From assembly GCA_964572155.1 (NCBI GenBank), contig CAZNDZ010000002.1:83089-147088 (forward strand): 64,000 nt of DNA, in the 5' to 3' direction. The notes below the pieces were generated by a model. That model saw nothing but the letters and a program-made list of their open reading frames with translations, made no database searches and had not been told where the DNA came from. The position numbers and the translations under genes are program-made. The DNA comes from an uncultured Planctomycetales bacterium (GTDB taxonomy: Bacteria; Omnitrophota; Gorgyraeia; Zapsychrales; Fredricksoniimonadaceae). Below, piece by piece: positions 1-64,000 of this stretch (position 1 is the first letter of the stretch; each line of letters starts with the position of its first letter).

Positions 1-275
1 TTTGCAACTGAATATAAGAATATTGATCCCAACAGCACTGATAATCGTCCACGCTTATCTCCTAGAATGCCCCACAAAAACCCTCCAACCAACATGCCAA
101 TCATTTGCATGTTAAGTAGAAGGACGCCGTTGGATAGGAGATCCGCCTCTGAAACGCCAATGCTTTGTAGACTTTTAACGCGAACGATACTAAAGAGGAT
201 TAAATCGTAGATATCGACAAAATATCCAAGGGAAGCAAGAATGACAGCAGCGATGATGTTTTTTCGTGAGCTCAA
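1..275 (-). CDS. MFS transporter (ProP/MHS-like), 3'-truncated by window edge; probable TTG start at 275
   Basis: Minus-strand translation from 275 reads MSSRKNIIAAVILASLGYFVDIYDLILFSIVRVKSLQSIGVSEADLLSNGVLLLNMQMIGMLVGGFLWGILGDKRGRLSVL, a typical MFS N-terminus. An in-frame TAA lies immediately upstream. It is absent from the ORF track because it has no ATG start. Confidence 0.45.
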   Translation of the reverse strand, partial: MSSRKNIIAAVILASLGYFVDIYDLILFSIVRVKSLQSIGVSEADLLSNGVLLLNMQMIGMLVGGFLWGILGDKRGRLSVLLGSIFLYSVA

Positions 276-500
276 TTAACTTATTTTTTTCAAAACAATT
301 TTTTCAGCTTCAATCCAATCTTGTTCTGGATTACCCCATTGGCCACCACGTTGCAAAAATAATTCATACGCCTTCATACGAATTTCATTTTGCAATTCTT
401 CATAGGATAATAAATTTTCAGAATCTTGAGATTTGATTGCTTTTTTTACAGCTCTGCGAGTGGTTGTTTTTTTGATAGCTGTTGTTTTAACGATGCGCAT
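276..500 (-). CDS. DUF2934 family small protein
   Basis: 74 aa. Motif AYELFLQRGGQWGNPEQDWIEAEK matches the DUF2934 signature (AYxxWxxxGxxxGxxxxDWxxAE). Confidence 0.6.
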   Translation of the reverse strand: MRIVKTTAIKKTTTRRAVKKAIKSQDSENLLSYEELQNEIRMKAYELFLQRGGQWGNPEQDWIEAEKIVLKKIS

Positions 501-560
501 AAAGCCCCCCTTGATCTTTTAATGGTTTATTATCTTCCCTAAACCATTATGCGTCAAGCA

Positions 561-1763
561 CTAAAGGCAATTTTTGATACCTGAGTTCTCTACTACATGA
601 CGAGCAAACGGAAATGCACACGTAAATGCCGGCGAGACAGCGTTTAAAATATGAACGCTTCTTCCATCACCTTCCACAACAAAGTCTTGAACCAGAGATA
701 ATTTTTCTTTATCTAAAAGTTGTGCGCGAATGCCTGGGGCTGTCCATTGGGTAAAACCTTTAGGATCAATCGACTCAACCATGGCCACAGCCAGCGACAC
801 GAAATAATCTTGATTATATTTTTGCATCTCTTCATGCGCCAAACTTCTAAAATTAAACGCATTGCTCAAATACAATTTTGATTCATAGAATAAAACCTGC
901 GCCAACTCCTTTAAATCAAATCGTTCCATGGCCTGATAATTCTCACGCCAAAATGCAGGAATCGCCGTTGGGCCAATTTTAATATCACCTGTCACTGTTT
1001 TTGTGTAATGCACACCTAAGAAAGGGTTCTTTAAATTTGGGACAGGATAAATATTGATTTTCACATCCGTCTTATTCTTCGTGTACTTCAAATACAATCC
1101 TTTAAATGGGATCATCGTGTACTTCTGACCAAAACCAAAATCTTGTGCGATCTTATCCGCGTACAGACCACCCGCATTGATAATAACGCCACCTTCGAAT
1201 GCCCCTTGCGTTGTTTCAATAACATTGCCCTGACGGCTCAAATATTTTGTATTGTACGAAAATTCAACGCCTTGTTGCTCAAGATCATTCTTAATCGATA
1301 AACATACTTGCTTAGGATCGACGCTTGCTGTATCCGGAGAATATAAAGCCCGCTTAAATGTTTTTACGTTGGGTTCAATCTCCTTTGCTTGTGCTTCCGT
1401 AATTAAGGAAACATTGGACCCATTGCGTAACCCGCGTTTGAGCAATTCATCTAATTGCCCTAATTCATACTCATTTTGCGCAACAACTAATTTGCCACAT
1501 TCATTAATGGCCAAGCCCTTGGATTTAACATAGGCTTTCATCGCACGACTACCATCTACGGTAAACTTAGCCTTTAAACTATCAGCCGTATAATAAAAAC
1601 CTGCGTGCAACACGCCGCTATTGCGCCCCGAAGCATGCTGCGCTTGAGATTCTTCTTTATCGAGGATTAAAACCGACGCCTTAGGTTTGCGTTCTTTAAT
1701 CGCATACCCCAACGTTAAACCAATGATCCCTGAACCAATAATTACAAAATCAAATTTTTTCAT
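561..1763 (-). CDS. lhgO: L-2-hydroxyglutarate oxidase/dehydrogenase (FAD-dependent)
   Basis: N-terminal FAD Rossmann motif FDFVIIGSGIIGLT followed by GRNSGVLHAGFYY. 400 aa, co-linear with LhgO/YgaF. Confidence 0.75.
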   Translation of the reverse strand: MKKFDFVIIGSGIIGLTLGYAIKERKPKASVLILDKEESQAQHASGRNSGVLHAGFYYTADSLKAKFTVDGSRAMKAYVKSKGLAINECGKLVVAQNEYELGQLDELLKRGLRNGSNVSLITEAQAKEIEPNVKTFKRALYSPDTASVDPKQVCLSIKNDLEQQGVEFSYNTKYLSRQGNVIETTQGAFEGGVIINAGGLYADKIAQDFGFGQKYTMIPFKGLYLKYTKNKTDVKINIYPVPNLKNPFLGVHYTKTVTGDIKIGPTAIPAFWRENYQAMERFDLKELAQVLFYESKLYLSNAFNFRSLAHEEMQKYNQDYFVSLAVAMVESIDPKGFTQWTAPGIRAQLLDKEKLSLVQDFVVEGDGRSVHILNAVSPAFTCAFPFARHVVENSGIKNCL

Positions 1764-1818
1764 GGTTGCAATATATCAAAATAAGTTTTAAGTTAATAGA
1801 AAAAAATAAGGAGATAAT

Positions 1819-2040
1819 ATGAGCCAACAAACCCCCATTCTGATGAAAATGCAACCCGGCAAATACGTTTGGTGCACCTGCGGCCAATCCACCAAACAAC
1901 CCTTCTGCGATGGCAGCCACGGCCCAACCGGCATGCGTCCTATGTTTGTAGAAATTACGGAAGAAAAGACAGTTGCGTGGTGCACCTGCAAAACCAGCAA
2001 CAACAAACCATTCTGCGACGGGTCACATAATAAACGTTAA
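1819..2040 (+). CDS. CDGSH iron-sulfur domain protein (two CDGSH motifs)
   Basis: Two copies of C-x-C-x(5-7)-PFCDGSH in 73 aa. Confidence 0.85.
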   Translation: MSQQTPILMKMQPGKYVWCTCGQSTKQPFCDGSHGPTGMRPMFVEITEEKTVAWCTCKTSNNKPFCDGSHNKR

Positions 2041-5000
2041 TTAACAACACCAAGGAAGGATTTCAAACCACCCACATCACCAACAGGCTTCATATCCAAA
2101 ACCACCGGCTCAAAACCAGCTGCATCACGTAATTGCGCCAACATTTCAGGCGTAACCTTAAAAGCAATCGCCCCCCCTTGATTCTGCAATTCCAAATTCA
2201 ATCGATCCGACTTTAAGTCGATACCGCCCAAATTTGACTGTGCTTTATTGGGCTGAGCCTCCTTCATCGAATTAACTCTTGCATAAATACTATTAGCAAA
2301 CGACATTGCATCCGTAAAACTTCGTTTAACAAAAACATCTTCCAGCGCTTTGACTTTATCTAAAGATTGTCGCACTCGCATTGCTTCTTGTGTTGTTAAA
2401 TTAATTTCACCTAAATAATCACCATTATTGACTGTTAAACGAACAAAATATGGATTTGCCGCTACATCTTTAATAAATATTTGATGATCTTTATTCTTAA
2501 TGGCCTCTACTTCTTGAAAGAAAATGCTCTCTGAAACCCTTAATTGAGGATTAGTAATCATTAAGTTCTTTTCCTTCTTTGATGTCTTTGATAGCCATTC
2601 AATAAAGGTGCTTGGGTCTTCGACTAAACTGTTAAAACTATTTTGAACCAAATCCACTTGCACACTGCTCATTGCTTCATTTGAACGACCAACAACTTTA
2701 CTCACTTCGGCACTGATATCACTCTTTTCAGCAGGCTCTAAATCGTTCCACCTACTTGTAATTAATTTTTGTATTGCGTCAGAACTTACATTCTTATCTT
2801 CAACCTCTATTGTCAAAGGCTGTGTTGCTTCTGTAGATTTTTTAGATGTTAATGGTAATTGCATTTTATAAAGTCTGTGTTTTTCTTGAAACCAAGGGTC
2901 CTTTGTAATTTTCCATAATAATTGTTTTAGGATTTCTGACGATTTCATATTCTTTTTCTCTGTTAACACAGCCAATTTGGCAGCTGTTGCTGTGGCAAAG
3001 AATAATACAGTTGGTTTTTCCGCTAAACGCCATTTGCTGCCGTGATATAACATGTAATTCTGAAAAGAATCAGGAAATGAAACCTCTAATTCCAAGTAAG
3101 AATAGCCAGCGCTCTCAGCTGTGCTTTTAATAACATTACTCATCTTGATGAAAAGCTTACCGAATGCATTTGATCCATATTGTTGGGATGGAAATAATGT
3201 GCGTTCTTTCTCAAATAAACTCATTAATAACGTATCAATGTTAGGATCTCCTGCTTTCAGCCAATCTTGTATAGTGTCTTTAATCTGTTTACGTGTTAAT
3301 CCACGTACAGCCCATGCGAATACGCGCGTTAATGGTTCAATATTCTTTCCTGCAACTTCAAAGTTAGTGTTTCCTTCAGCTTGATTTAATATATCTTTCA
3401 TCTTCTTACTACCTAAAATAGTTGTTAATACTTTCTTACTAGGCTTTGATATTTCAAATGCTCGAGAAAACTTATCATTAAAAGTGCTCGATTGTTCTAG
3501 AAGAAGATTGGCCAACTCTTCATATGCTTCCAATGTTTCATCTGCATAATAGTCTTCGTTAATAACTGGATTAATAACTATAACTTTGCCATCCACATCA
3601 TCAATGTCTCTCAAATATAATCGTCTAATCTTTACGCCGCCTAAACCAGTTGCAACCAGCTCAACTTGCCCGACAGCTTGTTTAACTTGATTTGTTTCTC
3701 GAAACATTTGTAAGACCAAAGAAGGCGCGTCACCAGCTCTATTAACTGTTGCTGCAACCTTAATCAAAGGATCCTTCTTCATGATCATTTCCAACTCTCT
3801 CTTTAAAACTTTTCCAATGCCTTCTAATCGTTCAAGGTCTTGAACAAACATTGTCTGCGATGTTTTAATTTGAACATTAACAGCATCCTTACCGCGCAAC
3901 TTATCTACCAGCCCCTTAATCTGTATACCTGCTGCAACAAAATATGCCGTAGCTACAACTGGCGTGTTACTAAAGAATGTTGGATATTCTTTAACAATTG
4001 TTTCTAGATTCGCAATAGACATTGCGGAATCTGTAAGAACAACCCCACCAGAAAAATATTTCCTCGGTATCGTTTGATTGGTATTAATGTCGATGTCTTC
4101 TTTTACATAGTTATAAACACCTTTTTTGAAGGCTTCGACATAACGATTGTAGATTTCTTGTTTTTGTTGGGGATTATCAATGGATACGCCGGCTATTTTG
4201 TTTTGATCTAGATAGACGGAGCTTAAGATGCCGTCTTTAATTTTTTTCTTGTACCATGCTGCAAGAATGTAGGCGTAATAGACTTGGCGCATTTTGATGA
4301 AATTGGCGCCTTGATTTACTTCTTGGGTTAACATTGGGATAACAATCTCTCGTACAACTTGAGAACCAATGGAATGATTGTCTTTAGACGTTGTATTATT
4401 TTTATCTAAGGCTAAATAATCTTCTTCAAGCATGACCTTTAAACTTGCATCTACAATATAGGCGGTGCCATTTTGAGCGTTTTCGTAAACCACGGCTTTG
4501 TTTGGCACGATCCAAACTTTATTAAAGGTATTCACAGGAATATTGGAGGTTCCAAATTTCTTCTGGGCCTCAGCATAAACACGATCCCAAAATTTCTTAC
4601 CAACTTCTTTTTCAGGGTAAATTAAACTCGCGGTGACTTGTTTTAACAAATAGTCTTGTGCTAAAAGATCGCGTCCCATGGTGGTTTGGCCAAAGCTTTC
4701 TGGGACGATGCGTTCTTTTTCGTAGGGTGACAAGTTAACCCATAAATCTTTTTCTGGGGTTGTCAGGCTTGCTAAAAAGTATTTGATCAAATTCGTGGTT
4801 GTGGCTTTTAATGTTTCATCGGAACTATTGTCTTGTCCACGGTCTAAGATAAAATCGAATTTGAAAGGATTATCAGGGTGAACCTTAATACCTTTAAGCT
4901 TTGCGGCTTTTAGGGCATCACTTAAAGGAACCATGACACCTGGCGCAGGCAAAACTAGCTCGTTTGCCCTAACTTGGGTTATCCCAAGAGAGGTGGCCAG

Positions 5001-5072
5001 AAAAGTCACTGCAACTATCATCGAAAGAAATGGGGTTTTCGTTCTCATACTAAGAGTATGGAACACGTGCAA
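2037..5072 (-). CDS. Large secreted protein of unknown function (1011 aa, N-terminal signal peptide)
   Basis: Long intact ORF with a hydrophobic signal-like N-terminus (LSMIVAVTFLATSLGITQVRA). No recognisable catalytic motif. Confidence 0.55.
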   Translation of the reverse strand: MHVFHTLSMRTKTPFLSMIVAVTFLATSLGITQVRANELVLPAPGVMVPLSDALKAAKLKGIKVHPDNPFKFDFILDRGQDNSSDETLKATTTNLIKYFLASLTTPEKDLWVNLSPYEKERIVPESFGQTTMGRDLLAQDYLLKQVTASLIYPEKEVGKKFWDRVYAEAQKKFGTSNIPVNTFNKVWIVPNKAVVYENAQNGTAYIVDASLKVMLEEDYLALDKNNTTSKDNHSIGSQVVREIVIPMLTQEVNQGANFIKMRQVYYAYILAAWYKKKIKDGILSSVYLDQNKIAGVSIDNPQQKQEIYNRYVEAFKKGVYNYVKEDIDINTNQTIPRKYFSGGVVLTDSAMSIANLETIVKEYPTFFSNTPVVATAYFVAAGIQIKGLVDKLRGKDAVNVQIKTSQTMFVQDLERLEGIGKVLKRELEMIMKKDPLIKVAATVNRAGDAPSLVLQMFRETNQVKQAVGQVELVATGLGGVKIRRLYLRDIDDVDGKVIVINPVINEDYYADETLEAYEELANLLLEQSSTFNDKFSRAFEISKPSKKVLTTILGSKKMKDILNQAEGNTNFEVAGKNIEPLTRVFAWAVRGLTRKQIKDTIQDWLKAGDPNIDTLLMSLFEKERTLFPSQQYGSNAFGKLFIKMSNVIKSTAESAGYSYLELEVSFPDSFQNYMLYHGSKWRLAEKPTVLFFATATAAKLAVLTEKKNMKSSEILKQLLWKITKDPWFQEKHRLYKMQLPLTSKKSTEATQPLTIEVEDKNVSSDAIQKLITSRWNDLEPAEKSDISAEVSKVVGRSNEAMSSVQVDLVQNSFNSLVEDPSTFIEWLSKTSKKEKNLMITNPQLRVSESIFFQEVEAIKNKDHQIFIKDVAANPYFVRLTVNNGDYLGEINLTTQEAMRVRQSLDKVKALEDVFVKRSFTDAMSFANSIYARVNSMKEAQPNKAQSNLGGIDLKSDRLNLELQNQGGAIAFKVTPEMLAQLRDAAGFEPVVLDMKPVGDVGGLKSFLGVVN

Positions 5073-5136
5073 GGGTCAATCAAGGCGAGAAAACGCTAAC
5101 TGGGAAATCGGTTTCTTCGACGAGAATAAAAAGCGG

Positions 5137-5727
5137 TTACTTCTTTATGATAAAAATACAGCTATACGCAAAGAGATTTCTTTTGATAAATACTTCGCTG
5201 TTCGGCCCAAGGGCGCGTTCGCGTTCGATCGTGATGTGACGATCACGGCAGAAATGACGAAAGTCTTTGATGGATAAGAAACGGATATTTGGGGTGTTAT
5301 ACCATTTATAAGGAAGACCTACCGTCACAGGGACTTGACCAAATAGCAGGATTTGTAAACGTGCTGTGATGTTACAGAAGTTTGGGATACCAACAATGAC
5401 CCGTTTGCCTACACGCAAGGCCTCGGCAATAACCTTCTCTGGGCTTAAGATTTCTTGCAAAGACTCATTTAGGATCACATAGTCAAAACGCTTATCGGAA
5501 TAATCTTCTAAACCAGAATCAATGTCCCCATGAGACACGGTGACACCACGTTCAACGCATTTATAGATTTCTTTTTCATCGATCTCAATACCGGTAGCAC
5601 GGCAATTCTTGTGCTTGATTAACAAATCCAAAAGCGTTCCATCCCCGCAGCCTAAGTCTAAGACATTGCTGTTGGGTTCGATCATTTCAATGATGTATTT
5701 ATGGTCTATACGGATATCAGCACTCAT
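5137..5727 (-). CDS. metW: Methionine biosynthesis protein MetW
   Basis: SAM-MTase-like motif VLDLGCGDGTLL. 196 aa. Start overlaps metX stop by 4 nt, the typical metXW arrangement. Confidence 0.8.
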   Translation of the reverse strand: MSADIRIDHKYIIEMIEPNSNVLDLGCGDGTLLDLLIKHKNCRATGIEIDEKEIYKCVERGVTVSHGDIDSGLEDYSDKRFDYVILNESLQEILSPEKVIAEALRVGKRVIVGIPNFCNITARLQILLFGQVPVTVGLPYKWYNTPNIRFLSIKDFRHFCRDRHITIERERALGPNSEVFIKRNLFAYSCIFIIKK

Positions 5728-6836
5728 GTGACATTGTTTAAAAAGTTTCTAACAAGTTTTGATTGGCCATCGATTTCAACTAAGAATGAATCATGACCGT
5801 AATCGGTCTTTATTTCAATAAAAGAAATATCCAAATCATTGGCCTTCATAGCCTTGACCATTTCTTTGCTTTGATACGACGGATAAAGCCAGTCTGATGT
5901 GAAGGTAACAATCAAGAACTTTGATTTTGCCGGCTTAAACGTTTTTTGTAAATCCCCTTCTTCGGATAAATCAAAATAGTCTAACGCCTTTGATAAATAC
6001 AAATAACTATTCGCATCAAAACGGCTGACAAAACTTTCGCCGCGATATTTCAAATAATTTTCGACTTCAAAATCATGAGAAAAATCGTAACCAAGTTTTT
6101 GTTTATCTTTAAGACGACGTCCAAACTTTTCTTCCATGGACTTTTCGCTCATGTAGGTGATATGCCCAATCATGCGCGACACCGACATGCCTTGTGCTGG
6201 CAGAGTTTTATCGTAATAATCACCCTTGTTCCAATTTGGATCGGACATGATGGCTTGACGGGCCACTTCATGCAAAGCAATTTGCTGGGCCGTATGTCGG
6301 TAATTAGTTGCGATTAAAATGCATGACCTTAAGGTGTCTGGGTACAACACCGACCACTTAAGTGCCATCAAACCACCCATGGAGCCACCGCAAGCCGAAT
6401 ATAATTTCTTAATGCCTAAATGATCGATCAAATGTTTTTGGGCAACAACCATGTCTTCAACCGTGATCACAGGAAAGGTCAAACCATATGGCTTGCCTGT
6501 AGCGGGATTGATCGACGACGGACCCGTTGAACCTTTGCAACCGCCAATGACATTGGAACAGATGATAAAATATTTATCCGTGTCAAAAGCTTTGCCGGGC
6601 CCGATCATATCATCCCACCAGCCTGGATGCTTATCCCCTTCACGCCAAAAGGCAGCATGGGCATCGCCTGTTAGGGCATGGAAAATAAGAATGGCATTGC
6701 TGCGATCCGCGTTTAACTTACCGTAAGTCTCGTAAGCCAAGGTGATCGGACCAAATTTAATGCCGCTCTTTAAAACCAATTCATTGGGAGATTCGGCAAA
6801 CTTAAAATATTGTGTTTGAACGTATGTTTTTTCCAT
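5724..6836 (-). CDS. metX: Homoserine O-acetyltransferase MetX
   Basis: Alpha/beta hydrolase with GGSMGG nucleophile elbow. 370 aa. MetX-like throughout. Confidence 0.9.
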   Translation of the reverse strand: MEKTYVQTQYFKFAESPNELVLKSGIKFGPITLAYETYGKLNADRSNAILIFHALTGDAHAAFWREGDKHPGWWDDMIGPGKAFDTDKYFIICSNVIGGCKGSTGPSSINPATGKPYGLTFPVITVEDMVVAQKHLIDHLGIKKLYSACGGSMGGLMALKWSVLYPDTLRSCILIATNYRHTAQQIALHEVARQAIMSDPNWNKGDYYDKTLPAQGMSVSRMIGHITYMSEKSMEEKFGRRLKDKQKLGYDFSHDFEVENYLKYRGESFVSRFDANSYLYLSKALDYFDLSEEGDLQKTFKPAKSKFLIVTFTSDWLYPSYQSKEMVKAMKANDLDISFIEIKTDYGHDSFLVEIDGQSKLVRNFLNNVT

Positions 6837-7864
6837 TAGGTATTTGCGTATTTAAACATGGCTTCTAAAGATTTTAATGCCCTTAAACGAATGTCTTCTG
6901 AAAATTCCACGCGGTCTTTTGGTAACGGATTCTTTAAGACACGTAAGATATCTTCGAGTGTATTGCTCTTCATGTACCGGCACATGGTGCAACTGCCAAC
7001 GAGTTTCTTATCAGAAAATTCAGATTGCAGGCGCGCCGATAAACCACATTCTGTAAGCATCAGAAATTCTTTTGAATCTGTTTGTCGCATATACCCAAGC
7101 ATTTGCTCAGTTGAGCCAACAAAATCGGAATTATCCACAATGGTGGAATTACATTCAGGATGGCTGACGATTTTGGCGTTGGGGTATTCTAAACGTACTT
7201 TTAAAATTTGTTCAATCCCATAATCTTCATGCACGTAACAGGTGCCGTTGAAATATTGAATGTCTTTCTTAACACCTTTGCGTGCTAGAGAGTTCTTTAA
7301 ATTCTCGCCCATCAATTTATCTGGGAGAAAATAGATCTTATCATTAGGGATGGCTTCCGCAATTTTATAAACATTTGCCGATGTTACACAAACATCACAC
7401 TCGGCTTTAACTTCTGCCGTCGTGTTAACATAGCAAATGAATGTATAATCAGGATATTGTTTACGTAATGCACGCACTTGGTTTGCGTCAATGGCATCCG
7501 CTAACGTACATCCATCTAACTTTGCAGGGATTAAAACTTCTTTATCTGGGTTTAAAATCTTTGCCGTCTCCCCCATAAAACGCACCGCTGTAAAAACAAT
7601 CGTCGATGCTTTTGTGTTCATGGCATCACAACTTAACTTATAGGAATCGCCAACAAAGTCGGACACCCCATATATGATTTCAGGCGTAATATAGGAATGG
7701 GCGAGGATAACCGCGTTTTTTTCTTCCTTAAGGTCATTGATTTCATTAATGAGCGGCACCAATTCTTCGCATTTGCGTAGCGAATATTGGCACACGGTCC
7801 CACCAAGCTTAATGTTCTTAAGCTTTGCAAATAAACCTTCGGCTGTGATGTGTGTTTTAATCAT
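6836..7864 (-). CDS. nadA: Quinolinate synthase NadA
   Basis: 342 aa. Conserved NadA blocks (AHSY, cysteine ligands, VHEDYGIE-like region). Confidence 0.9.
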   Translation of the reverse strand: MIKTHITAEGLFAKLKNIKLGGTVCQYSLRKCEELVPLINEINDLKEEKNAVILAHSYITPEIIYGVSDFVGDSYKLSCDAMNTKASTIVFTAVRFMGETAKILNPDKEVLIPAKLDGCTLADAIDANQVRALRKQYPDYTFICYVNTTAEVKAECDVCVTSANVYKIAEAIPNDKIYFLPDKLMGENLKNSLARKGVKKDIQYFNGTCYVHEDYGIEQILKVRLEYPNAKIVSHPECNSTIVDNSDFVGSTEQMLGYMRQTDSKEFLMLTECGLSARLQSEFSDKKLVGSCTMCRYMKSNTLEDILRVLKNPLPKDRVEFSEDIRLRALKSLEAMFKYANT

Positions 7865-7888
7865 AATTAAACGCTTAATATATATCTT

Positions 7889-9289
7889 TTAGGAGTTTGT
7901 GGCAAGAACTTCCGCTTTAAGAACATGCGGTGTGGCGTCTGTGATACGGACCTTTAAAAATGAGCCGACTTCATAATCACCCTCAGGAAAAGTGACCAAT
8001 TTTCCACCATCATTACGGCCAACTTTATCACGCAGACTGCGAGGATTTGTTGGGTTTTCAACCAAAATGGTATGCACTTCACCAATGTGTGCTTTATTTT
8101 TCTTTAAAGTAATTTCCTTTTGAATCTCATTTAAACGCATGATGCGTTCTGTTTTCTTCGCCTCTGTTACATCATCCGGAAATTTCTTCGAAGCAATAGT
8201 CCCTTTTCGTTCGGAATACTTAAACATAAACGCCACATCAAACTCCACCTCTTTGATAACCTTAATGGTGTCTTCAAACTCATCGTCAGTTTCCGTCGGA
8301 AAACCAACAATGATATCGGTGCTTAAGATAACGCCTGGGATACGATCGCGCATTTTTTGAGCTAGACTCAAAAATTCTTCTTTTGTATATGTTCGATTCA
8401 TCACATCTAATATGCGGTTGTTGCCTGCTTGCAATGGCATATGCATTTGTTTACAAATCTTGGGATTGTCACGCATGAGCGCAATAAATTTATCTGGAAA
8501 ATCTTTAGGGTGTGGCGACGTAAAACGAATGCGTTCGATCCCTTTAACACGACTTACCGCATCCATCAAATCCGCAAAATCACCTTCTTCATGACGATAG
8601 GAATTTACATTTTGGCCAAGCAAGGTCACTTGTTTAAACCCTTGAGCCGCGAGCCCTTCAACTTCTTCAATGACATTTGAGATGGACCGACTGCGTTCTC
8701 GCCCACGCGTATACGGCACCACGCAAAACGTACAAAAATTATTACACCCACGCATAACCGCAATCCATGCATTTATCCCATCTTTACGACTAGGCGTCAC
8801 ATCCGAATACGTCTCAAATTCTGACAAGGTCACATCATAAGGCTTCTCACCTTCACCCACAGCCTCCCGAATCAAATCCGGCAACCGCTTATAACTATCC
8901 GGCCCCGCAATAAAATCAATCTTCAAACTACGATCCTCAAAAATCTCCTGCCGCAAATTAGTAGCCATACATCCCAAAATACCAATAAGCACCGGCTTAT
9001 CCCCTCGATCATGCCGTAAATTATGCACCCGCCCATAAACCTTCTGATGCGCCTTCTCCCGAATAGCACACGTATTAAGCATCACAATATCCGCATCCTG
9101 TTCCTTAGACACGAATTCGTAGTTTTCTTTACGCAAAATAGAACGTACGAGCTCTGAATCATACTCGTTCATTTGGCATCCATAGGTCTCCAAAAGCACG
9201 CGCTTTCCAATTGAGGAAGATTGCGGTTTTTGTTCTGGATTTCCGACTGTGTTGCCGTTGTTTGTGGTCTTTTGTTGCTGTTCTTCCAT
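7889..9289 (-). CDS. miaB: tRNA-i6A37 methylthiotransferase MiaB (radical SAM)
   Basis: UPF0004 N-domain TYGCQMNEYDSE, radical-SAM CNNFCTFC and a TRAM C-terminus. The first 30 aa (Q/N/T-rich) overlap the recombinase ORF in another frame. An alternative GTG start at 9199 would give MLLETYGCQM. Confidence 0.85.
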   Translation of the reverse strand: MEEQQQKTTNNGNTVGNPEQKPQSSSIGKRVLLETYGCQMNEYDSELVRSILRKENYEFVSKEQDADIVMLNTCAIREKAHQKVYGRVHNLRHDRGDKPVLIGILGCMATNLRQEIFEDRSLKIDFIAGPDSYKRLPDLIREAVGEGEKPYDVTLSEFETYSDVTPSRKDGINAWIAVMRGCNNFCTFCVVPYTRGRERSRSISNVIEEVEGLAAQGFKQVTLLGQNVNSYRHEEGDFADLMDAVSRVKGIERIRFTSPHPKDFPDKFIALMRDNPKICKQMHMPLQAGNNRILDVMNRTYTKEEFLSLAQKMRDRIPGVILSTDIIVGFPTETDDEFEDTIKVIKEVEFDVAFMFKYSERKGTIASKKFPDDVTEAKKTERIMRLNEIQKEITLKKNKAHIGEVHTILVENPTNPRSLRDKVGRNDGGKLVTFPEGDYEVGSFLKVRITDATPHVLKAEVLATNS

Positions 9290-10920
9290 TTTAGCCCTTC
9301 ATCGTAGCTAGTCTGCCACGGTTCATTTAATTCAACATTAACAATACGCTGATCCTGAATGTAAACCGCCTTAAACACAATCCGCATAAAGGTTTTAATT
9401 AAAAAACTTGTTCCTCCGAAGCCATCATCCGCTATTTCATGGTTTGGCGAAGGAGAATCAGCTTGCTCATTATCCTGAAATTTTCGTAAATGTAAAAGAA
9501 AATCCTCGGTGGCTCGGTTTAAATTAATGGCGTTTCTTTTGTCTAAAATCCTAAGCTGAACACCTTTAATATCCTGCCTTAACTTCTTCTCCTCATTACG
9601 CAAAAGCTCGGCGCGGTCTTTGTAAATCTCCAGATTAATGCTGTCCTGCGTAAAAACTTCAAACAAACCTTTTTGCTTCTCAAGGTTTTTATTAAGAGCC
9701 TTTGTCAATACTTCCAGCTCATCTAAGAACACCTGCTCCGGCTGGGAGGCATTAAGCTTAACCATGTCGCCTAATTCTTCAAGGACATGCAAGTTTTGGC
9801 ATACCACATCAATAATATCCCAGACCTGTACGCTTATCACATCCGCTGACACGCTTGGATTATGGCACGTTAAATACGAAACCCCTTTGGATGAACAGCG
9901 ATACCACGGGCGCTTGACCTTGGTGCGGTGATTGGTAATCGACATGATGCCACGAAAATTACCACCACACTCCTTGCATTTTAGCACACCGGACAAGTGG
10001 TAATTATTGTTCTTAAATTTCACCACCGCATTCTTGCGATTGCGTTTAAGCAAGACCGCGGCTTCATCGAATTGTTTCTGGCTGATGATAGGCTCATGGA
10101 CATTGGGCACTTCAACAATTTTAGAAGTATCATTGGCGATATATTTATAGCCATTACCTTGACCATCTTTTGTTTTTGCTCTTGGATCATAACGATGGCG
10201 GTTCCAAACCAACATCCCTAAATACACCTTGCTCTTTAGAATGGTGCCAATAAATTTCGTGTAGAATCGCCCGCCCTGACGGGATGATGTTCCTAGACGA
10301 TAAAAATGACCGGCAATTTGCGAGGTGCTTTGGCCGTTGATATAACGCTCAAAAATTTCTCTAACAATCTTGGCTTCCTCCTCATAAACCTCCAGCTTCT
10401 TAATGTCTTTATTGTAGCGATAGCCATATGGTGCATAACGCGCCCCCTGCCAATGGCCTTTCTTAACACCCACCAGCATCCCGGGAAAGACACGCTCAAC
10501 CAAACGATTGCGTTCAAACTCCGCGCAAGAGCCCAGCATTTGAATGGCCATCTTGCCAGCACTGGATGTTGTATCAAAAGGTTCAGTCGCTGATTTATAA
10601 CCAACCCCTAAATTATCCAATTCCTCAAGCAAACCCAGAAGGTCTTTGAGCCGACGGCTTAAACGATCTTGTTTATACACCATCACCAAATCAAACTGTT
10701 TATTGCGAGCATCGAACAACAACCTCTGCAAAGCAGGCCTGTCCATATTCCCTCCAGAAAAGCCGTCATCCATGTAAATATCCTTACCCGGCAAGGTGCA
10801 AACAATTGTCCAGCCAAGATTCTGGGCATATTGCACCAAAAACGTGCGTTGCACCTCGAGTGAAAAACCTTCGCGGGCTTGGTCTTCTGTACTGACTCTG
10901 GTATATAAAGCGACTCTCAT
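9169..10920 (-). mobile_element. Large serine recombinase (resolvase/invertase N-domain + recombinase domain + Zn-ribbon/coiled-coil); island integrase
   Basis: MRVALYTRVSTEDQ catalytic Ser motif (start chosen at the internal Met). Recombinase domain and CxxC...C zinc ribbon (CKECGGNF...C) are present. The C-terminal ~90-aa tail may be non-coding read-through into miaB. Confidence 0.85.
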
Positions 10921-10955
10921 GTTCATTTGGCGGGAGTATACCTTGCATTCCCGCA

Positions 10956-11201
10956 TTATTCAAAGCCTTCTTGAGCTTTCTTGGCTAAAAACATTCTAGT
11001 TAATATTTCAATACCATCATCAAACGACTTTCGCGCCTGAGCGATTTCCCCCTGAGACAAACCTTTAGCCTTGAGCTTTATTTCTAAAGCATCCCAGCCA
11101 CGGGGTTTTGATATTGCGTCATTATTTATAATTGAGTCACTATTCATAACAATAAGAAGGTGTGCGGAGGAAGACACAAGGAGGGATCTTCTGTTATGCA
11201 C
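10956..11201 (-). CDS. Small hypothetical protein, possible HTH/excisionase-like regulator
   Basis: Sits immediately upstream of and abutting the recombinase gene. The segment GLSQGEIAQARKSF resembles an HTH turn. Function not supported further. Confidence 0.35.
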   Translation of the reverse strand: MHNRRSLLVSSSAHLLIVMNSDSIINNDAISKPRGWDALEIKLKAKGLSQGEIAQARKSFDDGIEILTRMFLAKKAQEGFE

Positions 11202-11266
11202 CTTTTACCATAACAAAGCCTCAAGATAGGATGGAGACTATCTCAAAGCTCCTCCGCATATCTTGA

Positions 11267-11941
11267 TTAAACCGATTCTTGAAGAACAACGCCCATCTTG
11301 GCACGTTGCCTTTCAAGAAGCCGACTAACTTCATCATCGATCTTTAAACTATTCGTCCAACCGGAATAATTCTGAGCCTGCTGGTATTTGGAATAGTACG
11401 TTGGCTCTTTGACAGATGATTTTATTTTTTCTACTTCTTCCTTCATAATCTGATCAGTTCGGGAATCATCATCGAAAACGCTACTATCTTTTAATCGACT
11501 AATAACACCTGATCCCCACAATTGTTCAGCAATAACTAATACCTTTGCTTTTGCTCGAGCCAATTCTTCCATGAGCCGATCACGCTCTGGTTCTATGGCT
11601 TTCATTTTCTGCCCCGCAACTGTGTTGCCATTTTCAATAATGGCTTCATACGTTTTGCGCAATTTTTCCCCTAAATTGCCAATGCTCTCGGTAACCGCCT
11701 CAAGATCAAGACTTGCGTTTTCAAGCTTGCGGTCTACCTCATTGATTTGATCTTCCGAAACGACCTCCCCGCACAGCTTTTTCTGACGCAATTCCTTTGC
11801 CTGCTGACGTAAGGTATTCAATTGCTTCTCGTACTCCATTTGCTTAAGCTCCAGCCCCACGATTTGCTCGGCGATTTCTTCCGGTGTGTTGTTTTGATTG
11901 TTTAAAACCTTTAAAAAGTTAAGCTTCATATAGCCCTCCAT
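11267..11941 (-). CDS. Coiled-coil hypothetical protein (224 aa)
   Basis: Intact ORF with heptad-rich E/K/Q sequence. No recognisable domain. Confidence 0.5.
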   Translation of the reverse strand: MEGYMKLNFLKVLNNQNNTPEEIAEQIVGLELKQMEYEKQLNTLRQQAKELRQKKLCGEVVSEDQINEVDRKLENASLDLEAVTESIGNLGEKLRKTYEAIIENGNTVAGQKMKAIEPERDRLMEELARAKAKVLVIAEQLWGSGVISRLKDSSVFDDDSRTDQIMKEEVEKIKSSVKEPTYYSKYQQAQNYSGWTNSLKIDDEVSRLLERQRAKMGVVLQESV

Positions 11942-12223
11942 TTTTTGAGCAAGTTTTAAAAATTATGTCACTAAAAACATCAATTTGACCCTCTATAACC
12001 TCCCCAACTGACAGCCCGAATACTCCTATTTATCGACGATAGACCTCCTTTCTTAACCCTTATGCCAAATTCCCACCAAAACTTAAATTGAGTGACATTG
12101 ACATCGATTTTTTGAACCTGTATCACTGACAACCTGCGCCTCGCCCGACCCGCATCCGGCACCCCACCCGGAAGGACCCAAAACCTCCACAAAGCGCAAC
12201 TCAACTACATTTCTTAAACCGTC

Positions 12224-12322
12224 ACACTTCAATAGCTAAAGCGTCCAGCGCCTTTCTTGATCCTCGACACTTCAAATCTTGAAGCGTCCACACAGGACAA
12301 ACTTTAAACCGACGCTTCAAAT
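12224..12322. repeat. Iteron-like direct repeats: two units ACACTTCAA-N6-AAGCGTCCA (12224-12247 and 12267-12290) plus a hybrid third copy GACGCTTCAAAT (12311-12322)
   Basis: Read directly from the sequence. Half-sites occur in both orientations, and CTTCAA-atc-TTGAAG is itself palindromic. The repeats lie in a 410-bp non-coding gap beside the HTH_36 gene. Confidence 0.45.
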
Positions 12323-12351
12323 ACTGAACTCTTATATAGCTTCTACCATGC

Positions 12352-12690
12352 CTATACATAACGAATGGTGTCATGCTTACCCGTTAACTTATAAAGGCAG
12401 TAATACCGATACAACCCGCCATGCTTTGTCTTTTCAACCCATTCCTTACTGATCAATCCTTTAAGAGACTTTGAAAGTGTGGCGGGCGAAAAAATTTTTT
12501 TAAGTTCGGCATACTTCAATGAGATCTGGCCATTGTTACGACCATTGAAATTCTTCTTAATGTAAATGTAGGTGAGCATCTCGGCATGTGACAGCCTTTG
12601 CCATTGCTCGCTTTCCATCATGGAACGCTCAAGCATTACAAAGGGCGGATAACGATGTTTTTTATTCCTGCTAGACATGCCTTTCTCCAC
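12352..12690 (-). CDS. Winged-helix DNA-binding protein, HTH_36-like (phage replication-organiser N-terminal type)
   Basis: Pattern LSHAEMLTYIYIKKNFNGRNNGQISLKYAELKKIFSPATLSKSLKGLISKEWVEKTKHGGLYRYY matches the HTH_36 architecture (helix, NG-rich turn, SxxTLAxxxG, LIxR....G..Y.Y). Confidence 0.5.
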   Translation of the reverse strand: MEKGMSSRNKKHRYPPFVMLERSMMESEQWQRLSHAEMLTYIYIKKNFNGRNNGQISLKYAELKKIFSPATLSKSLKGLISKEWVEKTKHGGLYRYYCLYKLTGKHDTIRYV

Positions 12691-12701
12691 ATTTTAAAGA
12701 C

Positions 12702-12989
12702 CTACGAAACCTTGCCCGCCAACTCTAAATACCTGGCAACCACAGCCCGTTTAATAGATTCCCCCGCATCCCTGCTGATTGGATGAACACAGCTAATCCT
12801 TTTACCATTAGGAAGCACTTTGTCCGGGTAAACCAAACGGAAACCATCCTCCGTTGTAAAAGAAGAATAAACAGCGATGTTGCCTATATAGATTTGATTG
12901 TTGATGACAAAAGAAGCGAAAGCAACAAGCCCATTTTGCGGCTTAACTGGCAGGATATTGATTTCATTAATGTCGAGCGTATTCATCAC
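12702..12989 (-). CDS. SpoVG-like nucleic-acid-binding protein
   Basis: 95 aa, alignable by eye to B. subtilis SpoVG. Shared blocks are I/V-x-V-x-x-x-G-x-x-A-x-AS-x-x-x-x-x-x-x-x-I-x-x-I-x-V, then G-F-x-x-x-P, then HPI-x(4)-R-x-x-I-x-x-AV-x-x-Y-x-x-L. Confidence 0.6.
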   Translation of the reverse strand: MMNTLDINEINILPVKPQNGLVAFASFVINNQIYIGNIAVYSSFTTEDGFRLVYPDKVLPNGKRISCVHPISRDAGESIKRAVVARYLELAGKVS

Positions 12990-13079
12990 TTCGTCCCCTG
13001 AAAATAAAAAATCCCATAACTTTTGGTTACAGGATCAATATAAAACATCAGGTGATGAAGTCACGTACAAATAGACCAC

Positions 13080-13772
13080 CTAGGCTATTTGTTTGAAGCC
13101 ACCCTCGATTAATTCAATGCTGTTTTCTAAATCCCTTTTGGCACGTCTACGCGCATAATGCATGCCATGTGATGAAATATAATGTTTATAAAATTTCTTT
13201 GCCAAATCATCCAAACCCACACCTTCTACGTACTGATCATACACATTCAAATAATGCTTAAACTGCCGGGGAAGCACTCTCGGCGTTACCTTTTGCTTTG
13301 GAAATGTCTTTTCAATTTCCTTCAACCTTTTCTGCCATCGATCCACCATTAAACTGAACTCATCACAAATCTTTTGCTTGGCCAAGCTCATGTTGACCCT
13401 GATCTCAAGAAACCTGCCATTGGTAAAAACATCCCTGTCATTAAGCAAATCCGGATTATCAAAGCAATCAATGGCATTCGCCTCAACCAATAGAGCATCA
13501 ATATAAAGAGTTTTTGTTTTTCGGTCACTCTCAATAAGCTCTTCAAATGACATCGATGGCGGGATAGGGTTTAATAAACCCCATTTGGATAAAATCTTTA
13601 AGGCTTTGTCTTTTTGTGATTCAGGATGAGAATTCTTAATAAGATCAACGATGCGGAGTTTTCGTACGATAAAAATATAATCGTCCATATATTGGACATT
13701 TCGCCTGAGAAATTCCCAGCGATACTTTAAGCAATTTTTCTCACGCTTTGTCAGTAAACCAACTCGCAACAC
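13080..13772 (-). CDS. Hypothetical protein (230 aa)
   Basis: Intact ORF. The N-terminal LTKREKNCLKYRWEFL may be an HTH-like segment. No assignable domain. Confidence 0.45.
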   Translation of the reverse strand: MLRVGLLTKREKNCLKYRWEFLRRNVQYMDDYIFIVRKLRIVDLIKNSHPESQKDKALKILSKWGLLNPIPPSMSFEELIESDRKTKTLYIDALLVEANAIDCFDNPDLLNDRDVFTNGRFLEIRVNMSLAKQKICDEFSLMVDRWQKRLKEIEKTFPKQKVTPRVLPRQFKHYLNVYDQYVEGVGLDDLAKKFYKHYISSHGMHYARRRAKRDLENSIELIEGGFKQIA

Positions 13773-13825
13773 ACCACAATTTCTCCCACATTATCAACAA
13801 TGAATGAAACAACTATAATTGTAAG

Positions 13826-16800
13826 CTATAGAATACTCACAAATTCAGCTACAACACGAAAATCATCACCAGAAACGTTTTCGATCACAATATCTTTAAA
13901 ATCTTTATTATCCGGCGATAGAATGATCCGCTTGTGCCTCCACTGATCATCACCTAAATCTTCCTTCTCGCTGTGATAACGTTTAATGGTATAACTCTTC
14001 TGAGTTTCGGGGTCTTTAACTAATCGAGATTCCACAAGAAAAATACCAATACGTGAACCTCCGCGATCAAAACGGAACAAGCACCAGCTGCCGTCTTTAA
14101 TGGTAGGTTCCATTGATTTTCCAAATACCTGCGCGATGAACATATGCTCACCAATCTTACGCCCATGCATCGGCTTCCACCCGATAATTTCTTGCGTTAA
14201 CTGTTCTCCAAAGTCTGTCGCTACTGCCTGCAAGTCATAAACGGGAAGATACCCCTGTTCAATTGTCGCATCGGGAATCACATCCTTAAAAAACAACGGC
14301 TTATCATCCTCAACCTTTTGAAGGCGTCCATAAACACGCTTTAATAAATAATCTTTTACAACCGCACTAAAGGCTTTATCACCTGTGATCTTATTGAAAA
14401 TATCTTGATTCTGATCCATCCGCTCAACTAACTTATCCATAAACACATCATCAAATCCGTATTTGAAATTATCAATAGAATTGCTCTGGGCTTGCATGCC
14501 AAGGCGCTCATCTAAGACCATTTCCTCCTCAATTTGATCAAAGAAAAGCTTATCTGCTTCCGTAAAATCTGTTCCGAATCGATCATTAAGAAGATTAATT
14601 ATTTCAGATAATTTTGCGTATTCGTCCTTATCCTTCTTCGTGCCCGCCTCAGACAATGGCTTGATTGCCGCTCCTGAATCCTTTTCTAAAGCAATCTTGC
14701 CCTCTGCAACTTTCTGCAAACGGTAATACTGAATAGCAACCTCATCACCCAAATTGTATCTTGGCCCACGATTTGGCCCCGGTAATTTCTTTAAAAGCAA
14801 ACGGCCATAGGCATAAAACTTTTCTAAATCAACATCTTGAAACGGCATAATTTGCGCTAAGAATGCATAAAGCCTGACAAAAACTCCAAGCGTATTAATA
14901 AAATCGTCTTTGTGTTCATCCTTATCAATTGTTTCAAAACGTGTCACTGCCACATCAATTAACGCATTTAACTGGGCATGTTCCTGTTTATTGTGCTGTT
15001 CTTTATTCTTAAAGAATACGGTACAAAATGCATCCACATCTGATGGATAAATGATTTTAAATGAATCAATCTTAGTCTTTAAATCGTAGAGCTTATTGGG
15101 ATCTGTTGTCTCTGTTAATTGCGTTTGTTCATAATATGGTTGGAATGCCGCTAAAATATCCTCCCGGCTATTTACAAAATCTAACACGAAGGTATCTTCC
15201 TTACCCGGACAAGTACGATTCAAACGGCTTAATGTTTGTACAGCCTTAACACCATCAATACGTTTATCTACATACATCGTATGCAACAACGGCTCGTCAT
15301 ATCCTGTCTGATACTTCTCAGCTACTAAAAGAATTTGATACTCTGAAGAAGAAAACTTCTCCGGCAATTCTTTCTCACCAAAACCATTCATCTTGGGCTC
15401 TGTGTATTCAGGCGGTACACCATCCAATAAAACAGTTCCAGAGAAAGCCACCAAAGCCTTGATATCCCGATAACCTTTTTCTTTTAAATAACGATCAAAC
15501 TCTTGCTTATAGCGAACCACGTGCTCACGGGAAGCTGTGACAACCATGGCCTTGGCTTTACCGCCAATCAACTTCATGGTTACCTGCCTAAAGTGCTCGA
15601 TGATAACCTCTGTTTTCTGGGCTAATACATACGGATGCATTGTTGCAAATCTAGCAATAGCGGCCGCGGCTTTCTGCTTATTTAGCTGAGGATCATCTTC
15701 GATCTTTTTGTTTAACTGGTAAAAAGACTGGTAGGTGGTGTAGTTGTCTAATACGTCCAAGATAAAACCCTCTTCAATGGCTTGTCGCATAGAATACAAA
15801 TGAAATGGCACCGGCTTCCCATCCGTACCCTTTTGACCAAAAGTCTCAAGTGTCTTAGCCTTAGGTGTTGCCGTAAAAGCAAAGAAGCTTAAATTCGGCT
15901 GAGGCCCTCTGGCACGCATGACCTCACGCAAACCATCTTCAATATCATCTTCATCGCTGATCAATAAAACCCTTTTCAAATCAGCGGCAGATTCTCCCCC
16001 TTGCGAACTATGTGCTTCATCGACAATAACCGCATAATTACGCTTAGCTAACTTCCCAACTTTCTCAATAACAAAGGGAAACTTCTGTAATGTGGTGATA
16101 ATAATATTTGTGCCGTTGGTCAACGCATTGGCCAACTGCTCAGAATTCTGGTCAATCTTTTCAACCACCCCGCTTCTATGCTCAAACTGATAAATAGTCT
16201 CTTGCAATTGCTGATCAAGCACTAGCCTGTCCGTCACCACAATCACCGTATCGAATATGCGCTTATCCTCTTGATCATGGATCCCCGCCAAACGGTAAGC
16301 AAGCCATGCAATTGAATTACTCTTGCCGCTTCCAGCGCTGTGTTGAATTAAATAATTTCTTCCGGCACCATTAGCCTTGGCATCAACAGCTAATTTCCTC
16401 ACCACATCAAGCTGATGATAACGAGGAAAGATCATGGTCTCTTTACGGACAGTACGATTATCCATGCGGATTTCTTTTGTTTCTAAATGCATGAACCGAC
16501 CCAAGATATCCATCAGACTGTCTTTAATTAAAACCTCTTCCCAAAGATACGCTGTCTTATGCCCACTTGACGGAGGATTTCCTTTGCCCTTGTTATGCCC
16601 TTTATTAAACGGTAAATAATACGTTCGGTTTCCTTGAATACGGGTAGTCATATAAACCTCATCCGTATCAACAGCAAAATGAACCAAAGCACGCTTTTTA
16701 AATTGGAATAACAAATCCCTCTCATCACGGTCATATTTATACTGTCGTTTGGCATTTTCCACATTCTGCCCCGTGAATTGATTCTTAAGCTCTAATGTCA

Positions 16801-17248
16801 CCACCGGCAGACCATTAACCAAAAGGACAATATCAACTGAACGCTCATCTTTTTCACAAAAGTGAACCTGACGGGTAACATTAAGAATATTTTGGTCGTA
16901 TAATTTCTGAGTTGTAGGATTAAGCCCGCTGACAGGCTTAAAGTAGGCAAGGGAGAACTTCTTGCCGTAGTCAGTAATTCCATAACGAAGACAGTCCAGC
17001 ATACCGCGCGTTTCCAACTCCTGATTCAGCCGATAAAGAAACTTCTTCTCTACCTCCGCACCATGAATACCAGCCAAAGCATCCCAAGCATCTTTTTGTG
17101 TCGTTTTAATAAATTTGAATAGCTCCTCTTTATCAATGCACATAAGACGATCGAAATTAGCTGAATCTCCTTTTATGTAACCACCACGGTCGATCAGACT
17201 TTGCTCGATTGCTTCTTCAAATGCTTTTTCATTTGTTATTGATGACAT
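13826..17248 (-). CDS. hsdR: Type I restriction enzyme R subunit HsdR with C-terminal LexA/UmuD-like S24 peptidase domain
   Basis: Motifs: N-terminal nuclease region NGLPVVTLELKN, SF2 helicase motif I GSGKS, DEAH box VIVDEAHSSQG and motif VI QTLSRLNR. The C-terminal ~150 aa carry the S24 signature YLPVYDLQAVATDFGE...GKSMEPTIKDGSWCLF...YTIKRY (Ser/Lys dyad positions conserved). Confidence 0.85.
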   Translation of the reverse strand: MSSITNEKAFEEAIEQSLIDRGGYIKGDSANFDRLMCIDKEELFKFIKTTQKDAWDALAGIHGAEVEKKFLYRLNQELETRGMLDCLRYGITDYGKKFSLAYFKPVSGLNPTTQKLYDQNILNVTRQVHFCEKDERSVDIVLLVNGLPVVTLELKNQFTGQNVENAKRQYKYDRDERDLLFQFKKRALVHFAVDTDEVYMTTRIQGNRTYYLPFNKGHNKGKGNPPSSGHKTAYLWEEVLIKDSLMDILGRFMHLETKEIRMDNRTVRKETMIFPRYHQLDVVRKLAVDAKANGAGRNYLIQHSAGSGKSNSIAWLAYRLAGIHDQEDKRIFDTVIVVTDRLVLDQQLQETIYQFEHRSGVVEKIDQNSEQLANALTNGTNIIITTLQKFPFVIEKVGKLAKRNYAVIVDEAHSSQGGESAADLKRVLLISDEDDIEDGLREVMRARGPQPNLSFFAFTATPKAKTLETFGQKGTDGKPVPFHLYSMRQAIEEGFILDVLDNYTTYQSFYQLNKKIEDDPQLNKQKAAAAIARFATMHPYVLAQKTEVIIEHFRQVTMKLIGGKAKAMVVTASREHVVRYKQEFDRYLKEKGYRDIKALVAFSGTVLLDGVPPEYTEPKMNGFGEKELPEKFSSSEYQILLVAEKYQTGYDEPLLHTMYVDKRIDGVKAVQTLSRLNRTCPGKEDTFVLDFVNSREDILAAFQPYYEQTQLTETTDPNKLYDLKTKIDSFKIIYPSDVDAFCTVFFKNKEQHNKQEHAQLNALIDVAVTRFETIDKDEHKDDFINTLGVFVRLYAFLAQIMPFQDVDLEKFYAYGRLLLKKLPGPNRGPRYNLGDEVAIQYYRLQKVAEGKIALEKDSGAAIKPLSEAGTKKDKDEYAKLSEIINLLNDRFGTDFTEADKLFFDQIEEEMVLDERLGMQAQSNSIDNFKYGFDDVFMDKLVERMDQNQDIFNKITGDKAFSAVVKDYLLKRVYGRLQKVEDDKPLFFKDVIPDATIEQGYLPVYDLQAVATDFGEQLTQEIIGWKPMHGRKIGEHMFIAQVFGKSMEPTIKDGSWCLFRFDRGGSRIGIFLVESRLVKDPETQKSYTIKRYHSEKEDLGDDQWRHKRIILSPDNKDFKDIVIENVSGDDFRVVAEFVSIL

Positions 17249-17257
17249 ATATACCTA

Positions 17258-17989
17258 TCACTGAGATGCGTTCATAATTTCGTTTGAACTTAAATCAAAT
17301 CCTTCTTCTTGCAATCTTTTACAAAGCTTAGGAATTATCTCTCGAATATGAGTGTTATATCCATATCTAATGATGCCTTCCAAATCAGATGGCAACTCTA
17401 AGTGCCCCTTGACTATAATTGCCATGCGATTTCTTGTCAAAGAAGACAACAACATTCCTGTCTCAAGAATTACATTCTGTCGGGTTCGTGGTTCAGCTTT
17501 ATCAGCGCCGTCCTTAAGCGCATATCCTACGTCATCAGGCGTCATTAAAACAATTCCAAAATCTGATGAATAATCCTTCCCAATTCTACCTTCTAAAGCT
17601 TCAATAATAGTTTTACCTCCGCCACTACTATTCATCAAAATAAACGGTTCCAAATTTAACCGATGCAACGCAAGTTCCAACTGATCTCTTGCTTCAACAT
17701 CATGACCATGCACAATAAAAATCTGTTTCTTAGAAGAGCCGCCTTGTGACGTTCCATTCCCAGCAAACAAATCATGCATCCTCTTTTTTGCATCATCATT
17801 TCCTTGAAACTGTATCGTCTTGTTTGATGACCACCAATGAAGGATCCCTCCATCTTTGGCGCGGAATGAATACTTATCTCCTGATTGAGTCCAGGATCCT
17901 TCAATAGTCATAAAGATTGACTTTAATTGATCAATACTACCGTTATATTTATCAGCCATTAACAATCTCCTTTTCAAAACGAACATCAA
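17258..17989 (-). CDS. TIR-like domain protein (Cap12/PycTIR-type, COG4271-like) with ~80-aa N-terminal domain of unknown function
   Basis: KQIFIVHGHDVEARDQLELALHRLNLEPFIL...GKTIIEALEG...DFGIVLMTPDDVG...RTRQNVILETGML...RMAIIVKG...ELPSDLEGIIRYGY matches the conserved blocks of the CBASS/Pycsar-effector TIR-like family. It lies between hsdS and hsdR and overlaps the hsdS stop. Confidence 0.65.
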   Translation of the reverse strand: MMFVLKRRLLMADKYNGSIDQLKSIFMTIEGSWTQSGDKYSFRAKDGGILHWWSSNKTIQFQGNDDAKKRMHDLFAGNGTSQGGSSKKQIFIVHGHDVEARDQLELALHRLNLEPFILMNSSGGGKTIIEALEGRIGKDYSSDFGIVLMTPDDVGYALKDGADKAEPRTRQNVILETGMLLSSLTRNRMAIIVKGHLELPSDLEGIIRYGYNTHIREIIPKLCKRLQEEGFDLSSNEIMNASQ

Positions 17990-19301
17990 TCTTTCCCGTC
18001 ACTGCTTCTGAAATTAACGCAGTGCGGTATTCGTTCAACAGCTCGATAGACCTCTGTTCTAGAACAATCTGCGCATCGATCTGAACAGTTTTTTTATCTA
18101 AAAAAGATGCTATAGCTTCTTGTTCTTTTTTGGGTGGAATTAAACATATAGAATTGCTTAAAGCATAATTGCTCAATCCATATCTTGTAACGCCAGACGC
18201 TTCAATTCTAAACTGATAATTAATACAATCTGCAGACAAGACCCAGAACAGATATTTTCCTTGGATCAATTGTTCTTTGGGGCGCACTTGAGCCAGATGA
18301 TAGCCACATATTAAATTTGGCTCTTCAAAGGACACATACGCAGGAATAGCAATATCGCTCCATTCTTCAGAATCTTTAGTTAGCAAAACATCCCCCACCT
18401 TTAAATGAAACTTTACAATTTCATCTGCTGAAGCTGTAGCATCCATAAAATCTAAATCTGGCGTAATTAAATCGTTATAATAAACATCAACGTAATTACA
18501 AAGTCTTACAGCTATCTCGCCTTCTTCGGATTTCTTGTTAACATTGCTAAACTGAACCTGTGCATTAAATTTCAACTTCTTAATCTCCCAATGCTTCGGA
18601 ACCTTACCTAACCATTCAATACCAGAATCTTTCATCTCAGCTTTGGGATCAATCCCTTTGGTCACTGTTTGATTAATTACTGCCGCACGCTCCTCTTTAA
18701 GAAGCTTAATCATCTGCTCCTTTTTGGTAATCAGGTCGTCAATCTGTGCAGTATTATGATCAAGAAATGCGGAAATACATCTTTGTTCACTTATATCATC
18801 CGGATACCAAATCGCTATATCTGCCAAATCTGAAGAATTAATTGCCGGATAGCTCACACCAACCGATAAGGCGCATATTCGATCAATGATCTTCTCGCTA
18901 CGTAAAATATAATAAATAAATTTTGGTTCAAGCTTTGATCCAGGAGTCACCACAGCAAAACCGGTTGAGACGATAAAATCATTCACGTCCTCTTCGAAAT
19001 GAGCAATGGCTTTTAAATAAGTTCTGACTGTGGAAACAATTGAATCACCTTTTCTTACAATTCTTCTAGCTCGAGAAGGCGCGTTTAGAAAATTAACTTT
19101 CTCCGTAATGCTATAACCCTTCTCAAGATCAACATTTCCTATGTCAATATAGTTAAACTCGTAGCTTCCATCAGTTTCCTCGCCCAAAGCAAGTTGATTG
19201 ACGCGTGAAACATATTTAATCTTTTTTATCTTCCAAATTTCAGGAATATTCCCAATCCATTTAATCCCTGAATCTTTATATGCTGGATAATACTTAAACA
19301 T
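17952..19301 (-). CDS. hsdS: Type I R-M specificity subunit HsdS (two target-recognition domains)
   Basis: 449 aa with duplicated TRD architecture and conserved HsdS repeat regions (e.g. the conserved spacer helix LLKEERAAVINQTVTKGIDP). Confidence 0.8.
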   Translation of the reverse strand: MFKYYPAYKDSGIKWIGNIPEIWKIKKIKYVSRVNQLALGEETDGSYEFNYIDIGNVDLEKGYSITEKVNFLNAPSRARRIVRKGDSIVSTVRTYLKAIAHFEEDVNDFIVSTGFAVVTPGSKLEPKFIYYILRSEKIIDRICALSVGVSYPAINSSDLADIAIWYPDDISEQRCISAFLDHNTAQIDDLITKKEQMIKLLKEERAAVINQTVTKGIDPKAEMKDSGIEWLGKVPKHWEIKKLKFNAQVQFSNVNKKSEEGEIAVRLCNYVDVYYNDLITPDLDFMDATASADEIVKFHLKVGDVLLTKDSEEWSDIAIPAYVSFEEPNLICGYHLAQVRPKEQLIQGKYLFWVLSADCINYQFRIEASGVTRYGLSNYALSNSICLIPPKKEQEAIASFLDKKTVQIDAQIVLEQRSIELLNEYRTALISEAVTGKIDVRFEKEIVNG

Positions 19302-20235
19302 AAGCTAGTCCCAGATCAGATGTATCCTTCTTAAATGGCTTTTGCTGATGAATCAAAACATGCCCATTTTCTAATGGAATTTTAATCTTCCTTAGCTCAA
19401 CGCGCCAATCCTGATATTCCTTAACAATATTCTCGACCCCAGCATGTTCATTAAAAATAACCTTATCTTCAGCAGACTGAACCATCAATCGGTTAAGCAT
19501 TTCAACGCCTTGCGGTTTTATTGCTCCCACACTGTCACTTTGGCGCGGCTCTGTGTCATGTAAAGGATGAATAATTATTGCTAAACGTGGAGTTATGGGG
19601 CAATACAAATCACATTGATTAGCGTTCCAATATTGCAAACAAACTGGATTATCGCTAGTCAAAAATTGAACAGGTGTTTCATTCTTAAATACAATCCATG
19701 GCGATGTAGCTAGGAGATTTTGAACGCCAATCAAAGCATTAATCCCCAATGCCTGTGGAAATGCTTGCTTGATGAGAGCCTTGGTTCCTCCATGCTTACG
19801 AATTGTTTCTATTGCTTCACGATGCTTTGAATTAGGATCTGATAATTCTTTCTCTTCCAATTTATCATACAAATGCTGAACAATATGCGAAAGGCCACCA
19901 ACACCCAACCTCACAGCCGTTGGAGTGCAGGCTCTTAGATAAGCAAGGTACCCAGCTATTAAATGCTTTGTTGTTGCGTCATATATATTCGTAGAAATGC
20001 TATTAACACAATCAGTCCATTTAGGTTCGACGATCTTAAGAAAATCCTCAACAGCTCTTGGATTATCTGGAAAATATTCGTTTGAACTCCAGTCCACTTC
20101 ATAACAGATTGACTTTATTGGAATAGCATTTTGTCGACTTAAGTTGCTTTTTCGAAAAACATTAATAAAATCAGGGTTGCTAGTCAGTCCAAATCCCCTC
20201 AAATATGTTTGAGCGACATAATGATCTTTAGCCAT
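19294..20235 (-). CDS. DUF4238 family protein
   Basis: N-terminal HYVAQTYLRGF matches the DUF4238 signature (HYVPQFYLxxF). The gene sits between hsdM and hsdS. Confidence 0.6.
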   Translation of the reverse strand: MAKDHYVAQTYLRGFGLTSNPDFINVFRKSNLSRQNAIPIKSICYEVDWSSNEYFPDNPRAVEDFLKIVEPKWTDCVNSISTNIYDATTKHLIAGYLAYLRACTPTAVRLGVGGLSHIVQHLYDKLEEKELSDPNSKHREAIETIRKHGGTKALIKQAFPQALGINALIGVQNLLATSPWIVFKNETPVQFLTSDNPVCLQYWNANQCDLYCPITPRLAIIIHPLHDTEPRQSDSVGAIKPQGVEMLNRLMVQSAEDKVIFNEHAGVENIVKEYQDWRVELRKIKIPLENGHVLIHQQKPFKKDTSDLGLAYV

Positions 20236-20833
20236 TTAGAACCTCTGAATTCATCTTCCCGATCCAAGCATGTAACGCGTGTTTTATTTCGTCGGTAGTC
20301 ATACCTTTCATTCGAAATATTTCTTCAATTATATCCTCTGCAACAGTCAAGGTTTCAACCGCCACAGTTTTATCTAATTTCTCATAAGCCGAAATATCTG
20401 GCATGCCTTGAATTTGAATACCAGGTAAATTAATGGTCTGATGGGTGCTTTTAAAATGCATAAGCTTGTTCCTTAAATTCTTTAATTTCATAAACCGCTG
20501 ACCTACCCCCTCACTAAGATCAATCTCCTTATCAAAAAACCTCTTCGGCCATGTTTTAATTTTGCGGTCTAGACTCATATTTTCATCAAGATCTTTAATC
20601 GTTTGATCGCTACAACTTGAGCAGTGAGCCTCTCCAGCCAAAACCCTGAAATACATGTTAAAAAATGTTTCAACAATAGCTACGCTCATAAACACGCAGG
20701 GCAATACTTTTCGTTGAAGATTTGTATCGTCTCGCTCGACCTGAACTTCTTGCACCATTTCGCGCAAGCATCCAAAGTATTCCCAAATCATTTTATTCGG
20801 CGAACCAAAATGTGAATTAGCTGCATTATTCAC
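20228..20833 (-). CDS. Hypothetical protein, candidate HEPN-domain (RNxxxH motif)
   Basis: 201 aa, mostly helical by composition. KNLRNKLMHF contains an R-N-x3-H HEPN-type motif. The assignment is inferential. Confidence 0.4.
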   Translation of the reverse strand: MNNAANSHFGSPNKMIWEYFGCLREMVQEVQVERDDTNLQRKVLPCVFMSVAIVETFFNMYFRVLAGEAHCSSCSDQTIKDLDENMSLDRKIKTWPKRFFDKEIDLSEGVGQRFMKLKNLRNKLMHFKSTHQTINLPGIQIQGMPDISAYEKLDKTVAVETLTVAEDIIEEIFRMKGMTTDEIKHALHAWIGKMNSEVLNG

Positions 20834-22835
20834 CTAAAACTTCTCCCAATAGCCCTTCAGTTTCTTTTTCTAAAGCCAAAATATCTTTGCGTATCTCATC
20901 AAGACTACGTAATGGCTTATATTTATAGAATTCCTTCGTGAAATTGATTTCATACCCGATCTTGTCCTTGCTCCTATCCATCCACGCATCAGGCACATGA
21001 GGCATGACCTCACGCTTAAAATACTCGTCAATATTATCGGACAGCGGAACATTCTCCGCGTCGCGCAATTCCGCATCAGCTTCTGGCTTGCCTTCTTTAT
21101 CCAGACAAATCTCCGCTGTCTCATCCCTCTGGGAAAGAACCTCAAGGATGGATTTCATAACAGGCGCTTTGATCTTCAATCCAGCCTTATCAATGGCCGC
21201 ATCTATGATTGCTATAAATTTTTCTCGGTTATTATAGGTCTTGGCGCTATCCAATCCATTGAGCATTGCTTTAATCGCCTTCTGTAAAGCTTCGCCCTCC
21301 TCAATTTCCTTAATACCTTCCTTGCCCTTCTTCTTGGATTTGGCAAGATTAACAAATCCTGACTGCTGATCCAATAAGGCTATTCTTTCTGGGGATACCT
21401 GAAAACTCAATCGAAGCGGCCGCTCGACTGTCACACGGGTATAACCAAAATATTCATTGGGGAATATCTTGCAATGCTCTCCAGCTTTAAATTGTCCATA
21501 TATCTTTGTGATTGTCCCGATATGATCCTCGGCTATTTCATTACGTTTATTACCGAGGCTTCTGGCCATCTTCTTAAAGAAACCAACCCCATTGATAAGC
21601 TGAATCTTTCCTTTTCGATCTTTAGCTTTACGATTAGTAACAATCCAAATATAAGTTGAAATGCCTGTGTTATAAAAAAGCTGATCCGGCAAAGCAACAA
21701 TTGCCTCTAACATATCATTCTCAATAATCCACCTACGTATCTCACTCTCTCCGCTACCAGCTCCACCAGAAAACAAAGGCGAACCATTAAAAACAATCCC
21801 TAAACGAGCACCACCATTTTCCGGACGCATTTTGGAAATCATGTGTTGAAGAAACAAGAATGATCCATCGCTTATGCGTGGCAATCCAGCACCAAAACGC
21901 CCGGCGTTTCCTAACGTTTCATGCTCCTTCAGAATTTCACCCTCTATCTTCTTCCACTCAACACCAAAGGGAGGGTTGGAAAGCATGTAATCAAACTTCT
22001 CGTCCTTGAGCCCGTCTTGAGTAAAGGAATTACCAAACTTAATTTGATCTGGATTCTGTCCCTTAATAAGCATGTCGGAATTGCATATCGCATATGACTC
22101 TGGGTTAAGCTCTTGTCCAAAAACACGAAGGCTTGCATCAGGATTTAATTCACGCAAATATTCCTCTGCAATGGACAACATCCCACCCGTTCCGCAAGCC
22201 GGATCATAAAGCGTCTTCACAATTCCCTTTTTGGTTAATACTTCCTTGTCATTTAAGAAAAGAATATTAACCATCAGACGAATAACTTCACGCGGGGTAA
22301 AATGCTCCCCTGCCGTTTCATTGGAAAGGTCAGCAAACTTACGGATCAACTCCTCGAAAATGTAACCCATTTCAATATTGGGGACGACTTCAGGATGGAG
22401 ATCAACTTCAGCAAACCGTTTTATGATTAAGAAAAGGAGGTCGGATTTATCAAGCCGTTCAATATGATCTTCAAAATTGAAATGATCAAGAATATCCCTG
22501 GCATTTTTAGAAAAACCAGCAATGTAATTGCGGAGATTAGCGGCAATATCGCTTGGGTCAGCAACAAGCTTCTGGAAGTCAAACTTGCTTTTGTTGTAAA
22601 ATGTTAGTTTTGCCTTCTTTTTTAGAACTGTTTCAATTGCTTCAGGCGATAACCCTTTGGTCTGCGGTAAATATTCCAAGACAGTTAATTTTGTTGGCTC
22701 TAATACGCAATCCAAACGGCGCAACACCGTGAGTGGTAAAATTACCTTCCCATATTCAGATTGTTTATAGTCTCCACGAAGCAAATCCGCGATGCCCCAT
22801 ATAAAATTTGCACGGTCTTTAAAATTATTAGCCAC
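20826..22835 (-). CDS. hsdM: Type I R-M N6-adenine DNA methyltransferase HsdM (long form, 669 aa)
   Basis: HsdM N-terminal domain, AdoMet motif I (DPACGTGG) and catalytic motif NPPFG (LSNPPFGVEW). C-terminal extension present. Confidence 0.9.
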   Translation of the reverse strand: MANNFKDRANFIWGIADLLRGDYKQSEYGKVILPLTVLRRLDCVLEPTKLTVLEYLPQTKGLSPEAIETVLKKKAKLTFYNKSKFDFQKLVADPSDIAANLRNYIAGFSKNARDILDHFNFEDHIERLDKSDLLFLIIKRFAEVDLHPEVVPNIEMGYIFEELIRKFADLSNETAGEHFTPREVIRLMVNILFLNDKEVLTKKGIVKTLYDPACGTGGMLSIAEEYLRELNPDASLRVFGQELNPESYAICNSDMLIKGQNPDQIKFGNSFTQDGLKDEKFDYMLSNPPFGVEWKKIEGEILKEHETLGNAGRFGAGLPRISDGSFLFLQHMISKMRPENGGARLGIVFNGSPLFSGGAGSGESEIRRWIIENDMLEAIVALPDQLFYNTGISTYIWIVTNRKAKDRKGKIQLINGVGFFKKMARSLGNKRNEIAEDHIGTITKIYGQFKAGEHCKIFPNEYFGYTRVTVERPLRLSFQVSPERIALLDQQSGFVNLAKSKKKGKEGIKEIEEGEALQKAIKAMLNGLDSAKTYNNREKFIAIIDAAIDKAGLKIKAPVMKSILEVLSQRDETAEICLDKEGKPEADAELRDAENVPLSDNIDEYFKREVMPHVPDAWMDRSKDKIGYEINFTKEFYKYKPLRSLDEIRKDILALEKETEGLLGEVLGE

Positions 22836-22852
22836 TTATCACTCCCATTCTT

Positions 22853-23536
22853 TTAATCTTCACAAGGCGGATACTGCATCGGCGCTTCCCCAATGCTCTC
22901 CAATACTTTCGGCTTTAAATCCCCTTTGGTGTTGTTGCAAATCTCTAAAAGCTCCACATTAAACTGCCAGCCATCGCCGTAATCAAAAAGCATGATCAAC
23001 TTCTCACCTACGGTATCAAAGGCCTGTGAAATCTTGGTCTTTTTTACACCCTTGGCGCCTGGCCTGCCCTCTTCACCGATATCAACAAAAAGCTCAAAGG
23101 CCTTTCGGCAATTTCGATGATCCTTTAATTGGTCATAGAACCCAAAGCAATGATCAAACTCAAAATCAAATGCCTGCGTTATGACCTTGGCAAAATTATA
23201 AAGTGTTTTGGTTGGGACGATCTGGATCTTGCGAATAATCCTTTTCTCCTTCGTGCAATGTTCATCGCCGTAAAGCCAGACATTGAAAATATAAAGACCG
23301 GACTCGGTCGCCTTAGCTTTCTTCTTTGGAGCCGGAGCCAGATCATCGATAACCCGGGCCACCTTGTGACCGCAGGTACCGCAGAACCCTTGAAGAACCA
23401 CGACCCCGTTCAGTTCCGCGTGATAATCAACAATGGTCACCGACTTTCGGCACTCCCCGCACCAAACGTTACTCAAAAGCATACGCCGGATGTCCAAAGG
23501 AACAGTCTGCCATAGTTTTAATGCTTCATCTGCCAT
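22853..23536 (-). CDS. pRiA4b ORF-3-like protein with N-terminal CxxC...CxxC zinc ribbon
   Basis: LFDYGDGWQFNVELLEI matches the hallmark DxGDxWEH-type motif of the plasmid pRiA4b ORF-3 family. Zinc ribbon is CGEC...CGTC. The gene lies 17 bp upstream of hsdM on the same strand. Confidence 0.5.
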   Translation of the reverse strand: MADEALKLWQTVPLDIRRMLLSNVWCGECRKSVTIVDYHAELNGVVVLQGFCGTCGHKVARVIDDLAPAPKKKAKATESGLYIFNVWLYGDEHCTKEKRIIRKIQIVPTKTLYNFAKVITQAFDFEFDHCFGFYDQLKDHRNCRKAFELFVDIGEEGRPGAKGVKKTKISQAFDTVGEKLIMLFDYGDGWQFNVELLEICNNTKGDLKPKVLESIGEAPMQYPPCED

Positions 23537-23554
23537 CTTAATCCTTTGACCATT

Positions 23555-23570
23555 TCGCTCATGTGAGCGA
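23555..23570. promoter_or_regulatory. Perfect 16-bp palindrome TCGCTCA-TG-TGAGCGA between phosphoesterase and pRiA4b-like genes
   Basis: Read directly. The 2-nt spacer argues for a protein-binding operator rather than an RNA hairpin. Confidence 0.3.
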
Positions 23571-23596
23571 TATGATAATCAATATTTGGCCAATTC

Positions 23597-24220
23597 TTAT
23601 ACGTCAAGAACTACTGGTTTATTCACCAGCTTATAATCCTCATTCAAAACTGAACAGTTGATATACGTCGTATCCTTGGTTTTCTCAACACCATACCCGC
23701 CATGGATATGACCACAAATGACATAAGGAATCTTTAAACTATCAATTTTCTTGAGCAACGTCTTACTGCCTAAATGATCCCCGCCTGGACGGGCTGTGTC
23801 CTGATGGCCAAAGGCCGGGCCGTGGGTCAAAAGAATGTCTGTTTTCTTTTGAATCTTGCTCCAATGGTACCGATCAAGGTTCTCCTCTGATTCCATGAAT
23901 GCCCAATTCAAGAATATCGGCGTCATGGGTGAACCCCAGATGGTCATGCCATTGGGTAAAACATATGGCTCGTCCTTTAAGTACACCGCTTTCGTTAAAT
24001 AATTCTTAACCTGTTTTGGAAACTGCTCACAATAAAAATCATGGTTACCTGCTATCGCAATAATATGCTCAAATTTAAGACCCAATAACCAATCGTTAAA
24101 ATGAATAACATCCATCACATGACGAAACTCGCCGTCACCCGCGAAAATAAGCACATCACCTTCCGGAAGCTTTACATTGTGATGCTGTGTATGTGTGTCG
24201 GCAAAGGCAACTATTCTCAT
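23597..24220 (-). CDS. Calcineurin-like metallophosphoesterase
   Basis: MPE motifs present: AFADTH, GDGE, GNHD, THGP, GHIHGG. 207 aa. First gene of the co-directional block that continues into hsdM. Confidence 0.8.
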   Translation of the reverse strand: MRIVAFADTHTQHHNVKLPEGDVLIFAGDGEFRHVMDVIHFNDWLLGLKFEHIIAIAGNHDFYCEQFPKQVKNYLTKAVYLKDEPYVLPNGMTIWGSPMTPIFLNWAFMESEENLDRYHWSKIQKKTDILLTHGPAFGHQDTARPGGDHLGSKTLLKKIDSLKIPYVICGHIHGGYGVEKTKDTTYINCSVLNEDYKLVNKPVVLDV

Positions 24221-24342
24221 CTGTGTCCCAATGATCTGGCCAACACACTGTTGGCAAATTACTTACGAGGCACCTCATATAAAATAAAAACCTTAACTGC
24301 TAAATTGCCATATAGTTACATTAAAATCATATAATCATTCTT

Positions 24343-24370
24343 GTCACAAAAAATACATAGTTTTTGTGAC
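24343..24370. promoter_or_regulatory. 10/11-bp inverted repeat GTCACAAAAA(A)-N7-TTTTTGTGAC upstream of the phosphoesterase gene
   Basis: Read directly. It lies in the 236-bp gap between the hipT stop and the phosphoesterase start. Candidate operator for the R-M super-operon, or a hipBST terminator. Confidence 0.3.
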
Positions 24371-24456
24371 AGCGCTTAGTTCCCATCACTCCATAATTAT
24401 GTCTTTTAATGGCAACTAGGTTACTCACCAAATAACCTACGACGTCTTTTTATACA

Positions 24457-25332
24457 TCAAGCCAATTCAAGTCGCTGGAACCGTTCGATTAAAAGTTTAT
24501 CAAAATCTTGAGCAAGACCTTTAGGAAGCAAAGACTCCGCAAGTTTTGAACGAAGCATTTCTTTCTGCCCAATGAACTTCGCGAATCGAATCTTTTCTGG
24601 AATGCCTAAATACTCAGCGAGAAGGTCCATGTCCTTCCTTTTGAGCCGACTCTTTTTCCCCTTAATAGTCAATGCGGATTCGTCTGCCTCTTCTGGAATC
24701 ACAATCCTTGAGCAAACCAAATCGTAAGCAGGCGCAAGGCGTACCAATCCTTCTTCATTATAAATAACTGAATAATTCTTCATATGCGCATCACCATTAC
24801 CAATCAAGAAATTAAAAATAACGCGTTCAAAGAAAAGCTGGACGTCAAGCCCGGGAACCTCGGATGCTTCCTTTAACTTTCGGCCAATCTCCTCGACAGA
24901 GCCGTTATATTTATCTTTTTTCTCAAGGATTTGGGCAAAGTCTTCTTGATGAATCTTGCGACGCCCCTCGCGGTCAAAACGCTTGACCACATAAGCTAAA
25001 CTTTTATCTTTCAAATGCACCAGACAATGCGGTGGAACATCGATACCTAAATCTTGGGCAAACGTCATGCAAAGATCTTCATTTTCAGGCAAGTTCGCAA
25101 ATGCCTGCACCTGTGGTTTTAAAATATATTGTCCACCTTCACCGGTGACTTCTAAACGAGGCTCATTATCTTTATCAGCAAGTCGCACAGAAAGTTTTGG
25201 CTGAACGCCTGAAATAGACATTTTACCAACCATCTCTTGTGCTTTAAGAGAAACGCCAGCCAAGGTCAGATCAATAAAAGGCTCTTTATCAATGCCAAAA
25301 ACTTTACGCCATGACGCTTGTTGGTTTTTCAT
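24457..25332 (-). CDS. hipT: HipT-like Ser/Thr kinase toxin (HipA kinase core without N-subdomain)
   Basis: Gly-rich loop MSISGVQPKLSV carries the S-I-S autophosphorylation motif. Catalytic region GNGDAHMKNYSVIY is present. 291 aa. Confidence 0.8.
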   Translation of the reverse strand: MKNQQASWRKVFGIDKEPFIDLTLAGVSLKAQEMVGKMSISGVQPKLSVRLADKDNEPRLEVTGEGGQYILKPQVQAFANLPENEDLCMTFAQDLGIDVPPHCLVHLKDKSLAYVVKRFDREGRRKIHQEDFAQILEKKDKYNGSVEEIGRKLKEASEVPGLDVQLFFERVIFNFLIGNGDAHMKNYSVIYNEEGLVRLAPAYDLVCSRIVIPEEADESALTIKGKKSRLKRKDMDLLAEYLGIPEKIRFAKFIGQKEMLRSKLAESLLPKGLAQDFDKLLIERFQRLELA

Positions 25333-25673
25333 GTTGCACCACTTTCCCTCACCGTAACCGCACCAATGGTGTTTTCACCGGTCACGAGCAAAATTCCAAA
25401 ATCATCCCTACTGTCAATCTTTCTTGTTGCACAAACAATATCCCGATACCAGCCTTCAGAATTTAGGCCCGCAAAGAATGGAAAAAGTACCGCTGATTCA
25501 AAAGGCTCTGATTGTAATGGCAAGGAAAGTGATATAGATTTGCCCGTCTTTAAGAAATCAGGATCATAAGTAAATTTAAAACCCGCATCCATTTCTTCCA
25601 GAACACCAGCCAAACGCTCATGATAGAAAACATCTGCTTTGCGTTTATGATCTGCCATTACGTACCACCTCAA
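25329..25673 (-). CDS. hipS: HipS-like protein (HipA N-terminal subdomain encoded as separate gene)
   Basis: 114 aa matching the HipA N-terminal domain. Overlaps the hipT start by 4 nt and the hipB stop by 29 nt. Confidence 0.7.
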   Translation of the reverse strand: MRWYVMADHKRKADVFYHERLAGVLEEMDAGFKFTYDPDFLKTGKSISLSLPLQSEPFESAVLFPFFAGLNSEGWYRDIVCATRKIDSRDDFGILLVTGENTIGAVTVRESGAT

Positions 25674-25848
25674 GATGATGACCTAAAAATTCAAGGACCT
25701 GATTAAGTTTATCTAAGCGCACGGTAGTTTTGCCCTGCTCCAGCTCTCTGACAAAACGAAGACCAACGCCAGCACGCTTGGCAAATTCGATCTGATCGAT
25801 CCCTGCTTTTTTACGAAGCTCCTGTATTTGTTTGCCAATCATATTCAT
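25645..25848 (-). CDS. hipB: HipB-like XRE-family HTH regulator
   Basis: 67 aa with HTH motif IDQIEFAKRAGVGLRFVRELEQG. First gene of the hipB-hipS-hipT order. Confidence 0.7.
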   Translation of the reverse strand: MNMIGKQIQELRKKAGIDQIEFAKRAGVGLRFVRELEQGKTTVRLDKLNQVLEFLGHHLEVVRNGRS

Positions 25849-25857
25849 GCTTCAAAT

Positions 25858-25953
25858 ATACACCCTAAAGGGTATAAAATCAAGATAATTTACAATATTT
25901 TGCAGATTTATTTGGTAGGAAAACCTCAATTACACCCTATAGGGTATTATAAA
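25858..25953. promoter_or_regulatory. Two palindromic operator-like sites: ATACACCCTAAAGGGTATAAAA (25858-25879) and TACACCCTATAGGGTATTATAAA (25931-25953), upstream of hipB
   Basis: Read directly. Each holds an ACCCT-N2-AGGGT palindrome flanked by TATA-like A/T. Centres are ~72 bp apart, 10-100 bp upstream of the hipB start. Confidence 0.5.
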
Positions 25954-26088
25954 TATACTTATTTTGATGCTTAAGCTCCAGCGACCGCCCCAACAACCTC
26001 TTCCATCATGCGTCTATACCGTGGCCAATGGCCAGCCGTAGGTTTCTAAAAATATTTTTTTCATATTTCTAATATATCCAACGATTTC

Positions 26089-26688
26089 TTAACGCATCAA
26101 CTTAATTGTTTTTATAATCTTGTCTTCTAATTCGGTATTACCATCTAGAGTATAAATCTTTATATCGTAAAGATATTTCTTAGTGTAACAAGAAATAAAG
26201 TCAATAAATCCCCCACCATTTGATTTAAGGTCGTGATAAACTTGAATTCTATAAGCAGGAAGTCCATCTAAAATAAATTTTGTCTGAGTAATTAATTTAA
26301 CTTGACCACCCCTGACGAGATTTTGATAATATGCCATGTCCCTTTGATATGATTTTTCAAGCAAGACATCTTCTTTTTCGTCACTTTTATAGACTACTCC
26401 ATCTATAATAAAGCCTTGTCCTTCTTCTCTTTTATAAGCATTAATCGAGATGTTGGCACCAAGTTTGGCATTTTTTAAAAAATCAGTAACACCATTCACA
26501 CCATTAACATCTGTTATCCACCCTTCAGGCAAATCAATTGAAAATGGACTTTGGTTTCTCTCTAAATGTAAAACCTTAACACCAGAAAGACACACTTCAG
26601 AAATATATTCTTTAGCCAAAGAAATATTGAATGTTGCAAAGATTAAGAATAAATAATATAAAAAAAGTAATGGTCTATTAAAATTCAT
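26089..26688 (-). CDS. Secreted hypothetical protein (199 aa, signal peptide)
   Basis: N-terminal LLFLYYLFLIFATFNISLA signal-like segment. No known domain. Confidence 0.5.
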   Translation of the reverse strand: MNFNRPLLFLYYLFLIFATFNISLAKEYISEVCLSGVKVLHLERNQSPFSIDLPEGWITDVNGVNGVTDFLKNAKLGANISINAYKREEGQGFIIDGVVYKSDEKEDVLLEKSYQRDMAYYQNLVRGGQVKLITQTKFILDGLPAYRIQVYHDLKSNGGGFIDFISCYTKKYLYDIKIYTLDGNTELEDKIIKTIKLMR

Positions 26689-26998
26689 AAAAAACTTTTC
26701 TTTTTCCAGTTAATAAGCTGCAGCTTTTTCTAATTCAATTTATTAATCAAATTTACCACCAAAGCCACAATAACACTTTTTTTGAGCCTACTTCTCTGCA
26801 ACAGTTGCAAATCTTGCAACAGTTCAATTAGTTTCAGCATAAAACATACTAATTAAACTCCCAAACCTTCTTAATCTCCTGTTCGCTAGGAATAACCCCT
26901 TTTAACTGTGCTGGCAACTTGTTTGTTAAACGGTATTCCCCAACGCCAACAGGACGTATAACGCTTTAATTATTAGTGCCTGGTACTATTTTTTAATT

Positions 26999-27412
26999 TT
27001 ATAATTTAGTAACGTTGCTTGCATTTTCTGTAGCAACATATTCTCCAGCAGATGTTTTACCCGCTTTAATCATTAATTTTCTTCCGACTCTGAATATGAA
27101 TGTGGATAGCACTGGTGTATCTTCGAATAATAGAGAGCTCGAGACTAATGGGTAAAAAACTATAATTTCATTTTCTGTAATAGGTCCTTCCAGGATTTTT
27201 GTAATTTTAAACCGAACCCCTTGATATGTAGCAAAACTGCCACACCAAATACCAGCTGAAGGAAGTCTCTCTAAAACAACTCCTTGAAACTTAACTTCTT
27301 GACAGTTTTCAACGCATGAATGATGAGGATAAGGTATCGCAGACTTATTGTCGGCAAAACTTAAACCATTCATGAAGCAAAAAATTATTAGGAAGACTAC
27401 TATTTTTATCAT
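26999..27412 (-). CDS. Small secreted hypothetical protein (~137 aa)
   Basis: Start chosen at the internal Met (MIKIVVFLIIFCFMNGLSFA signal peptide). The longer ORF-track N-terminus overlaps the upstream gene. Confidence 0.4.
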   Translation of the reverse strand: MIKIVVFLIIFCFMNGLSFADNKSAIPYPHHSCVENCQEVKFQGVVLERLPSAGIWCGSFATYQGVRFKITKILEGPITENEIIVFYPLVSSSLLFEDTPVLSTFIFRVGRKLMIKAGKTSAGEYVATENASNVTKL

Positions 27413-27425
27413 AATGAATGATTCA

Positions 27426-27932
27426 TTATTTCTTAGCACTCTTTTTCTTTGCTTTCTTAACCACAGCTTTCTTGACGACTGTCTTTTTAGCGACTGGTGC
27501 TTTCTTCTTACCCTTAACAGTTGGTTTAACAACATTAACTTCAACTGGCGGTTGAACTGCTTCAGGAAGTTTAACCTCATTATTTATTTTAGGTGCATTG
27601 CCTGACTTGCGTGCAGCGAAGCATTCTGGACAGTATACAGGTCGACCTGCTGTTGGTTTAAAGGGAAGTTCGCTATCTTTTCCACATTGGAAACATACAA
27701 TTGCAAACTTTGGTCTCGTATTCTGATGTTGTGGTGGTCGTATGGGTGCTGGAGACGCTGTCGGTACTGGACGTGGCGCGGCGGCAGCTTTTTGCATGGC
27801 TAAGGTCTGCGCTAAATCGGTTAATGATTTATTGATAAAATCATCAAATTTATTGTTAAGCACAGCTAATTGTTCTTGAATCTGGATCAGGACTTCTGTA
27901 GAATCGACATTTTTGGACGATTTTTTCTTCAT
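27426..27932 (-). CDS. Zn-ribbon protein with Ala/Pro-rich linker and lysine-rich histone-H1-like C-terminal tail
   Basis: CFQCG...17 aa...CPEC zinc ribbon. C-terminal KGKKKAPVAKKTVVKKAVVKKAKKKSAKK. Confidence 0.5.
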   Translation of the reverse strand: MKKKSSKNVDSTEVLIQIQEQLAVLNNKFDDFINKSLTDLAQTLAMQKAAAAPRPVPTASPAPIRPPQHQNTRPKFAIVCFQCGKDSELPFKPTAGRPVYCPECFAARKSGNAPKINNEVKLPEAVQPPVEVNVVKPTVKGKKKAPVAKKTVVKKAVVKKAKKKSAKK

Positions 27933-28029
27933 ATTATTCCTTTAAAATATGTACGGCATCAATATGGATTAACGGGAGATTATACAATCTTTGACGGGGA
28001 AAAGCAAAATTAATTAGGGCGATACACTA

Positions 28030-28347
28030 TTAATGAGTTGGCTGTAAACGGTAGTGTATATTTTCTTTTTTCTCTAATGCACAAATCACATCAAATAAGT
28101 TTGACGCTGTTGGGTTGCCGTTTGGGCTCAGCATGCGCATTAAACTTTTAGCATCTTTCTTTGTTAGTTTTGCTAGCTTATTAAACCCAACGATGGCATT
28201 AATATAATCTCTTAAGAGTGCTTTACCTGTTTGAAGGTCACCTGCGAGCATGCTTTCAATGCTTTCACGGAGCATACCTTCACGAAATTTAGGATCTCTT
28301 AATGCTCTTGCTTGTATCGTCTCTTTAAAATCTCGGGTTATGGCCAT
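28030..28347 (-). CDS. higA: Addiction-module antidote protein (HigA-like, TIGR02684-type)
   Basis: LRDYINAIVGFNKLAKLTKKDAKSLMRMLSPNGNPTASNLFDVICAL fits the antidote family pattern (GmxxlAkxtGlsRxSLyxxLSxxGNPxxxTL). Overlaps the toxin gene by 23 nt. Confidence 0.65.
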   Translation of the reverse strand: MAITRDFKETIQARALRDPKFREGMLRESIESMLAGDLQTGKALLRDYINAIVGFNKLAKLTKKDAKSLMRMLSPNGNPTASNLFDVICALEKKENIHYRLQPTH

Positions 28348-28675
28348 CGTTTAGATCCTTCTTCCTTTGTTTATATTCTTCCCAATACTCAATTGCTCGA
28401 TCAATGTCTTTATGTTGTCTTTGTTTTGTTCCGCCACCTAACAGGATGATTAACGTATTCCCGTCTTTTCCTACATAAACCCTGTACCCTGGACCCCAAT
28501 CAATGCGTATCTCTTGAAATGCACCCTTTATGGGTTTTAGACTTGAAATGTTTCCTGATGCAATACGATTTAAACTCGTATGTACTTTATTAGCCGCTTG
28601 CACGTCTAAACTGTTAAACCAGTCTGCAAAAGGACTCTTTCCATCCTCTGTAATGTACTCATCAATTCTAATCAT
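28325..28675 (-). CDS. higB: Addiction-module killer protein (HigB/RelE-superfamily toxin, TIGR02683-type)
   Basis: 116 aa. IRIDWGPGYRVYVGKDGNTLIILLGGGTKQRQHKDIDRAIEYW matches the toxin family. The toxin gene precedes the antitoxin gene (hig order). Confidence 0.7.
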   Translation of the reverse strand: MIRIDEYITEDGKSPFADWFNSLDVQAANKVHTSLNRIASGNISSLKPIKGAFQEIRIDWGPGYRVYVGKDGNTLIILLGGGTKQRQHKDIDRAIEYWEEYKQRKKDLNDGHNPRF

Positions 28676-28833
28676 AAGGTACCATTTATGTTACCAATTT
28701 GCAAGGAGTTAATTTCTGATAATGATTTGGGGGAATTATTAAATGCGTGCTGATTGGGGGAACCAGCAGTATTTAGATATTAATAGCTGAAATAAATTTT
28801 GTCAAATAATGAGTAAAAGCTAGACGTTAAAAC

Positions 28834-29193
28834 TTAAAACTGAGCTGTCCGTAGCAACACCAACGTACACGCTTCTAGCACAATGATGTCTTTATCTTTA
28901 GCTTGTTGGGCTAGATGTGGGTTTTCGGCGCCTGGGTTGAAGATGATTCTTCTGGGGTTGCACTTTAAGATGTCTTTTATTAGTCCGTCAGAAATGTCGG
29001 CTGACACGTACATGGTTATAGTGTCAATGCGTTCTGGAATGTCTGCAATATTTGCAAAAACATGGGTGCCTTCAATCGTCTTAATACGTTGATGGACTGG
29101 GAAGACATGATGCCCCTTCTCTTGTAATAGCTTTACAGCTTGATATGAATATCGATCCGGCTTATCAGACGCACCAATGACAGCAACGTTCAT
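28834..29193 (-). CDS. CoA-binding domain protein (YccU-like)
   Basis: MNVAVIGASDKPDRYSYQAVKLLQEKGHHVFPV matches the CoA-binding Rossmann-like signature. Confidence 0.7.
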   Translation of the reverse strand: MNVAVIGASDKPDRYSYQAVKLLQEKGHHVFPVHQRIKTIEGTHVFANIADIPERIDTITMYVSADISDGLIKDILKCNPRRIIFNPGAENPHLAQQAKDKDIIVLEACTLVLLRTAQF

Positions 29194-29222
29194 ATGTACC
29201 CTTTCTATATTCTTCGCCCTGC

Positions 29223-29696
29223 TTATTTTATTTCTGCAAGCAAGGCATTAAGATCAAGCGACTTAGTATACATGTATACATTTCCTTTATCATCACGCGG
29301 CCATTCTGATTGAGGGCGATCTCGGTATATTTCTATGCCGTTCTGATCTGGGTCATTTAAATAAATCGCTTCGCTCACACCATGATCCGCAGCACCCTCG
29401 ATTGGCCATTGATGATCTATTAAACGTTTGAATGAACGGGCTAATTCTATGCGATCTGGGACGAGGATTGCAAAATGATATAAGCCGGTGGTGTTTGGCG
29501 CAGGTGCACTGCCATCCTTGCTCTCCCATGTGTTTAAACCAATATGGTGATGATACCCACCTGCTGATAAAAATGCAGCCTGCTTGCCTAAACGCGTCAC
29601 AACATCAAAACCAATAACATCTTTATAGAAAGTTATCGCTCTTTCTAAGTCAGAAACTTTTAAGTGAACATGACCTATTTGTGTTTTTGAATGCAT
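29223..29696 (-). CDS. VOC family protein (glyoxalase/bleomycin resistance/extradiol dioxygenase fold)
   Basis: Pattern HVHLKVSDLERAITFYKDVIGF...YHHHIGLN is typical of the VOC superfamily. Confidence 0.7.
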   Translation of the reverse strand: MHSKTQIGHVHLKVSDLERAITFYKDVIGFDVVTRLGKQAAFLSAGGYHHHIGLNTWESKDGSAPAPNTTGLYHFAILVPDRIELARSFKRLIDHQWPIEGAADHGVSEAIYLNDPDQNGIEIYRDRPQSEWPRDDKGNVYMYTKSLDLNALLAEIK

Positions 29697-29720
29697 ATAT
29701 TTAAAATTATTCCTACTTTT

Positions 29721-30473
29721 CTATCGAATAACAACTTTTGTCCCTATAGGTATTATATCGTACAACTCTTCAACATCACGATTTTTCATCCGCACACAGC
29801 CACCTGATACGCTTTGACCTATAAGTTCTGGGTAAATGGTGCCATGAATGCCATATTTCTCTTTATTGAAACCAAGCCATCGTGTTCCTAAGAAATTCTC
29901 AGGACTTCCTGCCGGAACAATAACCCCTCGATGAAACCAAATGGGATTAGGATAACGGTCCTTAATCACAAATTCACCTATAGGCGTTGTGGTTTCAGAC
30001 TTACCTGTCGAGACAGCATATGTTTTAAGCGTCTTATTGTTTAAGAATAGTTTCAAACGATTTGTTGTCTTATCGACTTCTACCCTAAATGGCGCTGTCC
30101 ACAATGAAAGCTTCTGACCAACTATGATGGTATCACCTTTTAACTTATTTCTTTTTTGAATAAGCTCAACCGTTGTACTAAATTCTTTTGCAATCTTACC
30201 TAATGTATCGCCAGTTTTGACAACATATAATTGAGCCTCAGGCGTATTGATGTTTGAATGGATAATTTCAAACATCACATGCTCCCACTCTTTAACAAAT
30301 GTCTCAAATTCAGCCACCTCTGATGGATTGCTTAAGATCTGTTCCAGAATGCGACGCTCTTCGATCAAATTTTTAGATTGATGCGCGACGATTAACTTTG
30401 CGTGTAACGAGGATTCTTGTGCGTATAAATGGGTGGCATTAAAAATTAATATCAAAAAGATAATTAATTTCAT
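29721..30473 (-). CDS. LysM domain-containing L,D-transpeptidase (YkuD family)
   Basis: LysM (YVVKTGDTLGKIAKEF...IVGQKLSL) plus catalytic YGIHGT...SGGCVRM motif. Signal peptide present. Confidence 0.8.
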   Translation of the reverse strand: MKLIIFLILIFNATHLYAQESSLHAKLIVAHQSKNLIEERRILEQILSNPSEVAEFETFVKEWEHVMFEIIHSNINTPEAQLYVVKTGDTLGKIAKEFSTTVELIQKRNKLKGDTIIVGQKLSLWTAPFRVEVDKTTNRLKLFLNNKTLKTYAVSTGKSETTTPIGEFVIKDRYPNPIWFHRGVIVPAGSPENFLGTRWLGFNKEKYGIHGTIYPELIGQSVSGGCVRMKNRDVEELYDIIPIGTKVVIR

Positions 30474-30916
30474 TGTTTCTGTCTTTGATAATAGGCATCC
30501 GATAGAAACTTGGCTTTTTCAAAACGGTTAATGATGCGAAATGTGATGAAGTAAAACAATGGTTTGATCGGATTAGTAAATTGATCACACAGTAAATGTA
30601 CGGACAAACCAACGGCGAAGCCCAATGCAATCGGACCTAACTGAAAATACCAGATTGCTAACCACAAGATAACTAAATACTCATAGGCGTGAAAATACAA
30701 ATACAATTTCTTCGCTTTACTAAATTCACAGAAATCTAATAAATCGCGATATCGAAAAGGAAATTTTTTCTCAATGATGTAGTATTCAAGATAATGATCA
30801 ATGTCTATTAAGACGCCACTAAAAAAACAACATGCGGCACCTGTCCATGAATGCGTTACAGTTTGAAATCCCGCTGCCAAACCTGCTGATACCATCACAT
30901 GATAACTAGCTTTCAT
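30470..30916 (-). CDS. Membrane-bound metal-dependent hydrolase (YdjM/DUF457-like)
   Basis: Multi-TM protein with DIDH and HLLCD His/Asp clusters. Confidence 0.45.
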   Translation of the reverse strand: MKASYHVMVSAGLAAGFQTVTHSWTGAACCFFSGVLIDIDHYLEYYIIEKKFPFRYRDLLDFCEFSKAKKLYLYFHAYEYLVILWLAIWYFQLGPIALGFAVGLSVHLLCDQFTNPIKPLFYFITFRIINRFEKAKFLSDAYYQRQKQ

Positions 30917-31172
30917 AAGCGTTGATTAACTCTTCTTTTTTTTGGCGCGTTAATTGTTTAATTTTTATTTCTGCCTTAAGTGCTGCACTTAAAGATCGTA
31001 ATCTTTTTAAATACACCAGCGTAACTGGGCCCTTACCTCTTAAATATTTTGCACCTTTGCCACTATTATGCTCTTCTAATCTTTTTTTGATGTCGACAGT
31101 GTAGCCCGTATAATACGTGCCTAATCGACATTGCACTATATAGACCACATACTTGGCAGAAGATTGCTTCAT
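30906..31172 (-). CDS. GIY-YIG nuclease family protein (YhbQ/UPF0213-like)
   Basis: YVVYIVQCRLGTYYTGYT...RLEEHN is a GIY-YIG motif. 88 aa. Confidence 0.7.
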   Translation of the reverse strand: MKQSSAKYVVYIVQCRLGTYYTGYTVDIKKRLEEHNSGKGAKYLRGKGPVTLVYLKRLRSLSAALKAEIKIKQLTRQKKEELINAYES

Positions 31173-32740
31173 TTAAGGATGCTATTTAAAAGACCTTTGA
31201 TGGTTTCTTTTGAAGAATCCCCTAAGATATTGCCGAGTTCTGGATTCTTTTCAATAACCTTATCCAGCTGTTCACCCAAGGCATTGGTTGCTTCGCTGGT
31301 CGCTACTTTCTTAGCAATGTCATTTACATCCGCACTAAAGCCAACTTTAGGGACGATGCCTGAAATGCGCCCTGAAATTTGTATCGATCCATTATCATTC
31401 AACAAGCCTTCTATTTGCTTTACAGATTTAATTAATTTAGATGAGAGCTCTTTTTCAATCATGGCTTTAACAGGGATATCCACTTGCATATTAGCCAAAG
31501 CAACCGCACCTTGCGCCTCAAGAGAAACTTGATCCATACTAAGAGTAAATTTTTGAATCTTATAATTTCCTTTTGCAATGGTGCTCTTTAATTCAGACCC
31601 ATTGATGATTGTTTTATTGGACATTTGCAGATCAGGCAAATTACCTTTGGTCGCTTCAAGCAAGACGGGCCCAACAACAGGGACAGCACTTAATTGATTT
31701 AAAAGAGCTTTGGTTACATTAAAATCTTTAATCTCTCCTTCTAAAACAAGGGCATCAACCCTTCCTGATAAATCGGGTTTGGATAAATCCATCTCAATTT
31801 CACTATAAATGGAATTAAGACCAATCGTAATATCAGCTTCTTTAAAACTTAACTGCTGTAATCTTACCTTAGCATTCACACCACTTAAACCTTTTGCAGA
31901 CACATTGATCGGTTCTAGCGTTGCACTCAAGGCCCCTGCAACGTTTGAAGGCCATGGCATTTGAGCGAGCGATGGCAACGCCACTTTAACGTGTTGCATA
32001 TTAAGCAAGGCCAAATCGCTGTTAACGCTCAAATCTTTAACTTGAGCTGACTGTTTAAGAGCATCAATAGACACTTTGGCTTTAACAAAAAAATTAACAG
32101 TTTGTGATAAAACAGCAGCTTGCAGTGCAATAGGAAAATCTTGTGTTAATGAGAAATCGTCGATATTAACATTGACCTTATCAACAATGATACGCATCGG
32201 CATATCTGGCGCTTTATCCGTGTAATCGACAACGCCGTTAATGATCGAAATACGGCGAACAATAAAATCTGGGATTGTTGGACTCGAAGATGTTGCAACA
32301 TTTGTCGTCGATGTTGATGATGATTCTGTTGACTTAGGTCCAATGGCTGCGGCATTGATCATTCCTTTTTCATCACGAATAATATTCACATGAAGATTAG
32401 ACAATTGCATGGATGTAATAACAATACCATGTTTAAAGATAAGCTCATTAAGATCTAAGGTTGCATCAATTTGTCCTATCTTCAAAAATGCTTCTGGACC
32501 AAAACGCGCATCTTCAGCAACAAGGACATTAATAATGTTTAAATCAACACCTTTCGAAAGACTTAAACTTAACTTTGCTTTTTCTATCAAAACTTGACGA
32601 CCTAAGGCGTTTGACGCTTGAGTGGTAATTGGCCCTAAATATTTATTCAAATCAAATGTGCTAATAAAAATGAAGACGGCCACAATCAATACAACGATTA
32701 AGGCTACAATTCCTAATAAAACGTTCTTTAAGATTTTCAT
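31169..32740 (-). CDS. asmA: AsmA family outer-membrane assembly protein
   Basis: N-terminal TM anchor, then long beta-rich region. AsmA-like N-terminus (KILKNVLLGIVALIVVLIVAVFIF). Confidence 0.65.
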   Translation of the reverse strand: MKILKNVLLGIVALIVVLIVAVFIFISTFDLNKYLGPITTQASNALGRQVLIEKAKLSLSLSKGVDLNIINVLVAEDARFGPEAFLKIGQIDATLDLNELIFKHGIVITSMQLSNLHVNIIRDEKGMINAAAIGPKSTESSSTSTTNVATSSSPTIPDFIVRRISIINGVVDYTDKAPDMPMRIIVDKVNVNIDDFSLTQDFPIALQAAVLSQTVNFFVKAKVSIDALKQSAQVKDLSVNSDLALLNMQHVKVALPSLAQMPWPSNVAGALSATLEPINVSAKGLSGVNAKVRLQQLSFKEADITIGLNSIYSEIEMDLSKPDLSGRVDALVLEGEIKDFNVTKALLNQLSAVPVVGPVLLEATKGNLPDLQMSNKTIINGSELKSTIAKGNYKIQKFTLSMDQVSLEAQGAVALANMQVDIPVKAMIEKELSSKLIKSVKQIEGLLNDNGSIQISGRISGIVPKVGFSADVNDIAKKVATSEATNALGEQLDKVIEKNPELGNILGDSSKETIKGLLNSILK

Positions 32741-33222
32741 CGCTTATTCTTCTTTCTTAATTTGGGCCAATGTTCTTCCCCTAAGATATACCCAACACAT
32801 CGATGTGTATTACAATGGCATTTATGATCTTCATAGCTATCAATGCCATATCCATAATTATAGAAAATCTCTTCGCCCTTGCGTATGTCTTTGACCGCAA
32901 TGATCCAGATTTTTCCACGAATGATTTCAGGCATGGCATTTGGATCACAGGAATGATTGATATATCGGGCTTTATTATAGGGCACATTGCCGTCGATATC
33001 ATGGCGTTTATTTAACTCAAAAATATAGACAGCACCTAGCGTTGTATTCTCCTTATGCAAACTAACACGTTTTTCACCGCGAATCTCAGCTTCTGCTTTT
33101 GTGATGCGTTCGCCAACATATTCAATGATACGTGTGCCTTTAGGAATATCTTTCTTTGCAAAAACACCACGCCCATGAATCGCTGAATTACGCACAGTAA
33201 TATAAGGATTGATCGTACTCAT
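32737..33222 (-). CDS. SET domain protein-lysine methyltransferase (small bacterial SET)
   Basis: YINHSCDPNA, EEIFYNYGY and post-SET CHCNTHRC motifs. Confidence 0.75.
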   Translation of the reverse strand: MSTINPYITVRNSAIHGRGVFAKKDIPKGTRIIEYVGERITKAEAEIRGEKRVSLHKENTTLGAVYIFELNKRHDIDGNVPYNKARYINHSCDPNAMPEIIRGKIWIIAVKDIRKGEEIFYNYGYGIDSYEDHKCHCNTHRCVGYILGEEHWPKLRKKNKR

Positions 33223-34088
33223 GTTGCCTTCACTCCTGATTTATCATGAATATGTAACATTGATGCACCAAAAATAATAAGACCTATACTGCAAAGTCTC
33301 CAGATTGAAATTTGCTCTGCAAAGATAAATGCCCCTGCGACAACCGTCATCCCATTGACGACAGCTAATTGTACAGGGATAATTACAGATGCTCTGCCGC
33401 GTTGAAATGCAACCTGTAAAATCACAATACCTGCGGCATTGGCTGCGATCATAAAAGGCAAAATTGGGTTTATGATCATGGCCGATGACGCTAAGTGTTG
33501 ACCTTGCATATAAATGTAGCTGGTCATCGCTTTGGTTAACACTGCCCCTACACCAAAACCAATCCCGACGATGATTGCCAACGGCACTTCTTGACGCTGA
33601 GTTCGGCTCGCTAACAATTTAAAAACAAACCAAGCCAATACAGCAAACGTTAAGAAAACAAAAAGCCTAGGCCAATCAAGCCCGATCGGCAAAACAACTT
33701 TGGCTTCAACGGATAACATCATGGCACCAATAACTGTAATACCTAAACCAAATCCCTCCATCAACCTTAGGCGTTCTTTTAAAAAAACCAAGGCTAATAA
33801 AACCAAGAATAAATCGCCAATCGACATTAACGGTTGAACGATGCTTATATCGCCTATATCTGCAGCTTTAATAAACAGAACCCAACCAACAACGGTTAAG
33901 ATGAATCCCGACATCCATTTTACTGATGTCAAAAATCCTATGATCACAACCAATGGCTTAGCTTTTCCGATGATGGGCAATTCATCTGCAGCAATCTTCC
34001 AAAGAAAATAACCCACTTGAATGGCAAGTGTGGCTAGTAATGCAAAAACGACGACTTTCAAATTTTCTCCGATACAGGCTTCATCCAA
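33219..34088 (-). CDS. DMT/EamA family transporter
   Basis: 289 aa, ~10 TM. Duplicated EamA-like halves. Confidence 0.55.
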   Translation of the reverse strand: MDEACIGENLKVVVFALLATLAIQVGYFLWKIAADELPIIGKAKPLVVIIGFLTSVKWMSGFILTVVGWVLFIKAADIGDISIVQPLMSIGDLFLVLLALVFLKERLRLMEGFGLGITVIGAMMLSVEAKVVLPIGLDWPRLFVFLTFAVLAWFVFKLLASRTQRQEVPLAIIVGIGFGVGAVLTKAMTSYIYMQGQHLASSAMIINPILPFMIAANAAGIVILQVAFQRGRASVIIPVQLAVVNGMTVVAGAFIFAEQISIWRLCSIGLIIFGASMLHIHDKSGVKAT

Positions 34089-35296
34089 TGACGCCCATTA
34101 ACCACACGCGAAACCAGCATCCCACAAACATTATCACCAATGACATTCACCATGGTTGCTGGTGGATCAACCAAAGTTCCCAACATGGTGATGATGGGCA
34201 TAGCTTCCATCGGAAATCCAAAGATAGTGATGATCAATATTTCTCCAAGCATGCCTCCCGACGGGATCCCACTGATAACTGTTCCGCATAATAACGCAAC
34301 TCCTATAACCGCCGCAAATGTGCCTATGCCTTCAAAAGGCATATTAAAAATACCAAACAAGAGTGCGATTTTAATAACAGCTGCCAAACACGAACCATCG
34401 CTATGAACAGAGGCGCCAATGTTAACAACCATTTCACGCACATCTTCTGGCATACCAATGCGCTTAGCCGCTTGCAAATTAAGTGGTAATGTGGCCAAAC
34501 CACTCCCTGTTCCCCACGCTGTTAATGCTGGTGGTAAAATATTACTCCAAAAGACTTTTATGCCTTTAAATCCACCTGAAAGCCAGGTATAAAGTGTAAA
34601 CATAACTGCACAATAAACAAACGCTAAGGGATAATACAATGATACAGCTCTTAAATACGTTCCAAACAATTGCGTTCCAAATGTTCCAACCAAATAGGCA
34701 AAATATGCACCTAGTCCAATGGGCGCATATAACATCACATAACCAATAACCTTTGTCATCACTTCATTACCGGCTGATAAAAAACGCGCAACCATTTTTC
34801 CCCGTACGCCGGCGGCACTCGTCGCCAAACCCACCATAAATGAGAAAAGAATCAACGCTAACATGTTATTTTTAGAAAATAATTCTTTAAAATCAGGAAC
34901 AGTCAAGGTGCGAACCAACTGCTGACCCAAATCAATGTGCTCAGGTTTTACAGGTTGAGCCATATTGATTTGAACACCTAATGCAGGCGGATAAAGTACA
35001 ACGCCAATGAGCATGACAATCGATGCTATGATGCCCGTCACAACAAAAACAATCAACATAACCCCAGATATCTTGCCCAAACGTCGCACATCTTTAACAT
35101 TAGCAACCGTCGATGATATCGAAAAGAATACCAAAGGCACCACAACCGTAAAAAGTAAATTAAGGAAAATATCACCGAAAGGTTTTAATACCACCGCATT
35201 TTCTTTGGCTGCTAGCCCAAGCAAAGAACCAATGAGAATGGCTAAGATCAACAGGAATGAAAAACCATATGCTTTGATAAAAGATTGTTTCTTCAT
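34058..35296 (-). CDS. Dicarboxylate/amino acid:cation symporter (DAACS/GltP family)
   Basis: 412 aa with the polytopic pattern typical of GltP/SstT family transporters. Confidence 0.7.
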   Translation of the reverse strand: MKKQSFIKAYGFSFLLILAILIGSLLGLAAKENAVVLKPFGDIFLNLLFTVVVPLVFFSISSTVANVKDVRRLGKISGVMLIVFVVTGIIASIVMLIGVVLYPPALGVQINMAQPVKPEHIDLGQQLVRTLTVPDFKELFSKNNMLALILFSFMVGLATSAAGVRGKMVARFLSAGNEVMTKVIGYVMLYAPIGLGAYFAYLVGTFGTQLFGTYLRAVSLYYPLAFVYCAVMFTLYTWLSGGFKGIKVFWSNILPPALTAWGTGSGLATLPLNLQAAKRIGMPEDVREMVVNIGASVHSDGSCLAAVIKIALLFGIFNMPFEGIGTFAAVIGVALLCGTVISGIPSGGMLGEILIITIFGFPMEAMPIITMLGTLVDPPATMVNVIGDNVCGMLVSRVVNGRHWMKPVSEKI

Positions 35297-35865
35297 TGAA
35301 GATTTTTCTCAATACGTTTATCTGGAACCAACCATATCAATGCCACAAGCACATAGAACATGCTTGAAAATAATGTATTTATGAATGTTGCTAATATGCC
35401 CAACACATAAAACACAATAGATAACTTTCCTTTGAAGTCTTTCCCCAAAGCTTTCGCAAGCAATGAATCTTTGCCATCCGCATGAATTAAAACCTTAGTC
35501 AGAATAAAATACGCACATGCAGCAAAAAATAACACTAGTCCATAAACAGCGACAGGCAGTGGCGCAAAGTTGTTCTCTCCCATCCAGCCCGTGGTAAACG
35601 GAATCAATGACAACCAAAACAATAAATGCAAGTTTGCCCACAACACAGCACCATTGATATGACGCACCGCATGAAACAAATGATGATGATTATTCCAATA
35701 AATTCCTAAATAAATAAAACTCAATATATAGCAAAAGAAAACAGGCAACATTCGCCGCAGGGCATGAAAATCAGCCCCATGGGGAACCTTCATCTCTAAA
35801 ACCATAATGGTGATGATGATCGCGATCACGCCATCGCTAAATGCTTCAAGTCTAGATTTCGTCAA
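35293..35865 (-). CDS. TMEM175/DUF1211 family potassium-channel homologue
   Basis: RLEAFSDGVIAIIITIMVLE is the signature TM1 (FSDGV) of the TMEM175 family. Confidence 0.65.
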   Translation of the reverse strand: MTKSRLEAFSDGVIAIIITIMVLEMKVPHGADFHALRRMLPVFFCYILSFIYLGIYWNNHHHLFHAVRHINGAVLWANLHLLFWLSLIPFTTGWMGENNFAPLPVAVYGLVLFFAACAYFILTKVLIHADGKDSLLAKALGKDFKGKLSIVFYVLGILATFINTLFSSMFYVLVALIWLVPDKRIEKNLQ

Positions 35866-36262
35866 AGTGCATCCCCTCCTCTGATTCTACAACGGCATGT
35901 TTCTTTAAATCTGCTATCTTAACAACTTCTAAGGTTGCAATATGTGTCGATGAAAGAACAACATTGGGCGCAGCATCATGCTCAAAAGCTTCTTGCCAAC
36001 GCAACGCACATAAACACCATTGATCGCCCGCAATTAACCCAGGAAAATCATACTCTGGCATCGGTGTGGATAAATCATTGCCCGCTCTTTTTGAAAATGC
36101 TAGAAATGCGTCCGTAACGCGAATGCAAACAGTATGCATCCCCGCATCATCAGGCCCGGTATTACAAGACCCATCGCGATAAAAACCTGTCATCGGAAAT
36201 TTACAACAAGGGTTTAATTTACCACCCAACACATTGATTGATTCATACATGCACAACCTCAC
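35852..36262 (-). CDS. DUF2237 family protein
   Basis: NVLGGKLNPCC...GFYRDGSC...AGMHTVC...WCLCALRW Cys pattern typical of DUF2237. Confidence 0.55.
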   Translation of the reverse strand: MRLCMYESINVLGGKLNPCCKFPMTGFYRDGSCNTGPDDAGMHTVCIRVTDAFLAFSKRAGNDLSTPMPEYDFPGLIAGDQWCLCALRWQEAFEHDAAPNVVLSSTHIATLEVVKIADLKKHAVVESEEGMHFDEI

Positions 36263-37179
36263 AGTTTCTTAAAGAAGCCAATCACCAACAAGATAGCCAC
36301 AGATATGGCTGATAAGCTTAACACGGTCCAAAATGGCAACAATGTACCGTCGTGCGGCAAAGGCAAGGTTACATTCATTGAGAATAAACTAACAACAAAT
36401 GTAGGCGTCATGATACAAATTGAAACGACCGTCAACCGTTTTAAACGGATGTTTAAATTATTATTAATGATGGATGCTAACGCATCGGTCATGTCTGACA
36501 AAACCGCTGTATATGACTCTGCTTGTTTTAAACACTGACTGCATTCAATGATCAAATCATCTAAGAATTCAACCATTTCTTCCGTGATGGCATATTTTGC
36601 TGCGTGAATTTTTAAACGTTCAATCACCTTAGCGTTGGAATTGATGGCATCGAGATAATAAACTAAGCCTTTGCTTAATTTAAACATATGCAAAAGATCT
36701 TTATTTGTCACCGCTTGATTGATTTCAGCTTCCAACTCTTCTGAAATCTTGCGAATAACTTTTAAGTGATCTTCGAAATGAACAATGTAATGATAAACAA
36801 TGCGCAATAAGATCTCACGCGTAGAACCGATTTTCGAAAAAACCTTAGACTCCCATTGAATCTCATCATCCGGTAAAATCACCACTAACTTATCTTGAAA
36901 TAAGAATAAACCCGTCGAAGAAACCTTAAAAACAAAATTATCATTGGCGCAGTATTTCTTAGGTCTTTTGACAATGAGCGCTAAATGATCACTCTCCGCT
37001 TCTAAACGCCCCAATTCATCAGGGTCAAAGGAAGAGTTCAAGGTGTGTTCATCAATATGCAAATCGTGAATTAAATACTGTTTCTCTTTCTCGTCTAAAT
37101 TGGTATAAACTAATAACTGTGGATTCGCATCTTGAGTTTCGACGAGCTTTCCTGACTGAAGTGCATATTGCTTTAGCAT
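36259..37179 (-). CDS. CorA-family divalent-cation transporter (variant SMN instead of GMN)
   Basis: Cytoplasmic domain plus two C-terminal TM helices with FSMNV at the pore loop. Confidence 0.55.
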   Translation of the reverse strand: MLKQYALQSGKLVETQDANPQLLVYTNLDEKEKQYLIHDLHIDEHTLNSSFDPDELGRLEAESDHLALIVKRPKKYCANDNFVFKVSSTGLFLFQDKLVVILPDDEIQWESKVFSKIGSTREILLRIVYHYIVHFEDHLKVIRKISEELEAEINQAVTNKDLLHMFKLSKGLVYYLDAINSNAKVIERLKIHAAKYAITEEMVEFLDDLIIECSQCLKQAESYTAVLSDMTDALASIINNNLNIRLKRLTVVSICIMTPTFVVSLFSMNVTLPLPHDGTLLPFWTVLSLSAISVAILLVIGFFKKL

Positions 37180-38990
37180 GATGTGTCTTTCTTTAAAAAT
37201 ACTTTATCAATAACGATTGGATCCCAGCCATGTTTGAGCAAATTGGCTTTAAGCTGTGACAACTCTTCATCTTTTTTTAATTTCACCAGCTCTAACAATA
37301 ACTGGTAATTAAAGTGCTGTTGATCATTAAAACGATGTTCCCACTGCCGCTCTTGTGTTGAATGATTTAACACTAAAGCGATGGCAGCAACCAATAATGG
37401 TAGCAATAAAATAAACAATGATGAAAAGAAATCTACGCCAAATTTTGGTATCAATAAATATGGCATGGATGATAAAAATGCATCCATCAAATAGTGTGCT
37501 GTTATGACTGCAACCAAACCAAAACGCAAATATGCAAAACCTAAGATAATACCAAGGCACGCAACCTCCAAACCTCTAAACCACATGGGATAGATCGGAT
37601 AAGCCGTATGACCAACCCCCCACATAATGGCAGACAAGAATACTGCCACAACACCCAAACCATAGCGCTTAAAGAAATTAATCCCAAATAAACGAAACAT
37701 GGTTTCTTCTGAAAATGATGCTTGCACTCCAATGAGCATCGCGGTGATAGCAGGAAATGTCGACGAAGATGCTTTTGTTAACCACGATAATTCTTCCCAT
37801 ACCCCACAATAATGATAACCCAAATCATAAATAAAAGCTTGAGCCCCTAAAACAAACGCACAAATCGCATACCCAATTACAATGGATTGTGCTGTTATTG
37901 ACGTAAAAAAAGATGACAGGATTGGGCTTAAGAATCCTTGTGCCTTTGTATTTTGATCCACTTCAAAACGCAAAGACTCTCCTGCTAAGCCTGGTAAAAT
38001 GAATGCCAACACAATAAACAATGGATTAACTAAATTCTCAATGATGCGACGCATAACATATTCACCAAAAGCTTGTGTTGTAGAATATTCATAAAGAAAA
38101 TACTGGTAGGAGTTCAACACTTCTAAGAACAACAAGAAATAGATAAAGATGCCAACTTTCACATAAAAAGATTTAACAATGCGTGGGATAAAATGATTCT
38201 TGCGATTAACGACAAGCATGATGGCAAACGTTAACAAACATAAATAAAAAATGCGAAATACCAACGTTAGGTTTGTCCCAGTCTGCTTTAAATTATCCAC
38301 ATATCGATGAAAACCATCGGGTATATCAAAATTAGCTTTTGAAAACGATAAGATGTCTTTTCCAGAAACTGTGATCATGGTGATTAGTTTTGCACTGCCG
38401 CCGCCAAGATCTTTATTCCATGGAATGTCCACATATTTAGATTCCCAAGTAAACTTATAGTCAATGCGATTAGGCTGTTTCTGTGAGTTATCACTCGCAA
38501 GTATGTAATCATCAATATTAAAGCCAAACTTATTCTTTAGAAAACTTATCGCCAGAACCTTAGAAGTCTCTTTGTCTAATAGTGGCCGTGGCGCCGTATC
38601 TTCAATGGCATGGTTAAAACCAACAACTTCGCCGGTTTTTGAACTTACAAAGACAATGAATTCTTCTTTTTGTTTTTCTTTAAAAAATCTAACAGCCCAA
38701 CCAAAGAGATCATAATTAAGCTTCTTAACCAATTGCTGACTTTGATGTATCCCAATGGTCTTCTGTAAATAACGGTCCGTGGCATCATCAGCATCAAAAA
38801 TTGCCGCAATTTTATAATCTTGGTAATTTATTTTTTGATTTGAAAGAAAATCTTTTGCGATCGATATGGCTTTATCTTGCTTGATAGATAGGTCAATGTA
38901 TTGATAGCGCGGCAAGGCAAATTGCACCCACCAAAAGACACCAATCGTTGCTAGTAAGACTAAAATGAGTGGCGTAATAAACTTTTTCAA
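37173..38990 (-). CDS. CPBP (CAAX/Abi) family intramembrane metalloprotease with large N-terminal domain
   Basis: C-terminal SEETMFR (EExxxR) and GVGHTAY (H motif) are characteristic of CPBP glutamic endopeptidases. Polytopic. Confidence 0.55.
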   Translation of the reverse strand: MKKFITPLILVLLATIGVFWWVQFALPRYQYIDLSIKQDKAISIAKDFLSNQKINYQDYKIAAIFDADDATDRYLQKTIGIHQSQQLVKKLNYDLFGWAVRFFKEKQKEEFIVFVSSKTGEVVGFNHAIEDTAPRPLLDKETSKVLAISFLKNKFGFNIDDYILASDNSQKQPNRIDYKFTWESKYVDIPWNKDLGGGSAKLITMITVSGKDILSFSKANFDIPDGFHRYVDNLKQTGTNLTLVFRIFYLCLLTFAIMLVVNRKNHFIPRIVKSFYVKVGIFIYFLLFLEVLNSYQYFLYEYSTTQAFGEYVMRRIIENLVNPLFIVLAFILPGLAGESLRFEVDQNTKAQGFLSPILSSFFTSITAQSIVIGYAICAFVLGAQAFIYDLGYHYCGVWEELSWLTKASSSTFPAITAMLIGVQASFSEETMFRLFGINFFKRYGLGVVAVFLSAIMWGVGHTAYPIYPMWFRGLEVACLGIILGFAYLRFGLVAVITAHYLMDAFLSSMPYLLIPKFGVDFFSSLFILLLPLLVAAIALVLNHSTQERQWEHRFNDQQHFNYQLLLELVKLKKDEELSQLKANLLKHGWDPIVIDKVFLKKDTSC

Positions 38991-40267
38991 ATCAATGCTC
39001 CTACAATGGCTTGACCATCGACAGATTGCAAACGAACGTTATGCATTTGATTCATGAAATCACCATCCACTTTTACTTTAACCCTAGCATAGTTATCCGT
39101 CACCCCATCCCAATACCCATTCGCATAACCTTCAAATAATACAGGCATTGTCTTTCCAAGCAATAATTCATGGAATATGCGGCGCTTGCGTTCAGATAAC
39201 TCGCGCAATATTTGACTGCGTTTGGTAACAATGGATTGCGGCATGGTTTTAATCAAACGGCTCTTAGCCATTTGTCGCGGCGAATAACTAAAGACGTGGA
39301 AATAATCAATGGGCGATTCCCTTAAAAAATCAACGGTATGATCAAAATGATCAGACGTCTCCCCTGGAAATCCCACAATAACATCTGTACCAATGCATAT
39401 ATCATCCACAGTTTTATGTGCATCATTAATAAAAGTTGAAAATTCTTCTAAGGTGTATTTACGCGCCATGTCTTTTAAAATATCATTATGCCCGCTTTGT
39501 AATGGGATATGCAAATAGCGACAAAGCTTGCCTTCGTTCATGCGTTCAAAAAATGTTTCAGGGATAGTTGTTGGTTCAATGGAAGAAATGCGAATTCGAA
39601 CCAAACGTTTAATCTTCTCAAGCGATAATACAACATCATGGATGGTCTTGTTATCATAAGCATATGTGCCCACATTGATGCCTGTTAAAATTAACTCTTG
39701 ATGTCCCGCATCAACCAAGGCATTGGCTTCTTTCATAATATCTTCAAAAATGCGACTACGCGCACGACCACGGGCATATGGAATCTCACAAAATGAACAA
39801 AAGAAGTCGCAACCATCTTGGATTTTTAAACTTGCACGTTTATGTTGGCGATCGATTGCTGGAACAGATAATGTAAATGGAGTTCTGTTGATCGTCGGTG
39901 TGATGACAGCCGTGGTCGATGGGTTTGGATGTTCGTTAAACACATTAACCAAGTCCATCTTGCGTTCATTACCAACCACCCATGACACATTCGGCAAAAC
40001 CGCTAACTGCTCTTTTTGCACTTGTGCTTGGCAACCAACCAAAGCAATGCGGGCTTTGGGGTGCATGCGATTCACCTTATGCACCATGCGTCGTGTATCA
40101 GCATCACCACCTTGTGTTACCGTACAGGTGTTAATGACAACAATATCACTAGGCGCTTTTATGTCGACGACCTCATAACCTTGATGGGTAAAGGTGTTTC
40201 CAAGTGACGCTGTCTCTGATTGGTTTAGACGACAGCCAAAGGTATAAAAAGATACGCGTGTGCTCAT
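38987..40267 (-). CDS. Radical-SAM methylthiotransferase, MtaB-like (second MTTase paralogue)
   Basis: FYTFGCRLNQSETASL N-domain, radical-SAM CDFFCSFC and TRAM C-terminus. 426 aa. Confidence 0.8.
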   Translation of the reverse strand: MSTRVSFYTFGCRLNQSETASLGNTFTHQGYEVVDIKAPSDIVVINTCTVTQGGDADTRRMVHKVNRMHPKARIALVGCQAQVQKEQLAVLPNVSWVVGNERKMDLVNVFNEHPNPSTTAVITPTINRTPFTLSVPAIDRQHKRASLKIQDGCDFFCSFCEIPYARGRARSRIFEDIMKEANALVDAGHQELILTGINVGTYAYDNKTIHDVVLSLEKIKRLVRIRISSIEPTTIPETFFERMNEGKLCRYLHIPLQSGHNDILKDMARKYTLEEFSTFINDAHKTVDDICIGTDVIVGFPGETSDHFDHTVDFLRESPIDYFHVFSYSPRQMAKSRLIKTMPQSIVTKRSQILRELSERKRRIFHELLLGKTMPVLFEGYANGYWDGVTDNYARVKVKVDGDFMNQMHNVRLQSVDGQAIVGALI

Positions 40268-41232
40268 GCCGCCTTAAGATCGGATAAATGTTTGATGCGT
40301 TTTAACATATTAGGATGCGTGCTTAAGAATTCCATCATCTTTTCTGTTCCTGACAATGTGACATATTTATTTCGAATCAATAATAATTCTGCACCGTCGA
40401 TCGTCCCACTATTATCTCGATCCAATTGCTTTAGATCACGAATCTCATTTAAAGCTCGAGAAGGATCATTAATAAAGAAAGCCTTCATGCCTTCAACTTC
40501 TTTCATATCTCTAGAATCACTAAACTTCGCCGTACCGTAAACCAATTTAAACAAAGCCGTGGCCAAATGTTCTGGTTTATTACCAAGCTCAACAGATCCT
40601 TTATCAGCATAATATTCACGAATGCGTGAACCATATAAAACTAGCAAGTTGGTGATGAAATAAAACAAGAACGCTGCAAGTCCAATGAAAATAGTATTCC
40701 CCCCGCTGCGATTATCTCGCCTACCACCATAAAACATAAAATGCCATGCAATGCGGTACATGATCATGGGCACGACAGACAGCAAGGTGATGGTTAAAAC
40801 ATCACGATTTTTTATATGCGATAATTCATGCCCAATAACCGCTTTTAATTCATCATCTGAAAGTAAGCGCATGATGCCCGCTGAAACACAGACACGGCCA
40901 TCATTGATCCCTCGTCCAAAAGCAAAAGCATTAGGGACATCTGATGCAGACACACAAACACGTGGCATGGGAATATTGGCTTTGCGCGCTTGAGACTCAA
41001 CCATATCCCAAATTTTTGGCAAATCTTCTCGTTTGATATAACGTAATTGCATGGTCCACTCAATGATCTTGGGACCAATCATATATTGCACCACCATTAA
41101 CCCAACAGAGATCAATAAATAAAATCCAAAATTATAAACTCCCATAGACGTGCTAATAAGCACGATGGTCATATAAATGATGGAGAATAAAGCAGCAATT
41201 AATAAGTACATCTTAATTTGAAGCGGAACCAT
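40264..41232 (-). CDS. htpX: M48 zinc metalloprotease HtpX with C-terminal EF-hand-like Ca-binding loop
   Basis: HELSH zinc motif and HtpX TM topology. C-terminal DRDNSGTIDGAE is a canonical 12-residue EF-hand loop. Confidence 0.8.
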   Translation of the reverse strand: MVPLQIKMYLLIAALFSIIYMTIVLISTSMGVYNFGFYLLISVGLMVVQYMIGPKIIEWTMQLRYIKREDLPKIWDMVESQARKANIPMPRVCVSASDVPNAFAFGRGINDGRVCVSAGIMRLLSDDELKAVIGHELSHIKNRDVLTITLLSVVPMIMYRIAWHFMFYGGRRDNRSGGNTIFIGLAAFLFYFITNLLVLYGSRIREYYADKGSVELGNKPEHLATALFKLVYGTAKFSDSRDMKEVEGMKAFFINDPSRALNEIRDLKQLDRDNSGTIDGAELLLIRNKYVTLSGTEKMMEFLSTHPNMLKRIKHLSDLKAA

Positions 41233-41248
41233 GACAACATCTCCTTTC

Positions 41249-41605
41249 TTAATGCTTAAGACTTAATAACAGTGCCCATCCAATTAAAAAAGATACACCG
41301 CCCAATGGGGTGATTGCACCCAACCATTTGATCGCCGTGACACTTAACAAATAAAGACTGCCGGAAAATAGCACAATGCCCGCTAATAAAAAATAGCCTG
41401 CTAAATTTACCTTACTATCTGCTGTTGTCGTCGATAACCACGCAATAACAAATAAACCCAGCGCGTGAATCATATGATACAACACAGCTGTTTTGTAAAC
41501 TTCCATGTAATGATCACTCAACTTTGCACGTAATGCATGTGCCCCAAAAGCCCCTAACATCACAGCTAAAAACATCAACCCTGCACCCACCTTAGCCCAA
41601 ATCAT
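41249..41605 (-). CDS. DUF423 family membrane protein (YgdD-like)
   Basis: 118 aa, 4 TM. AFGAH...YHMIHALGL pattern. Confidence 0.5.
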   Translation of the reverse strand: MIWAKVGAGLMFLAVMLGAFGAHALRAKLSDHYMEVYKTAVLYHMIHALGLFVIAWLSTTTADSKVNLAGYFLLAGIVLFSGSLYLLSVTAIKWLGAITPLGGVSFLIGWALLLSLKH

Positions 41606-42836
41606 GTATTTGTCCTTTTAGATAATCAAGCCCCAATTTAAAGGCATGTTGTGTTGCCTTGACCCGCGCATCAAACCATTTGTCGCCGGTTTTACCATGT
41701 TTAACATAGTTTCTAATTAATTGCGCATTATCATTTGCTGTTAAATGCTCCCGTTGCTCTTCTGTCGCAGGTGTTATTTTCAAGAAATCTTCAACATCAA
41801 AATTGATTTCATGACGCTGATAACTGCCATCGCGCTGTTTAACGCTTAATAAGATTTTAGCAGGACGTTTTAATGGCATGCCACAACTTCCTTCGATGCC
41901 ATTGCGAATAACCATGGCTCCTTTAAATCCTGCGCGTTCTGAAATCGTTAACATCTTCTCACCATACGGTGGATGAAATGCTGATGTCACAATGATATCC
42001 GCTTGCGCAGGCTTTATAAATTTCTCTAACGTTGACAAAAATGGACGCTTGATGGTTTGTCGACGCACATTGACCCATCGATCCAGCGCTTTAGAAACAG
42101 CTGCCTGTTCATAAAACCAACCAAATGATGGCTTATGCTTAGCTAAATCTTGATTGCATGTGGCGTATGTCACACCCAAATCATTGACGACATCAAACAA
42201 ATTAAATACCAATTTTGGGCCGCTATTGCGACCAACCATATGGATGACACGATACCCTAAAGATTGTACATAGTCACCGACAAGCGGTGTTACTAAATAG
42301 GAATGATCATTGCCATCGAAGGGTTCTGCGATTTGGACAATGGGTTCACCTTTGGGTGTTGCGTCACAAAATGCAGGTTCAATGGTTTCCTGCATGGCTT
42401 GCCATATGCCTTCATATTCATCGTCAGTCTCATATCGGACACGTAAATATGATGCAATCAAACCCCGCGCGCCATCACCTGTATGGGGCGAGAATAAAAA
42501 TTTTCCTAAATCATAGGCCGTTGCTTTATCTAAGGTTTTGCCTAGAACCAATTGCCGACAAACCCATTGCACAAAAACAGGTGCATCTGCCGTGATGGCA
42601 TCAACCATTAAAGCAGGATCTGGCACCAAAACAGACTCAACAGGATCTGGGCCTTTAGCGAGTAAGCCTGCGAAAAAAGCACCCTTGGCAGCATCACTCA
42701 CCTTACCTGCATCTAAGTCTGCTTTTATTTCCGCAGTCAGTTGTGGGCTTAATGAGCGACTACCTTTTTTACCCACACCCACGGTCTTAATCCCACGGAC
42801 AATGGCAGAGTCGTTTGGTTTAAAAATGATCGGCAT
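41592..42836 (-). CDS. Hypothetical protein with TrpD/thymidine-phosphorylase-like (glycosyl transferase family 3) fold
   Basis: HMVGRNSGPKLVFNLFDVVNDLGV resembles the KHGNRxxSSKSGSADVLEALG block of family-3 glycosyl transferases. Weak. Confidence 0.3.
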   Translation of the reverse strand: MPIIFKPNDSAIVRGIKTVGVGKKGSRSLSPQLTAEIKADLDAGKVSDAAKGAFFAGLLAKGPDPVESVLVPDPALMVDAITADAPVFVQWVCRQLVLGKTLDKATAYDLGKFLFSPHTGDGARGLIASYLRVRYETDDEYEGIWQAMQETIEPAFCDATPKGEPIVQIAEPFDGNDHSYLVTPLVGDYVQSLGYRVIHMVGRNSGPKLVFNLFDVVNDLGVTYATCNQDLAKHKPSFGWFYEQAAVSKALDRWVNVRRQTIKRPFLSTLEKFIKPAQADIIVTSAFHPPYGEKMLTISERAGFKGAMVIRNGIEGSCGMPLKRPAKILLSVKQRDGSYQRHEINFDVEDFLKITPATEEQREHLTANDNAQLIRNYVKHGKTGDKWFDARVKATQHAFKLGLDYLKGQIHDLG

Positions 42837-42894
42837 AAGGCGTTTATTATACTAAATTTGCATAAAAAGTAAATTCAGATATAATAACCGCCTT

Positions 42895-43866
42895 ATGCAA
42901 ATTGGATCCGTCAATATTGATAAACCGCTCTGCCTAGCACCCATGGAAGATGTCACCGAACTTCCCTTTCGCATCATCTGTAAAAGGCTTGGCGCCGACA
43001 TTGTTTATACCGAATTCACCTCATCTGAAGGCCTTATCCGCGAGATCCCTCGCATCATGGAAAAAGTAGCCATTTGCGACGAGGAACGCCCTGTTTCCAT
43101 TCAAATTTTTGGCGGTCGCCCCGATGCCATGGGTGGCGCTGCCCAAGTTATTGAAAAATTAAATCCTGATTTTATTGATATTAATTGTGGTTGCTGGGTT
43201 AAGAATCATGTGGCTCGCAATGAAGGTGCTGGTTTATTACGCGATCTCCCCTTATTTGAATCGATCGTCAAAGCAACAGTCAAAGGCACGAAATTACCTG
43301 TCACGGTTAAAACCCGCCTTGGTTGGGATGAAAATAGCATTGTAATCACGGACGTCGCACGGATGGTTGAAGCGGCTGGGGCGAAAGCTTTAACCTTGCA
43401 TTGCCGCACCCGTTCACAAGCCCATAGTGGTTTTGCAGATTGGAATTGGCTAGAAAAAATTAAGAAAGTCATTCAAATCCCTTTGATAGGAAATGGCGAT
43501 GTTACGACCCCCGAAGATGTGAAGGCCATGTTTGAAACTGGCTGTGATGGGGTGATGATTGGACGCGGGGCCATTGCAAATCCTTGGATTTTTGCCCAAG
43601 CCAAACATTACCTTAAGACGGGAAGCTTGCTTGCAGAACCCACGATCGAAGAAAAAATAAAAATGTGTATTGAACATTTAAAATTAAATGTGCAATATAA
43701 AGGTGAACATTATGGCGTTCAAACTTTTCGCAAACATTATGTCGGTTATTTAAAAGGTTTGCCTAACATCACGCCCATTAGAACACAATTGATGAGTTTT
43801 ACAGAAATGTCCCAAGTCATTGAATGTTTAACCCAATATTTGCATAAAGCCCATGAAAAAGTTTGA
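42895..43866 (+). CDS. dus: tRNA-dihydrouridine synthase (Dus/NifR3 family)
   Basis: LAPMEDVTELPFR and IDINCGCWVK (TIM-barrel FMN site). 323 aa. Confidence 0.85.
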   Translation: MQIGSVNIDKPLCLAPMEDVTELPFRIICKRLGADIVYTEFTSSEGLIREIPRIMEKVAICDEERPVSIQIFGGRPDAMGGAAQVIEKLNPDFIDINCGCWVKNHVARNEGAGLLRDLPLFESIVKATVKGTKLPVTVKTRLGWDENSIVITDVARMVEAAGAKALTLHCRTRSQAHSGFADWNWLEKIKKVIQIPLIGNGDVTTPEDVKAMFETGCDGVMIGRGAIANPWIFAQAKHYLKTGSLLAEPTIEEKIKMCIEHLKLNVQYKGEHYGVQTFRKHYVGYLKGLPNITPIRTQLMSFTEMSQVIECLTQYLHKAHEKV

Positions 43867-45244
43867 TATCATTGTGATTGGTTCCGGCGGTGGCGCTAAG
43901 ATCACTTCGCCCGCCGCAAGCCAAGGCCTTAAAGTTGCTGTCATTGAAAAAGACAAACTCGGCGGCACCTGTTTGAATCGTGGTTGCATTCCCTCAAAAA
44001 TGCTCATCCATCCAGCAGATGTGGCTCATACGATTAAAGATGCTCATCGTTTTGATATCATTCATAACCCACAATTTTCTGTCGATTTTGCCAAACTAGT
44101 CAATCGCATTTCAGCTACCGTTGACGGTGATTCCGCTAAAATTGAAAATAGCTACACAAAGCACCCCAACATTGCTTACCATCATGGCACTGCCCGATTC
44201 ATCGATAATTACACGGTTGAAATCAATGGCGAAGAAATCACGGCAGACAAAATCTTTATCGCCGTTGGAACGCGCCCAAGCATTCCCAATATTGAAGGCC
44301 TTGCAGGTACACCGTACATGACATCAACCGAAGCCTTGCGCAACACCAAGTTGCCAAGCTCGATGATCGTCATTGGCGGCGGTTACATTGCTTGTGAAAT
44401 TGGTTATGCCTATGGTGCCCTTGGCACTAAAACACATTTTTTGGTACGTTCAACCATGTTGCGTAACGAAGATGGTGAAATAGCGGCGGAGTTTAATAAA
44501 TCATTCGCACGACACCATGATGTTCATTTTGGCAGCACCCCAACTAAAGTTGAATTCAAGAATCACACCTTCACCGTTACTTATGAACAAAAAGGTGTGC
44601 AACATACTTTAAGTGCTGAGAGCTTGCTCGTTGCAACCGGTATCACCTCCAACGTCGACACCTTGGACATCATCAATACCGATATTGAATTAATGTCAGG
44701 CAATTTTATCAAGACCAATGATCATTTAGAAACCAACGTCAAAGGCATTTATGCCTTAGGCGATTGCATTGGCAAATATTTCTTCCGTCATAGCGTAAAC
44801 TTTGAAGGCGAATATCTTTTTGATCAAGTCTTTAACAATGCGCCTCGCGCACCCATTGTGTATCCCCCTGTACCACACGCGGTTTTTACCAACCCACAAG
44901 TAGCCGGCGTTGGTAAAACTGAGGAACAGTTAATTCAAGATGGGACACCTTACATCATTGGGCTTAACCCTTACAAAAGCTCCGCCATGGGTATGGCCCT
45001 TTTGTCTGAATCAGGATTTTGTAAGATTTTATTCTGTAAAAAAACACGACGAATTTTAGGTGCGCATATCATTGGCGAGGAAGCGTCCGACATGATCCAT
45101 ATGCTCATTGCCATGATGTACAAGCAAGGGACTTTGGATGATTTACTTAAAATGATTTATATTCACCCTGCATTACCAGAAATTGTGCGTAATGCCGCGC
45201 GTAAGGCTAAGACTGCGTTTGACAATAATTTAATTCGAGCTTAA
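43853..45244 (+). CDS. Class-I pyridine nucleotide-disulfide oxidoreductase (dihydrolipoyl dehydrogenase / glutathione reductase family)
   Basis: FAD motif IVIGSGGG, redox-active GGTCLNRGCIPSK, NAD(P) motif, C-terminal HP dyad region (IYIHPALPE). Confidence 0.75.
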   Translation: MKKFDIIVIGSGGGAKITSPAASQGLKVAVIEKDKLGGTCLNRGCIPSKMLIHPADVAHTIKDAHRFDIIHNPQFSVDFAKLVNRISATVDGDSAKIENSYTKHPNIAYHHGTARFIDNYTVEINGEEITADKIFIAVGTRPSIPNIEGLAGTPYMTSTEALRNTKLPSSMIVIGGGYIACEIGYAYGALGTKTHFLVRSTMLRNEDGEIAAEFNKSFARHHDVHFGSTPTKVEFKNHTFTVTYEQKGVQHTLSAESLLVATGITSNVDTLDIINTDIELMSGNFIKTNDHLETNVKGIYALGDCIGKYFFRHSVNFEGEYLFDQVFNNAPRAPIVYPPVPHAVFTNPQVAGVGKTEEQLIQDGTPYIIGLNPYKSSAMGMALLSESGFCKILFCKKTRRILGAHIIGEEASDMIHMLIAMMYKQGTLDDLLKMIYIHPALPEIVRNAARKAKTAFDNNLIRA

Positions 45245-45254
45245 ATTATCGCTT

Positions 45255-45983
45255 ATGCGTAAATCTGACGTTGCCATTTCAATCAAATCCTTAAACAAAT
45301 TCTACGGAAAACTACAAGCGCTGGATAACGTATCCTTTGAAGTTAAACGCGGCGACTTCTTTGCTTTCTTGGGCCCCAATGGCGCTGGCAAAACAACCAC
45401 CATCAATGTCTTAACAGGTTTATCCAATTATCAAAATGGCGACGTGCAGGTTTTTGGTCATGATGTGACCAGCGACTACCTCAATTCTCGTCGACTCATT
45501 GGCCTCTGCGCCCAAGAATTTAACTTCGATCCCTTTTTAACCATTTACCAATTGCTCGTCTATCAAGCCCAATATTTTGGAATTCCCCCGTGGCAAGCCA
45601 AGACGCGCGCACAACAACTATTAGACCGCTTTGGCCTTTCGGATAAACGCAATCAAAAGCACCGCGCCTTGTCTGGTGGTATGAAAAAAAGATTACTCTT
45701 ATGCCGCGCCTTAATTCATGACCCTGAAATCTTAATCCTCGATGAGCCTACAGCCGGCTGTGACTTGGAATTAAAATTCTTAATATGGGATTATTTGACG
45801 CAGTTAAATAAAGAAGGTAAAACCATATTCTTAACCACCCATTACATGCAGGAAGCAGAAAAACTGTGTAAGACCATTGGCATTATTAATCATGGGCGCA
45901 TGGTGCGCATTGGCGAGAAAAAAGAAATACTTCAAGATAAATCATTGGAAGATGTTTTCCTAGAATTAACAGGATCGGAATAA
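45255..45983 (+). CDS. ABC transporter ATP-binding protein
   Basis: Walker A GPNGAGKTT, signature LSGGMKKRL, Walker B ILILDEPT. Confidence 0.8.
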   Translation: MRKSDVAISIKSLNKFYGKLQALDNVSFEVKRGDFFAFLGPNGAGKTTTINVLTGLSNYQNGDVQVFGHDVTSDYLNSRRLIGLCAQEFNFDPFLTIYQLLVYQAQYFGIPPWQAKTRAQQLLDRFGLSDKRNQKHRALSGGMKKRLLLCRALIHDPEILILDEPTAGCDLELKFLIWDYLTQLNKEGKTIFLTTHYMQEAEKLCKTIGIINHGRMVRIGEKKEILQDKSLEDVFLELTGSE

Positions 45984-46765
45984 TGCTACATTTAATTTCA
46001 AACCCCATTGGCGTACTCGCTTTATCCAAACGTGAAATCCATCGTTTCTTTTCAGTTGCCAATCAAACCATCTTTCCACCGCTGGTGTCTTCTGCGCTTT
46101 TTATGTATATTTTTGGGATTGCTTTAGGCGGTCGCATTGATTTTGTAGCCGCAACAGGTTTAAGCTATTTAAACTTTATCGTCCCTGGGCTTATGGCCAT
46201 GCACTTGATATCAAGCTCCTATGAAAACACTTCATCGTCGCTATTTATTGGACGCTGGCATAATCATATCCAAGAAGTTTTACTCTCACCGCTATCGTAT
46301 ATTGAAATGGTTTTGGGATTACTCGCCGGTGGTGTTGCGCGTGGCTTAGTTGTTTGTTACGGTGTGTGGACGATCAGCCAATTCTTTGCGCCTAGCATGA
46401 TCTTACATCCCTTTGCCTTAATCTATTTTATGCTCATGATTGCCATCATCTTCTCATGTGCCGGCATGATGGGTGCCTTGTGGGCGGAAGATTTCGGAAT
46501 GCTGTCCATGTGGAACATTTATGTGATTGTGCCCCTCGCACTACTTGGCGGCGTCTTTCATCCCCTAACCATGCTCCCCAAACCCATCCTCATCTTAAGC
46601 CACTTCAACCCTCTAACCTATTTAATCAACGGCATCAGATTTAGCATGACAGGTGTGAGCGACGTCTCCATCTGGATCTGCGCAGGTATCGCATTTCTCA
46701 TGGCGGGTACATTCTTTTTAACGACGGTGTATTTGTTCAAAGTGGGCTATAAACTTCGCAGTTAA
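45983..46765 (+). CDS. ABC-2 type transporter permease
   Basis: 260 aa, 6 TM. Start overlaps the ATPase stop (ATGA). Confidence 0.65.
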   Translation: MLHLISNPIGVLALSKREIHRFFSVANQTIFPPLVSSALFMYIFGIALGGRIDFVAATGLSYLNFIVPGLMAMHLISSSYENTSSSLFIGRWHNHIQEVLLSPLSYIEMVLGLLAGGVARGLVVCYGVWTISQFFAPSMILHPFALIYFMLMIAIIFSCAGMMGALWAEDFGMLSMWNIYVIVPLALLGGVFHPLTMLPKPILILSHFNPLTYLINGIRFSMTGVSDVSIWICAGIAFLMAGTFFLTTVYLFKVGYKLRS

Positions 46766-46840
46766 TTGACATAATCTAAAATTATGTTATATTTATATTA
46801 CTTCAAATGCGGGCGTTGACTGTGTCGATAGCTCGCATTT

Positions 46841-47557
46841 TTATGTCTTCAACTCAAATACATTCAACATATTACTTTCAAAATCTCTGGCCAAATCCTC
46901 CATCCCAATCTTCTTCATTAAATGGTTACAAACACTTGATTTAACAGCATCAAACCTTCTTTCAGGTTGTCTTTGTCGTTTAAAATCAAACACAACACAT
47001 CCAAGCAAAACATCTACCAATTGAATATATAATGACGCATGTGATTCTAACACTGTAGCATTATATACTTGAGGCAACATCCTCATTTCGGGCTCATAAA
47101 ATTTCTCACTTAATTTAGGTCTCCCCATATAATCTGCAATAATACAAATTTTTTCTCCTCCTACAACATTGAGAGCAATCAATCGTTTAGAGTATTCAAT
47201 ATATGCTTCCCATGAATTCTGAAATATATCTACTGGCACATTATCCTTATCGATAACAAAACAAGAAAGCTTCATCTCTTGAAATTTAAGAAATGTATCA
47301 ATCAATTCCAAATACGAATTACCTGTTCCTTTAGTTATATTAGCAAATTTGAATTCAAAACTCTTAGCCTTATTACCAATACCTTTTTGCTTGCTTTCTA
47401 TGTCTAACATAGCTTCAACTTTGGTTTTTAATATGTGCATTCTTTCATAAAGGGCTGTCGTATCTTCACATTTTAATAAACCTATACCAAAGAAACGCTG
47501 ATCTAAATCATGAGAAAGTACCCCCGTTTCATCAATAAAACCAAAACATCTTTTCAT
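46841..47557 (-). CDS. DUF3800 family protein
   Basis: CFGFIDETG near the N-terminus matches the DUF3800 hallmark (aYiDESG). Start chosen at the internal Met MKRCFGF. Confidence 0.5.
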   Translation of the reverse strand: MKRCFGFIDETGVLSHDLDQRFFGIGLLKCEDTTALYERMHILKTKVEAMLDIESKQKGIGNKAKSFEFKFANITKGTGNSYLELIDTFLKFQEMKLSCFVIDKDNVPVDIFQNSWEAYIEYSKRLIALNVVGGEKICIIADYMGRPKLSEKFYEPEMRMLPQVYNATVLESHASLYIQLVDVLLGCVVFDFKRQRQPERRFDAVKSSVCNHLMKKIGMEDLARDFESNMLNVFELKT

Positions 47558-47747
47558 TTTTCCTCCAGAAGAAATGATTATTAAGAAGCCAAATTGGCAT
47601 CTTAAAGAATTGGGAACCATTTCGGGGGATTTGAACATCAAAACAACAACTACCGATTGGGGGAAATCGGGTAATAACTTTTTTGAACAAGCTTTATATT
47701 AATATTTTTTCCAATGACGTCAAACAAAATTTATACTGCACTCAATC

Positions 47748-48527
47748 TCACTGATTAATCCTCGCATTACGAATCACCGCATTCTTAATCACCGTCCCAC
47801 TCTTATACAAATCCGCAGCTTCTTGCGCCGTTAACACCCGATTATAAATCCGAACATCATCAATCATGCCACTTGCCCAATCATCCGTATAATCATCACC
47901 AATCCGCCAATCTACATTTGGTTTTATCGTTGTTGACAACGTATTAAGATACGTAGACAATGCCAAACTTGTTCCATTCTTATAAATTTTTGTACCTGCA
48001 GCCGTTGAACTACCACTATAGGTAACCAAGACATGTACCCATTCTTTTGACATAACACTATTTGTTGCAGTATAAACATGCATAACTGTCGTAGTGCCCC
48101 AGAGACCAAATCCAACACTATTTGAATTGCAAATGACCGATCCAGTATTGCACCAAATGAAAAATGTACCTTTACTTCCACCTGAAGATCTTCCAATAAT
48201 CGATGAAGATCCTCCACTAGGACTTACTGCATTCATGTTTATCCACGCTGATATGCTAAACGCATCGGTGCGTTCAAAATTTAAATTTGTATAAGGTATA
48301 CTTACGTAGTCGCTACTACCATTAAATCTGCGACATCCTTTTCTTTTACAATTTGTCACAATCGTCGTACCCGAAGGTGTACCTGTAATTCTCTGATTAC
48401 TCGAATCAATGGCACTGCCGCTAGTCTCATCAAACTTCCACCATCCAACAAGGCCGTTACGTAAATCGGCATTACAGATATTAGAAAATTGAAATAAGAA
48501 AAATAAAAATAGGAAACACTTACGCAT
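47748..48527 (-). CDS. Secreted LamG/concanavalin-A-like jelly-roll domain protein
   Basis: Signal peptide followed by LVGWWKFDETSGS..AIDSS...DYVSIP...FSISAWIN...DDVRIYNRVLTAQEAADLY, the classic LamG_3 pattern. Confidence 0.55.
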   Translation of the reverse strand: MRKCFLFLFFLFQFSNICNADLRNGLVGWWKFDETSGSAIDSSNQRITGTPSGTTIVTNCKRKGCRRFNGSSDYVSIPYTNLNFERTDAFSISAWINMNAVSPSGGSSSIIGRSSGGSKGTFFIWCNTGSVICNSNSVGFGLWGTTTVMHVYTATNSVMSKEWVHVLVTYSGSSTAAGTKIYKNGTSLALSTYLNTLSTTIKPNVDWRIGDDYTDDWASGMIDDVRIYNRVLTAQEAADLYKSGTVIKNAVIRNARINQ

Positions 48528-48771
48528 TTTTTATAACCTTTATGGCTAGTGCATGAATCGAATCCTTGATGGGAGCAACGGCGGCATAAACCATGCGATG
48601 CGCTTCGATGGGTTTTTTACCATCAAAAGCAGCGCTTGCGATCTCAACGTTAAAATGCCCACCCTGTTTAGCACCTGCATGACCTGCATGTTTGGCGCTG
48701 TCATCAATGACATTGAGGTAGGTTGGGTTGAAAGCTGATTTTAAGAGGGATTCAATGTTTGCTTTGCTCAT
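48520..48771 (-). CDS. bolA: BolA family protein
   Basis: MSKANIESLLKSAF...VIDDSAKHAGHAG...GGHFNVEIASAAFDGK...HRMVY is a BolA signature. Start chosen at the internal Met. Confidence 0.65.
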   Translation of the reverse strand: MSKANIESLLKSAFNPTYLNVIDDSAKHAGHAGAKQGGHFNVEIASAAFDGKKPIEAHRMVYAAVAPIKDSIHALAIKVIKNA

Positions 48772-48799
48772 ATGTGAAAAATATTGTACCATATGCCAT

Positions 48800-50092
48800 A
48801 TGAATAAGACACTGACCATCAATAATTTTTCCGGCAATATGTGCGTTGCCTGCATCCAGTCCAAGCTAGACCAAGTTAATCAATGGTTGCTTAACTACGA
48901 ACACCTCGCCACCCCCTTATACACGTCTGTGGATGTGCGGGATGCTGGCTTTAAGATTGCAGTTGTCGACACCAATTTATTTCCCGCAGGCTTCAATAAT
49001 CTCTGCGAACATGGCCTTGAAGACGCCATTAATCTCATGAAAATAGCCATCAAGAAACGCGTGCCAGATGCGAAGCATATCTTGATCGTGGCTGAAGAAC
49101 ATACGCGCAATACATGGTATTTAGAAAATATCCGCATCCTGCAAGAAATCATCACCAATGCAGGGTTCACAGCGACTATCGCTACCTTCTTTACTGAGCA
49201 ACCAAAATTTTGTGATCAAGCAGCACATGCCATGGAATTTGAAACAGCAACGGGTAAGACCGTCAAATTACATTGCTTCAATAATATTATCAATAAGCTA
49301 AATACCAAGAATCTTAAAGTTGACTTAATCGTCATGAATAATGATTTAACCGGCGGCATTCCCGATGCCCTGCGAGATGCTGGTATCCCAACGTTCCCCT
49401 CGATCCATGCTGGCTGGCATGCCCGTCATAAATCACAACATTTCAAACACACCAATGCATTGATTGAAGAATTCGCCAAGATTGTTGGCATTGATCCTTG
49501 GCAATTCTTATGCCTTTATGAATTGGTTGAAAATGTGAACACTTCAAATGAAGCTGATTTAAAGCGACTGTATGAAGCGGGTGTTAAATTATTTTCGGAT
49601 ATCGAAAAGAAATATAAAGAACACGGCATTCCTGATAAACCGTTTATCTTCATTAAATCTGATTCAGGAACGTACGGCTTAGGCGTTATCCCCATCGAGG
49701 ACCCTAAGCAAATTTTGGAACTCAATAGCCGTAAACGCAAAGACTTGGCCCGCGGTAAAGGCGGTGATGTGGTCGACCGTTTTCTACTCCAAGAAGGTGT
49801 TCCAACGATCCAAAAGATTGAAGGTGTCCCAACCGAAGCTTGTCTTTACCACATTGACAACGATTTTATCGGTGGGTTTTATCGCACCCACAACAACAAA
49901 AATTCTCGTGAAAGTTTGAATTCCCCAGGCGGCATGGCCTTTCAAAAAATGTGCCCCCATCTGACAAAATACGGTCAAGATTGCGGCATTGAACACAATT
50001 TAAATATCTTTGACATTTACCGCATCTTAGGACGCATTGCTGGCATCGCTGCTGGTCGTGAGATCTTAGAATTGGAAGGAAAACTCAAATGA
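48800..50092 (+). CDS. gshA: Glutamate-cysteine ligase (GshA, short proteobacterial form)
   Basis: Immediately precedes and overlaps gshB. ~430 aa. Start codon uncertain (48728/48755/48800/48839 all possible). Confidence 0.55.
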   Translation: MNKTLTINNFSGNMCVACIQSKLDQVNQWLLNYEHLATPLYTSVDVRDAGFKIAVVDTNLFPAGFNNLCEHGLEDAINLMKIAIKKRVPDAKHILIVAEEHTRNTWYLENIRILQEIITNAGFTATIATFFTEQPKFCDQAAHAMEFETATGKTVKLHCFNNIINKLNTKNLKVDLIVMNNDLTGGIPDALRDAGIPTFPSIHAGWHARHKSQHFKHTNALIEEFAKIVGIDPWQFLCLYELVENVNTSNEADLKRLYEAGVKLFSDIEKKYKEHGIPDKPFIFIKSDSGTYGLGVIPIEDPKQILELNSRKRKDLARGKGGDVVDRFLLQEGVPTIQKIEGVPTEACLYHIDNDFIGGFYRTHNNKNSRESLNSPGGMAFQKMCPHLTKYGQDCGIEHNLNIFDIYRILGRIAGIAAGREILELEGKLK

Positions 50093-51024
50093 AATTCTTA
50101 TTCTTAATGGATCCGCTAGAAACTGTCATCTTTGAAAAAGACACCACCTTCATGCTCATGTTAGGTGCCCATGAAAAAAAACATGACGTCTATTTTCTGC
50201 CTAAGGACGGCATTAGCTTGATTGAGGGAAAACTATTCTTCAATGTGATCAAAGTAACGCCTCAGCGCATTGCCCATGAGCCCTTTATTGAAGGCCAATC
50301 TTTTCTATTAAGCCAAGAAGAGATCGATGCTGTTTTCGTTCGTCCTGACCCACCATTTGATGATAAATATGTGCTCAACACGTGGTTGCTCGACCATTTG
50401 CCAAAACGTGTTGCTGTGATCAATCATCCAAATGGCATCCGCACCGTTAATGAAAAGATTTGGTCATCACAATTCACATCCCTTGTGCCACCAACCATCA
50501 TTTCATCAACGAAATCAGATTTATTAGCTTTTATTAAAAAGCATAAGAATATCATCGCCAAACCAACCAATGCCTTTGGTGGTCAGTCGGTGTTTCACAT
50601 TGAATATGGGCATACCAACACCAATGTTATCTTAGAGACATTGAGCAAATCTTATGACCAAGCCATCATCTTACAGAAATATATCCCTGAATCTAAAAAT
50701 GGTGATAAACGTATCCTTTTATTAAACGGTGAAATCCTTGGTGCTGTTTTGCGTGTCCATGGGCAAGGCGAACACCGCAATAATTTTTATGCTGGCGGAA
50801 AAGCCAAAGCAACAACGATAACCGCCAGAGATAAAAAAATTGTGGCTGAGTTAAAACCACATTTAAAAGCATTAGGCTTGTATTTTGTCGGCATTGATAT
50901 TTTGGGTGACTACTTGATTGAAGTCAATGTAACCTCCCCCACCTGTTTACAAGAAATGAACAATCTTTATAACCAACAGTTAGAACAAAAAGTCATTGCT
51001 TTTGTAGAAAAATTGGTAAAATAG
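50089..51024 (+). CDS. gshB: Glutathione synthetase (ATP-grasp)
   Basis: N-terminal MDPLETVIFEKDTTFMLM and ATP-grasp C-terminal half co-linear with prokaryotic GshB. 311 aa. Confidence 0.8.
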   Translation: MKFLFLMDPLETVIFEKDTTFMLMLGAHEKKHDVYFLPKDGISLIEGKLFFNVIKVTPQRIAHEPFIEGQSFLLSQEEIDAVFVRPDPPFDDKYVLNTWLLDHLPKRVAVINHPNGIRTVNEKIWSSQFTSLVPPTIISSTKSDLLAFIKKHKNIIAKPTNAFGGQSVFHIEYGHTNTNVILETLSKSYDQAIILQKYIPESKNGDKRILLLNGEILGAVLRVHGQGEHRNNFYAGGKAKATTITARDKKIVAELKPHLKALGLYFVGIDILGDYLIEVNVTSPTCLQEMNNLYNQQLEQKVIAFVEKLVK

Positions 51025-51030
51025 TCCTTC

Positions 51031-51267
51031 ATGAAAATCACGTTATATCATTTTGAATCTTGCCCTTATTGTCGACGTGTACGTGACTTCATTGCTGCAC
51101 AAGGATTAAATGTGCCCATGAAAGATACACACAAGGATCCTACAGCCAAGGATGAACTTTTAAAAATTGGCGGCAAGACTCAAGTGCCTTGCCTTGTGAT
51201 CGATGGCAAAGCCTTATATGAATCTCTTGATATCATTGAATGGTTAAGAAAGAATTACGCAAAATGA
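51031..51267 (+). CDS. Glutaredoxin (dithiol CPYC)
   Basis: 78 aa with CPYC active site. Confidence 0.75.
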   Translation: MKITLYHFESCPYCRRVRDFIAAQGLNVPMKDTHKDPTAKDELLKIGGKTQVPCLVIDGKALYESLDIIEWLRKNYAK

Positions 51268-51521
51268 CATTAGCTGAAATCCAACAACGCATTGAACAAA
51301 CAGTGCCTAACGCCACCGTTTATGTGCTTGACCCCATGCAAGATGGCCAACATTTACAGGCCCTCGTGATTTCACCTGCATTTGAAGGTATGCCTGTTTT
51401 CAAGCAACAGCAGATGGTCATGACGGGGATCAAAGATATTTTTCAAATCGTCCACGCCCTCGGGCTTAAAACATTCACGCCAGCAAAATGGCAGGAGGTT
51501 AAAGCAACGTATGTTAACTGA
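51240..51521 (+). CDS. ibaG: BolA-like protein (IbaG/YrbA type)
   Basis: HLQALVISPAFEGMPVFKQQQMVMTGIKDIFQIVHALGLKTFTPAKWQ matches the IbaG pattern. Confidence 0.6.
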   Translation: MVKKELRKMTLAEIQQRIEQTVPNATVYVLDPMQDGQHLQALVISPAFEGMPVFKQQQMVMTGIKDIFQIVHALGLKTFTPAKWQEVKATYVN

Positions 51522-51825
51522 TCAATTACGCTCCCAAATCGAAAACGACATTAAATCAACAAAAGTCGTTATTTATATGAAAGGCACACAACAACAACCC
51601 ATGTGTGGCTTCTCTGGTCGTGCCATCCAAATCCTTCAATCTTATGGCCAACCGATTAAGGATTTTAATATCTTGGCTGATGAAAGTTTGCGTCAAGGGA
51701 TCAAGGAATTTACCAATTGGCCAACCATCCCTCAAATCTTCGTCAATGGTGAATTCATCGGTGGCTGTGATATCATCACTGAAATGCACGAAAATGGCGA
51801 ATTAGCGACCCTGCTAAAGCAATAA
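51511..51825 (+). CDS. grxD: Monothiol glutaredoxin Grx4/GrxD (CGFS)
   Basis: 104 aa with CGFS active site and WPTIPQIFVNGEFIGGCDI. Confidence 0.85.
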   Translation: MLTDQLRSQIENDIKSTKVVIYMKGTQQQPMCGFSGRAIQILQSYGQPIKDFNILADESLRQGIKEFTNWPTIPQIFVNGEFIGGCDIITEMHENGELATLLKQ

Positions 51826-51920
51826 AACCACATTGATGTGTCGCATTTAAATCCTTGGCATTGATGCCCTGTTTATGGTAATATACGGGCTTTATTGCCA
51901 AAAATTTAAGAGGATTTTAT

Positions 51921-53639
51921 ATGAAAACGAAACAACCATTAAACGGCGCTCAAGCCTTAGTGAAGTGCCTTGAAAACTTTGGCGTGGAATATATTTGGGG
52001 CCTCTCCGGCGGCGCTGCGATCCCCATCTTTGATGCCTTGGTCGGTTCCAAAATCAAATTGATTTTAACCCGCCATGAACAAGGTGCAACGCATATTGCT
52101 GACGGTTATGCCCGCGTGACCGGCAAACCTGGTGTGGTGCTGGTGACCTCTGGTCCTGGTGCTACCAATACAGTCACAGGTATCATGACTGCGATGATGG
52201 ATTCCGTGCCCATGATCGTCTTAACAGGTCAAACGATCACCGCCATGCTTGGCAAAGATGCTTTCCAAGAATCTGACATTGTGGGTATCACCATGCCCGT
52301 CGTTAAACATAGCTATTTGGTTAAAAATACCAATGACATCCCTCGCGTCATCAAAGAAGCTTGGGAAATTTGTCAAACTGGTCGACCAGGCCCTGTGCTC
52401 ATTGATTTGCCTAAAGATATCACCTCGGCAGCGTTTACCGGCGATACCTTAAATCCACCAACAGATATCCCAGGATTTAAAGCTCCTGCAAAAGCTAATA
52501 AAGCAGATATTGTTAAAATGGCCAAAATGTTTAAAGGTTCTAAGAAGCCTTTATTGCTCATTGGTCACGGCGCTGTGCTCGCTAAAGCTGGTGATGCGAT
52601 CCATAAACTCGCTCAAAAATTACGGGCCCCTGTTACCAATACCTTGCTTGGCAAAGGCGAATTTCCTGAAACCGATCCTCTCTCTTTAGGGATGCTTGGT
52701 ATGCACGGAACCGCCTATGCTAATAAAGCCTTGGTTAATTGTGATTTAATTTTATCCATCGGTTCTCGTTGGGATGACCGCATCAATGGTAACAACAATG
52801 AATTTTGTGTGAACGCTAAAAAGCTTCACATCGACATTGATTTTGCTGAAATCAACAAGATCGTTAAACCAGATGCTTGGGTTGTTGGTAATGCCAAAGA
52901 AGTCGTTGAGGAATTAGTCAAATTGGTTGAACCCCTTGATACAGCGGATTGGCTCAAAGAATTAGATTATTATAAGAAGCAGTTTCCTTTGAAATATGCA
53001 ACCAATAAAGGTTTAACCGCGCAACAAGTCATTGATAGCTGCTATAAAGAAAGCAAAGGCCGCGCGATTGTTACAACTGACGTGGGTCAACATCAAATGT
53101 GGGCGGCTCAATTCTATTTGTCTGACAAAGGTAATTACTGGTTATCGTCCGGCGGTGCTGGGACCATGGGTTATGGCTTCCCTGCTGCGTTAGGCGCTCA
53201 ATTCGCTGATCCCAAAGCCTTGGTTGTGGCGATTGTCGGCGACGGTGGTTTCCAAATGACCTTATCAGAATTATCAACCATGTTCATCCACAAATTACCC
53301 GTCAAGGTTCTGATCGTGGATAATAAATATTTAGGCATGGTGCGCCAATGGCAAGAATTGTTCTTCGATAACCGCCTCTCTGGTGTGGACTTAGAAGGCA
53401 ATCCTGATTTCATTAAATTAGCAGAAGCTTACGGCATCAAAGGTTTTCATATTGATAAAGTGGAAAATTGTTCCGCGGTGATGCGTGAAGCCATGAATTA
53501 CCCCGGCCCTTGCGTCATCCATGCAGAAGTTATTAAAGAAGATAATGTGTTCCCCATGATCCCTGCTGGTAAATCAGCGCATCATATGATCGTTGAAAAA
53601 CCAACAGAAAAAATGGAAAAACCAAGTGGTTCTACCTAA
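51921..53639 (+). CDS. ilvB: Acetolactate synthase large subunit
   Basis: ThDP-enzyme N-terminal, FAD-binding central and ThDP-binding GDGGFQM domains. 572 aa. Confidence 0.9.
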   Translation: MKTKQPLNGAQALVKCLENFGVEYIWGLSGGAAIPIFDALVGSKIKLILTRHEQGATHIADGYARVTGKPGVVLVTSGPGATNTVTGIMTAMMDSVPMIVLTGQTITAMLGKDAFQESDIVGITMPVVKHSYLVKNTNDIPRVIKEAWEICQTGRPGPVLIDLPKDITSAAFTGDTLNPPTDIPGFKAPAKANKADIVKMAKMFKGSKKPLLLIGHGAVLAKAGDAIHKLAQKLRAPVTNTLLGKGEFPETDPLSLGMLGMHGTAYANKALVNCDLILSIGSRWDDRINGNNNEFCVNAKKLHIDIDFAEINKIVKPDAWVVGNAKEVVEELVKLVEPLDTADWLKELDYYKKQFPLKYATNKGLTAQQVIDSCYKESKGRAIVTTDVGQHQMWAAQFYLSDKGNYWLSSGGAGTMGYGFPAALGAQFADPKALVVAIVGDGGFQMTLSELSTMFIHKLPVKVLIVDNKYLGMVRQWQELFFDNRLSGVDLEGNPDFIKLAEAYGIKGFHIDKVENCSAVMREAMNYPGPCVIHAEVIKEDNVFPMIPAGKSAHHMIVEKPTEKMEKPSGST

Positions 53640-53648
53640 AGGCACAAT

Positions 53649-54149
53649 ATGACAACAGCTAAAATACCTACACATACAATCAGCGTTCTGGTGGCTAACA
53701 AACCCGGCGTCCTTGTGCGCATTGCTCTGGTCTTTGCCCGTCGTGGTTATAATATTGACTCCTTGGTTGTTTCTCCGACCATCAATCCAAAATTCTCACG
53801 TATGACGATCACTGCTAAAGGTGACTTAGAAACTTTAGATCAAATCATCAAGAACGTGAGCAAATTGATTGATGTTATCCATTGCGGTGAACATGATGCG
53901 ACACATTCGATCGAGAAAGAATTGGCTTTGCTTAAAGTAAAAGCCACACCAAGTGTGATAACCTTTATTAGTAAATATGCCCGTAAATTCCGCATTAAGG
54001 TTGACGACACATCGGAAGGGTTTTATGTGGTCGAACAAACTGGCACCACAGCCGAGTTAGATGAATTCGAAGCAATCATGAAGAAACACACCGTTGAAAT
54101 GGTTCGCACCGGTAAAGTCCTCATCGCCAAGGGTAAAGAAAAAACTTAA
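53649..54149 (+). CDS. ilvN: Acetolactate synthase small (regulatory) subunit
   Basis: N-terminal ACT domain HTISVLVANKPGVLVRIALVFARRGYNIDSLVV. 166 aa, directly downstream of ilvB. Confidence 0.8.
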   Translation: MTTAKIPTHTISVLVANKPGVLVRIALVFARRGYNIDSLVVSPTINPKFSRMTITAKGDLETLDQIIKNVSKLIDVIHCGEHDATHSIEKELALLKVKATPSVITFISKYARKFRIKVDDTSEGFYVVEQTGTTAELDEFEAIMKKHTVEMVRTGKVLIAKGKEKT

Positions 54150-54151
54150 AA

Positions 54152-54571
54152 CTATTCTCGATCTTTTAAGCTACAGGGTAGGATTTTAGGTAGTTCTTTG
54201 GGTGGTAAAATCACTTGGGCAATTTCAATATAATCGCCATTGTGTTCTATCGATGATATCTGGCAACGTTCTGCGTCGATCGATGGATGATCAATCCCTA
54301 AATATTGTGCAATCCCTGCTTTTAAGGCATCTAATTCTAAATACATGATAAACGCAGCTTCTTCATCAGCATTTAGATTAAGCACAGTGCGCAACATATA
54401 AAAGTCTAACTCAAGAATGTCTTCAAGACTTTTACCATGACAATACGCCGACAAACCTGTCCCGCCGCCAATCTCACTTGAACACGTGATCTTAGCAAAT
54501 TTAAAGCTATCTAAGCATTCATTGGCATCAAGCCTTATATTAAGTCCTGACGAACTATCGCTACACGGCAT
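54152..54571 (-). CDS. Degenerate NifU/IscU-like protein
   Basis: CSSEIGGG...CHGKSLEDI...ALKAGIAQY parallels the IscU blocks CGSAIASS...VKGKSLDEA...AIKAAIADY. The N-terminal Cys ligands are only partly conserved. Confidence 0.35.
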   Translation of the reverse strand: MPCSDSSSGLNIRLDANECLDSFKFAKITCSSEIGGGTGLSAYCHGKSLEDILELDFYMLRTVLNLNADEEAAFIMYLELDALKAGIAQYLGIDHPSIDAERCQISSIEHNGDYIEIAQVILPPKELPKILPCSLKDRE

Positions 54572-54580
54572 ATGTCACCA

Positions 54581-55486
54581 TTACTTATTCATCCGATCTT
54601 TAAGCGCCTGCTGCATGTCTTTGGCACGTTCGCGTGCATCGCGGGCTTTTTCCTTTGCATCCTGCATCTTGTCTCGAACATCTGCCATCCTATCTTTCAT
54701 TTGTTCAACCATGGCAGCAACACGTTCCTTCGAACTCTCTAATTGCTCAAGATTTTGTTTACGCACCTCATTTAAACTGGCTTCCTGCTCTTTAACGTGA
54801 CTAAGCATATCATCTTGTCTGCTAATTGTATCATTGATCTTTTCTTGGAGCACGGCACTACGATCTGTCTTTAGGGCTGCAATATTTTGTGACTGCTCCT
54901 TTAATTTTGCTTTCATATCCATAATTGATTCTTTAGCTCGCTCATTATAGTTCCTAGACTTTTCAATGATCTCACGCTGCAATTCTACTAATTTCGCAGT
55001 TTGAATGCGCATGGCATTTAAGCCATTTTCTACTTCATGTTTTGGGCGCAATAATTGAGCAATATCTACTTTACGAACTTGTTTGTCTAATGCCGCTATC
55101 CCGTCGCGCAATTGATCATTGAATTGAATCAGTGCATTTTGATCACTCGCCAAGTCTAAGGCTTGTTGATTAAAATCGTTAATGGATGCTTTTAATTTAA
55201 CCAAATCCATGTCTTCGAATTGATTATTGCTAACTTGCTCATAGAGCTTGCTTGCATTGGTGCTTTCTTCAATAAGATCGTTCTTTTGGGCTACCAATGA
55301 ACCCGCTAGTAAATCTTGCTGAATCTTGACCATTTGCAACGTACCCTTGATATCTTCAATGGCTTGGCTTGCTGATATATTTTTACCTTGATTATTCATG
55401 GTGACTGGTCGGTAAAATGCTAGATAACCAGCAAACAAGAAACCTATGATGGCAATAACTGGTGATAAATAGAGAAGTCTGATCAT
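54581..55486 (-). CDS. Membrane-anchored coiled-coil protein (N-terminal TM, ~270-aa coiled coil)
   Basis: Single N-terminal TM ([17 protein letters not shown]) then continuous heptad-rich Q/E/K/L sequence. Overlaps the yyaL stop by 4 nt. Confidence 0.5.
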
Positions 55487-57474
55487 ATCAACTGTCTTTC
55501 AATCATTTTCATATCGGTAATGGGTAACCCACAAACGCCTTGTTTACAAATTTGAACGGACCAAGGATCCATGCTTGGCTCACGTTTAATGCTCAAATTT
55601 GGCTTGAAGCATTTATACACTATATTTTGAATAGAGACAAGTTCTTGAGGTGCAACCTTCCCTCGTATGGTTACTTGCAATGGACCTGCAACATGCATCT
55701 GTAAGGCTTGTAGGAAATAGGTATATCCTTGTGGTGCTTTTAGGACAGTAGGTAAGAATCGTTTGAAAGTCTTTATAGCCACATCTTGATAGGTTGTCTT
55801 ATCGGTTAAAAAGAATAATTTCATCAAAACAACAGCTGCCACTGAATTTCCAGAAGGCATGGCTCCATCGTAAATCTCAACTGGACGCACAATTAAATCA
55901 TTGTTTTCTGGTGACATAAAAAATCCACCGTGCTGATCTTCAAAATGCTGCACCATATAGTCGGTTAGCACTTCTGCTTGTTGCAGGTATTTTTGATCAA
56001 AGGTGGCTTCATAGAGATGCACTAGCCCTAAAGCAAGATATGCATAATCATCCAACATAGCTGTGATACCTGCCACATTTTCATGCCAACGGTGCTGTAA
56101 CATACCATTTTTATACATATTGTCTAAAATATAATCAGCAGCTTTGGTAGCATGATCTATATAGCGTCTATCATTTAGCACCAACCCACCAAATGCGAGT
56201 GCCGCGATCATTAAGCCATTCCAGTCGGTTAAGACTTTGTCATCAAGGTGCAAGGCCATGCGACCGCGTCTAAAGGATAATAATTTTGCTTTAGCCTGAT
56301 CCATCATAACCTGATGCATTGGATCAAGAGGCCTTGTTTGAAATAAAATGTTTTGACCTTGAAACTCACCGTGGGGGTCATGATCAACATTACCTTGTGG
56401 TTGCACGCCATAATACATAGCAAAAACATCGGCGGTGGCTTTGTCTAATTGATCGTAAATTTCCTTATGCGTAAAAACATAATACGCCCCTTCTTGGCCC
56501 TCTGCATCGGCATCGTAAGCACAATAGAAAACACCTTCTTTGCTCGTCATATCAGATAAGACATAATCCATGATTGATCGACATACGCGGGCATATAATG
56601 GATCTTGAGTTATTTGAAAACATTGGGCATAAGCAAAAACAAGCAGGGCTTGATCATAAAGCATTTTTTCAAAGTGTGGGATTTGCCACGCCGCATCGGT
56701 TGCATAGCGATGAAACCCTGAAGCAATTTGGTCATGTATCCCACGAGCTGACATGATGGTTAGTGTCTGTTCTACCTGTGGCAAGGTGGGCTTATCTGAC
56801 CCGTGCATGGATAATAAAAATGATAGTGTGTGCCCCATAGGAAACTTAGGCGCATGTGAGAATCCACCATTTTGTTGATCAAATTGTGAGGCAAGATTTG
56901 TGACAGCGACAGTTAATGCTTTTGAATCAATGACAGCGATTGGCGATGATGCCGCCATGGATTGTTGCAAAATCAAGAGCAATTCTTGAGAAGATGTGGT
57001 GATCCCCGCCTGATTATGATCCCATGCATCGCGCATCGATAAGAGCACATCATTAAATGCCGGTGAACCCCATTTTGCTATTGGGGGGAAATATGTGCCT
57101 CCATAAAAAGGCTGACCATCTGGTTTTAAGAAAACAGATAAAGGCCAACCACCTTGACCGGCAATAGCAATCACCGCATTCATATAAATGTGGTCAATAT
57201 CTGGCCGCTCTTCACGATCAACTTTAATGGCAATAAAATACTGGTTTAAAATATCTGCGGTTGATTGATTCTCAAAACTTTCATGTGCCATGACATGACA
57301 CCAATGGCATGTGGAATAACCAATCGAAAGAAAGATTGGTTTTTGTTCTTTAACAGCCTTCTCAAAGGCTAATGGGCCCCAAGGAAACCAATGGACAGGA
57401 TTTTGAGCATGCTGTCTTAAATAAGGACTATTCTCTGCAGCTAGATGATTAATTGCCATTCGAAGGTAAATCAA
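55483..57474 (-). CDS. Thioredoxin-domain protein YyaL (DUF255 + six-hairpin glycosidase-like domain)
   Basis: N-terminal thioredoxin-like [16 protein letters not shown], conserved [10 protein letters not shown] and C-terminal (alpha/alpha)6 region. 663 aa. Confidence 0.8.
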
Positions 57475-60400
57475 AAACTTCTAAGGTCTTTTTAATGGCT
57501 TGTTCACGATCAACAGGCGCTGGCGTGTCTTGTGAAGCGACGCTTGACTGTTTCGACGTCGTTGGTTGTGATGTTGTTGCATTAACTGCAACAGGTGCGG
57601 GTTGGTTTAAAAACATTTGTGCTTGAGTCATGTACTTTTGGGTTTGTTTAAAGTCAGGCAAAACGTCTTGTAGATCTTTAAATTTATTGTAAGCCGCTTG
57701 ATAGTTTGCTTGTGCGTACAAGCGCATGGCTTCATCATAAATGGCAGAAGCACTGTCATTTAACTTTTGTTGGATCACACGGCGTTCTTCATCCAATTGC
57801 TTTTGATGTTCACGTGCTTGACGCTCTAACTCTTCACGACGTTGACGTTCTTTCAGTGCTTCTTCTTGTTGACGTTTGATTTCATCCTTACGGCGTTGTT
57901 CTTCTAGCTTTTCTTGTTGTTGACGTTCTTTATCTTTTAAGATTTGAGCCCTACGTTGTTCGTCACGTTTTTGGCGATCTTCCAATTCTTTCTTCTTGCG
58001 TTCTAATTCTGCTAAGCGTTCTTGTTCTTGTTTCTTTTTACGATCAACGAGTTCTTGTTTCTTGCGTTCAACTTCTTTTGCGCGATCTTCAATGGCCTTT
58101 TTCTTATCTTCTTCAGCTTTTTTCTTTTGTTCTTCTAATTCTTTTTTGCGTTTTTCAATAGCTTCTTTTGCAGCCAACTTCTTTGCTTCTTCCGCTTTGG
58201 CCTTTTCTTCTTTAGATTGCTGCTCTTCAAAATATTTCTTACGTTTATCAGAAAATTCTTTTTGTTTCTGACGATCATCTTGAGTCACAACCTCAGCCTT
58301 TTGCACAACAGCTTCAACAACAGGCGTCGTAACAACAGCTTCTTGTTTTGGTTCTGGAACTTCCATTGTAATTGGTTCAATAGGCTTTACTGGTTCTTCT
58401 TTTACAGCTGGTTCTTGACGTATTGCTGCAGGTATTTTTCTAAATTGTAAATCTTCTTCTTCTTTTTTACGTTTAGCTTGTTCTTTCAAGCGTTGACGTT
58501 GTATGCGTTCACGTTCACGTTCTTTTAACTTCATGCTTTCAATCTGAATGCGTTGCTTTTGTTCTGCTTCTTGGGCTAATCGACGCTGACGTTCTAACTG
58601 AGCGGTTAATTCTCTTTGATGTGCGCGTTCCTTCTGTGCTAAAACATTCGCCATCTTTTGTTTTCTAATCTGCTCTCCAATAAATTCACTACGCTCTTTC
58701 TCACTGGCAGCGTCAGACCTTGCTGCAGCTTTTTCATAATATTTATCAATATTCTTGATATAGGCTTTTGCCCCTGGGTAATTTTGTAAAGCTAAATCAT
58801 CAAAAATGACTTTCGCAGCGGTGAATTTTCTTTGTTTGTACAGAGAAACTGCGTGATCGAAAACTTCTTCTTTTTGTCGCTTTGCAGCATCTTGGGCGTA
58901 ATCTTGCTCTTCACGCTTTGCACGCTCCTCAGCTAAACGTTGAGCACGATTGCGGCGTTCTTGATCTTCGTATTCTTTCTTCTTAGCTTTAATTTCAGCA
59001 AGCTTTTCTTTGCGTTGATCAACAACCATGGCCTCTGATTTTGTTTGTGCTTTAATGCGTCTGGCTAAAAGTTGCTCTTCCACATCAACAGATGGTTTGA
59101 TCTTTTTGATTTCTTTGACAACTTTAACATCTTTGATGACTTTAATTTCTTTAGTCGGTTTTGGTTCTTTTGTTTCTTTTATTTCTTTAACAACCTTGAT
59201 GACTTTGATTTGGCTCTCTTGTTCTTGAACATCTTCCATGGCCATGGTTCTCTTTAATGCTTCTAAGGTTTCCAAAACTTTTTCTAATTCTGTAAACTTA
59301 GCCTTAGCCATTTGGAAATCTTTACGACGAGAAACTTCTAAGATCTCATCATTTAAGTTAACAGCTTTGTCAGCCAATGCTTGAACTTCCGATTCTTGAG
59401 CAACACGCAATTGACGTCTACGCTCTGCTTCTGCCTTGCGGCGTTCTTGTTCCGCAACTCTCTGAGCCATGAGTTCACGTTCACGCTTTGCTTCCAATTC
59501 TTTAATGCGATCTTCTTCTTTATGTGTTCGCTCTAAAACAGCTTGACGTTCTGCTTGAGCTGCATCTTCTTTAATATGAGCTAAGAACCAACGTGTCATC
59601 TTGTAATTAGGCATGTCATTTTCAATTCTCACAAAAATGGGCATGGCGCTTTCATAGTTTTGATTGCGCAATAACATGATGGCTTCATCATAATCATCTT
59701 TAACTGCAGCTAATCTTTGTTCACGTTCAATCTTTAATTGACGTTGACGTTCAGCTTCTTCTTGGGCACGCAATTCACGTAAGATGCTTTCCTTTTGCAT
59801 CTTAATACGATTAAGCGCATCATCGACTTTAACCATGGTTCGCTTAACTGGGGCCATGCGTTTGTCTTCTGCCAATGCATTGATTTTTGCCATGACGCTA
59901 GCACTTTGCTTTGATAATGCTTCAATCAATTTTGCTTCATCAATTTCTTCTTCTTTGGTCTTTGGTGCAGATGGGACAACGCTTTGAGAACTAATTTGTT
60001 CTTTCATTGCCTTGTCTTGAATCTCACGTTTTACTTGTGAGTCTCTTGATTTTTGTTCTTGAGCTTTAATGCGCTCTTCTTCGAGAGCTTTACGGCGTGC
60101 TTCTTGAGCAACAATTTGTTCTTTCTGTTGTTTTTCTTTTTCCTTAATATAGGTGATCTTGGCAATAAATGCCTTTGTTGATTTATAACCTGACAAGGTT
60201 TTTTCAATATCGTTGAATTTTTCTAATGCTTCATCGTAAGATTTTTTATCAAATAAGTTAACAGCGGCTTGATATACAAAGCTTACTTGATCTTCTAATT
60301 GTTTAATGCGTTGTTTCTCTTTTTCTTCTGCTTCTTTTTTCTCTAAAGCTTCTTTCTTGCGACGAGCAACTTCTTCTTCCCATTGTTGCATGGCAAGTTC

Positions 60401-61414
60401 TTTGGCCTTGATTTGATCAATGCGTGCTTGCTCTGCAGCCATATCTTTATCTGCACGGGCTAAATAATCGCGTGTTGCCTTATAATCTGGGACAACCCAT
60501 TCTACTTCACCAAATTTCTTTTTTGCTTCCATGAACTTCTTATTCTTATAAAGTGTCACGGCTTCTGCATAAACACTATCTGCTTGAGCGTTGATCTGAG
60601 TCTTACGATCTTTTTCTTTCTTTTCAATTTCTTTTCGCCATGTTTCTTTTTCTCGTTCTCTTGCTTTTTCAGCTTCAGCTTGTTGACGCTGAACTTCTTT
60701 CGAATTTTGTTTTGATGAAGTGGCTTCGCTTTCTAAAATATTTTGATCAATGATCCTAAGATAGCTTTGCGTTCCCTTATAGTTTTCTGACAATTCTTGC
60801 ACATGGTTAAACATGTCTTTTGCTTCTTTAAATTTCTTTTCCTTAAAATAGGCAACAGCCTGATTGTATGCTGTGGCGGCATCTAACAACTTGGCTTGTT
60901 TCTCTTGGGATTCAATGCGCATTTGTTGTTTTTCTTGAGAACGTAAAGCAGCTTCTTGGGCTTTTAATTTCGTTGCGCTTTGATCAATGTACTTAAGCAT
61001 TTCCGGGTGATCTGTAATCGCGATGGCTTTTTCAAAATATTCACGTGCTTCGTTAAATTTGCCTTCATCTTGCAATTGAAGGCCATGTTCATAATATTCA
61101 CGCGCACGTTCTTCACGTTTTTGATTACGCTTGATAACTGTTTGTTCTTTAATTTTTTCGTTAACGCGCTTGATATTTTCGCGGGATTTGATGATGAGCT
61201 TTTTTAAATCGTAGACATAACTTGCTGCTGTTTCATCTGATGCGTCTTGTGTTACAGAAGCTTCTTCATCTTCAAGTTTAGATGATGGGGGCTCTGGAGA
61301 AATTGCTGAAGCGGCGGTATCGACAGATGGTTCTTTATCTAGACCGCTGGATGGCTGACCAGCAAAACAAGGATTCGCAACGAACAAAAATAAATATATA
61401 AAAATATAAAACAT
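57449..61414 (-). CDS. Giant secreted coiled-coil protein (~1320 aa) with dispersed TPR-like modules
   Basis: Start set at [19 protein letters not shown] (signal peptide), 5 nt downstream of the OMP stop. At least 8 copies of a ~45-aa module (Y..A..LY...KF.EA...F......P.YK.T..YL) are separated by E/K/R/Q-rich coiled-coil segments. Confidence 0.7.
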
Positions 61415-61419
61415 AATCG

Positions 61420-64000
61420 TTATTGTATCACACCCTTTTGTGCATCGGCTACTATTTTCTCCCATAATTTTCTTGCCTTGAGATATTCGCCGGAACGATA
61501 GTAATCTTCTGCGGTCTTATTGTATTGTTGCAACTTTTCTTCATAAGCAATTTGTGTGCGGATAAATTCTGACGCTTCATCAAACATCATTTGACCAGCC
61601 ATGATGATGTCTTTATAAATTTGTTGTGCTTCTGCTAGCTTCTTTTGTTTTTGAGCAGCCGAGGCAACAGCAAACATATGATTTAAATCTGCCACAACTT
61701 TACTATCAGGCTTTTGTAATTCTTTGGACACCATGGCCCATGCCCATTCACTGACTTTATTATCCAACCATTTTTCTCTAGCGCGTTGCTTTTCTGCCGG
61801 AGAGCGATCATATAATTTTCCAGACATGCGGACAAACGGACCTTGCGACGTGTAGTTCAAATTGGTCAAATCATCATTAAACTGTGTGAAATTCCAGCCC
61901 AACCCTAATTGCGCGTTATCGTTGATATTACGTGTTGCTTCAAGCAATACGCCTTGCTTACTATCTTTTGCTTCCACTTGAGTTAAATTACGTAATTCTG
62001 AACTTAACGTCCAATCGCGATCTAACTTGTAATTGATGCGATGAATCATCAACCATGTGTGCGTGCGATTAAATGCAAAGCCTGTAACTTTCTCGTCGTT
62101 AATACGAATTGCAAACTTTTCTGCTAATTGCCAACTTTCATTGACATCATACACACCTTCAAGTCCAAAGACTTGAGCAACATTTCGCTCTACATCCAAG
62201 GCTGTGCCCGCTGATTGTCCAATCGGACCAGCGTTCTGCGTATATGCGTATTGGGCAATTAAGTTTAAGCGATCAAAATTAACAGGTCGATACGCAGCAC
62301 CTAAGATAATTTGTTGATGACGTTGTTCAATGGTGTTGGTCGTTACATTTTCTGTCCTAGAAAATTCCACTTTTGCAGACACCGACATGTTATCCGTGAC
62401 TTTTCCTTCTAATGCATTATAGAAGACGAATTGACGTTTATTCTCATTGCCATTATCAAAACGAAATTCAATTTTTGCTGAATCTTTTAAACGTTCGATG
62501 GCAAGCTCAGGATCTTTCCAAACATAACCAGCACCCATGGTAATCGCGGTGCGGTCTGTCCTACTGCCATCAAGATTCTGAACACTGCCCTTTTCTAAAC
62601 TTCCTTGTAAAGCCAACTTATCGTTAACATCACCTGTTAAACCAAAGATATTAGATTGTGTGACGGCACCACTCTTATCGTCACCCAAAGTGCGTGTCAC
62701 AGATGCTTCCAAAGCTTTTCCATCTTGATTGCGGGTTAAGCCATACTTGGTATTGGTTGTTGACCCGTCGGGATTGATCGTAAAGGCTTTTTCGCTAACC
62801 GCTTGCAAACGTTCACTGATCTTCGCTTGATCGGTCATGGCGATCGTCGTGGTCTTGCCACCCTGAGCATTCTCATCCACCTTAAGACTCGATGTTGTGG
62901 TTAAATTATCATTAATATGTTTGGTGGCATCAATGGCCATGGTTTTTGTTTGCCCACCACCATTAGCTAGATCAACGGCTAAAGCTGTCTTGATCGTCGC
63001 ATCTTTATCTAAACCTAAAGCGGTTGTCCCTGTCACTGCTGCTGTGGTAAATTGTCGCCCCATCATATCGGCAGTCTTACCAACCACCGCTTCAAGCTCG
63101 GTACCTTCATTAAGCTTAACTTTCGCCTTTGTGCCCACCGTTCCGCTGGTTGTCTTTGTTCCCGTCGAAGAATCCGTCATGGTAACACCCGCATTGGCTG
63201 TGATGTTTTCATTGAACTTTTGTTCAGCGCCAAACGTTGTGGTCTTGTCCATTTGACCTGTTTTGAATTGAGCCATGGTATACGACGTATTAAAGGCTAA
63301 TTTATCGGTCACATTTTGTGTAGCTCCAACCGTTGTTGCCGTACCCTCTTGGCTAAATGATTCTTGAGCGCTAACCTTTAATCGATCCGTAACCCGACCT
63401 TCAGCTCCAATGGTCGTAACGTTCTTTGTTGGATCATTGATATCAAATTGTTGGCCTGCGGTTACGGTAACACGACCATTGAGCGCGTATTCTGCTTTAC
63501 CCGCCAAGGCTTTTGTGACTTGATTTGTTTGCGTCACAATGTCGCCAATCTTATCCTTAACTTCTTGGATTTGATATGCGCCTGTCAACTTTAAGCGTTC
63601 TGTTTCATGCACAACCTGAACAAGCGTCGTACTTGTCTCACTGGCACCAACTTGAGCAACCGTTTGTAAATTACCGTTATTAATCAATTTTTGTATATCT
63701 GTTTTTGCGGTCAAGCGTGTGACGGGCGTTAAATCAAATGTTAATGCTAAGCCCAGCATTTCTTTGCCTTGTTGTGACGAGGCCTGAACAGACGTAAATG
63801 AATCTTCTATCCATTTATAATACGTGCTGACACCCAAGCGGTTAAACAAGCGCGCATCACCCCTGATACCAAAAGCTTCACCTGTTGACGCATCACCTGA
63901 TTGCAATTGGGTGAAGGTAATACCACCGTCGGTTGAAACATATGAACTAATGCCTGTGGACTGTGTTTTAGCAAATTCTGCTTTCACCGTTGCATCAGGA
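61420..64000 (-). CDS. Large outer-membrane beta-barrel-like protein with C-terminal ~120-aa helical TPR-like extension; 5' end outside window
   Basis: Thr/Gly/Asn-rich alternating-hydrophobic (amphipathic beta-strand) composition over ~700 aa, ending in a GLGWNFTQF...GPFVRMSGKLY barrel-closing-like strand. Then comes a helical tail containing the YYRSGEYLKARKLWEKI module. The frame stays open to the window edge, and the putative start at 63987 is GTG. Confidence 0.5.
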   Translation of the reverse strand, partial: PDATVKAEFAKTQSTGISSYVSTDGGITFTQLQSGDASTGEAFGIRGDARLFNRLGVSTYYKWIEDSFTSVQASSQQGKEMLGLALTFDLTPVTRLTAKTDIQKLINNGNLQTVAQVGASETSTTLVQVVHETERLKLTGAYQIQEVKDKIGDIVTQTNQVTKALAGKAEYALNGRVTVTAGQQFDINDPTKNVTTIGAEGRVTDRLKVSAQESFSQEGTATTVGATQNVTDKLAFNTSYTMAQFKTGQMDKTTTFGAEQKFNENITANAGVTMTDSSTGTKTTSGTVGTKAKVKLNEGTELEAVVGKTADMMGRQFTTAAVTGTTALGLDKDATIKTALAVDLANGGGQTKTMAIDATKHINDNLTTTSSLKVDENAQGGKTTTIAMTDQAKISERLQAVSEKAFTINPDGSTTNTKYGLTRNQDGKALEASVTRTLGDDKSGAVTQSNIFGLTGDVNDKLALQGSLEKGSVQNLDGSRTDRTAITMGAGYVWKDPELAIERLKDSAKIEFRFDNGNENKRQFVFYNALEGKVTDNMSVSAKVEFSRTENVTTNTIEQRHQQIILGAAYRPVNFDRLNLIAQYAYTQNAGPIGQSAGTALDVERNVAQVFGLEGVYDVNESWQLAEKFAIRINDEKVTGFAFNRTHTWLMIHRINYKLDRDWTLSSELRNLTQVEAKDSKQGVLLEATRNINDNAQLGLGWNFTQFNDDLTNLNYTSQGPFVRMSGKLYDRSPAEKQRAREKWLDNKVSEWAWAMVSKELQKPDSKVVADLNHMFAVASAAQKQKKLAEAQQIYKDIIMAGQMMFDEASEFIRTQIAYEEKLQQYNKTAEDYYRSGEYLKARKLWEKIVADAQKGVIQ

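Follow-up and report, generated by a model that had tools for sequence, protein, structure and literature searches.

A two-domain TIR gene between hsdS and hsdR of a Type I restriction operon: a candidate autonomous effector, probably carried as cargo

Does a TIR gene inserted into a Type I restriction-modification (R-M) operon serve the restriction enzyme, or is it merely carried by the operon? The question is raised by a gene between hsdS and hsdR in the stretch of DNA analysed here, 64,000 nt long and referred to as the window. The hsdS-X-hsdR arrangement is the slot of PrrC in the prr locus. PrrC consists of an ABC-ATPase and a HEPN tRNA anticodon nuclease. An earlier note on this DNA had placed the gene in the PrrC-equivalent position, with which the gene order agrees, and had suggested by analogy that its product is a latent effector held in check by the Type I complex.

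The open reading frame (ORF) described there is present on the minus strand, but it is shorter than had been thought. The coordinates 17258-17989 correspond to the longest ORF, which opens at a TTG. Since the N-terminus reads MADK/MxxKF in 19 of 19 aligned homologues, the start is placed at the ATG at 17959, giving a protein of 233 aa (Table 1). A GGAG at 17967-17970 lies 7 nt upstream of this ATG. It is this start that overlaps the hsdS stop (ATGGCTGA at 17952-17959), and the overlap suggests translational coupling of the two genes. The spacer to hsdR is 9 nt and not 10 bp, because the TGA occupies 17258-17260 and the hsdR ATG stands at 17248.

Table 1 Features of the TIR gene and its host operon (positions are those of the window)
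Feature	Position	Strand	Details and basis
Two-domain TIR protein CDS (PADLOC PDC-S35 family)	17258..17959	-	233 aa; ORF list and sequence
TGA stop of TIR gene	17258-17260	-	sequence
TIR domain (Cap12/PycTIR type) and C-terminal helices, residues 79-233	17261..17725	-	
Glu166 codon (GAG), NVILETG, predicted catalytic glutamate	17462..17464	-	alignment with Cap12 and PycTIR
Low-complexity linker, residues 69-78	17726..17755	-	pLDDT <50 at residues 71-74
N-terminal domain, residues 1-68, putative sensor	17756..17959	-	AF2 pLDDT >90 in both models
hsdS stop/TIR start overlap, ATGGCTGA	17952..17959	-	sequence
hsdR, restriction/translocase subunit, 1140 aa	13826..17248	-	HSDR_N, SWI2_SNF2, ResIII, T1R_D3-like; TIGR00348 E=4e-62
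hsdS, specificity subunit, two target-recognition domains	17952..19301	-	PF01420, two stretches; PADLOC Specificity_I E=5e-113
DUF4238 protein gene	19294-20235	-	PF14022 E=2.9e-27; between hsdM and hsdS
201-aa protein gene, RNKLMH motif (Rx4H, HEPN-like)	20228-20833	-	ORF between hsdM and hsdS
hsdM, methyltransferase subunit, first gene of the operon	20826..22835	-	HsdM_N and N6_Mtase; PADLOC MTase_I E=2e-292

By the matches of HsdM, HsdS and HsdR to Pfam, PADLOC and NCBIfam models, the genes flanking the TIR gene are a real Type I system. Between hsdM and hsdS, the genes of the 201-aa and DUF4238 proteins overlap at their ends in the ORF list (the pair spans 19294..20833 on the minus strand). 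A scan for promoters and terminators across the operon gave no excess of sites over shuffled sequence, the base-composition profile revealed no anomaly, and no tRNA genes were found within the window.

The Cap12/PycTIR-type identity proposed for the protein holds. All five sequence blocks cited for it (IVHGHD, GKTIIEALE, IVLMTPDD, RTRQNVILETG and PSDLEG) occur in the translation. Moreover, Pfam PF10137 (CAP12/Pycsar effector TIR domain) matches with 105.3 bits (cut-off 24.7; E=2.6e-30), residues 79-201 aligning with profile positions 1-117 of 119, and is the sole Pfam match in the protein. On this score, the TIR assignment is far above chance. The protein was modelled twice with AF2. A first model, based on an alignment of 19 close homologues, had a mean pLDDT of 59.7 in the TIR domain, and its Foldseek search was uninformative; it was replaced by a second model from a 69-sequence alignment covering both clades of the family. 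The best structural match of the protein is Cap12, and the TIR (flavodoxin-like) fold is present.

The predicted catalytic glutamate, Glu166, corresponds in the alignment to the Glu of the Cap12 block NVVFEFG and of the PycTIR block NVHLEFG. In SfSTING, the NADase site comprises R78, N80 and the catalytic residue E84, together with D110, which acts in trans (PMC9402430). These four residues align with R158, N162, E166 and D192 of the TIR protein, respectively, which are invariant in 69/69 sequences that are 41-78% identical to the window protein. With an active site completed in trans, activity would depend on TIR-TIR packing.

The part of the protein upstream of the TIR domain had been described as an uncharacterised domain of about 80 aa. 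A distinct, conserved domain of some 70 aa is indeed found there. DSSP on the AF2 model assigns strands to residues 3-4, 21-26, 29-34, 39-43 and 48-52 and helices to residues 9-15 and 55-68, all at pLDDT >90. The predicted fold is beta-alpha-beta4-alpha with a TBP-like topology, an order that agrees with the B1-H1-B2..B5-H2 order of TBP-like domains (PMC3597702). The domain carries a conserved motif, WW-S-x-K/G-T-I-Q-F-Q-G, and is followed by a linker whose length differs between homologues (gapped, variable alignment columns). The TBP-like assignment draws on topology and a short motif and is putative. At the motif level, the domain is similar to the N-domain of RNase HIII and to the NRD of RnlA, with hhalign probabilities of 5-13%. 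A Pfam scan of 10 N-domains gave a sub-threshold match to PF15935 (RnlA_toxin) in one of the ten sequences, and the N-domain profile found nothing significant among PDB sequences. A homologue search with the 71-aa RNase HIII N-domain returned 2 proteins, too few for a profile.

The N-domain is not confined to TIR proteins. A profile search recovered 985 representatives at E<=1e-3, some of which join the domain to a defence protein of the dCTP-deaminase type (PADLOC dCTPase E=7e-173) or to a multi-pass membrane protein, while others have it in tandem copies or with unknown C-termini. The fusions to the deaminase and the membrane protein give the domain the look of a portable sensor, and its junction to other effectors speaks against the idea that the TIR protein is held in check by the Type I complex. 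The N-domain is the more useful lead from this locus. Linked to a predicted TIR NADase in one protein and to a dCTP deaminase or a membrane protein in others, it looks like a reusable infection sensor. Its ligand, once found, would explain the triggering of several single-gene defences, and the E. coli prophage copies of the TIR family open this question to direct test.

The TIR protein was compared with known TIR-containing systems. Cap12 (TIR-STING, e.g., SfSTING; PDB 7UN8, 9LMQ) has a STING domain, which is missing here; the putative sensor of the window protein is N-terminal and has a fold different from and unrelated to STING. The NCBIfam Cap12 models reach 31-33 bits against a cut-off of 450, in the TIR part only, and no CD-NTase or other nucleotidyltransferase appears among the genes of the operon and its flanking island annotated by Pfam, PADLOC or NCBIfam, which cover all but a few small ORFs of the island. 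PycTIR (PDB 8JSJ) belongs to the same Pfam TIR family and has the same order, an N-terminal sensor and a C-terminal TIR domain; the PADLOC PycTIR model matches residues 78-218, again the TIR part only (E=1.5e-9). However, PycTIR of Pycsar has a cyclic-nucleotide-binding domain and an adjacent pyrimidine cyclase, and family profiles found neither a cNMP-binding domain nor a pyrimidine cyclase in the TIR protein or its neighbours. Thoeris has a ThsA-type effector partner, whereas the TIR gene has no conserved neighbour. Membership of CBASS, Pycsar and Thoeris was rejected on account of the missing cyclase, sensor domain or partner. PrrC of the prr (EcoprrI) locus is likewise inserted between hsdS and hsdR and is conceptually similar as a second-line suicide effector, but the two proteins are unrelated, the window protein being devoid of the ABC-ATPase and HEPN architecture. 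Short, lone TIR proteins are also known from E. coli. [quoted passage not shown] 2024; PMC11350192). The triggers found for such single-protein TIRs are phage portal proteins, and the variable N-terminus is thought to set specificity (PMC11350192).

A full-length match was found in a catalogue of candidate defence genes. The PADLOC PDC-S35 model PDLC05003 matches residues 4-233 of the TIR protein over positions 3-245 of 245 (E=2.1e-86), and four other PDC-S35 models match with E=1e-39 to 1e-50. The match covers both domains of a single gene and makes the TIR gene a member of PDC-S35. The 145 PDC candidates were drawn from genes that lie inside BREX, DISARM and Type I R-M loci, and PDC-S35 has the status of a candidate phage-defence family (Payne et al. 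2024, PADLOC-DB v2, bioRxiv 10.1101/2024.01.29.577857). Embedding in Type I R-M is exactly the context of the window gene, and we infer that PDC-S35 was derived from it and not from BREX or DISARM. Since the protein is a full-length PDC-S35 match, the earlier statement that no pairing of R-M and TIR had been described is too strong; the gene is, by its profile match, part of an already catalogued candidate anti-phage family and not a new pairing. What stands of that statement concerns individual description: the texts searched neither name PDC-S35 nor describe or test the family individually, and no literature description of a PF10137 or Cap12/PycTIR-type TIR paired with R-M or hsdS was found.

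The distribution of the family bears directly on the question of control by the restriction complex. Among 80 species-level loci, 58 encode the two-domain TIR protein without a detectable hsd gene within 10 kb, a count that includes a few too-short contigs, two loci whose hsdM is decayed or divergent and another in which hsdR lies 2.6 kb upstream. Neighbour clustering in these 58 loci found no conserved partner, nor was one found in the Pfam-annotated contexts in Campylobacter, Ottowia and Ralstonia; with no conserved neighbour in the 58 loci, the protein appears to have no obligatory partner, in line with the single-gene definition of PDC-S35. The family falls into two clades. In the closer one, whose members share at least 55% identity with the window protein, the TIR gene lies directly after hsdS across several phyla. 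In a larger and more distant clade, the same two domains stand alone, including in E. coli prophages; the family occurs in E. coli temperate phages and in 37/5426 complete E. coli genomes, strain A1_136 and phage vB_EcoM-689R2 being examples of carriers. A plasmid copy adjoins IS5, further copies lie on integrase- or IS-flanked islands, and the taxonomic distribution is patchy. That the identical architecture, N-domain included, is found away from hsd genes in most genomes, and also in prophages, argues against a protein that needs the Type I complex to be kept silent. Even in the close clade, intact TIR copies lie beside decayed or absent hsd genes (L016, L018, L022, L032 and L035), hence the protein is tolerated without the complex.

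The slot was also considered from the side of the restriction operon. None of the 80 closest hsdM operons (metagenomic loci, HsdM 47-90% identical) contains the TIR gene. Of these loci, 43 show both hsdS and hsdR; the two genes abut in 18, and the slot holds other cargo in the remaining 25, namely GmrSD/HEC-06, PDC-M04, PDC-S19, PDC-S18, PDC-S02, a pair of M78 and DUF4411 proteins, a Schlafen-like protein and a Hypoth_Ymh HEPN protein. In L104, for instance, the 201-aa and DUF4238 genes are kept, but PDC-S19 fills the hsdS-hsdR slot. The nearest hsd operons are therefore without the TIR gene, their slot being empty or occupied by other defence genes, which is a further point against the proposed check by the Type I complex. 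The TIR gene looks like swappable cargo rather than a dedicated partner of the restriction enzyme.

Taken together, we lean towards the view that the TIR protein is a self-contained abortive-infection NADase of the PDC-S35 family that is carried as cargo, and consider this somewhat probable. The N-terminal sensor would be joined by the flexible linker to the TIR domain, and in the resting state the TIR domains would be unpacked and the enzyme inactive. Once the N-domain recognises an infection cue, possibly a nucleic-acid structure or a phage protein, the protein would oligomerise, and Asp192 of one TIR domain would move into the active site formed by Arg158, Asn162 and Glu166 of the adjacent one. 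NAD+ hydrolysis would thereby be switched on, and the infected cell depleted of NAD+. In this lineage, the gene may have been captured as cargo in the Type I hsdS-hsdR slot, where it would be co-transcribed with hsdS, with probable translational coupling; the TIR protein could for this reason back up restriction as a second layer. Should the prediction hold, the operon would be a restriction system with its own suicide back-up, an NAD+-destroying enzyme, and a further indication that second-line defences generally dock at the hsdS-hsdR junction of Type I systems.

The alternative closest to the earlier proposal is a PrrC-like guard, in which HsdM2S1(R2) would keep the TIR protein silent until a phage anti-restriction factor frees it, causing NAD+ loss. 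The position shared with prrC and the overlap of the TIR start with the hsdS stop are in its favour. Control of this kind is nonetheless disfavoured, and we regard it as unlikely, given the copies without hsd genes, the unrelated cargo in the nearest operons and the lack of homology to PrrC. In addition, PrrC is almost exclusively embedded in R-M loci (bioRxiv 10.1101/2024.01.29.577857), whereas the PDC-S35 TIR family mostly stands alone.

A narrower version restricts the guard to the hsdS-linked clade, where the TIR NADase would be a true Type I guard, docked on the complex and freed by an anti-restriction protein or DNA mimic. Coupling would then set a fixed ratio to HsdS, and the TBP-like domain would monitor the state of the complex or its DNA substrate. 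Several features of the clade favour a guard in either form. About 18 further species-level loci have the gene in the hsdS-X-hsdR position. In 19 of 22 non-redundant embedded loci, the distance from the hsdS stop to the TIR start is -17 to +27 nt, the 8-nt overlap of the window is frequent among embedded loci, and the tight junction is kept across phyla and through changes of gene order, the hsdS-TIR pair being intact even in the order hsdS-TIR-x-hsdR-hsdM. Furthermore, the TIR protein diverges in step with HsdR and HsdM (Mantel r=0.54 and 0.60; 0/5000 permutations reach the observed values) and is more conserved (median identity 62%) than HsdR (53%) and HsdM (55%). By its junction, gene order and divergence, the TIR gene of this clade is bound more closely to hsdS than expected for cargo inserted at random. 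Set against them are the intact copies of the same clade beside decayed or absent hsd genes, and we consider this version, too, quite unlikely. If true, it would be PrrC logic with a different weapon.

Rather improbable, in our view, is a TIR-like glycosidase acting on a substrate other than NAD+ (dNMPs, modified bases, or RNA or DNA ends), which the TBP-like domain would deliver to nucleic acid. The fusion of the same N-domain to a nucleotide-depleting dCTP deaminase would fit, as would its resemblance to the RNA/DNA-hybrid-binding N-domain of RNase HIII (PMC3710099, PMC4132731). The nearest relative by sequence and structure is, however, the Cap12 NADase, and all four residues of the Cap12 NAD+ site are kept. 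To our knowledge, all characterised PF10137 members (Cap12, PycTIR) are NADases.

That the protein has no defence role, but binds nucleotides in a housekeeping or regulatory task or is an inactive relic, and lies in the operon by chance, is very improbable. Several stand-alone copies do lie among housekeeping genes, but the sequence is very strongly conserved, with invariant catalytic residues. The patchy taxonomy, the occurrence in prophages, plasmids and integrase- or IS-flanked islands, and a slot otherwise filled by known or candidate defence genes also oppose this explanation.

Bacterial TIRs are able to make cyclic ADPR-type signals. Least probable of all is a signal producer of the Thoeris ThsB type, whose product would activate another protein such as the DUF4238 or HEPN-like protein of the operon, since the TIR gene lacks a conserved partner, stand-alone copies have none, and the PF10137 TIRs known to us are effectors and not signal producers. 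A DUF4238 gene does lie two genes upstream of the TIR gene, and one study reports a two-gene TIR system with a DUF4238 domain that defends E. coli (PMC11350192). Among TIR-containing loci, DUF4238 accompanies the TIR gene in the window locus only and is ruled out as a conserved partner; other embedded TIR loci carry FRG, PDDEXK_3 or DUF6575.

Both the 201-aa and the DUF4238 genes also occur in the related operons L103 and L104. The hsdR product bears an extra S24/LexA-like domain at its C-terminus, with a Peptidase_S24 score of 22.9 bits, below the cut-off of 23.3.

The TIR-like gene lies on the minus strand in a six-gene operon. The open reading frame proposed for it in the earlier note (17258-17989) is a real gene, but its TTG start at 17989 was not retained, as the position of ATG 17959 (MADKYNGS...) matches the N-terminus in 19 of 19 homologues. 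GGAG is found 7 nt upstream of this ATG, and the start overlaps the hsdS stop (ATGGCTGA). Since the homologue starts, the GGAG and the overlap favour ATG 17959, the window protein is 233 aa long. Nine nucleotides separate the end of the gene from the hsdR ATG. A sigma-70-like site lies within the gene towards its 3' end, about 165 nt before hsdR, and could serve hsdR as a promoter of its own; the number of such sites across the region does not exceed that in shuffled sequence.

Features of the operon and the surrounding island (window positions)
Feature	Position	Strand	Remark
Island (approximate extent)	9169-25848		roughly 17 kb
Large serine recombinase	9169-10956		island side
RovC-like regulator	13080-13772		island
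SpoVG-like gene			island
hsdR	17248-13826	minus	operon
Peptidase_S24/LexA-like domain of HsdR	13844-14158	minus	residues about 1031-1135
TIR-like gene	17959-17258	minus	operon
Sigma-70-like site	17412-17440	minus	TTGACA, 17 nt, TATAGT; 11/12 consensus matches
hsdS	19301-17952	minus	operon
DUF4238 gene	20235-19294	minus	operon
Gene of no assigned family (201 aa)	20833-20228	minus	operon
hsdM	22835-20826	minus	operon
PRiA4_ORF3 protein	22853-23536		island
Metallophosphoesterase	23597-24220		island
hipBA	24457-25848		other island side

Residues 79-201 belong to Pfam PF10137, the CAP12/Pycsar TIR domain (105 bits vs a cut-off of 24.7, E=2.6e-30). With a shallow alignment, AlphaFold modelled the TIR domain poorly; prediction from a 69-sequence alignment covering both clades of the family reached a mean pLDDT of 82.5. 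In a Foldseek search of the PDB, TIR-STING (Cap12) structures ranked at the top (E=6e-7). The Cap12/PycTIR-type assignment of the earlier note is thus correct, and the five motifs it quoted are all found in the translation. In a profile search of PDB sequences, Cap12 and PycTIR also aligned to the family, in the region of the NVxxExG motif. In the cryo-EM structure of SfSTING, the active-site residues are R78, N80, and E84, and the partner TIR in the dimer contributes D110 (PMC9402430). These four residues are chain positions 86, 88, 92, and 118 in the alignment, an offset of 8 that fits all four identities; their counterparts in the window protein are R158, N162, E166, and D192. None of the four varies across 69 family members (41-78% identical to the window protein), which is good sequence-level evidence for a putative NADase dependent on TIR-TIR packing.

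The N-domain (residues 1-68) is predicted by AlphaFold with pLDDT above 90 as beta-alpha-beta4-alpha, the strand/helix order of a single TBP domain (PMC3597702). Its conserved motif, (W)W-x-S-T/N-G/K-T-I-Q-F-Q-G followed by a helix, is in register with RSGKVLFQGKAAEQEA of the Bst RNase HIII N-domain (sequence checked against PDB 2D0A) and with TTGKLQIQG of the RnlA NRD. The hhalign probabilities against RNase HIII and RnlA are weak (5-13%), and no match to the N-domain was found among PDB sequences. A TBP-like N-domain is plausible from the predicted fold and the motif, but not established. The N-domain of RNase HIII binds RNA/DNA hybrids (PMC4132731, PMC3710099), and fusions of bacterial Schlafen defence nucleases to TBP-like domains occur (PMC13056530).

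The N-domain is modular. A search of 1.84 billion proteins with its profile gave 985 cluster representatives (E<=1e-3). In two of them (P0390 and P0364), it is fused to a dCTP-deaminase defence protein (PADLOC dCTPase E=7e-173), where it stands in for the first ~140 positions of the model. Furthermore, it is fused to a multi-pass membrane protein (P0362) and to C-termini of no assigned family (P0251, P0387), and it occurs in tandem without an effector (P0241, P0277). Other matches are TIR fusions and fragments. When one input domain is combined with different outputs that kill the cell or deplete nucleotides, this typically marks a sensor module in defence proteins. The N-domain is read as a sensor because it is joined to such alternative effector outputs. 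No description of an N-domain shared by TIR, dCTP-deaminase, and membrane proteins was found, and this portable putative sensor, common to the TIR protein and the dCTP-deaminase defences, is a new lead.

We favour, with moderate confidence, an autonomous single-gene abortive-infection effector, a NADase triggered by its N-domain and carried in the hsdS-hsdR slot. [quoted passage not shown] In the window lineage, the gene would ride in the slot and be co-expressed with hsdS. Single-protein TIR systems of E. coli are a precedent for such solo defence: they protect against phage, depend on the TIR active site, and have phage proteins as their triggers (PMC11350192).

The earlier note had proposed by analogy with PrrC that the TIR protein is held in check by the restriction complex. 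Two homologue searches returned 2748 and 6835 matches at E<=1e-3, and 80 species-level genome loci were fetched and searched with the window's Hsd proteins. In the close clade (>=55% identical to the window protein), the TIR gene directly follows hsdS in about 18 loci, 17 of which have hsdR downstream on the contig. The hosts include Planctomycetota, Verrucomicrobiota, Magnetococcales, Chlorobiaceae, Latescibacterota, Geobacter, and Syntrophorhabdus, among others, and the arrangement is also present on contigs from other collections. The junction is strikingly tight and conserved, in favour of a guard: in 19 of 22 non-redundant loci, the distance from the hsdS stop to the TIR start is between -17 and +27 nt, frequently with the 8-nt overlap seen in the window. 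Between the TIR gene and hsdR lie 0 to 3.2 kb, and two Latescibacterota loci have the order hsdS-TIR-x-hsdR-hsdM. Moreover, TIR divergence correlates with that of HsdR and HsdM (Mantel r=0.54 and 0.60; observed value reached in 0 of 5000 permutations), so these genes have a common history, whether as a module or through common descent, which also speaks for a guard.

Nevertheless, a guard role is unlikely, as the majority of the family is stand-alone. The distant clade (38-53% identity) keeps the two-domain protein but as a stand-alone gene, in hosts such as Dehalococcoidia, Neisseria, Pseudomonas, Liberibacter, and Synechococcus. Neighbour clustering found no conserved partner gene of the stand-alone copies, and in Campylobacter, Ottowia, and Ralstonia the Pfam-annotated neighbours are housekeeping or mobile genes. 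Even in the close clade, intact TIR copies lie beside decayed or absent hsd genes, adjoining integrases, TniQ or IS200, a truncated hsdM, or plain housekeeping genes. A Paludisphaera plasmid copy adjoins IS5. The closest genome match is in a Candidatus Omnitrophota MAG (95% identity over residues 53-233). E. coli temperate phages carry a member with 45% identity and unchanged architecture. A family member is also present in 37 of the 5426 complete genomes of E. coli (e.g., NZ_CP040390.1, 1344456-1345217); together, these copies offer a homologue directly testable in a model host. In Escherichia phage vB_EcoM-689R2 (3884-4645 of the fetched locus), the two-domain homologue adjoins DNA polymerase and helicase genes.

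Sister operons also swap the cargo of the slot. Metagenomes were scanned with the window's HsdM, and none of the 80 closest operons (47-90% identical) contains the TIR gene. Among the 43 showing both hsdS and hsdR, the two genes abut (37 nt or less) in 18 and enclose other genes in 25. According to Pfam and PADLOC, this cargo comprises GmrSD/HEC-06, DUF3800 with a partner (PDC-M04), DUF3644 (PDC-S19), DUF5655 (PDC-S18), YhcG (PDC-S02), an IrrE/M78 and DUF4411 pair, a Schlafen AlbA_2 protein, and a Hypoth_Ymh HEPN protein. Several small unannotated proteins, which may have transmembrane segments, were seen as well. In one operon (L104, HsdM 86% identical), the same 201-aa and DUF4238 genes lie between hsdM and hsdS, and PDC-S19 replaces the TIR gene. 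This absence from otherwise very similar operons counts against the reading of the earlier note by one of its own standards, and it points to the TIR gene as interchangeable cargo rather than a dedicated subunit. On the evidence so far, the likeness to PrrC is one of position and not of mechanism. Lesser alternatives are a glycosidase acting on a nucleotide other than NAD+ or on nucleic acid, a signal-producing TIR, and a non-defence protein.

The protein was rejected as Cap12, having no STING domain and scoring 31-33 bits with the NCBIfam Cap12 models (cut-off 450), and as PycTIR, having no cyclic-nucleotide-binding domain. No cyclase gene is present among the annotated genes of the operon and island. 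The whole protein, including the N-domain, matches PADLOC PDLC05003 (PDC-S35, E=2.1e-86). The PDC models stem from a guilt-by-embedding screen of genes nested in BREX, DISARM, and Type I R-M systems; clustering and curation gave 145 untested candidates for phage defence (bioRxiv 10.1101/2024.01.29.577857). The literature search found no publication naming or testing PDC-S35 and no paper describing a PF10137-hsd pairing. The view that no R-M/TIR pairing had been described is too strong: the family is already catalogued in PADLOC, though uncharacterised, and the pairing is known at catalogue level only.

The island, likely an integrated element, is flanked by housekeeping genes on both sides. 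A MiaB-like gene accompanies the recombinase on one side, and cell-envelope genes accompany hipBA on the other. The 201-aa protein matches nothing in Pfam, PADLOC, NCBIfam, or the PDB. It does have the sequence RNKLMH, which fits the Rx4H motif characteristic of HEPN RNases, and it recurs in related operons (L004-L007, L103, L104; E=1e-69 to 1e-94). The DUF4238 protein recurs in sister operons (L104, L113, L116, L122); among TIR-containing loci, it accompanies the TIR gene in the window only. A DUF4238 domain is part of one new E. coli TIR defence system (PMC11350192). A Planctomycetota MAG locus (L027, 3781-14594) combines the TIR gene with a different HsdM family and three AAA/ABC-type ATPases; the gene immediately upstream of the TIR gene encodes a small protein that partially matches RNase H. 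One ATPase is an 889-aa AAA_13 protein; AAA_13 is also the Pfam family of the RloC anticodon nuclease. Finally, HsdR carries an extra C-terminal Peptidase_S24/LexA-like domain, matched slightly below the cut-off (22.9 vs 23.3 bits). It has a GKSMEP motif resembling the LexA catalytic-serine motif, and the HsdR of L004 has the same domain (precomputed Pfam). Such a domain, if self-cleaving and RecA-responsive, could be a built-in restriction-alleviation switch.

Follow-up and report, generated by a model that had tools for sequence, protein, structure and literature searches.

Type Va autotransporters combine a Sec signal, a very long repeat-containing N-terminus, and a C-terminal outer-membrane beta-domain, and two reports credit the AsmA-family protein TamB, together with TamA, with the assembly of autotransporters and of other barrels (PMC11014939, PMC11341756). 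For very large barrels, published strand counts are 36 in SprA, 30 in SlpA, 26 in LptD and MtrB, and 38 in predicted Deinococcus proteins. Here we analysed a 64,000-nucleotide stretch of DNA (the window), at the end of which lies a gene cluster conserved across uncultured Omnitrophota that is predicted to encode a giant surface barrel protein and a secreted protein with recurring TPR-like modules (the module protein), and whose role we infer below. This Omnitrophota cluster, containing a barrel with a helical tail and a module protein, is previously undescribed.

Judged by its closest orthologue, encoded at locus L009, the barrel protein resembles type Va autotransporters in its Sec signal, its very long N-terminal repeats, and its C-terminal outer-membrane beta-domain, and the AsmA/TamB-type link in the cluster parallels TAM-assisted autotransporter assembly. 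It differs from autotransporters by its approximately 42-46 predicted strands, a 129-aa helical tail beyond its final strand, and a dedicated module protein; the 12-strand Autotransporter beta-domain (PF03797) gave no Pfam match at E ≤ 0.1, the beta-region being here far larger. With very large single-chain barrels it shares a long unbroken antiparallel meander of amphipathic strands and, if the beta-region is one barrel, it would have more strands than any of those named above, although no sequence relationship to SprA-, SlpA-, LptD-, or MtrB-type barrels was detected and TM-scores were low (0.13-0.30). The helical extension is C-terminal, in contrast with SlpA, where a coiled coil and an SLH domain are N-terminal; instead of the SLH domain and stalk ahead of the barrel that characterize the OmpM/SlpA type, we found helices after it. 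As in the TamA-TamB system (TAM), relatives encode an AsmA-like inner-membrane-anchored protein together with the barrel protein, but the latter has no Omp85 or POTRA domain, and the AsmA-like proteins are short, with 520-630 aa, and in the window not encoded next to the cluster. Likewise, no POTRA or Omp85 family typical of Omp85/two-partner proteins (TpsB, TamA, BamA) appeared among the Pfam/NCBIfam matches. The module protein is like TolA domain II and CpoB (YbgF) in joining long, charged, proline-free helices to TPR-like units in an exported protein, and its helices also recall the ER/K helices of eukaryotic motor proteins. Unlike TolA, it has a predicted cleavable signal peptide, no membrane anchor, and a far greater length and, unlike CpoB-type TPR proteins, its units are isolated, about 100 aa apart, with no tandem array. 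No Tol-Pal family (TolA, CpoB) was found in Pfam/NCBIfam searches with the four proteins, and the neighbouring genes are not tolQRB-pal.

A gene cluster conserved across Omnitrophota

A previous sequence-only reading had described four co-oriented, tightly coupled genes on the minus strand, and the sequence bears out all four: the 3' end of the barrel gene (61420..64000, the last 859 codons plus stop), the gene of the module protein (57449..61414, 1,321 aa), a DUF255/YyaL gene (55483..57474), and that of a 301-aa membrane protein (54581..55486). The frame of the barrel gene is open to the window edge, so that the N-terminal part of its product lies outside. A fifth co-oriented gene (54152..54571), encoding a 139-aa protein with weak NifU/IscU-like matches in Pfam/NCBIfam, follows 9 nt 3' of the 301-aa protein gene, and the neighbours of the cluster in the window are ilv and glutathione genes. 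The junctions agree largely with the initial description. The stop codon of the barrel gene (TAA, 61420-61422) is separated by 5 nt from the ATG of the module-protein gene (61414), for which an alternative upstream ATG (61465) would create a 46-nt overlap, and the YyaL and 301-aa protein genes share 4 nt, with ATGA common to both. The 26-nt overlap proposed between the module-protein and YyaL genes holds only with a TTG start for YyaL (57474); translation more likely begins at the ATG at 57459, where YyaL orthologues also start, which reduces the overlap to 11 nt.

A comparison of loci revealed strong co-conservation of the gene set as a unit: the order of tail-bearing barrel gene, module-protein gene and, where present, DUF255 and membrane coiled-coil protein genes is found in approximately 50 Omnitrophota loci and recurs in several named genera at 33-76% protein identity. 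Of 47 loci with the tail, 46 encode a module protein in the gene that follows the barrel gene, and all three tail-less loci lack one (Fisher p = 2e-4, ignoring kinship between loci); since most loci come from one phylum, these co-occurrence counts are not independent events. The co-occurrence (46/47 versus 0/3) thus favours the earlier idea that tail and module protein work together, but not the common-module argument on which it had been built (see below). Outside Omnitrophota, the barrel protein has a gene of its own, which immediately follows that of a giant CLIPPER-repeat protein. The four proteins matched no Tol/Pal, Bam, Lpt, or secretion-system family in Pfam/NCBIfam, in agreement with the original view that this is not an operon of those kinds. 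Our preferred reading, to which we give a probability of about 45%, is that the cluster serves to anchor and assemble a giant surface adhesin in a two-membrane bacterium of the Omnitrophota type.

The module protein

The second protein appears to be secreted, as had been proposed, with a signal-peptide-like N-terminus recognizable in its sequence (61361..61414, 18 residues, then GQ) ahead of the recurring TPR-like modules. All 12 single-ORF module proteins examined (11 distinct) start with a hydrophobic stretch and, after it, an AXA-like site, which supports the conservation of the predicted signal peptide. The protein itself lacks a lipobox, a membrane anchor, and a barrel. It could be exported beyond the periplasm, contrary to the anchoring reading. 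A word-index search yielded only eight homologues, none of them named outside Omnitrophota, which carry precomputed TPR_1 and TPR_2 assignments.

At least eight modules had been counted earlier; with a profile built from the modules themselves we recovered seven clear ones (62-75 bits), each of about 48 aa, and a single degenerate one. All on the minus strand, these are module 1 (aa 104-150, 60965..61105, 61.7 bits), module 2 (aa 179-226, 60737..60880, 69.7 bits), module 3 (aa 278-325, 60440..60583, 75.3 bits), module 4 (aa 377-423, 60146..60286, 67.0 bits), module 5 (aa 571-617, 59564..59704, 73.0 bits), module 6 (aa 849-893, 58736..58870, 63.0 bits), and module 7 (aa 1222-1269, 57608..57751, 67.8 bits), with the degenerate half-module between the fifth and sixth (aa 696-715, 59270..59329, 5.9 bits), which has a counterpart in locus L002 (7.0 bits). 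Against the Pfam TPR families, module 1 matches TPR_2 marginally (aa 107-133, 27.3 bits for a cutoff of 27), and module 2 gives weak TPR_12 and TPR_1 matches, below their cutoffs. The modules stand as single units 28-328 residues apart, not as the three or more adjacent repeats of a TPR superhelix. Module proteins at other loci contain 6-19 copies spaced by about 100 aa (approximately 25-66 bits, 13-16 for the weakest clear copies). In the L009 orthologue (56% identical), the modules are conserved and the spacers vary in length. A 13-residue C-terminal motif, R-x-x-A-I-x-x-x-L-D-x-F-D (57470..57508), also recurs at the C-termini of the orthologues in L015, L034, L032, L005, L052, and L009.

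The E/K/R-rich stretches between modules had been taken for coiled coil. Using a simple custom measure of heptad periodicity (hydrophobic occupancy of a/d positions against shuffled sequence), we obtained 0.321 versus 0.315 ± 0.017 in shuffles, and the periodicity of aa 894-1220 did not exceed that of shuffled sequence either, so that a coiled coil is unsupported for this 1,321-aa protein. These stretches are 40-53% charged; most spacers are 44-53% charged, with a P+G fraction of 0-0.03 and 0.12-0.23 opposite-charge i/i+4 pairs per residue, and nine runs of ER/K type add up to 639 aa. The longest run compatible with a charged helix of the ER/K single-alpha-helix type (aa 1038-1220, 57755..58303) belongs to a spacer with 53% E/K/R/D (aa 894-1221), has neither P nor G and a best a/d hydrophobic occupancy of 0.19, and has lost approximately 60 residues in the L009 orthologue. 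The charged stretches thus resemble single charged helices and probably form no coiled coil.

The initial description also placed the same module in the barrel-protein tail, in YyaL, and in the 301-aa protein. We could not uphold this: the module HMM gives the tail non-significant scores of 3.7 and -2.3 bits, and the 301-aa protein and YyaL -2.7 and -3.0 bits, respectively. One relative's tail attains the Pfam TPR_2 threshold, and the tail has no more in common with the modules than one TPR-like helix pair of a generic kind.

These properties bear on two other readings of the cluster. In the first, a secretion pair of two-partner type, the very wide barrel would be a translocon and the module protein its cargo, exported through the barrel or beside it to form a surface coat or fibre. 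A signal peptide with no lipobox, anchor, or barrel suits a cargo, barrel and module genes are always adjacent, the non-Omnitrophota arrangement of a barrel gene after a giant CLIPPER-repeat gene looks like cargo plus transporter, and the predicted barrel arc is curved like that of wide barrels. We nevertheless consider this doubtful: the barrel protein has no POTRA/Omp85 domain and the module protein no TPS-like secretion domain, the module protein co-varies with the presumably periplasmic tail and not with the barrel, and no module protein accompanies the tail-less relatives encoded after giant repeat genes. In the second, the system would be an envelope tether that, in the manner of OmpM/SlpA, Lpp, or TolA, fastens the outer membrane to either the wall or the inner membrane and sets the width of the periplasm, adhesion being secondary or absent. 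Long stiff helices would suit a spacer, the 30-strand barrel with periplasmic coiled-coil stalk of Deinococcus SlpA is among the fold matches, the relative P0118 carries an OmpA-type peptidoglycan-binding domain, and conservation across the phylum is what housekeeping envelope genes display. Yet spacer length varies freely even between close relatives, unlike what one would expect of a ruler, no wall-binding Pfam family was found in the 3,330-aa L009 orthologue of the barrel protein or the four window proteins, and the N-terminal repeats (approximately 2,400 aa), which in relatives include CLIPPER domains, would better suit a surface fibre, making a tether unlikely.

The giant barrel protein and its helical tail

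The closest orthologue of the barrel protein (L009, 76% identity) has 3,330 aa and consists of a Sec signal peptide, approximately 2,400 aa of T/N/G-rich, beta-helix-like repeats, and the C-terminal part found in the window. Other full-length relatives measure 2,341-3,384 aa, and some contain CLIPPER/DUF11, described as a stalk domain of fibrillar adhesins (PMC12617251). The protein first described as a barrel-like outer-membrane protein of more than 855 aa is indeed barrel-like, but corresponds in the window to no more than the last quarter of a protein of about 3,300 aa that resembles adhesins. Pfam matched nothing above threshold in the 3,330-aa orthologue, hence no SLH, OmpA, LysM, or other wall-binding domain; the OmpA-like domain of P0118 is N-terminal and separated from the barrel by more than 700 residues.

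AlphaFold2 predicted barrel-type strands followed by four helices, consistent with the architecture initially proposed. The model of the 859 residues (model 1; pLDDT 76.5, pTM 0.43) contains a beta-meander of 42 long and 2 short antiparallel strands (residues 3-727, 61819..63993), and that of residues 396-859 (model 2) reached a pLDDT of 91.2 and a pTM of 0.70. One face of the strands is hydrophobic (0.50-0.64 versus 0.17-0.28 for the opposite one), every strand being amphipathic. Almost all Foldseek matches listed for the PDB are outer-membrane barrels (LptD, TonB-dependent transporters, SlpA, MtrB, FimD), although TM-scores of model 1 with solved barrels are only 0.13-0.25. The 18-strand C-terminal fragment fits best to 22-stranded barrels (TM 0.41-0.45; 0.34 for BamA), a fit that reflects curvature and not a closed pore. 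Pfam gave weak sub-threshold matches to the barrel families DUF2490 and OMP_b-brl. Together, the models support an outer-membrane-barrel-like first gene product, with about 42-46 predicted strands that may form one closed barrel; its first strands are outside the window.

An exhaustive phmmer search retrieved 1,175 cluster representatives. The conserved C-terminal barrel segment (residues ~445-728, 61816..62667), with an invariant NIFGL.GD motif, matches the extreme C-terminus of relatives up to 7,612 aa long, and has no family match in Pfam, NCBIfam, or the PDB; more generally, for neither the barrel protein nor the module protein as a whole did we find a counterpart in Pfam, NCBIfam, the PDB, or the literature. 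Tail-less relatives end with Y, F, or W in 69 of 92 cases among the matches listed, and such an aromatic C-terminus is the usual barrel-insertion signal (C-terminal beta-signal). The equivalent in the window (...FVRMSGKLY), at the end of the last barrel strand ...YTSQGPFVRMSGKLY (61810..61860), is internal because the tail comes after. As anticipated for a tail of about 120 aa behind the barrel-closing strand, some 129 helical residues (731-859, 61423..61809) follow ...GPFVRMSGKLY, in four helices of which the last pair is TPR-like. The tail helices, modelled with pLDDT mostly of 83-97, have many near-invariant positions across relatives, and the tail is confined to the Omnitrophota subfamily of the barrel-protein family.

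Family-wide conservation is concentrated in two blocks (residues ~4-265 and ~445-728), and the central beta-region (~265-445) is length-variable or missing in relatives, an unusual feature for one closed barrel. Together with the low pTM of model 1 and the presence of ApoB100, a lipid-wrapping beta-belt, among the fold matches, this pattern could point to two or more barrels or to a long amphipathic sheet that rests on the membrane; just the final ~16-18 strands would then be inserted. However, the 18-strand fragment did not close and fits 22-strand barrels better than those with 14-18 strands, no sub-barrel of model 1 superimposes on 22-26-strand structures (target-normalised TM ≤ 0.30), and strands are equally amphipathic in all three segments, so we hold such a subdivided beta-region to be quite improbable.

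Downstream genes and a proposed anchoring role

The third gene encodes a clear member of the DUF255/YyaL/SPATA20 family (Pfam Thioredox_DsbH, PF03190; E = 1.4e-72, 243.4 bits for a cutoff of 27), with a thioredoxin-like domain containing a CHWC motif and, C-terminally, a six-hairpin (alpha/alpha)6-like domain. There is no upstream room for a signal peptide and the protein is thus probably cytoplasmic in this genome. Where the downstream sequence was long enough (18 loci), a DUF255 gene was present in 11, and approximately 40% of clusters lack one; as far as we found, its fixed place in the cluster is undescribed in the literature. The 301-aa protein, proposed to be a membrane coiled-coil protein, has an N-terminal transmembrane helix and a true coiled coil (heptad occupancy 0.58 versus 0.44 ± 0.025 in shuffles), although, as mentioned, not the common module. 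Its family is encoded directly after the DUF255 or module-protein gene in 11 loci (10 beyond the window), and directly before an AsmA-like gene wherever the latter was detected. The NifU/IscU-like gene also ends the cluster in L009, L015, L034, and L035.

In most loci an AsmA-like gene closes the cluster. None lies within 54152-64000, nor does any adjoin the L009 cluster, but the window contains one 22 kb away (31169..32740, minus strand, 523 aa; Pfam AsmA 4.2e-11, DUF748 1.8e-14) that matches the cluster AsmA genes of relatives and is possibly their displaced counterpart; this distance explains why such a fifth partner was absent from the sequence-only reading. That unrelated genes are simply packed together in a compact genome seems very improbable, for even if the DUF255 and NifU-like genes have no evident envelope role (DUF255 being probably cytoplasmic) and scans for promoters and terminators were uninformative, the gene order is repeated in several Omnitrophota genera at 33-76% identity, tail and module protein occur together in 46/47 loci, and neighbouring genes are separated by 5-9 nt where they do not overlap.

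If the cluster does serve to anchor and assemble a giant adhesin, BAM would insert the barrel into the outer membrane, which would leave the C-terminus, and hence the tail, in the periplasm, and the N-terminal repeats would, by analogy with autotransporters, be displayed outside the cell. The module protein would stay in the periplasm and may dock on the tail, either via its TPR-like units or via the conserved peptide at its C-terminus. Its stiff charged helices would then be spacers or struts that connect this very large barrel with the wall or the inner membrane. The coiled-coil protein of the inner membrane or, in relatives, the AsmA-like bridge would provide the end on that side, or either may instead give lipid or assembly help for the insertion of such a large barrel.

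Gene layout and the probable giant surface protein

On the best-supported reading of this gene cluster, its products would anchor and assemble a giant surface adhesin, whose periplasmic tail would dock the module protein. The four co-oriented minus-strand genes of the cluster were found in the ORF listing where the sequence-only reading had placed them: a barrel gene (61420 to beyond 64000; 859 codons within the window and no stop in frame as far as the window edge), a module-protein gene (57449-61414; 1,321 aa counted from the methionine opening a hydrophobic segment), the DUF255 gene YyaL (55483-57474) and a gene for a 301-aa protein (54581-55486). The bases bear out the junctions it described on either side, namely a TAA, 5 nt and an ATG between the first two genes and an ATGA, a 4-nt overlap, between YyaL and the 301-aa gene. 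The TAA of the module-protein gene does fall within the YyaL start region, but the proposed 26-nt overlap needs a TTG start and shrinks to 11 nt with the ATG at 57459, the position at which the YyaL orthologues start. A fifth minus-strand gene (54152-54571; 139 aa, weakly NifU/IscU-like) follows 9 nt beyond, and a NifU-like gene is also last in the cluster in L009, the closest of the relatives' loci compared, and in L015, L034 and L035. Acetolactate synthase genes lie downstream of the cluster both in the window and in L009. A promoter scan of the cluster was uninformative, promoter-like sites being rarer than in shuffled sequence, and a terminator scan found no minus-strand terminator in intergenic DNA.

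The first gene had been taken for that of a barrel-like outer-membrane protein of more than 855 aa; it is the C-terminal fragment of a giant one, with ~2,470 N-terminal codons lying beyond the window. A scan of one genome per species yielded 55 loci, and in L009 (76% identity; 2612-12604) the orthologue has 3,330 aa, starting with a signal peptide and carrying T/N/G-rich repeats of the type seen in beta-helical adhesins. A word-index search gave no more than 17 relatives, almost all of them in genome bins of Candidatus Omnitrophota. When 1.84 billion cluster representatives were searched exhaustively, 1,175 matched, with residues ~445-728 aligning at the very C-terminal end of proteins that are 1,000-7,612 aa long; the close relatives matched over the full length of the query have 2,341-3,137 aa. 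Other relatives possess CLIPPER/DUF11 domains, which a 2025 survey (PMC12617251) identified as stalk domains with isopeptide bonds in fibrillar adhesins, and the N-terminus of one relative is an OmpA-type peptidoglycan-binding domain. No match to the barrel protein above cutoff was found in Pfam or NCBIfam, nor any in a PDB sequence search with its profile. Just upstream of the giant barrel-terminated gene, at a position that falls beyond the window end, many Omnitrophota loci have a Y1-type transposase gene (Pfam Y1_Tnp; L005, 9325-9951; L008, 812-1441; L018, L020, L023, L027, L039, L041, L045 and L052).

A secretion pair is one rival to the adhesin-anchoring reading. In two non-Omnitrophota loci (L006, 1-11423, from a Nereida genome, and L007, 1-11753, from another bin) the barrel protein is encoded by a separate gene of 1,140-1,250 aa, which begins 5-20 nt past a giant repeat gene with CLIPPER domains in L006 and no recorded Pfam match in L007.

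The module protein

The sequence-only reading counted at least eight TPR-like modules in the second protein. With a module HMM built from seven hand-picked, hand-aligned copies, seven of them score 62-75 bits, the eighth being degenerate, and orthologues contain 6-19 copies, often ~100 aa apart. The only Pfam match at cutoff is a marginal TPR_2 on module 1, NCBIfam gave none above cutoff, a PDB sequence search found no relatives, and the word index returned only eight homologues, unnamed or from Omnitrophota. Most inter-module stretches are 44-53% charged, nearly without proline and glycine, and show low hydrophobic occupancy of heptad a/d positions. Their periodicity is that of shuffled sequence, which speaks against the coiled coil proposed for this protein; the 301-aa protein, by comparison, is clearly periodic. 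From these compositional properties, the charged stretches are best read as probable ER/K-type single helices.

In an alignment with the L009 orthologue, the modules are highly conserved and the spacers freely deletable. Signal peptides recur in orthologues, as does the C-terminal motif R-x-x-A-I-x-x-x-L-D-x-F-D. A second rival, in which the cluster would form a pure envelope tether, draws on the long charged spacers; the stalk-type domains and adhesin-like repeats of the barrel protein's giant relatives fit it less well than they fit a surface fibre.

In 54000-64000, Tandem Repeats Finder detected no more than three DNA arrays, all short and with low scores, so the ~48-aa protein modules are not DNA tandem repeats. 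An 18-nt tandem repeat (59105-59152) coincides with a short lysine/valine/isoleucine-rich stretch of the module protein (residues ~738-772; window 58900-59200; 37 protein letters, not shown), which is mostly missing from the L009 orthologue. Among the loci with at least six modules, just 12 have the module gene in one uninterrupted frame; in L001, two or three called genes take the place of each of the barrel, module-protein and DUF255 genes. Such splits, present in L001 and in many of the loci L009-L063, may be genuine frameshifts or may come from misassembly of DNA that is repetitive and A-rich.

Fold of the C-terminal region

An AlphaFold2 model based on 15 sequences has 42 long and two short strands at residues 3-727 and four helices at 734-856 (pLDDT 76.5, pTM 0.43), and a model of residues 396-859 based on 46 sequences has 18 strands and four helices (pLDDT 91.2, pTM 0.70). 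Both predict a barrel-type meander followed by a helical tail, as had been proposed from the sequence. Among the Foldseek matches listed against the PDB, nearly all were outer-membrane barrels, including LptD, TonB-dependent transporters, SlpA, MtrB and FimD for the whole model (TM 0.13-0.30). The 396-859 fragment was fitted best by 22-strand transporters (TM 0.41-0.45) and less well by BamA (0.34), OccK (0.27) and FadL (0.19), and thus has the curvature of a wide barrel without being closed on itself. In the family alignment each strand is hydrophobic on one side and polar on the other, and Y, F or W is terminal in 69 of the 92 relatives, among the matches listed, that end at the window's last strand; such a terminal residue is the usual barrel-insertion signal. 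The predicted beta-region therefore points to the outer-membrane-barrel type.

How many barrels it makes is the subject of a third rival, that the beta-region is not one barrel. About three more strands lie upstream of the window. The central part (residues ~265-445) varies among relatives or is missing from them. The largest barrels that we found named in the literature are that of SprA, solved with 36 strands, and predicted ones with 38. We consider it unlikely that ~46 strands (42 long and two short in the window, ~3 upstream) close into one barrel exceeding both. Such a barrel, together with a periplasmic four-helix tail, an AsmA-like bridge and a dedicated strut protein in which charged single helices carry TPR-like units, would represent a class of adhesin apparatus that is new, occurs across the phylum and spans the envelope; ultra-small Omnitrophota might use it to hold host cells.

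The tail is a 129-residue helical extension with many near-invariant positions, limited to the Omnitrophota subfamily, and is probably periplasmic because barrel ends normally face the periplasm. Its last helix pair is TPR-like, and the tail of one relative passes the Pfam TPR_2 threshold. A common ~45-aa module had been claimed for the tail, YyaL and the 301-aa protein, and this idea is rejected because their module-HMM scores are insignificant (3.7 and -2.3 bits for the tail, -3.0 for YyaL and -2.7 for the 301-aa protein). The similarity between tail and module is a generic TPR-like resemblance. The suspected link between the first two proteins gains support from their co-occurrence; the shared module offered as evidence for it fails.

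The cluster across Omnitrophota

Six-frame translations of all loci, queried with the module HMM and the proteins of the window, showed a recurring order across Omnitrophota: barrel with tail, module protein, optionally DUF255 and the membrane coiled-coil protein, and an AsmA-like protein. A module protein is encoded by the next gene in 46 of the 47 loci that carry the tail and extend 1.5 kb or more downstream, and in none of three tail-less loci, counts that do not represent 50 independent events since the loci are phylogenetically related. Adjacency without meaning, a fourth rival, has the recurring order and this co-occurrence against it.

Where enough downstream DNA was available, DUF255 was present in 11 of 18 loci and the AsmA-like gene in 12 of 18. 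YyaL is a clear DUF255 member (Pfam, 243 bits) with no space for a signal peptide in the window; three orthologues (L008, L039 and L045) have signal-peptide- or lipobox-like N-termini, such as ...FLLSAC in L039, which most of the other copies lack; the protein may therefore occupy different compartments in different lineages. In the 301-aa protein, a single transmembrane helix at the N-terminus is followed by a true coiled coil. Members of its family come straight after DUF255 or the module gene in 11 loci, and immediately before the AsmA-like gene wherever one was detected. Its origin as a remnant of the AsmA N-terminus was rejected because both coexist in six loci (L002, L010, L013, L015, L025 and L034). 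The window's own AsmA-like gene (31169-32740, minus strand; 523 aa, with AsmA and DUF748 as Pfam matches) is 22 kb away from the cluster, and its neighbours are unrelated transporter genes. In L009 the gene order is identical to that of the window, down to the NifU-like fifth gene, and AsmA is not adjacent there either; as the homologue is the last cluster gene in most relatives, a rearrangement in the lineage of the window and L009 is suggested.

Near the AsmA-like gene, a LysM-containing L,D-transpeptidase (YkuD; 29721-30473, minus strand) indicates peptidoglycan cross-link remodelling in this organism. Elsewhere, a type I restriction-modification system (13826-22835, minus strand) comprises R, S and M subunits with small ORFs between them, the 1,140-aa R subunit having a weak sub-threshold Peptidase_S24-like match at its C-terminus. 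It adjoins a large serine recombinase (9169-10956, minus strand; Resolvase, Recombinase and zinc-ribbon domains) that may mark a mobile island. A 1,011-aa ORF (2037-5072, minus strand) has no Pfam match at E<=1e-4.

The sequence-only reading was right about a conserved, unclassified envelope gene set: our literature searches found no description of the cluster or of the barrel family, and apart from the marginal TPR_2 neither large protein matches curated families or solved structures. On the adhesin reading, the cluster would be of a known kind, in which a giant adhesin is anchored in the outer membrane and has accessory proteins; what is new are the variants seen in the size of the barrel, in its tail and in the module protein. 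The 1,175 representatives make up an unannotated barrel family sited at the end of giant repeat proteins. Single-chain barrels may here reach a larger size than any before, and a conserved C-terminal helical extension, probably periplasmic, is found in rare combination with a partner inherited alongside it. As a bacterial and probably periplasmic case of long charged single helices serving as spacers, the module protein would be striking. Large genes of Omnitrophota are mostly unannotated, and this cluster is among the few large-protein loci kept in order across the phylum. That conservation makes it a concrete candidate for attachment or envelope machinery in uncultured, mostly ultra-small bacteria that are thought to be attached to or to prey on other cells (PMC10066038).
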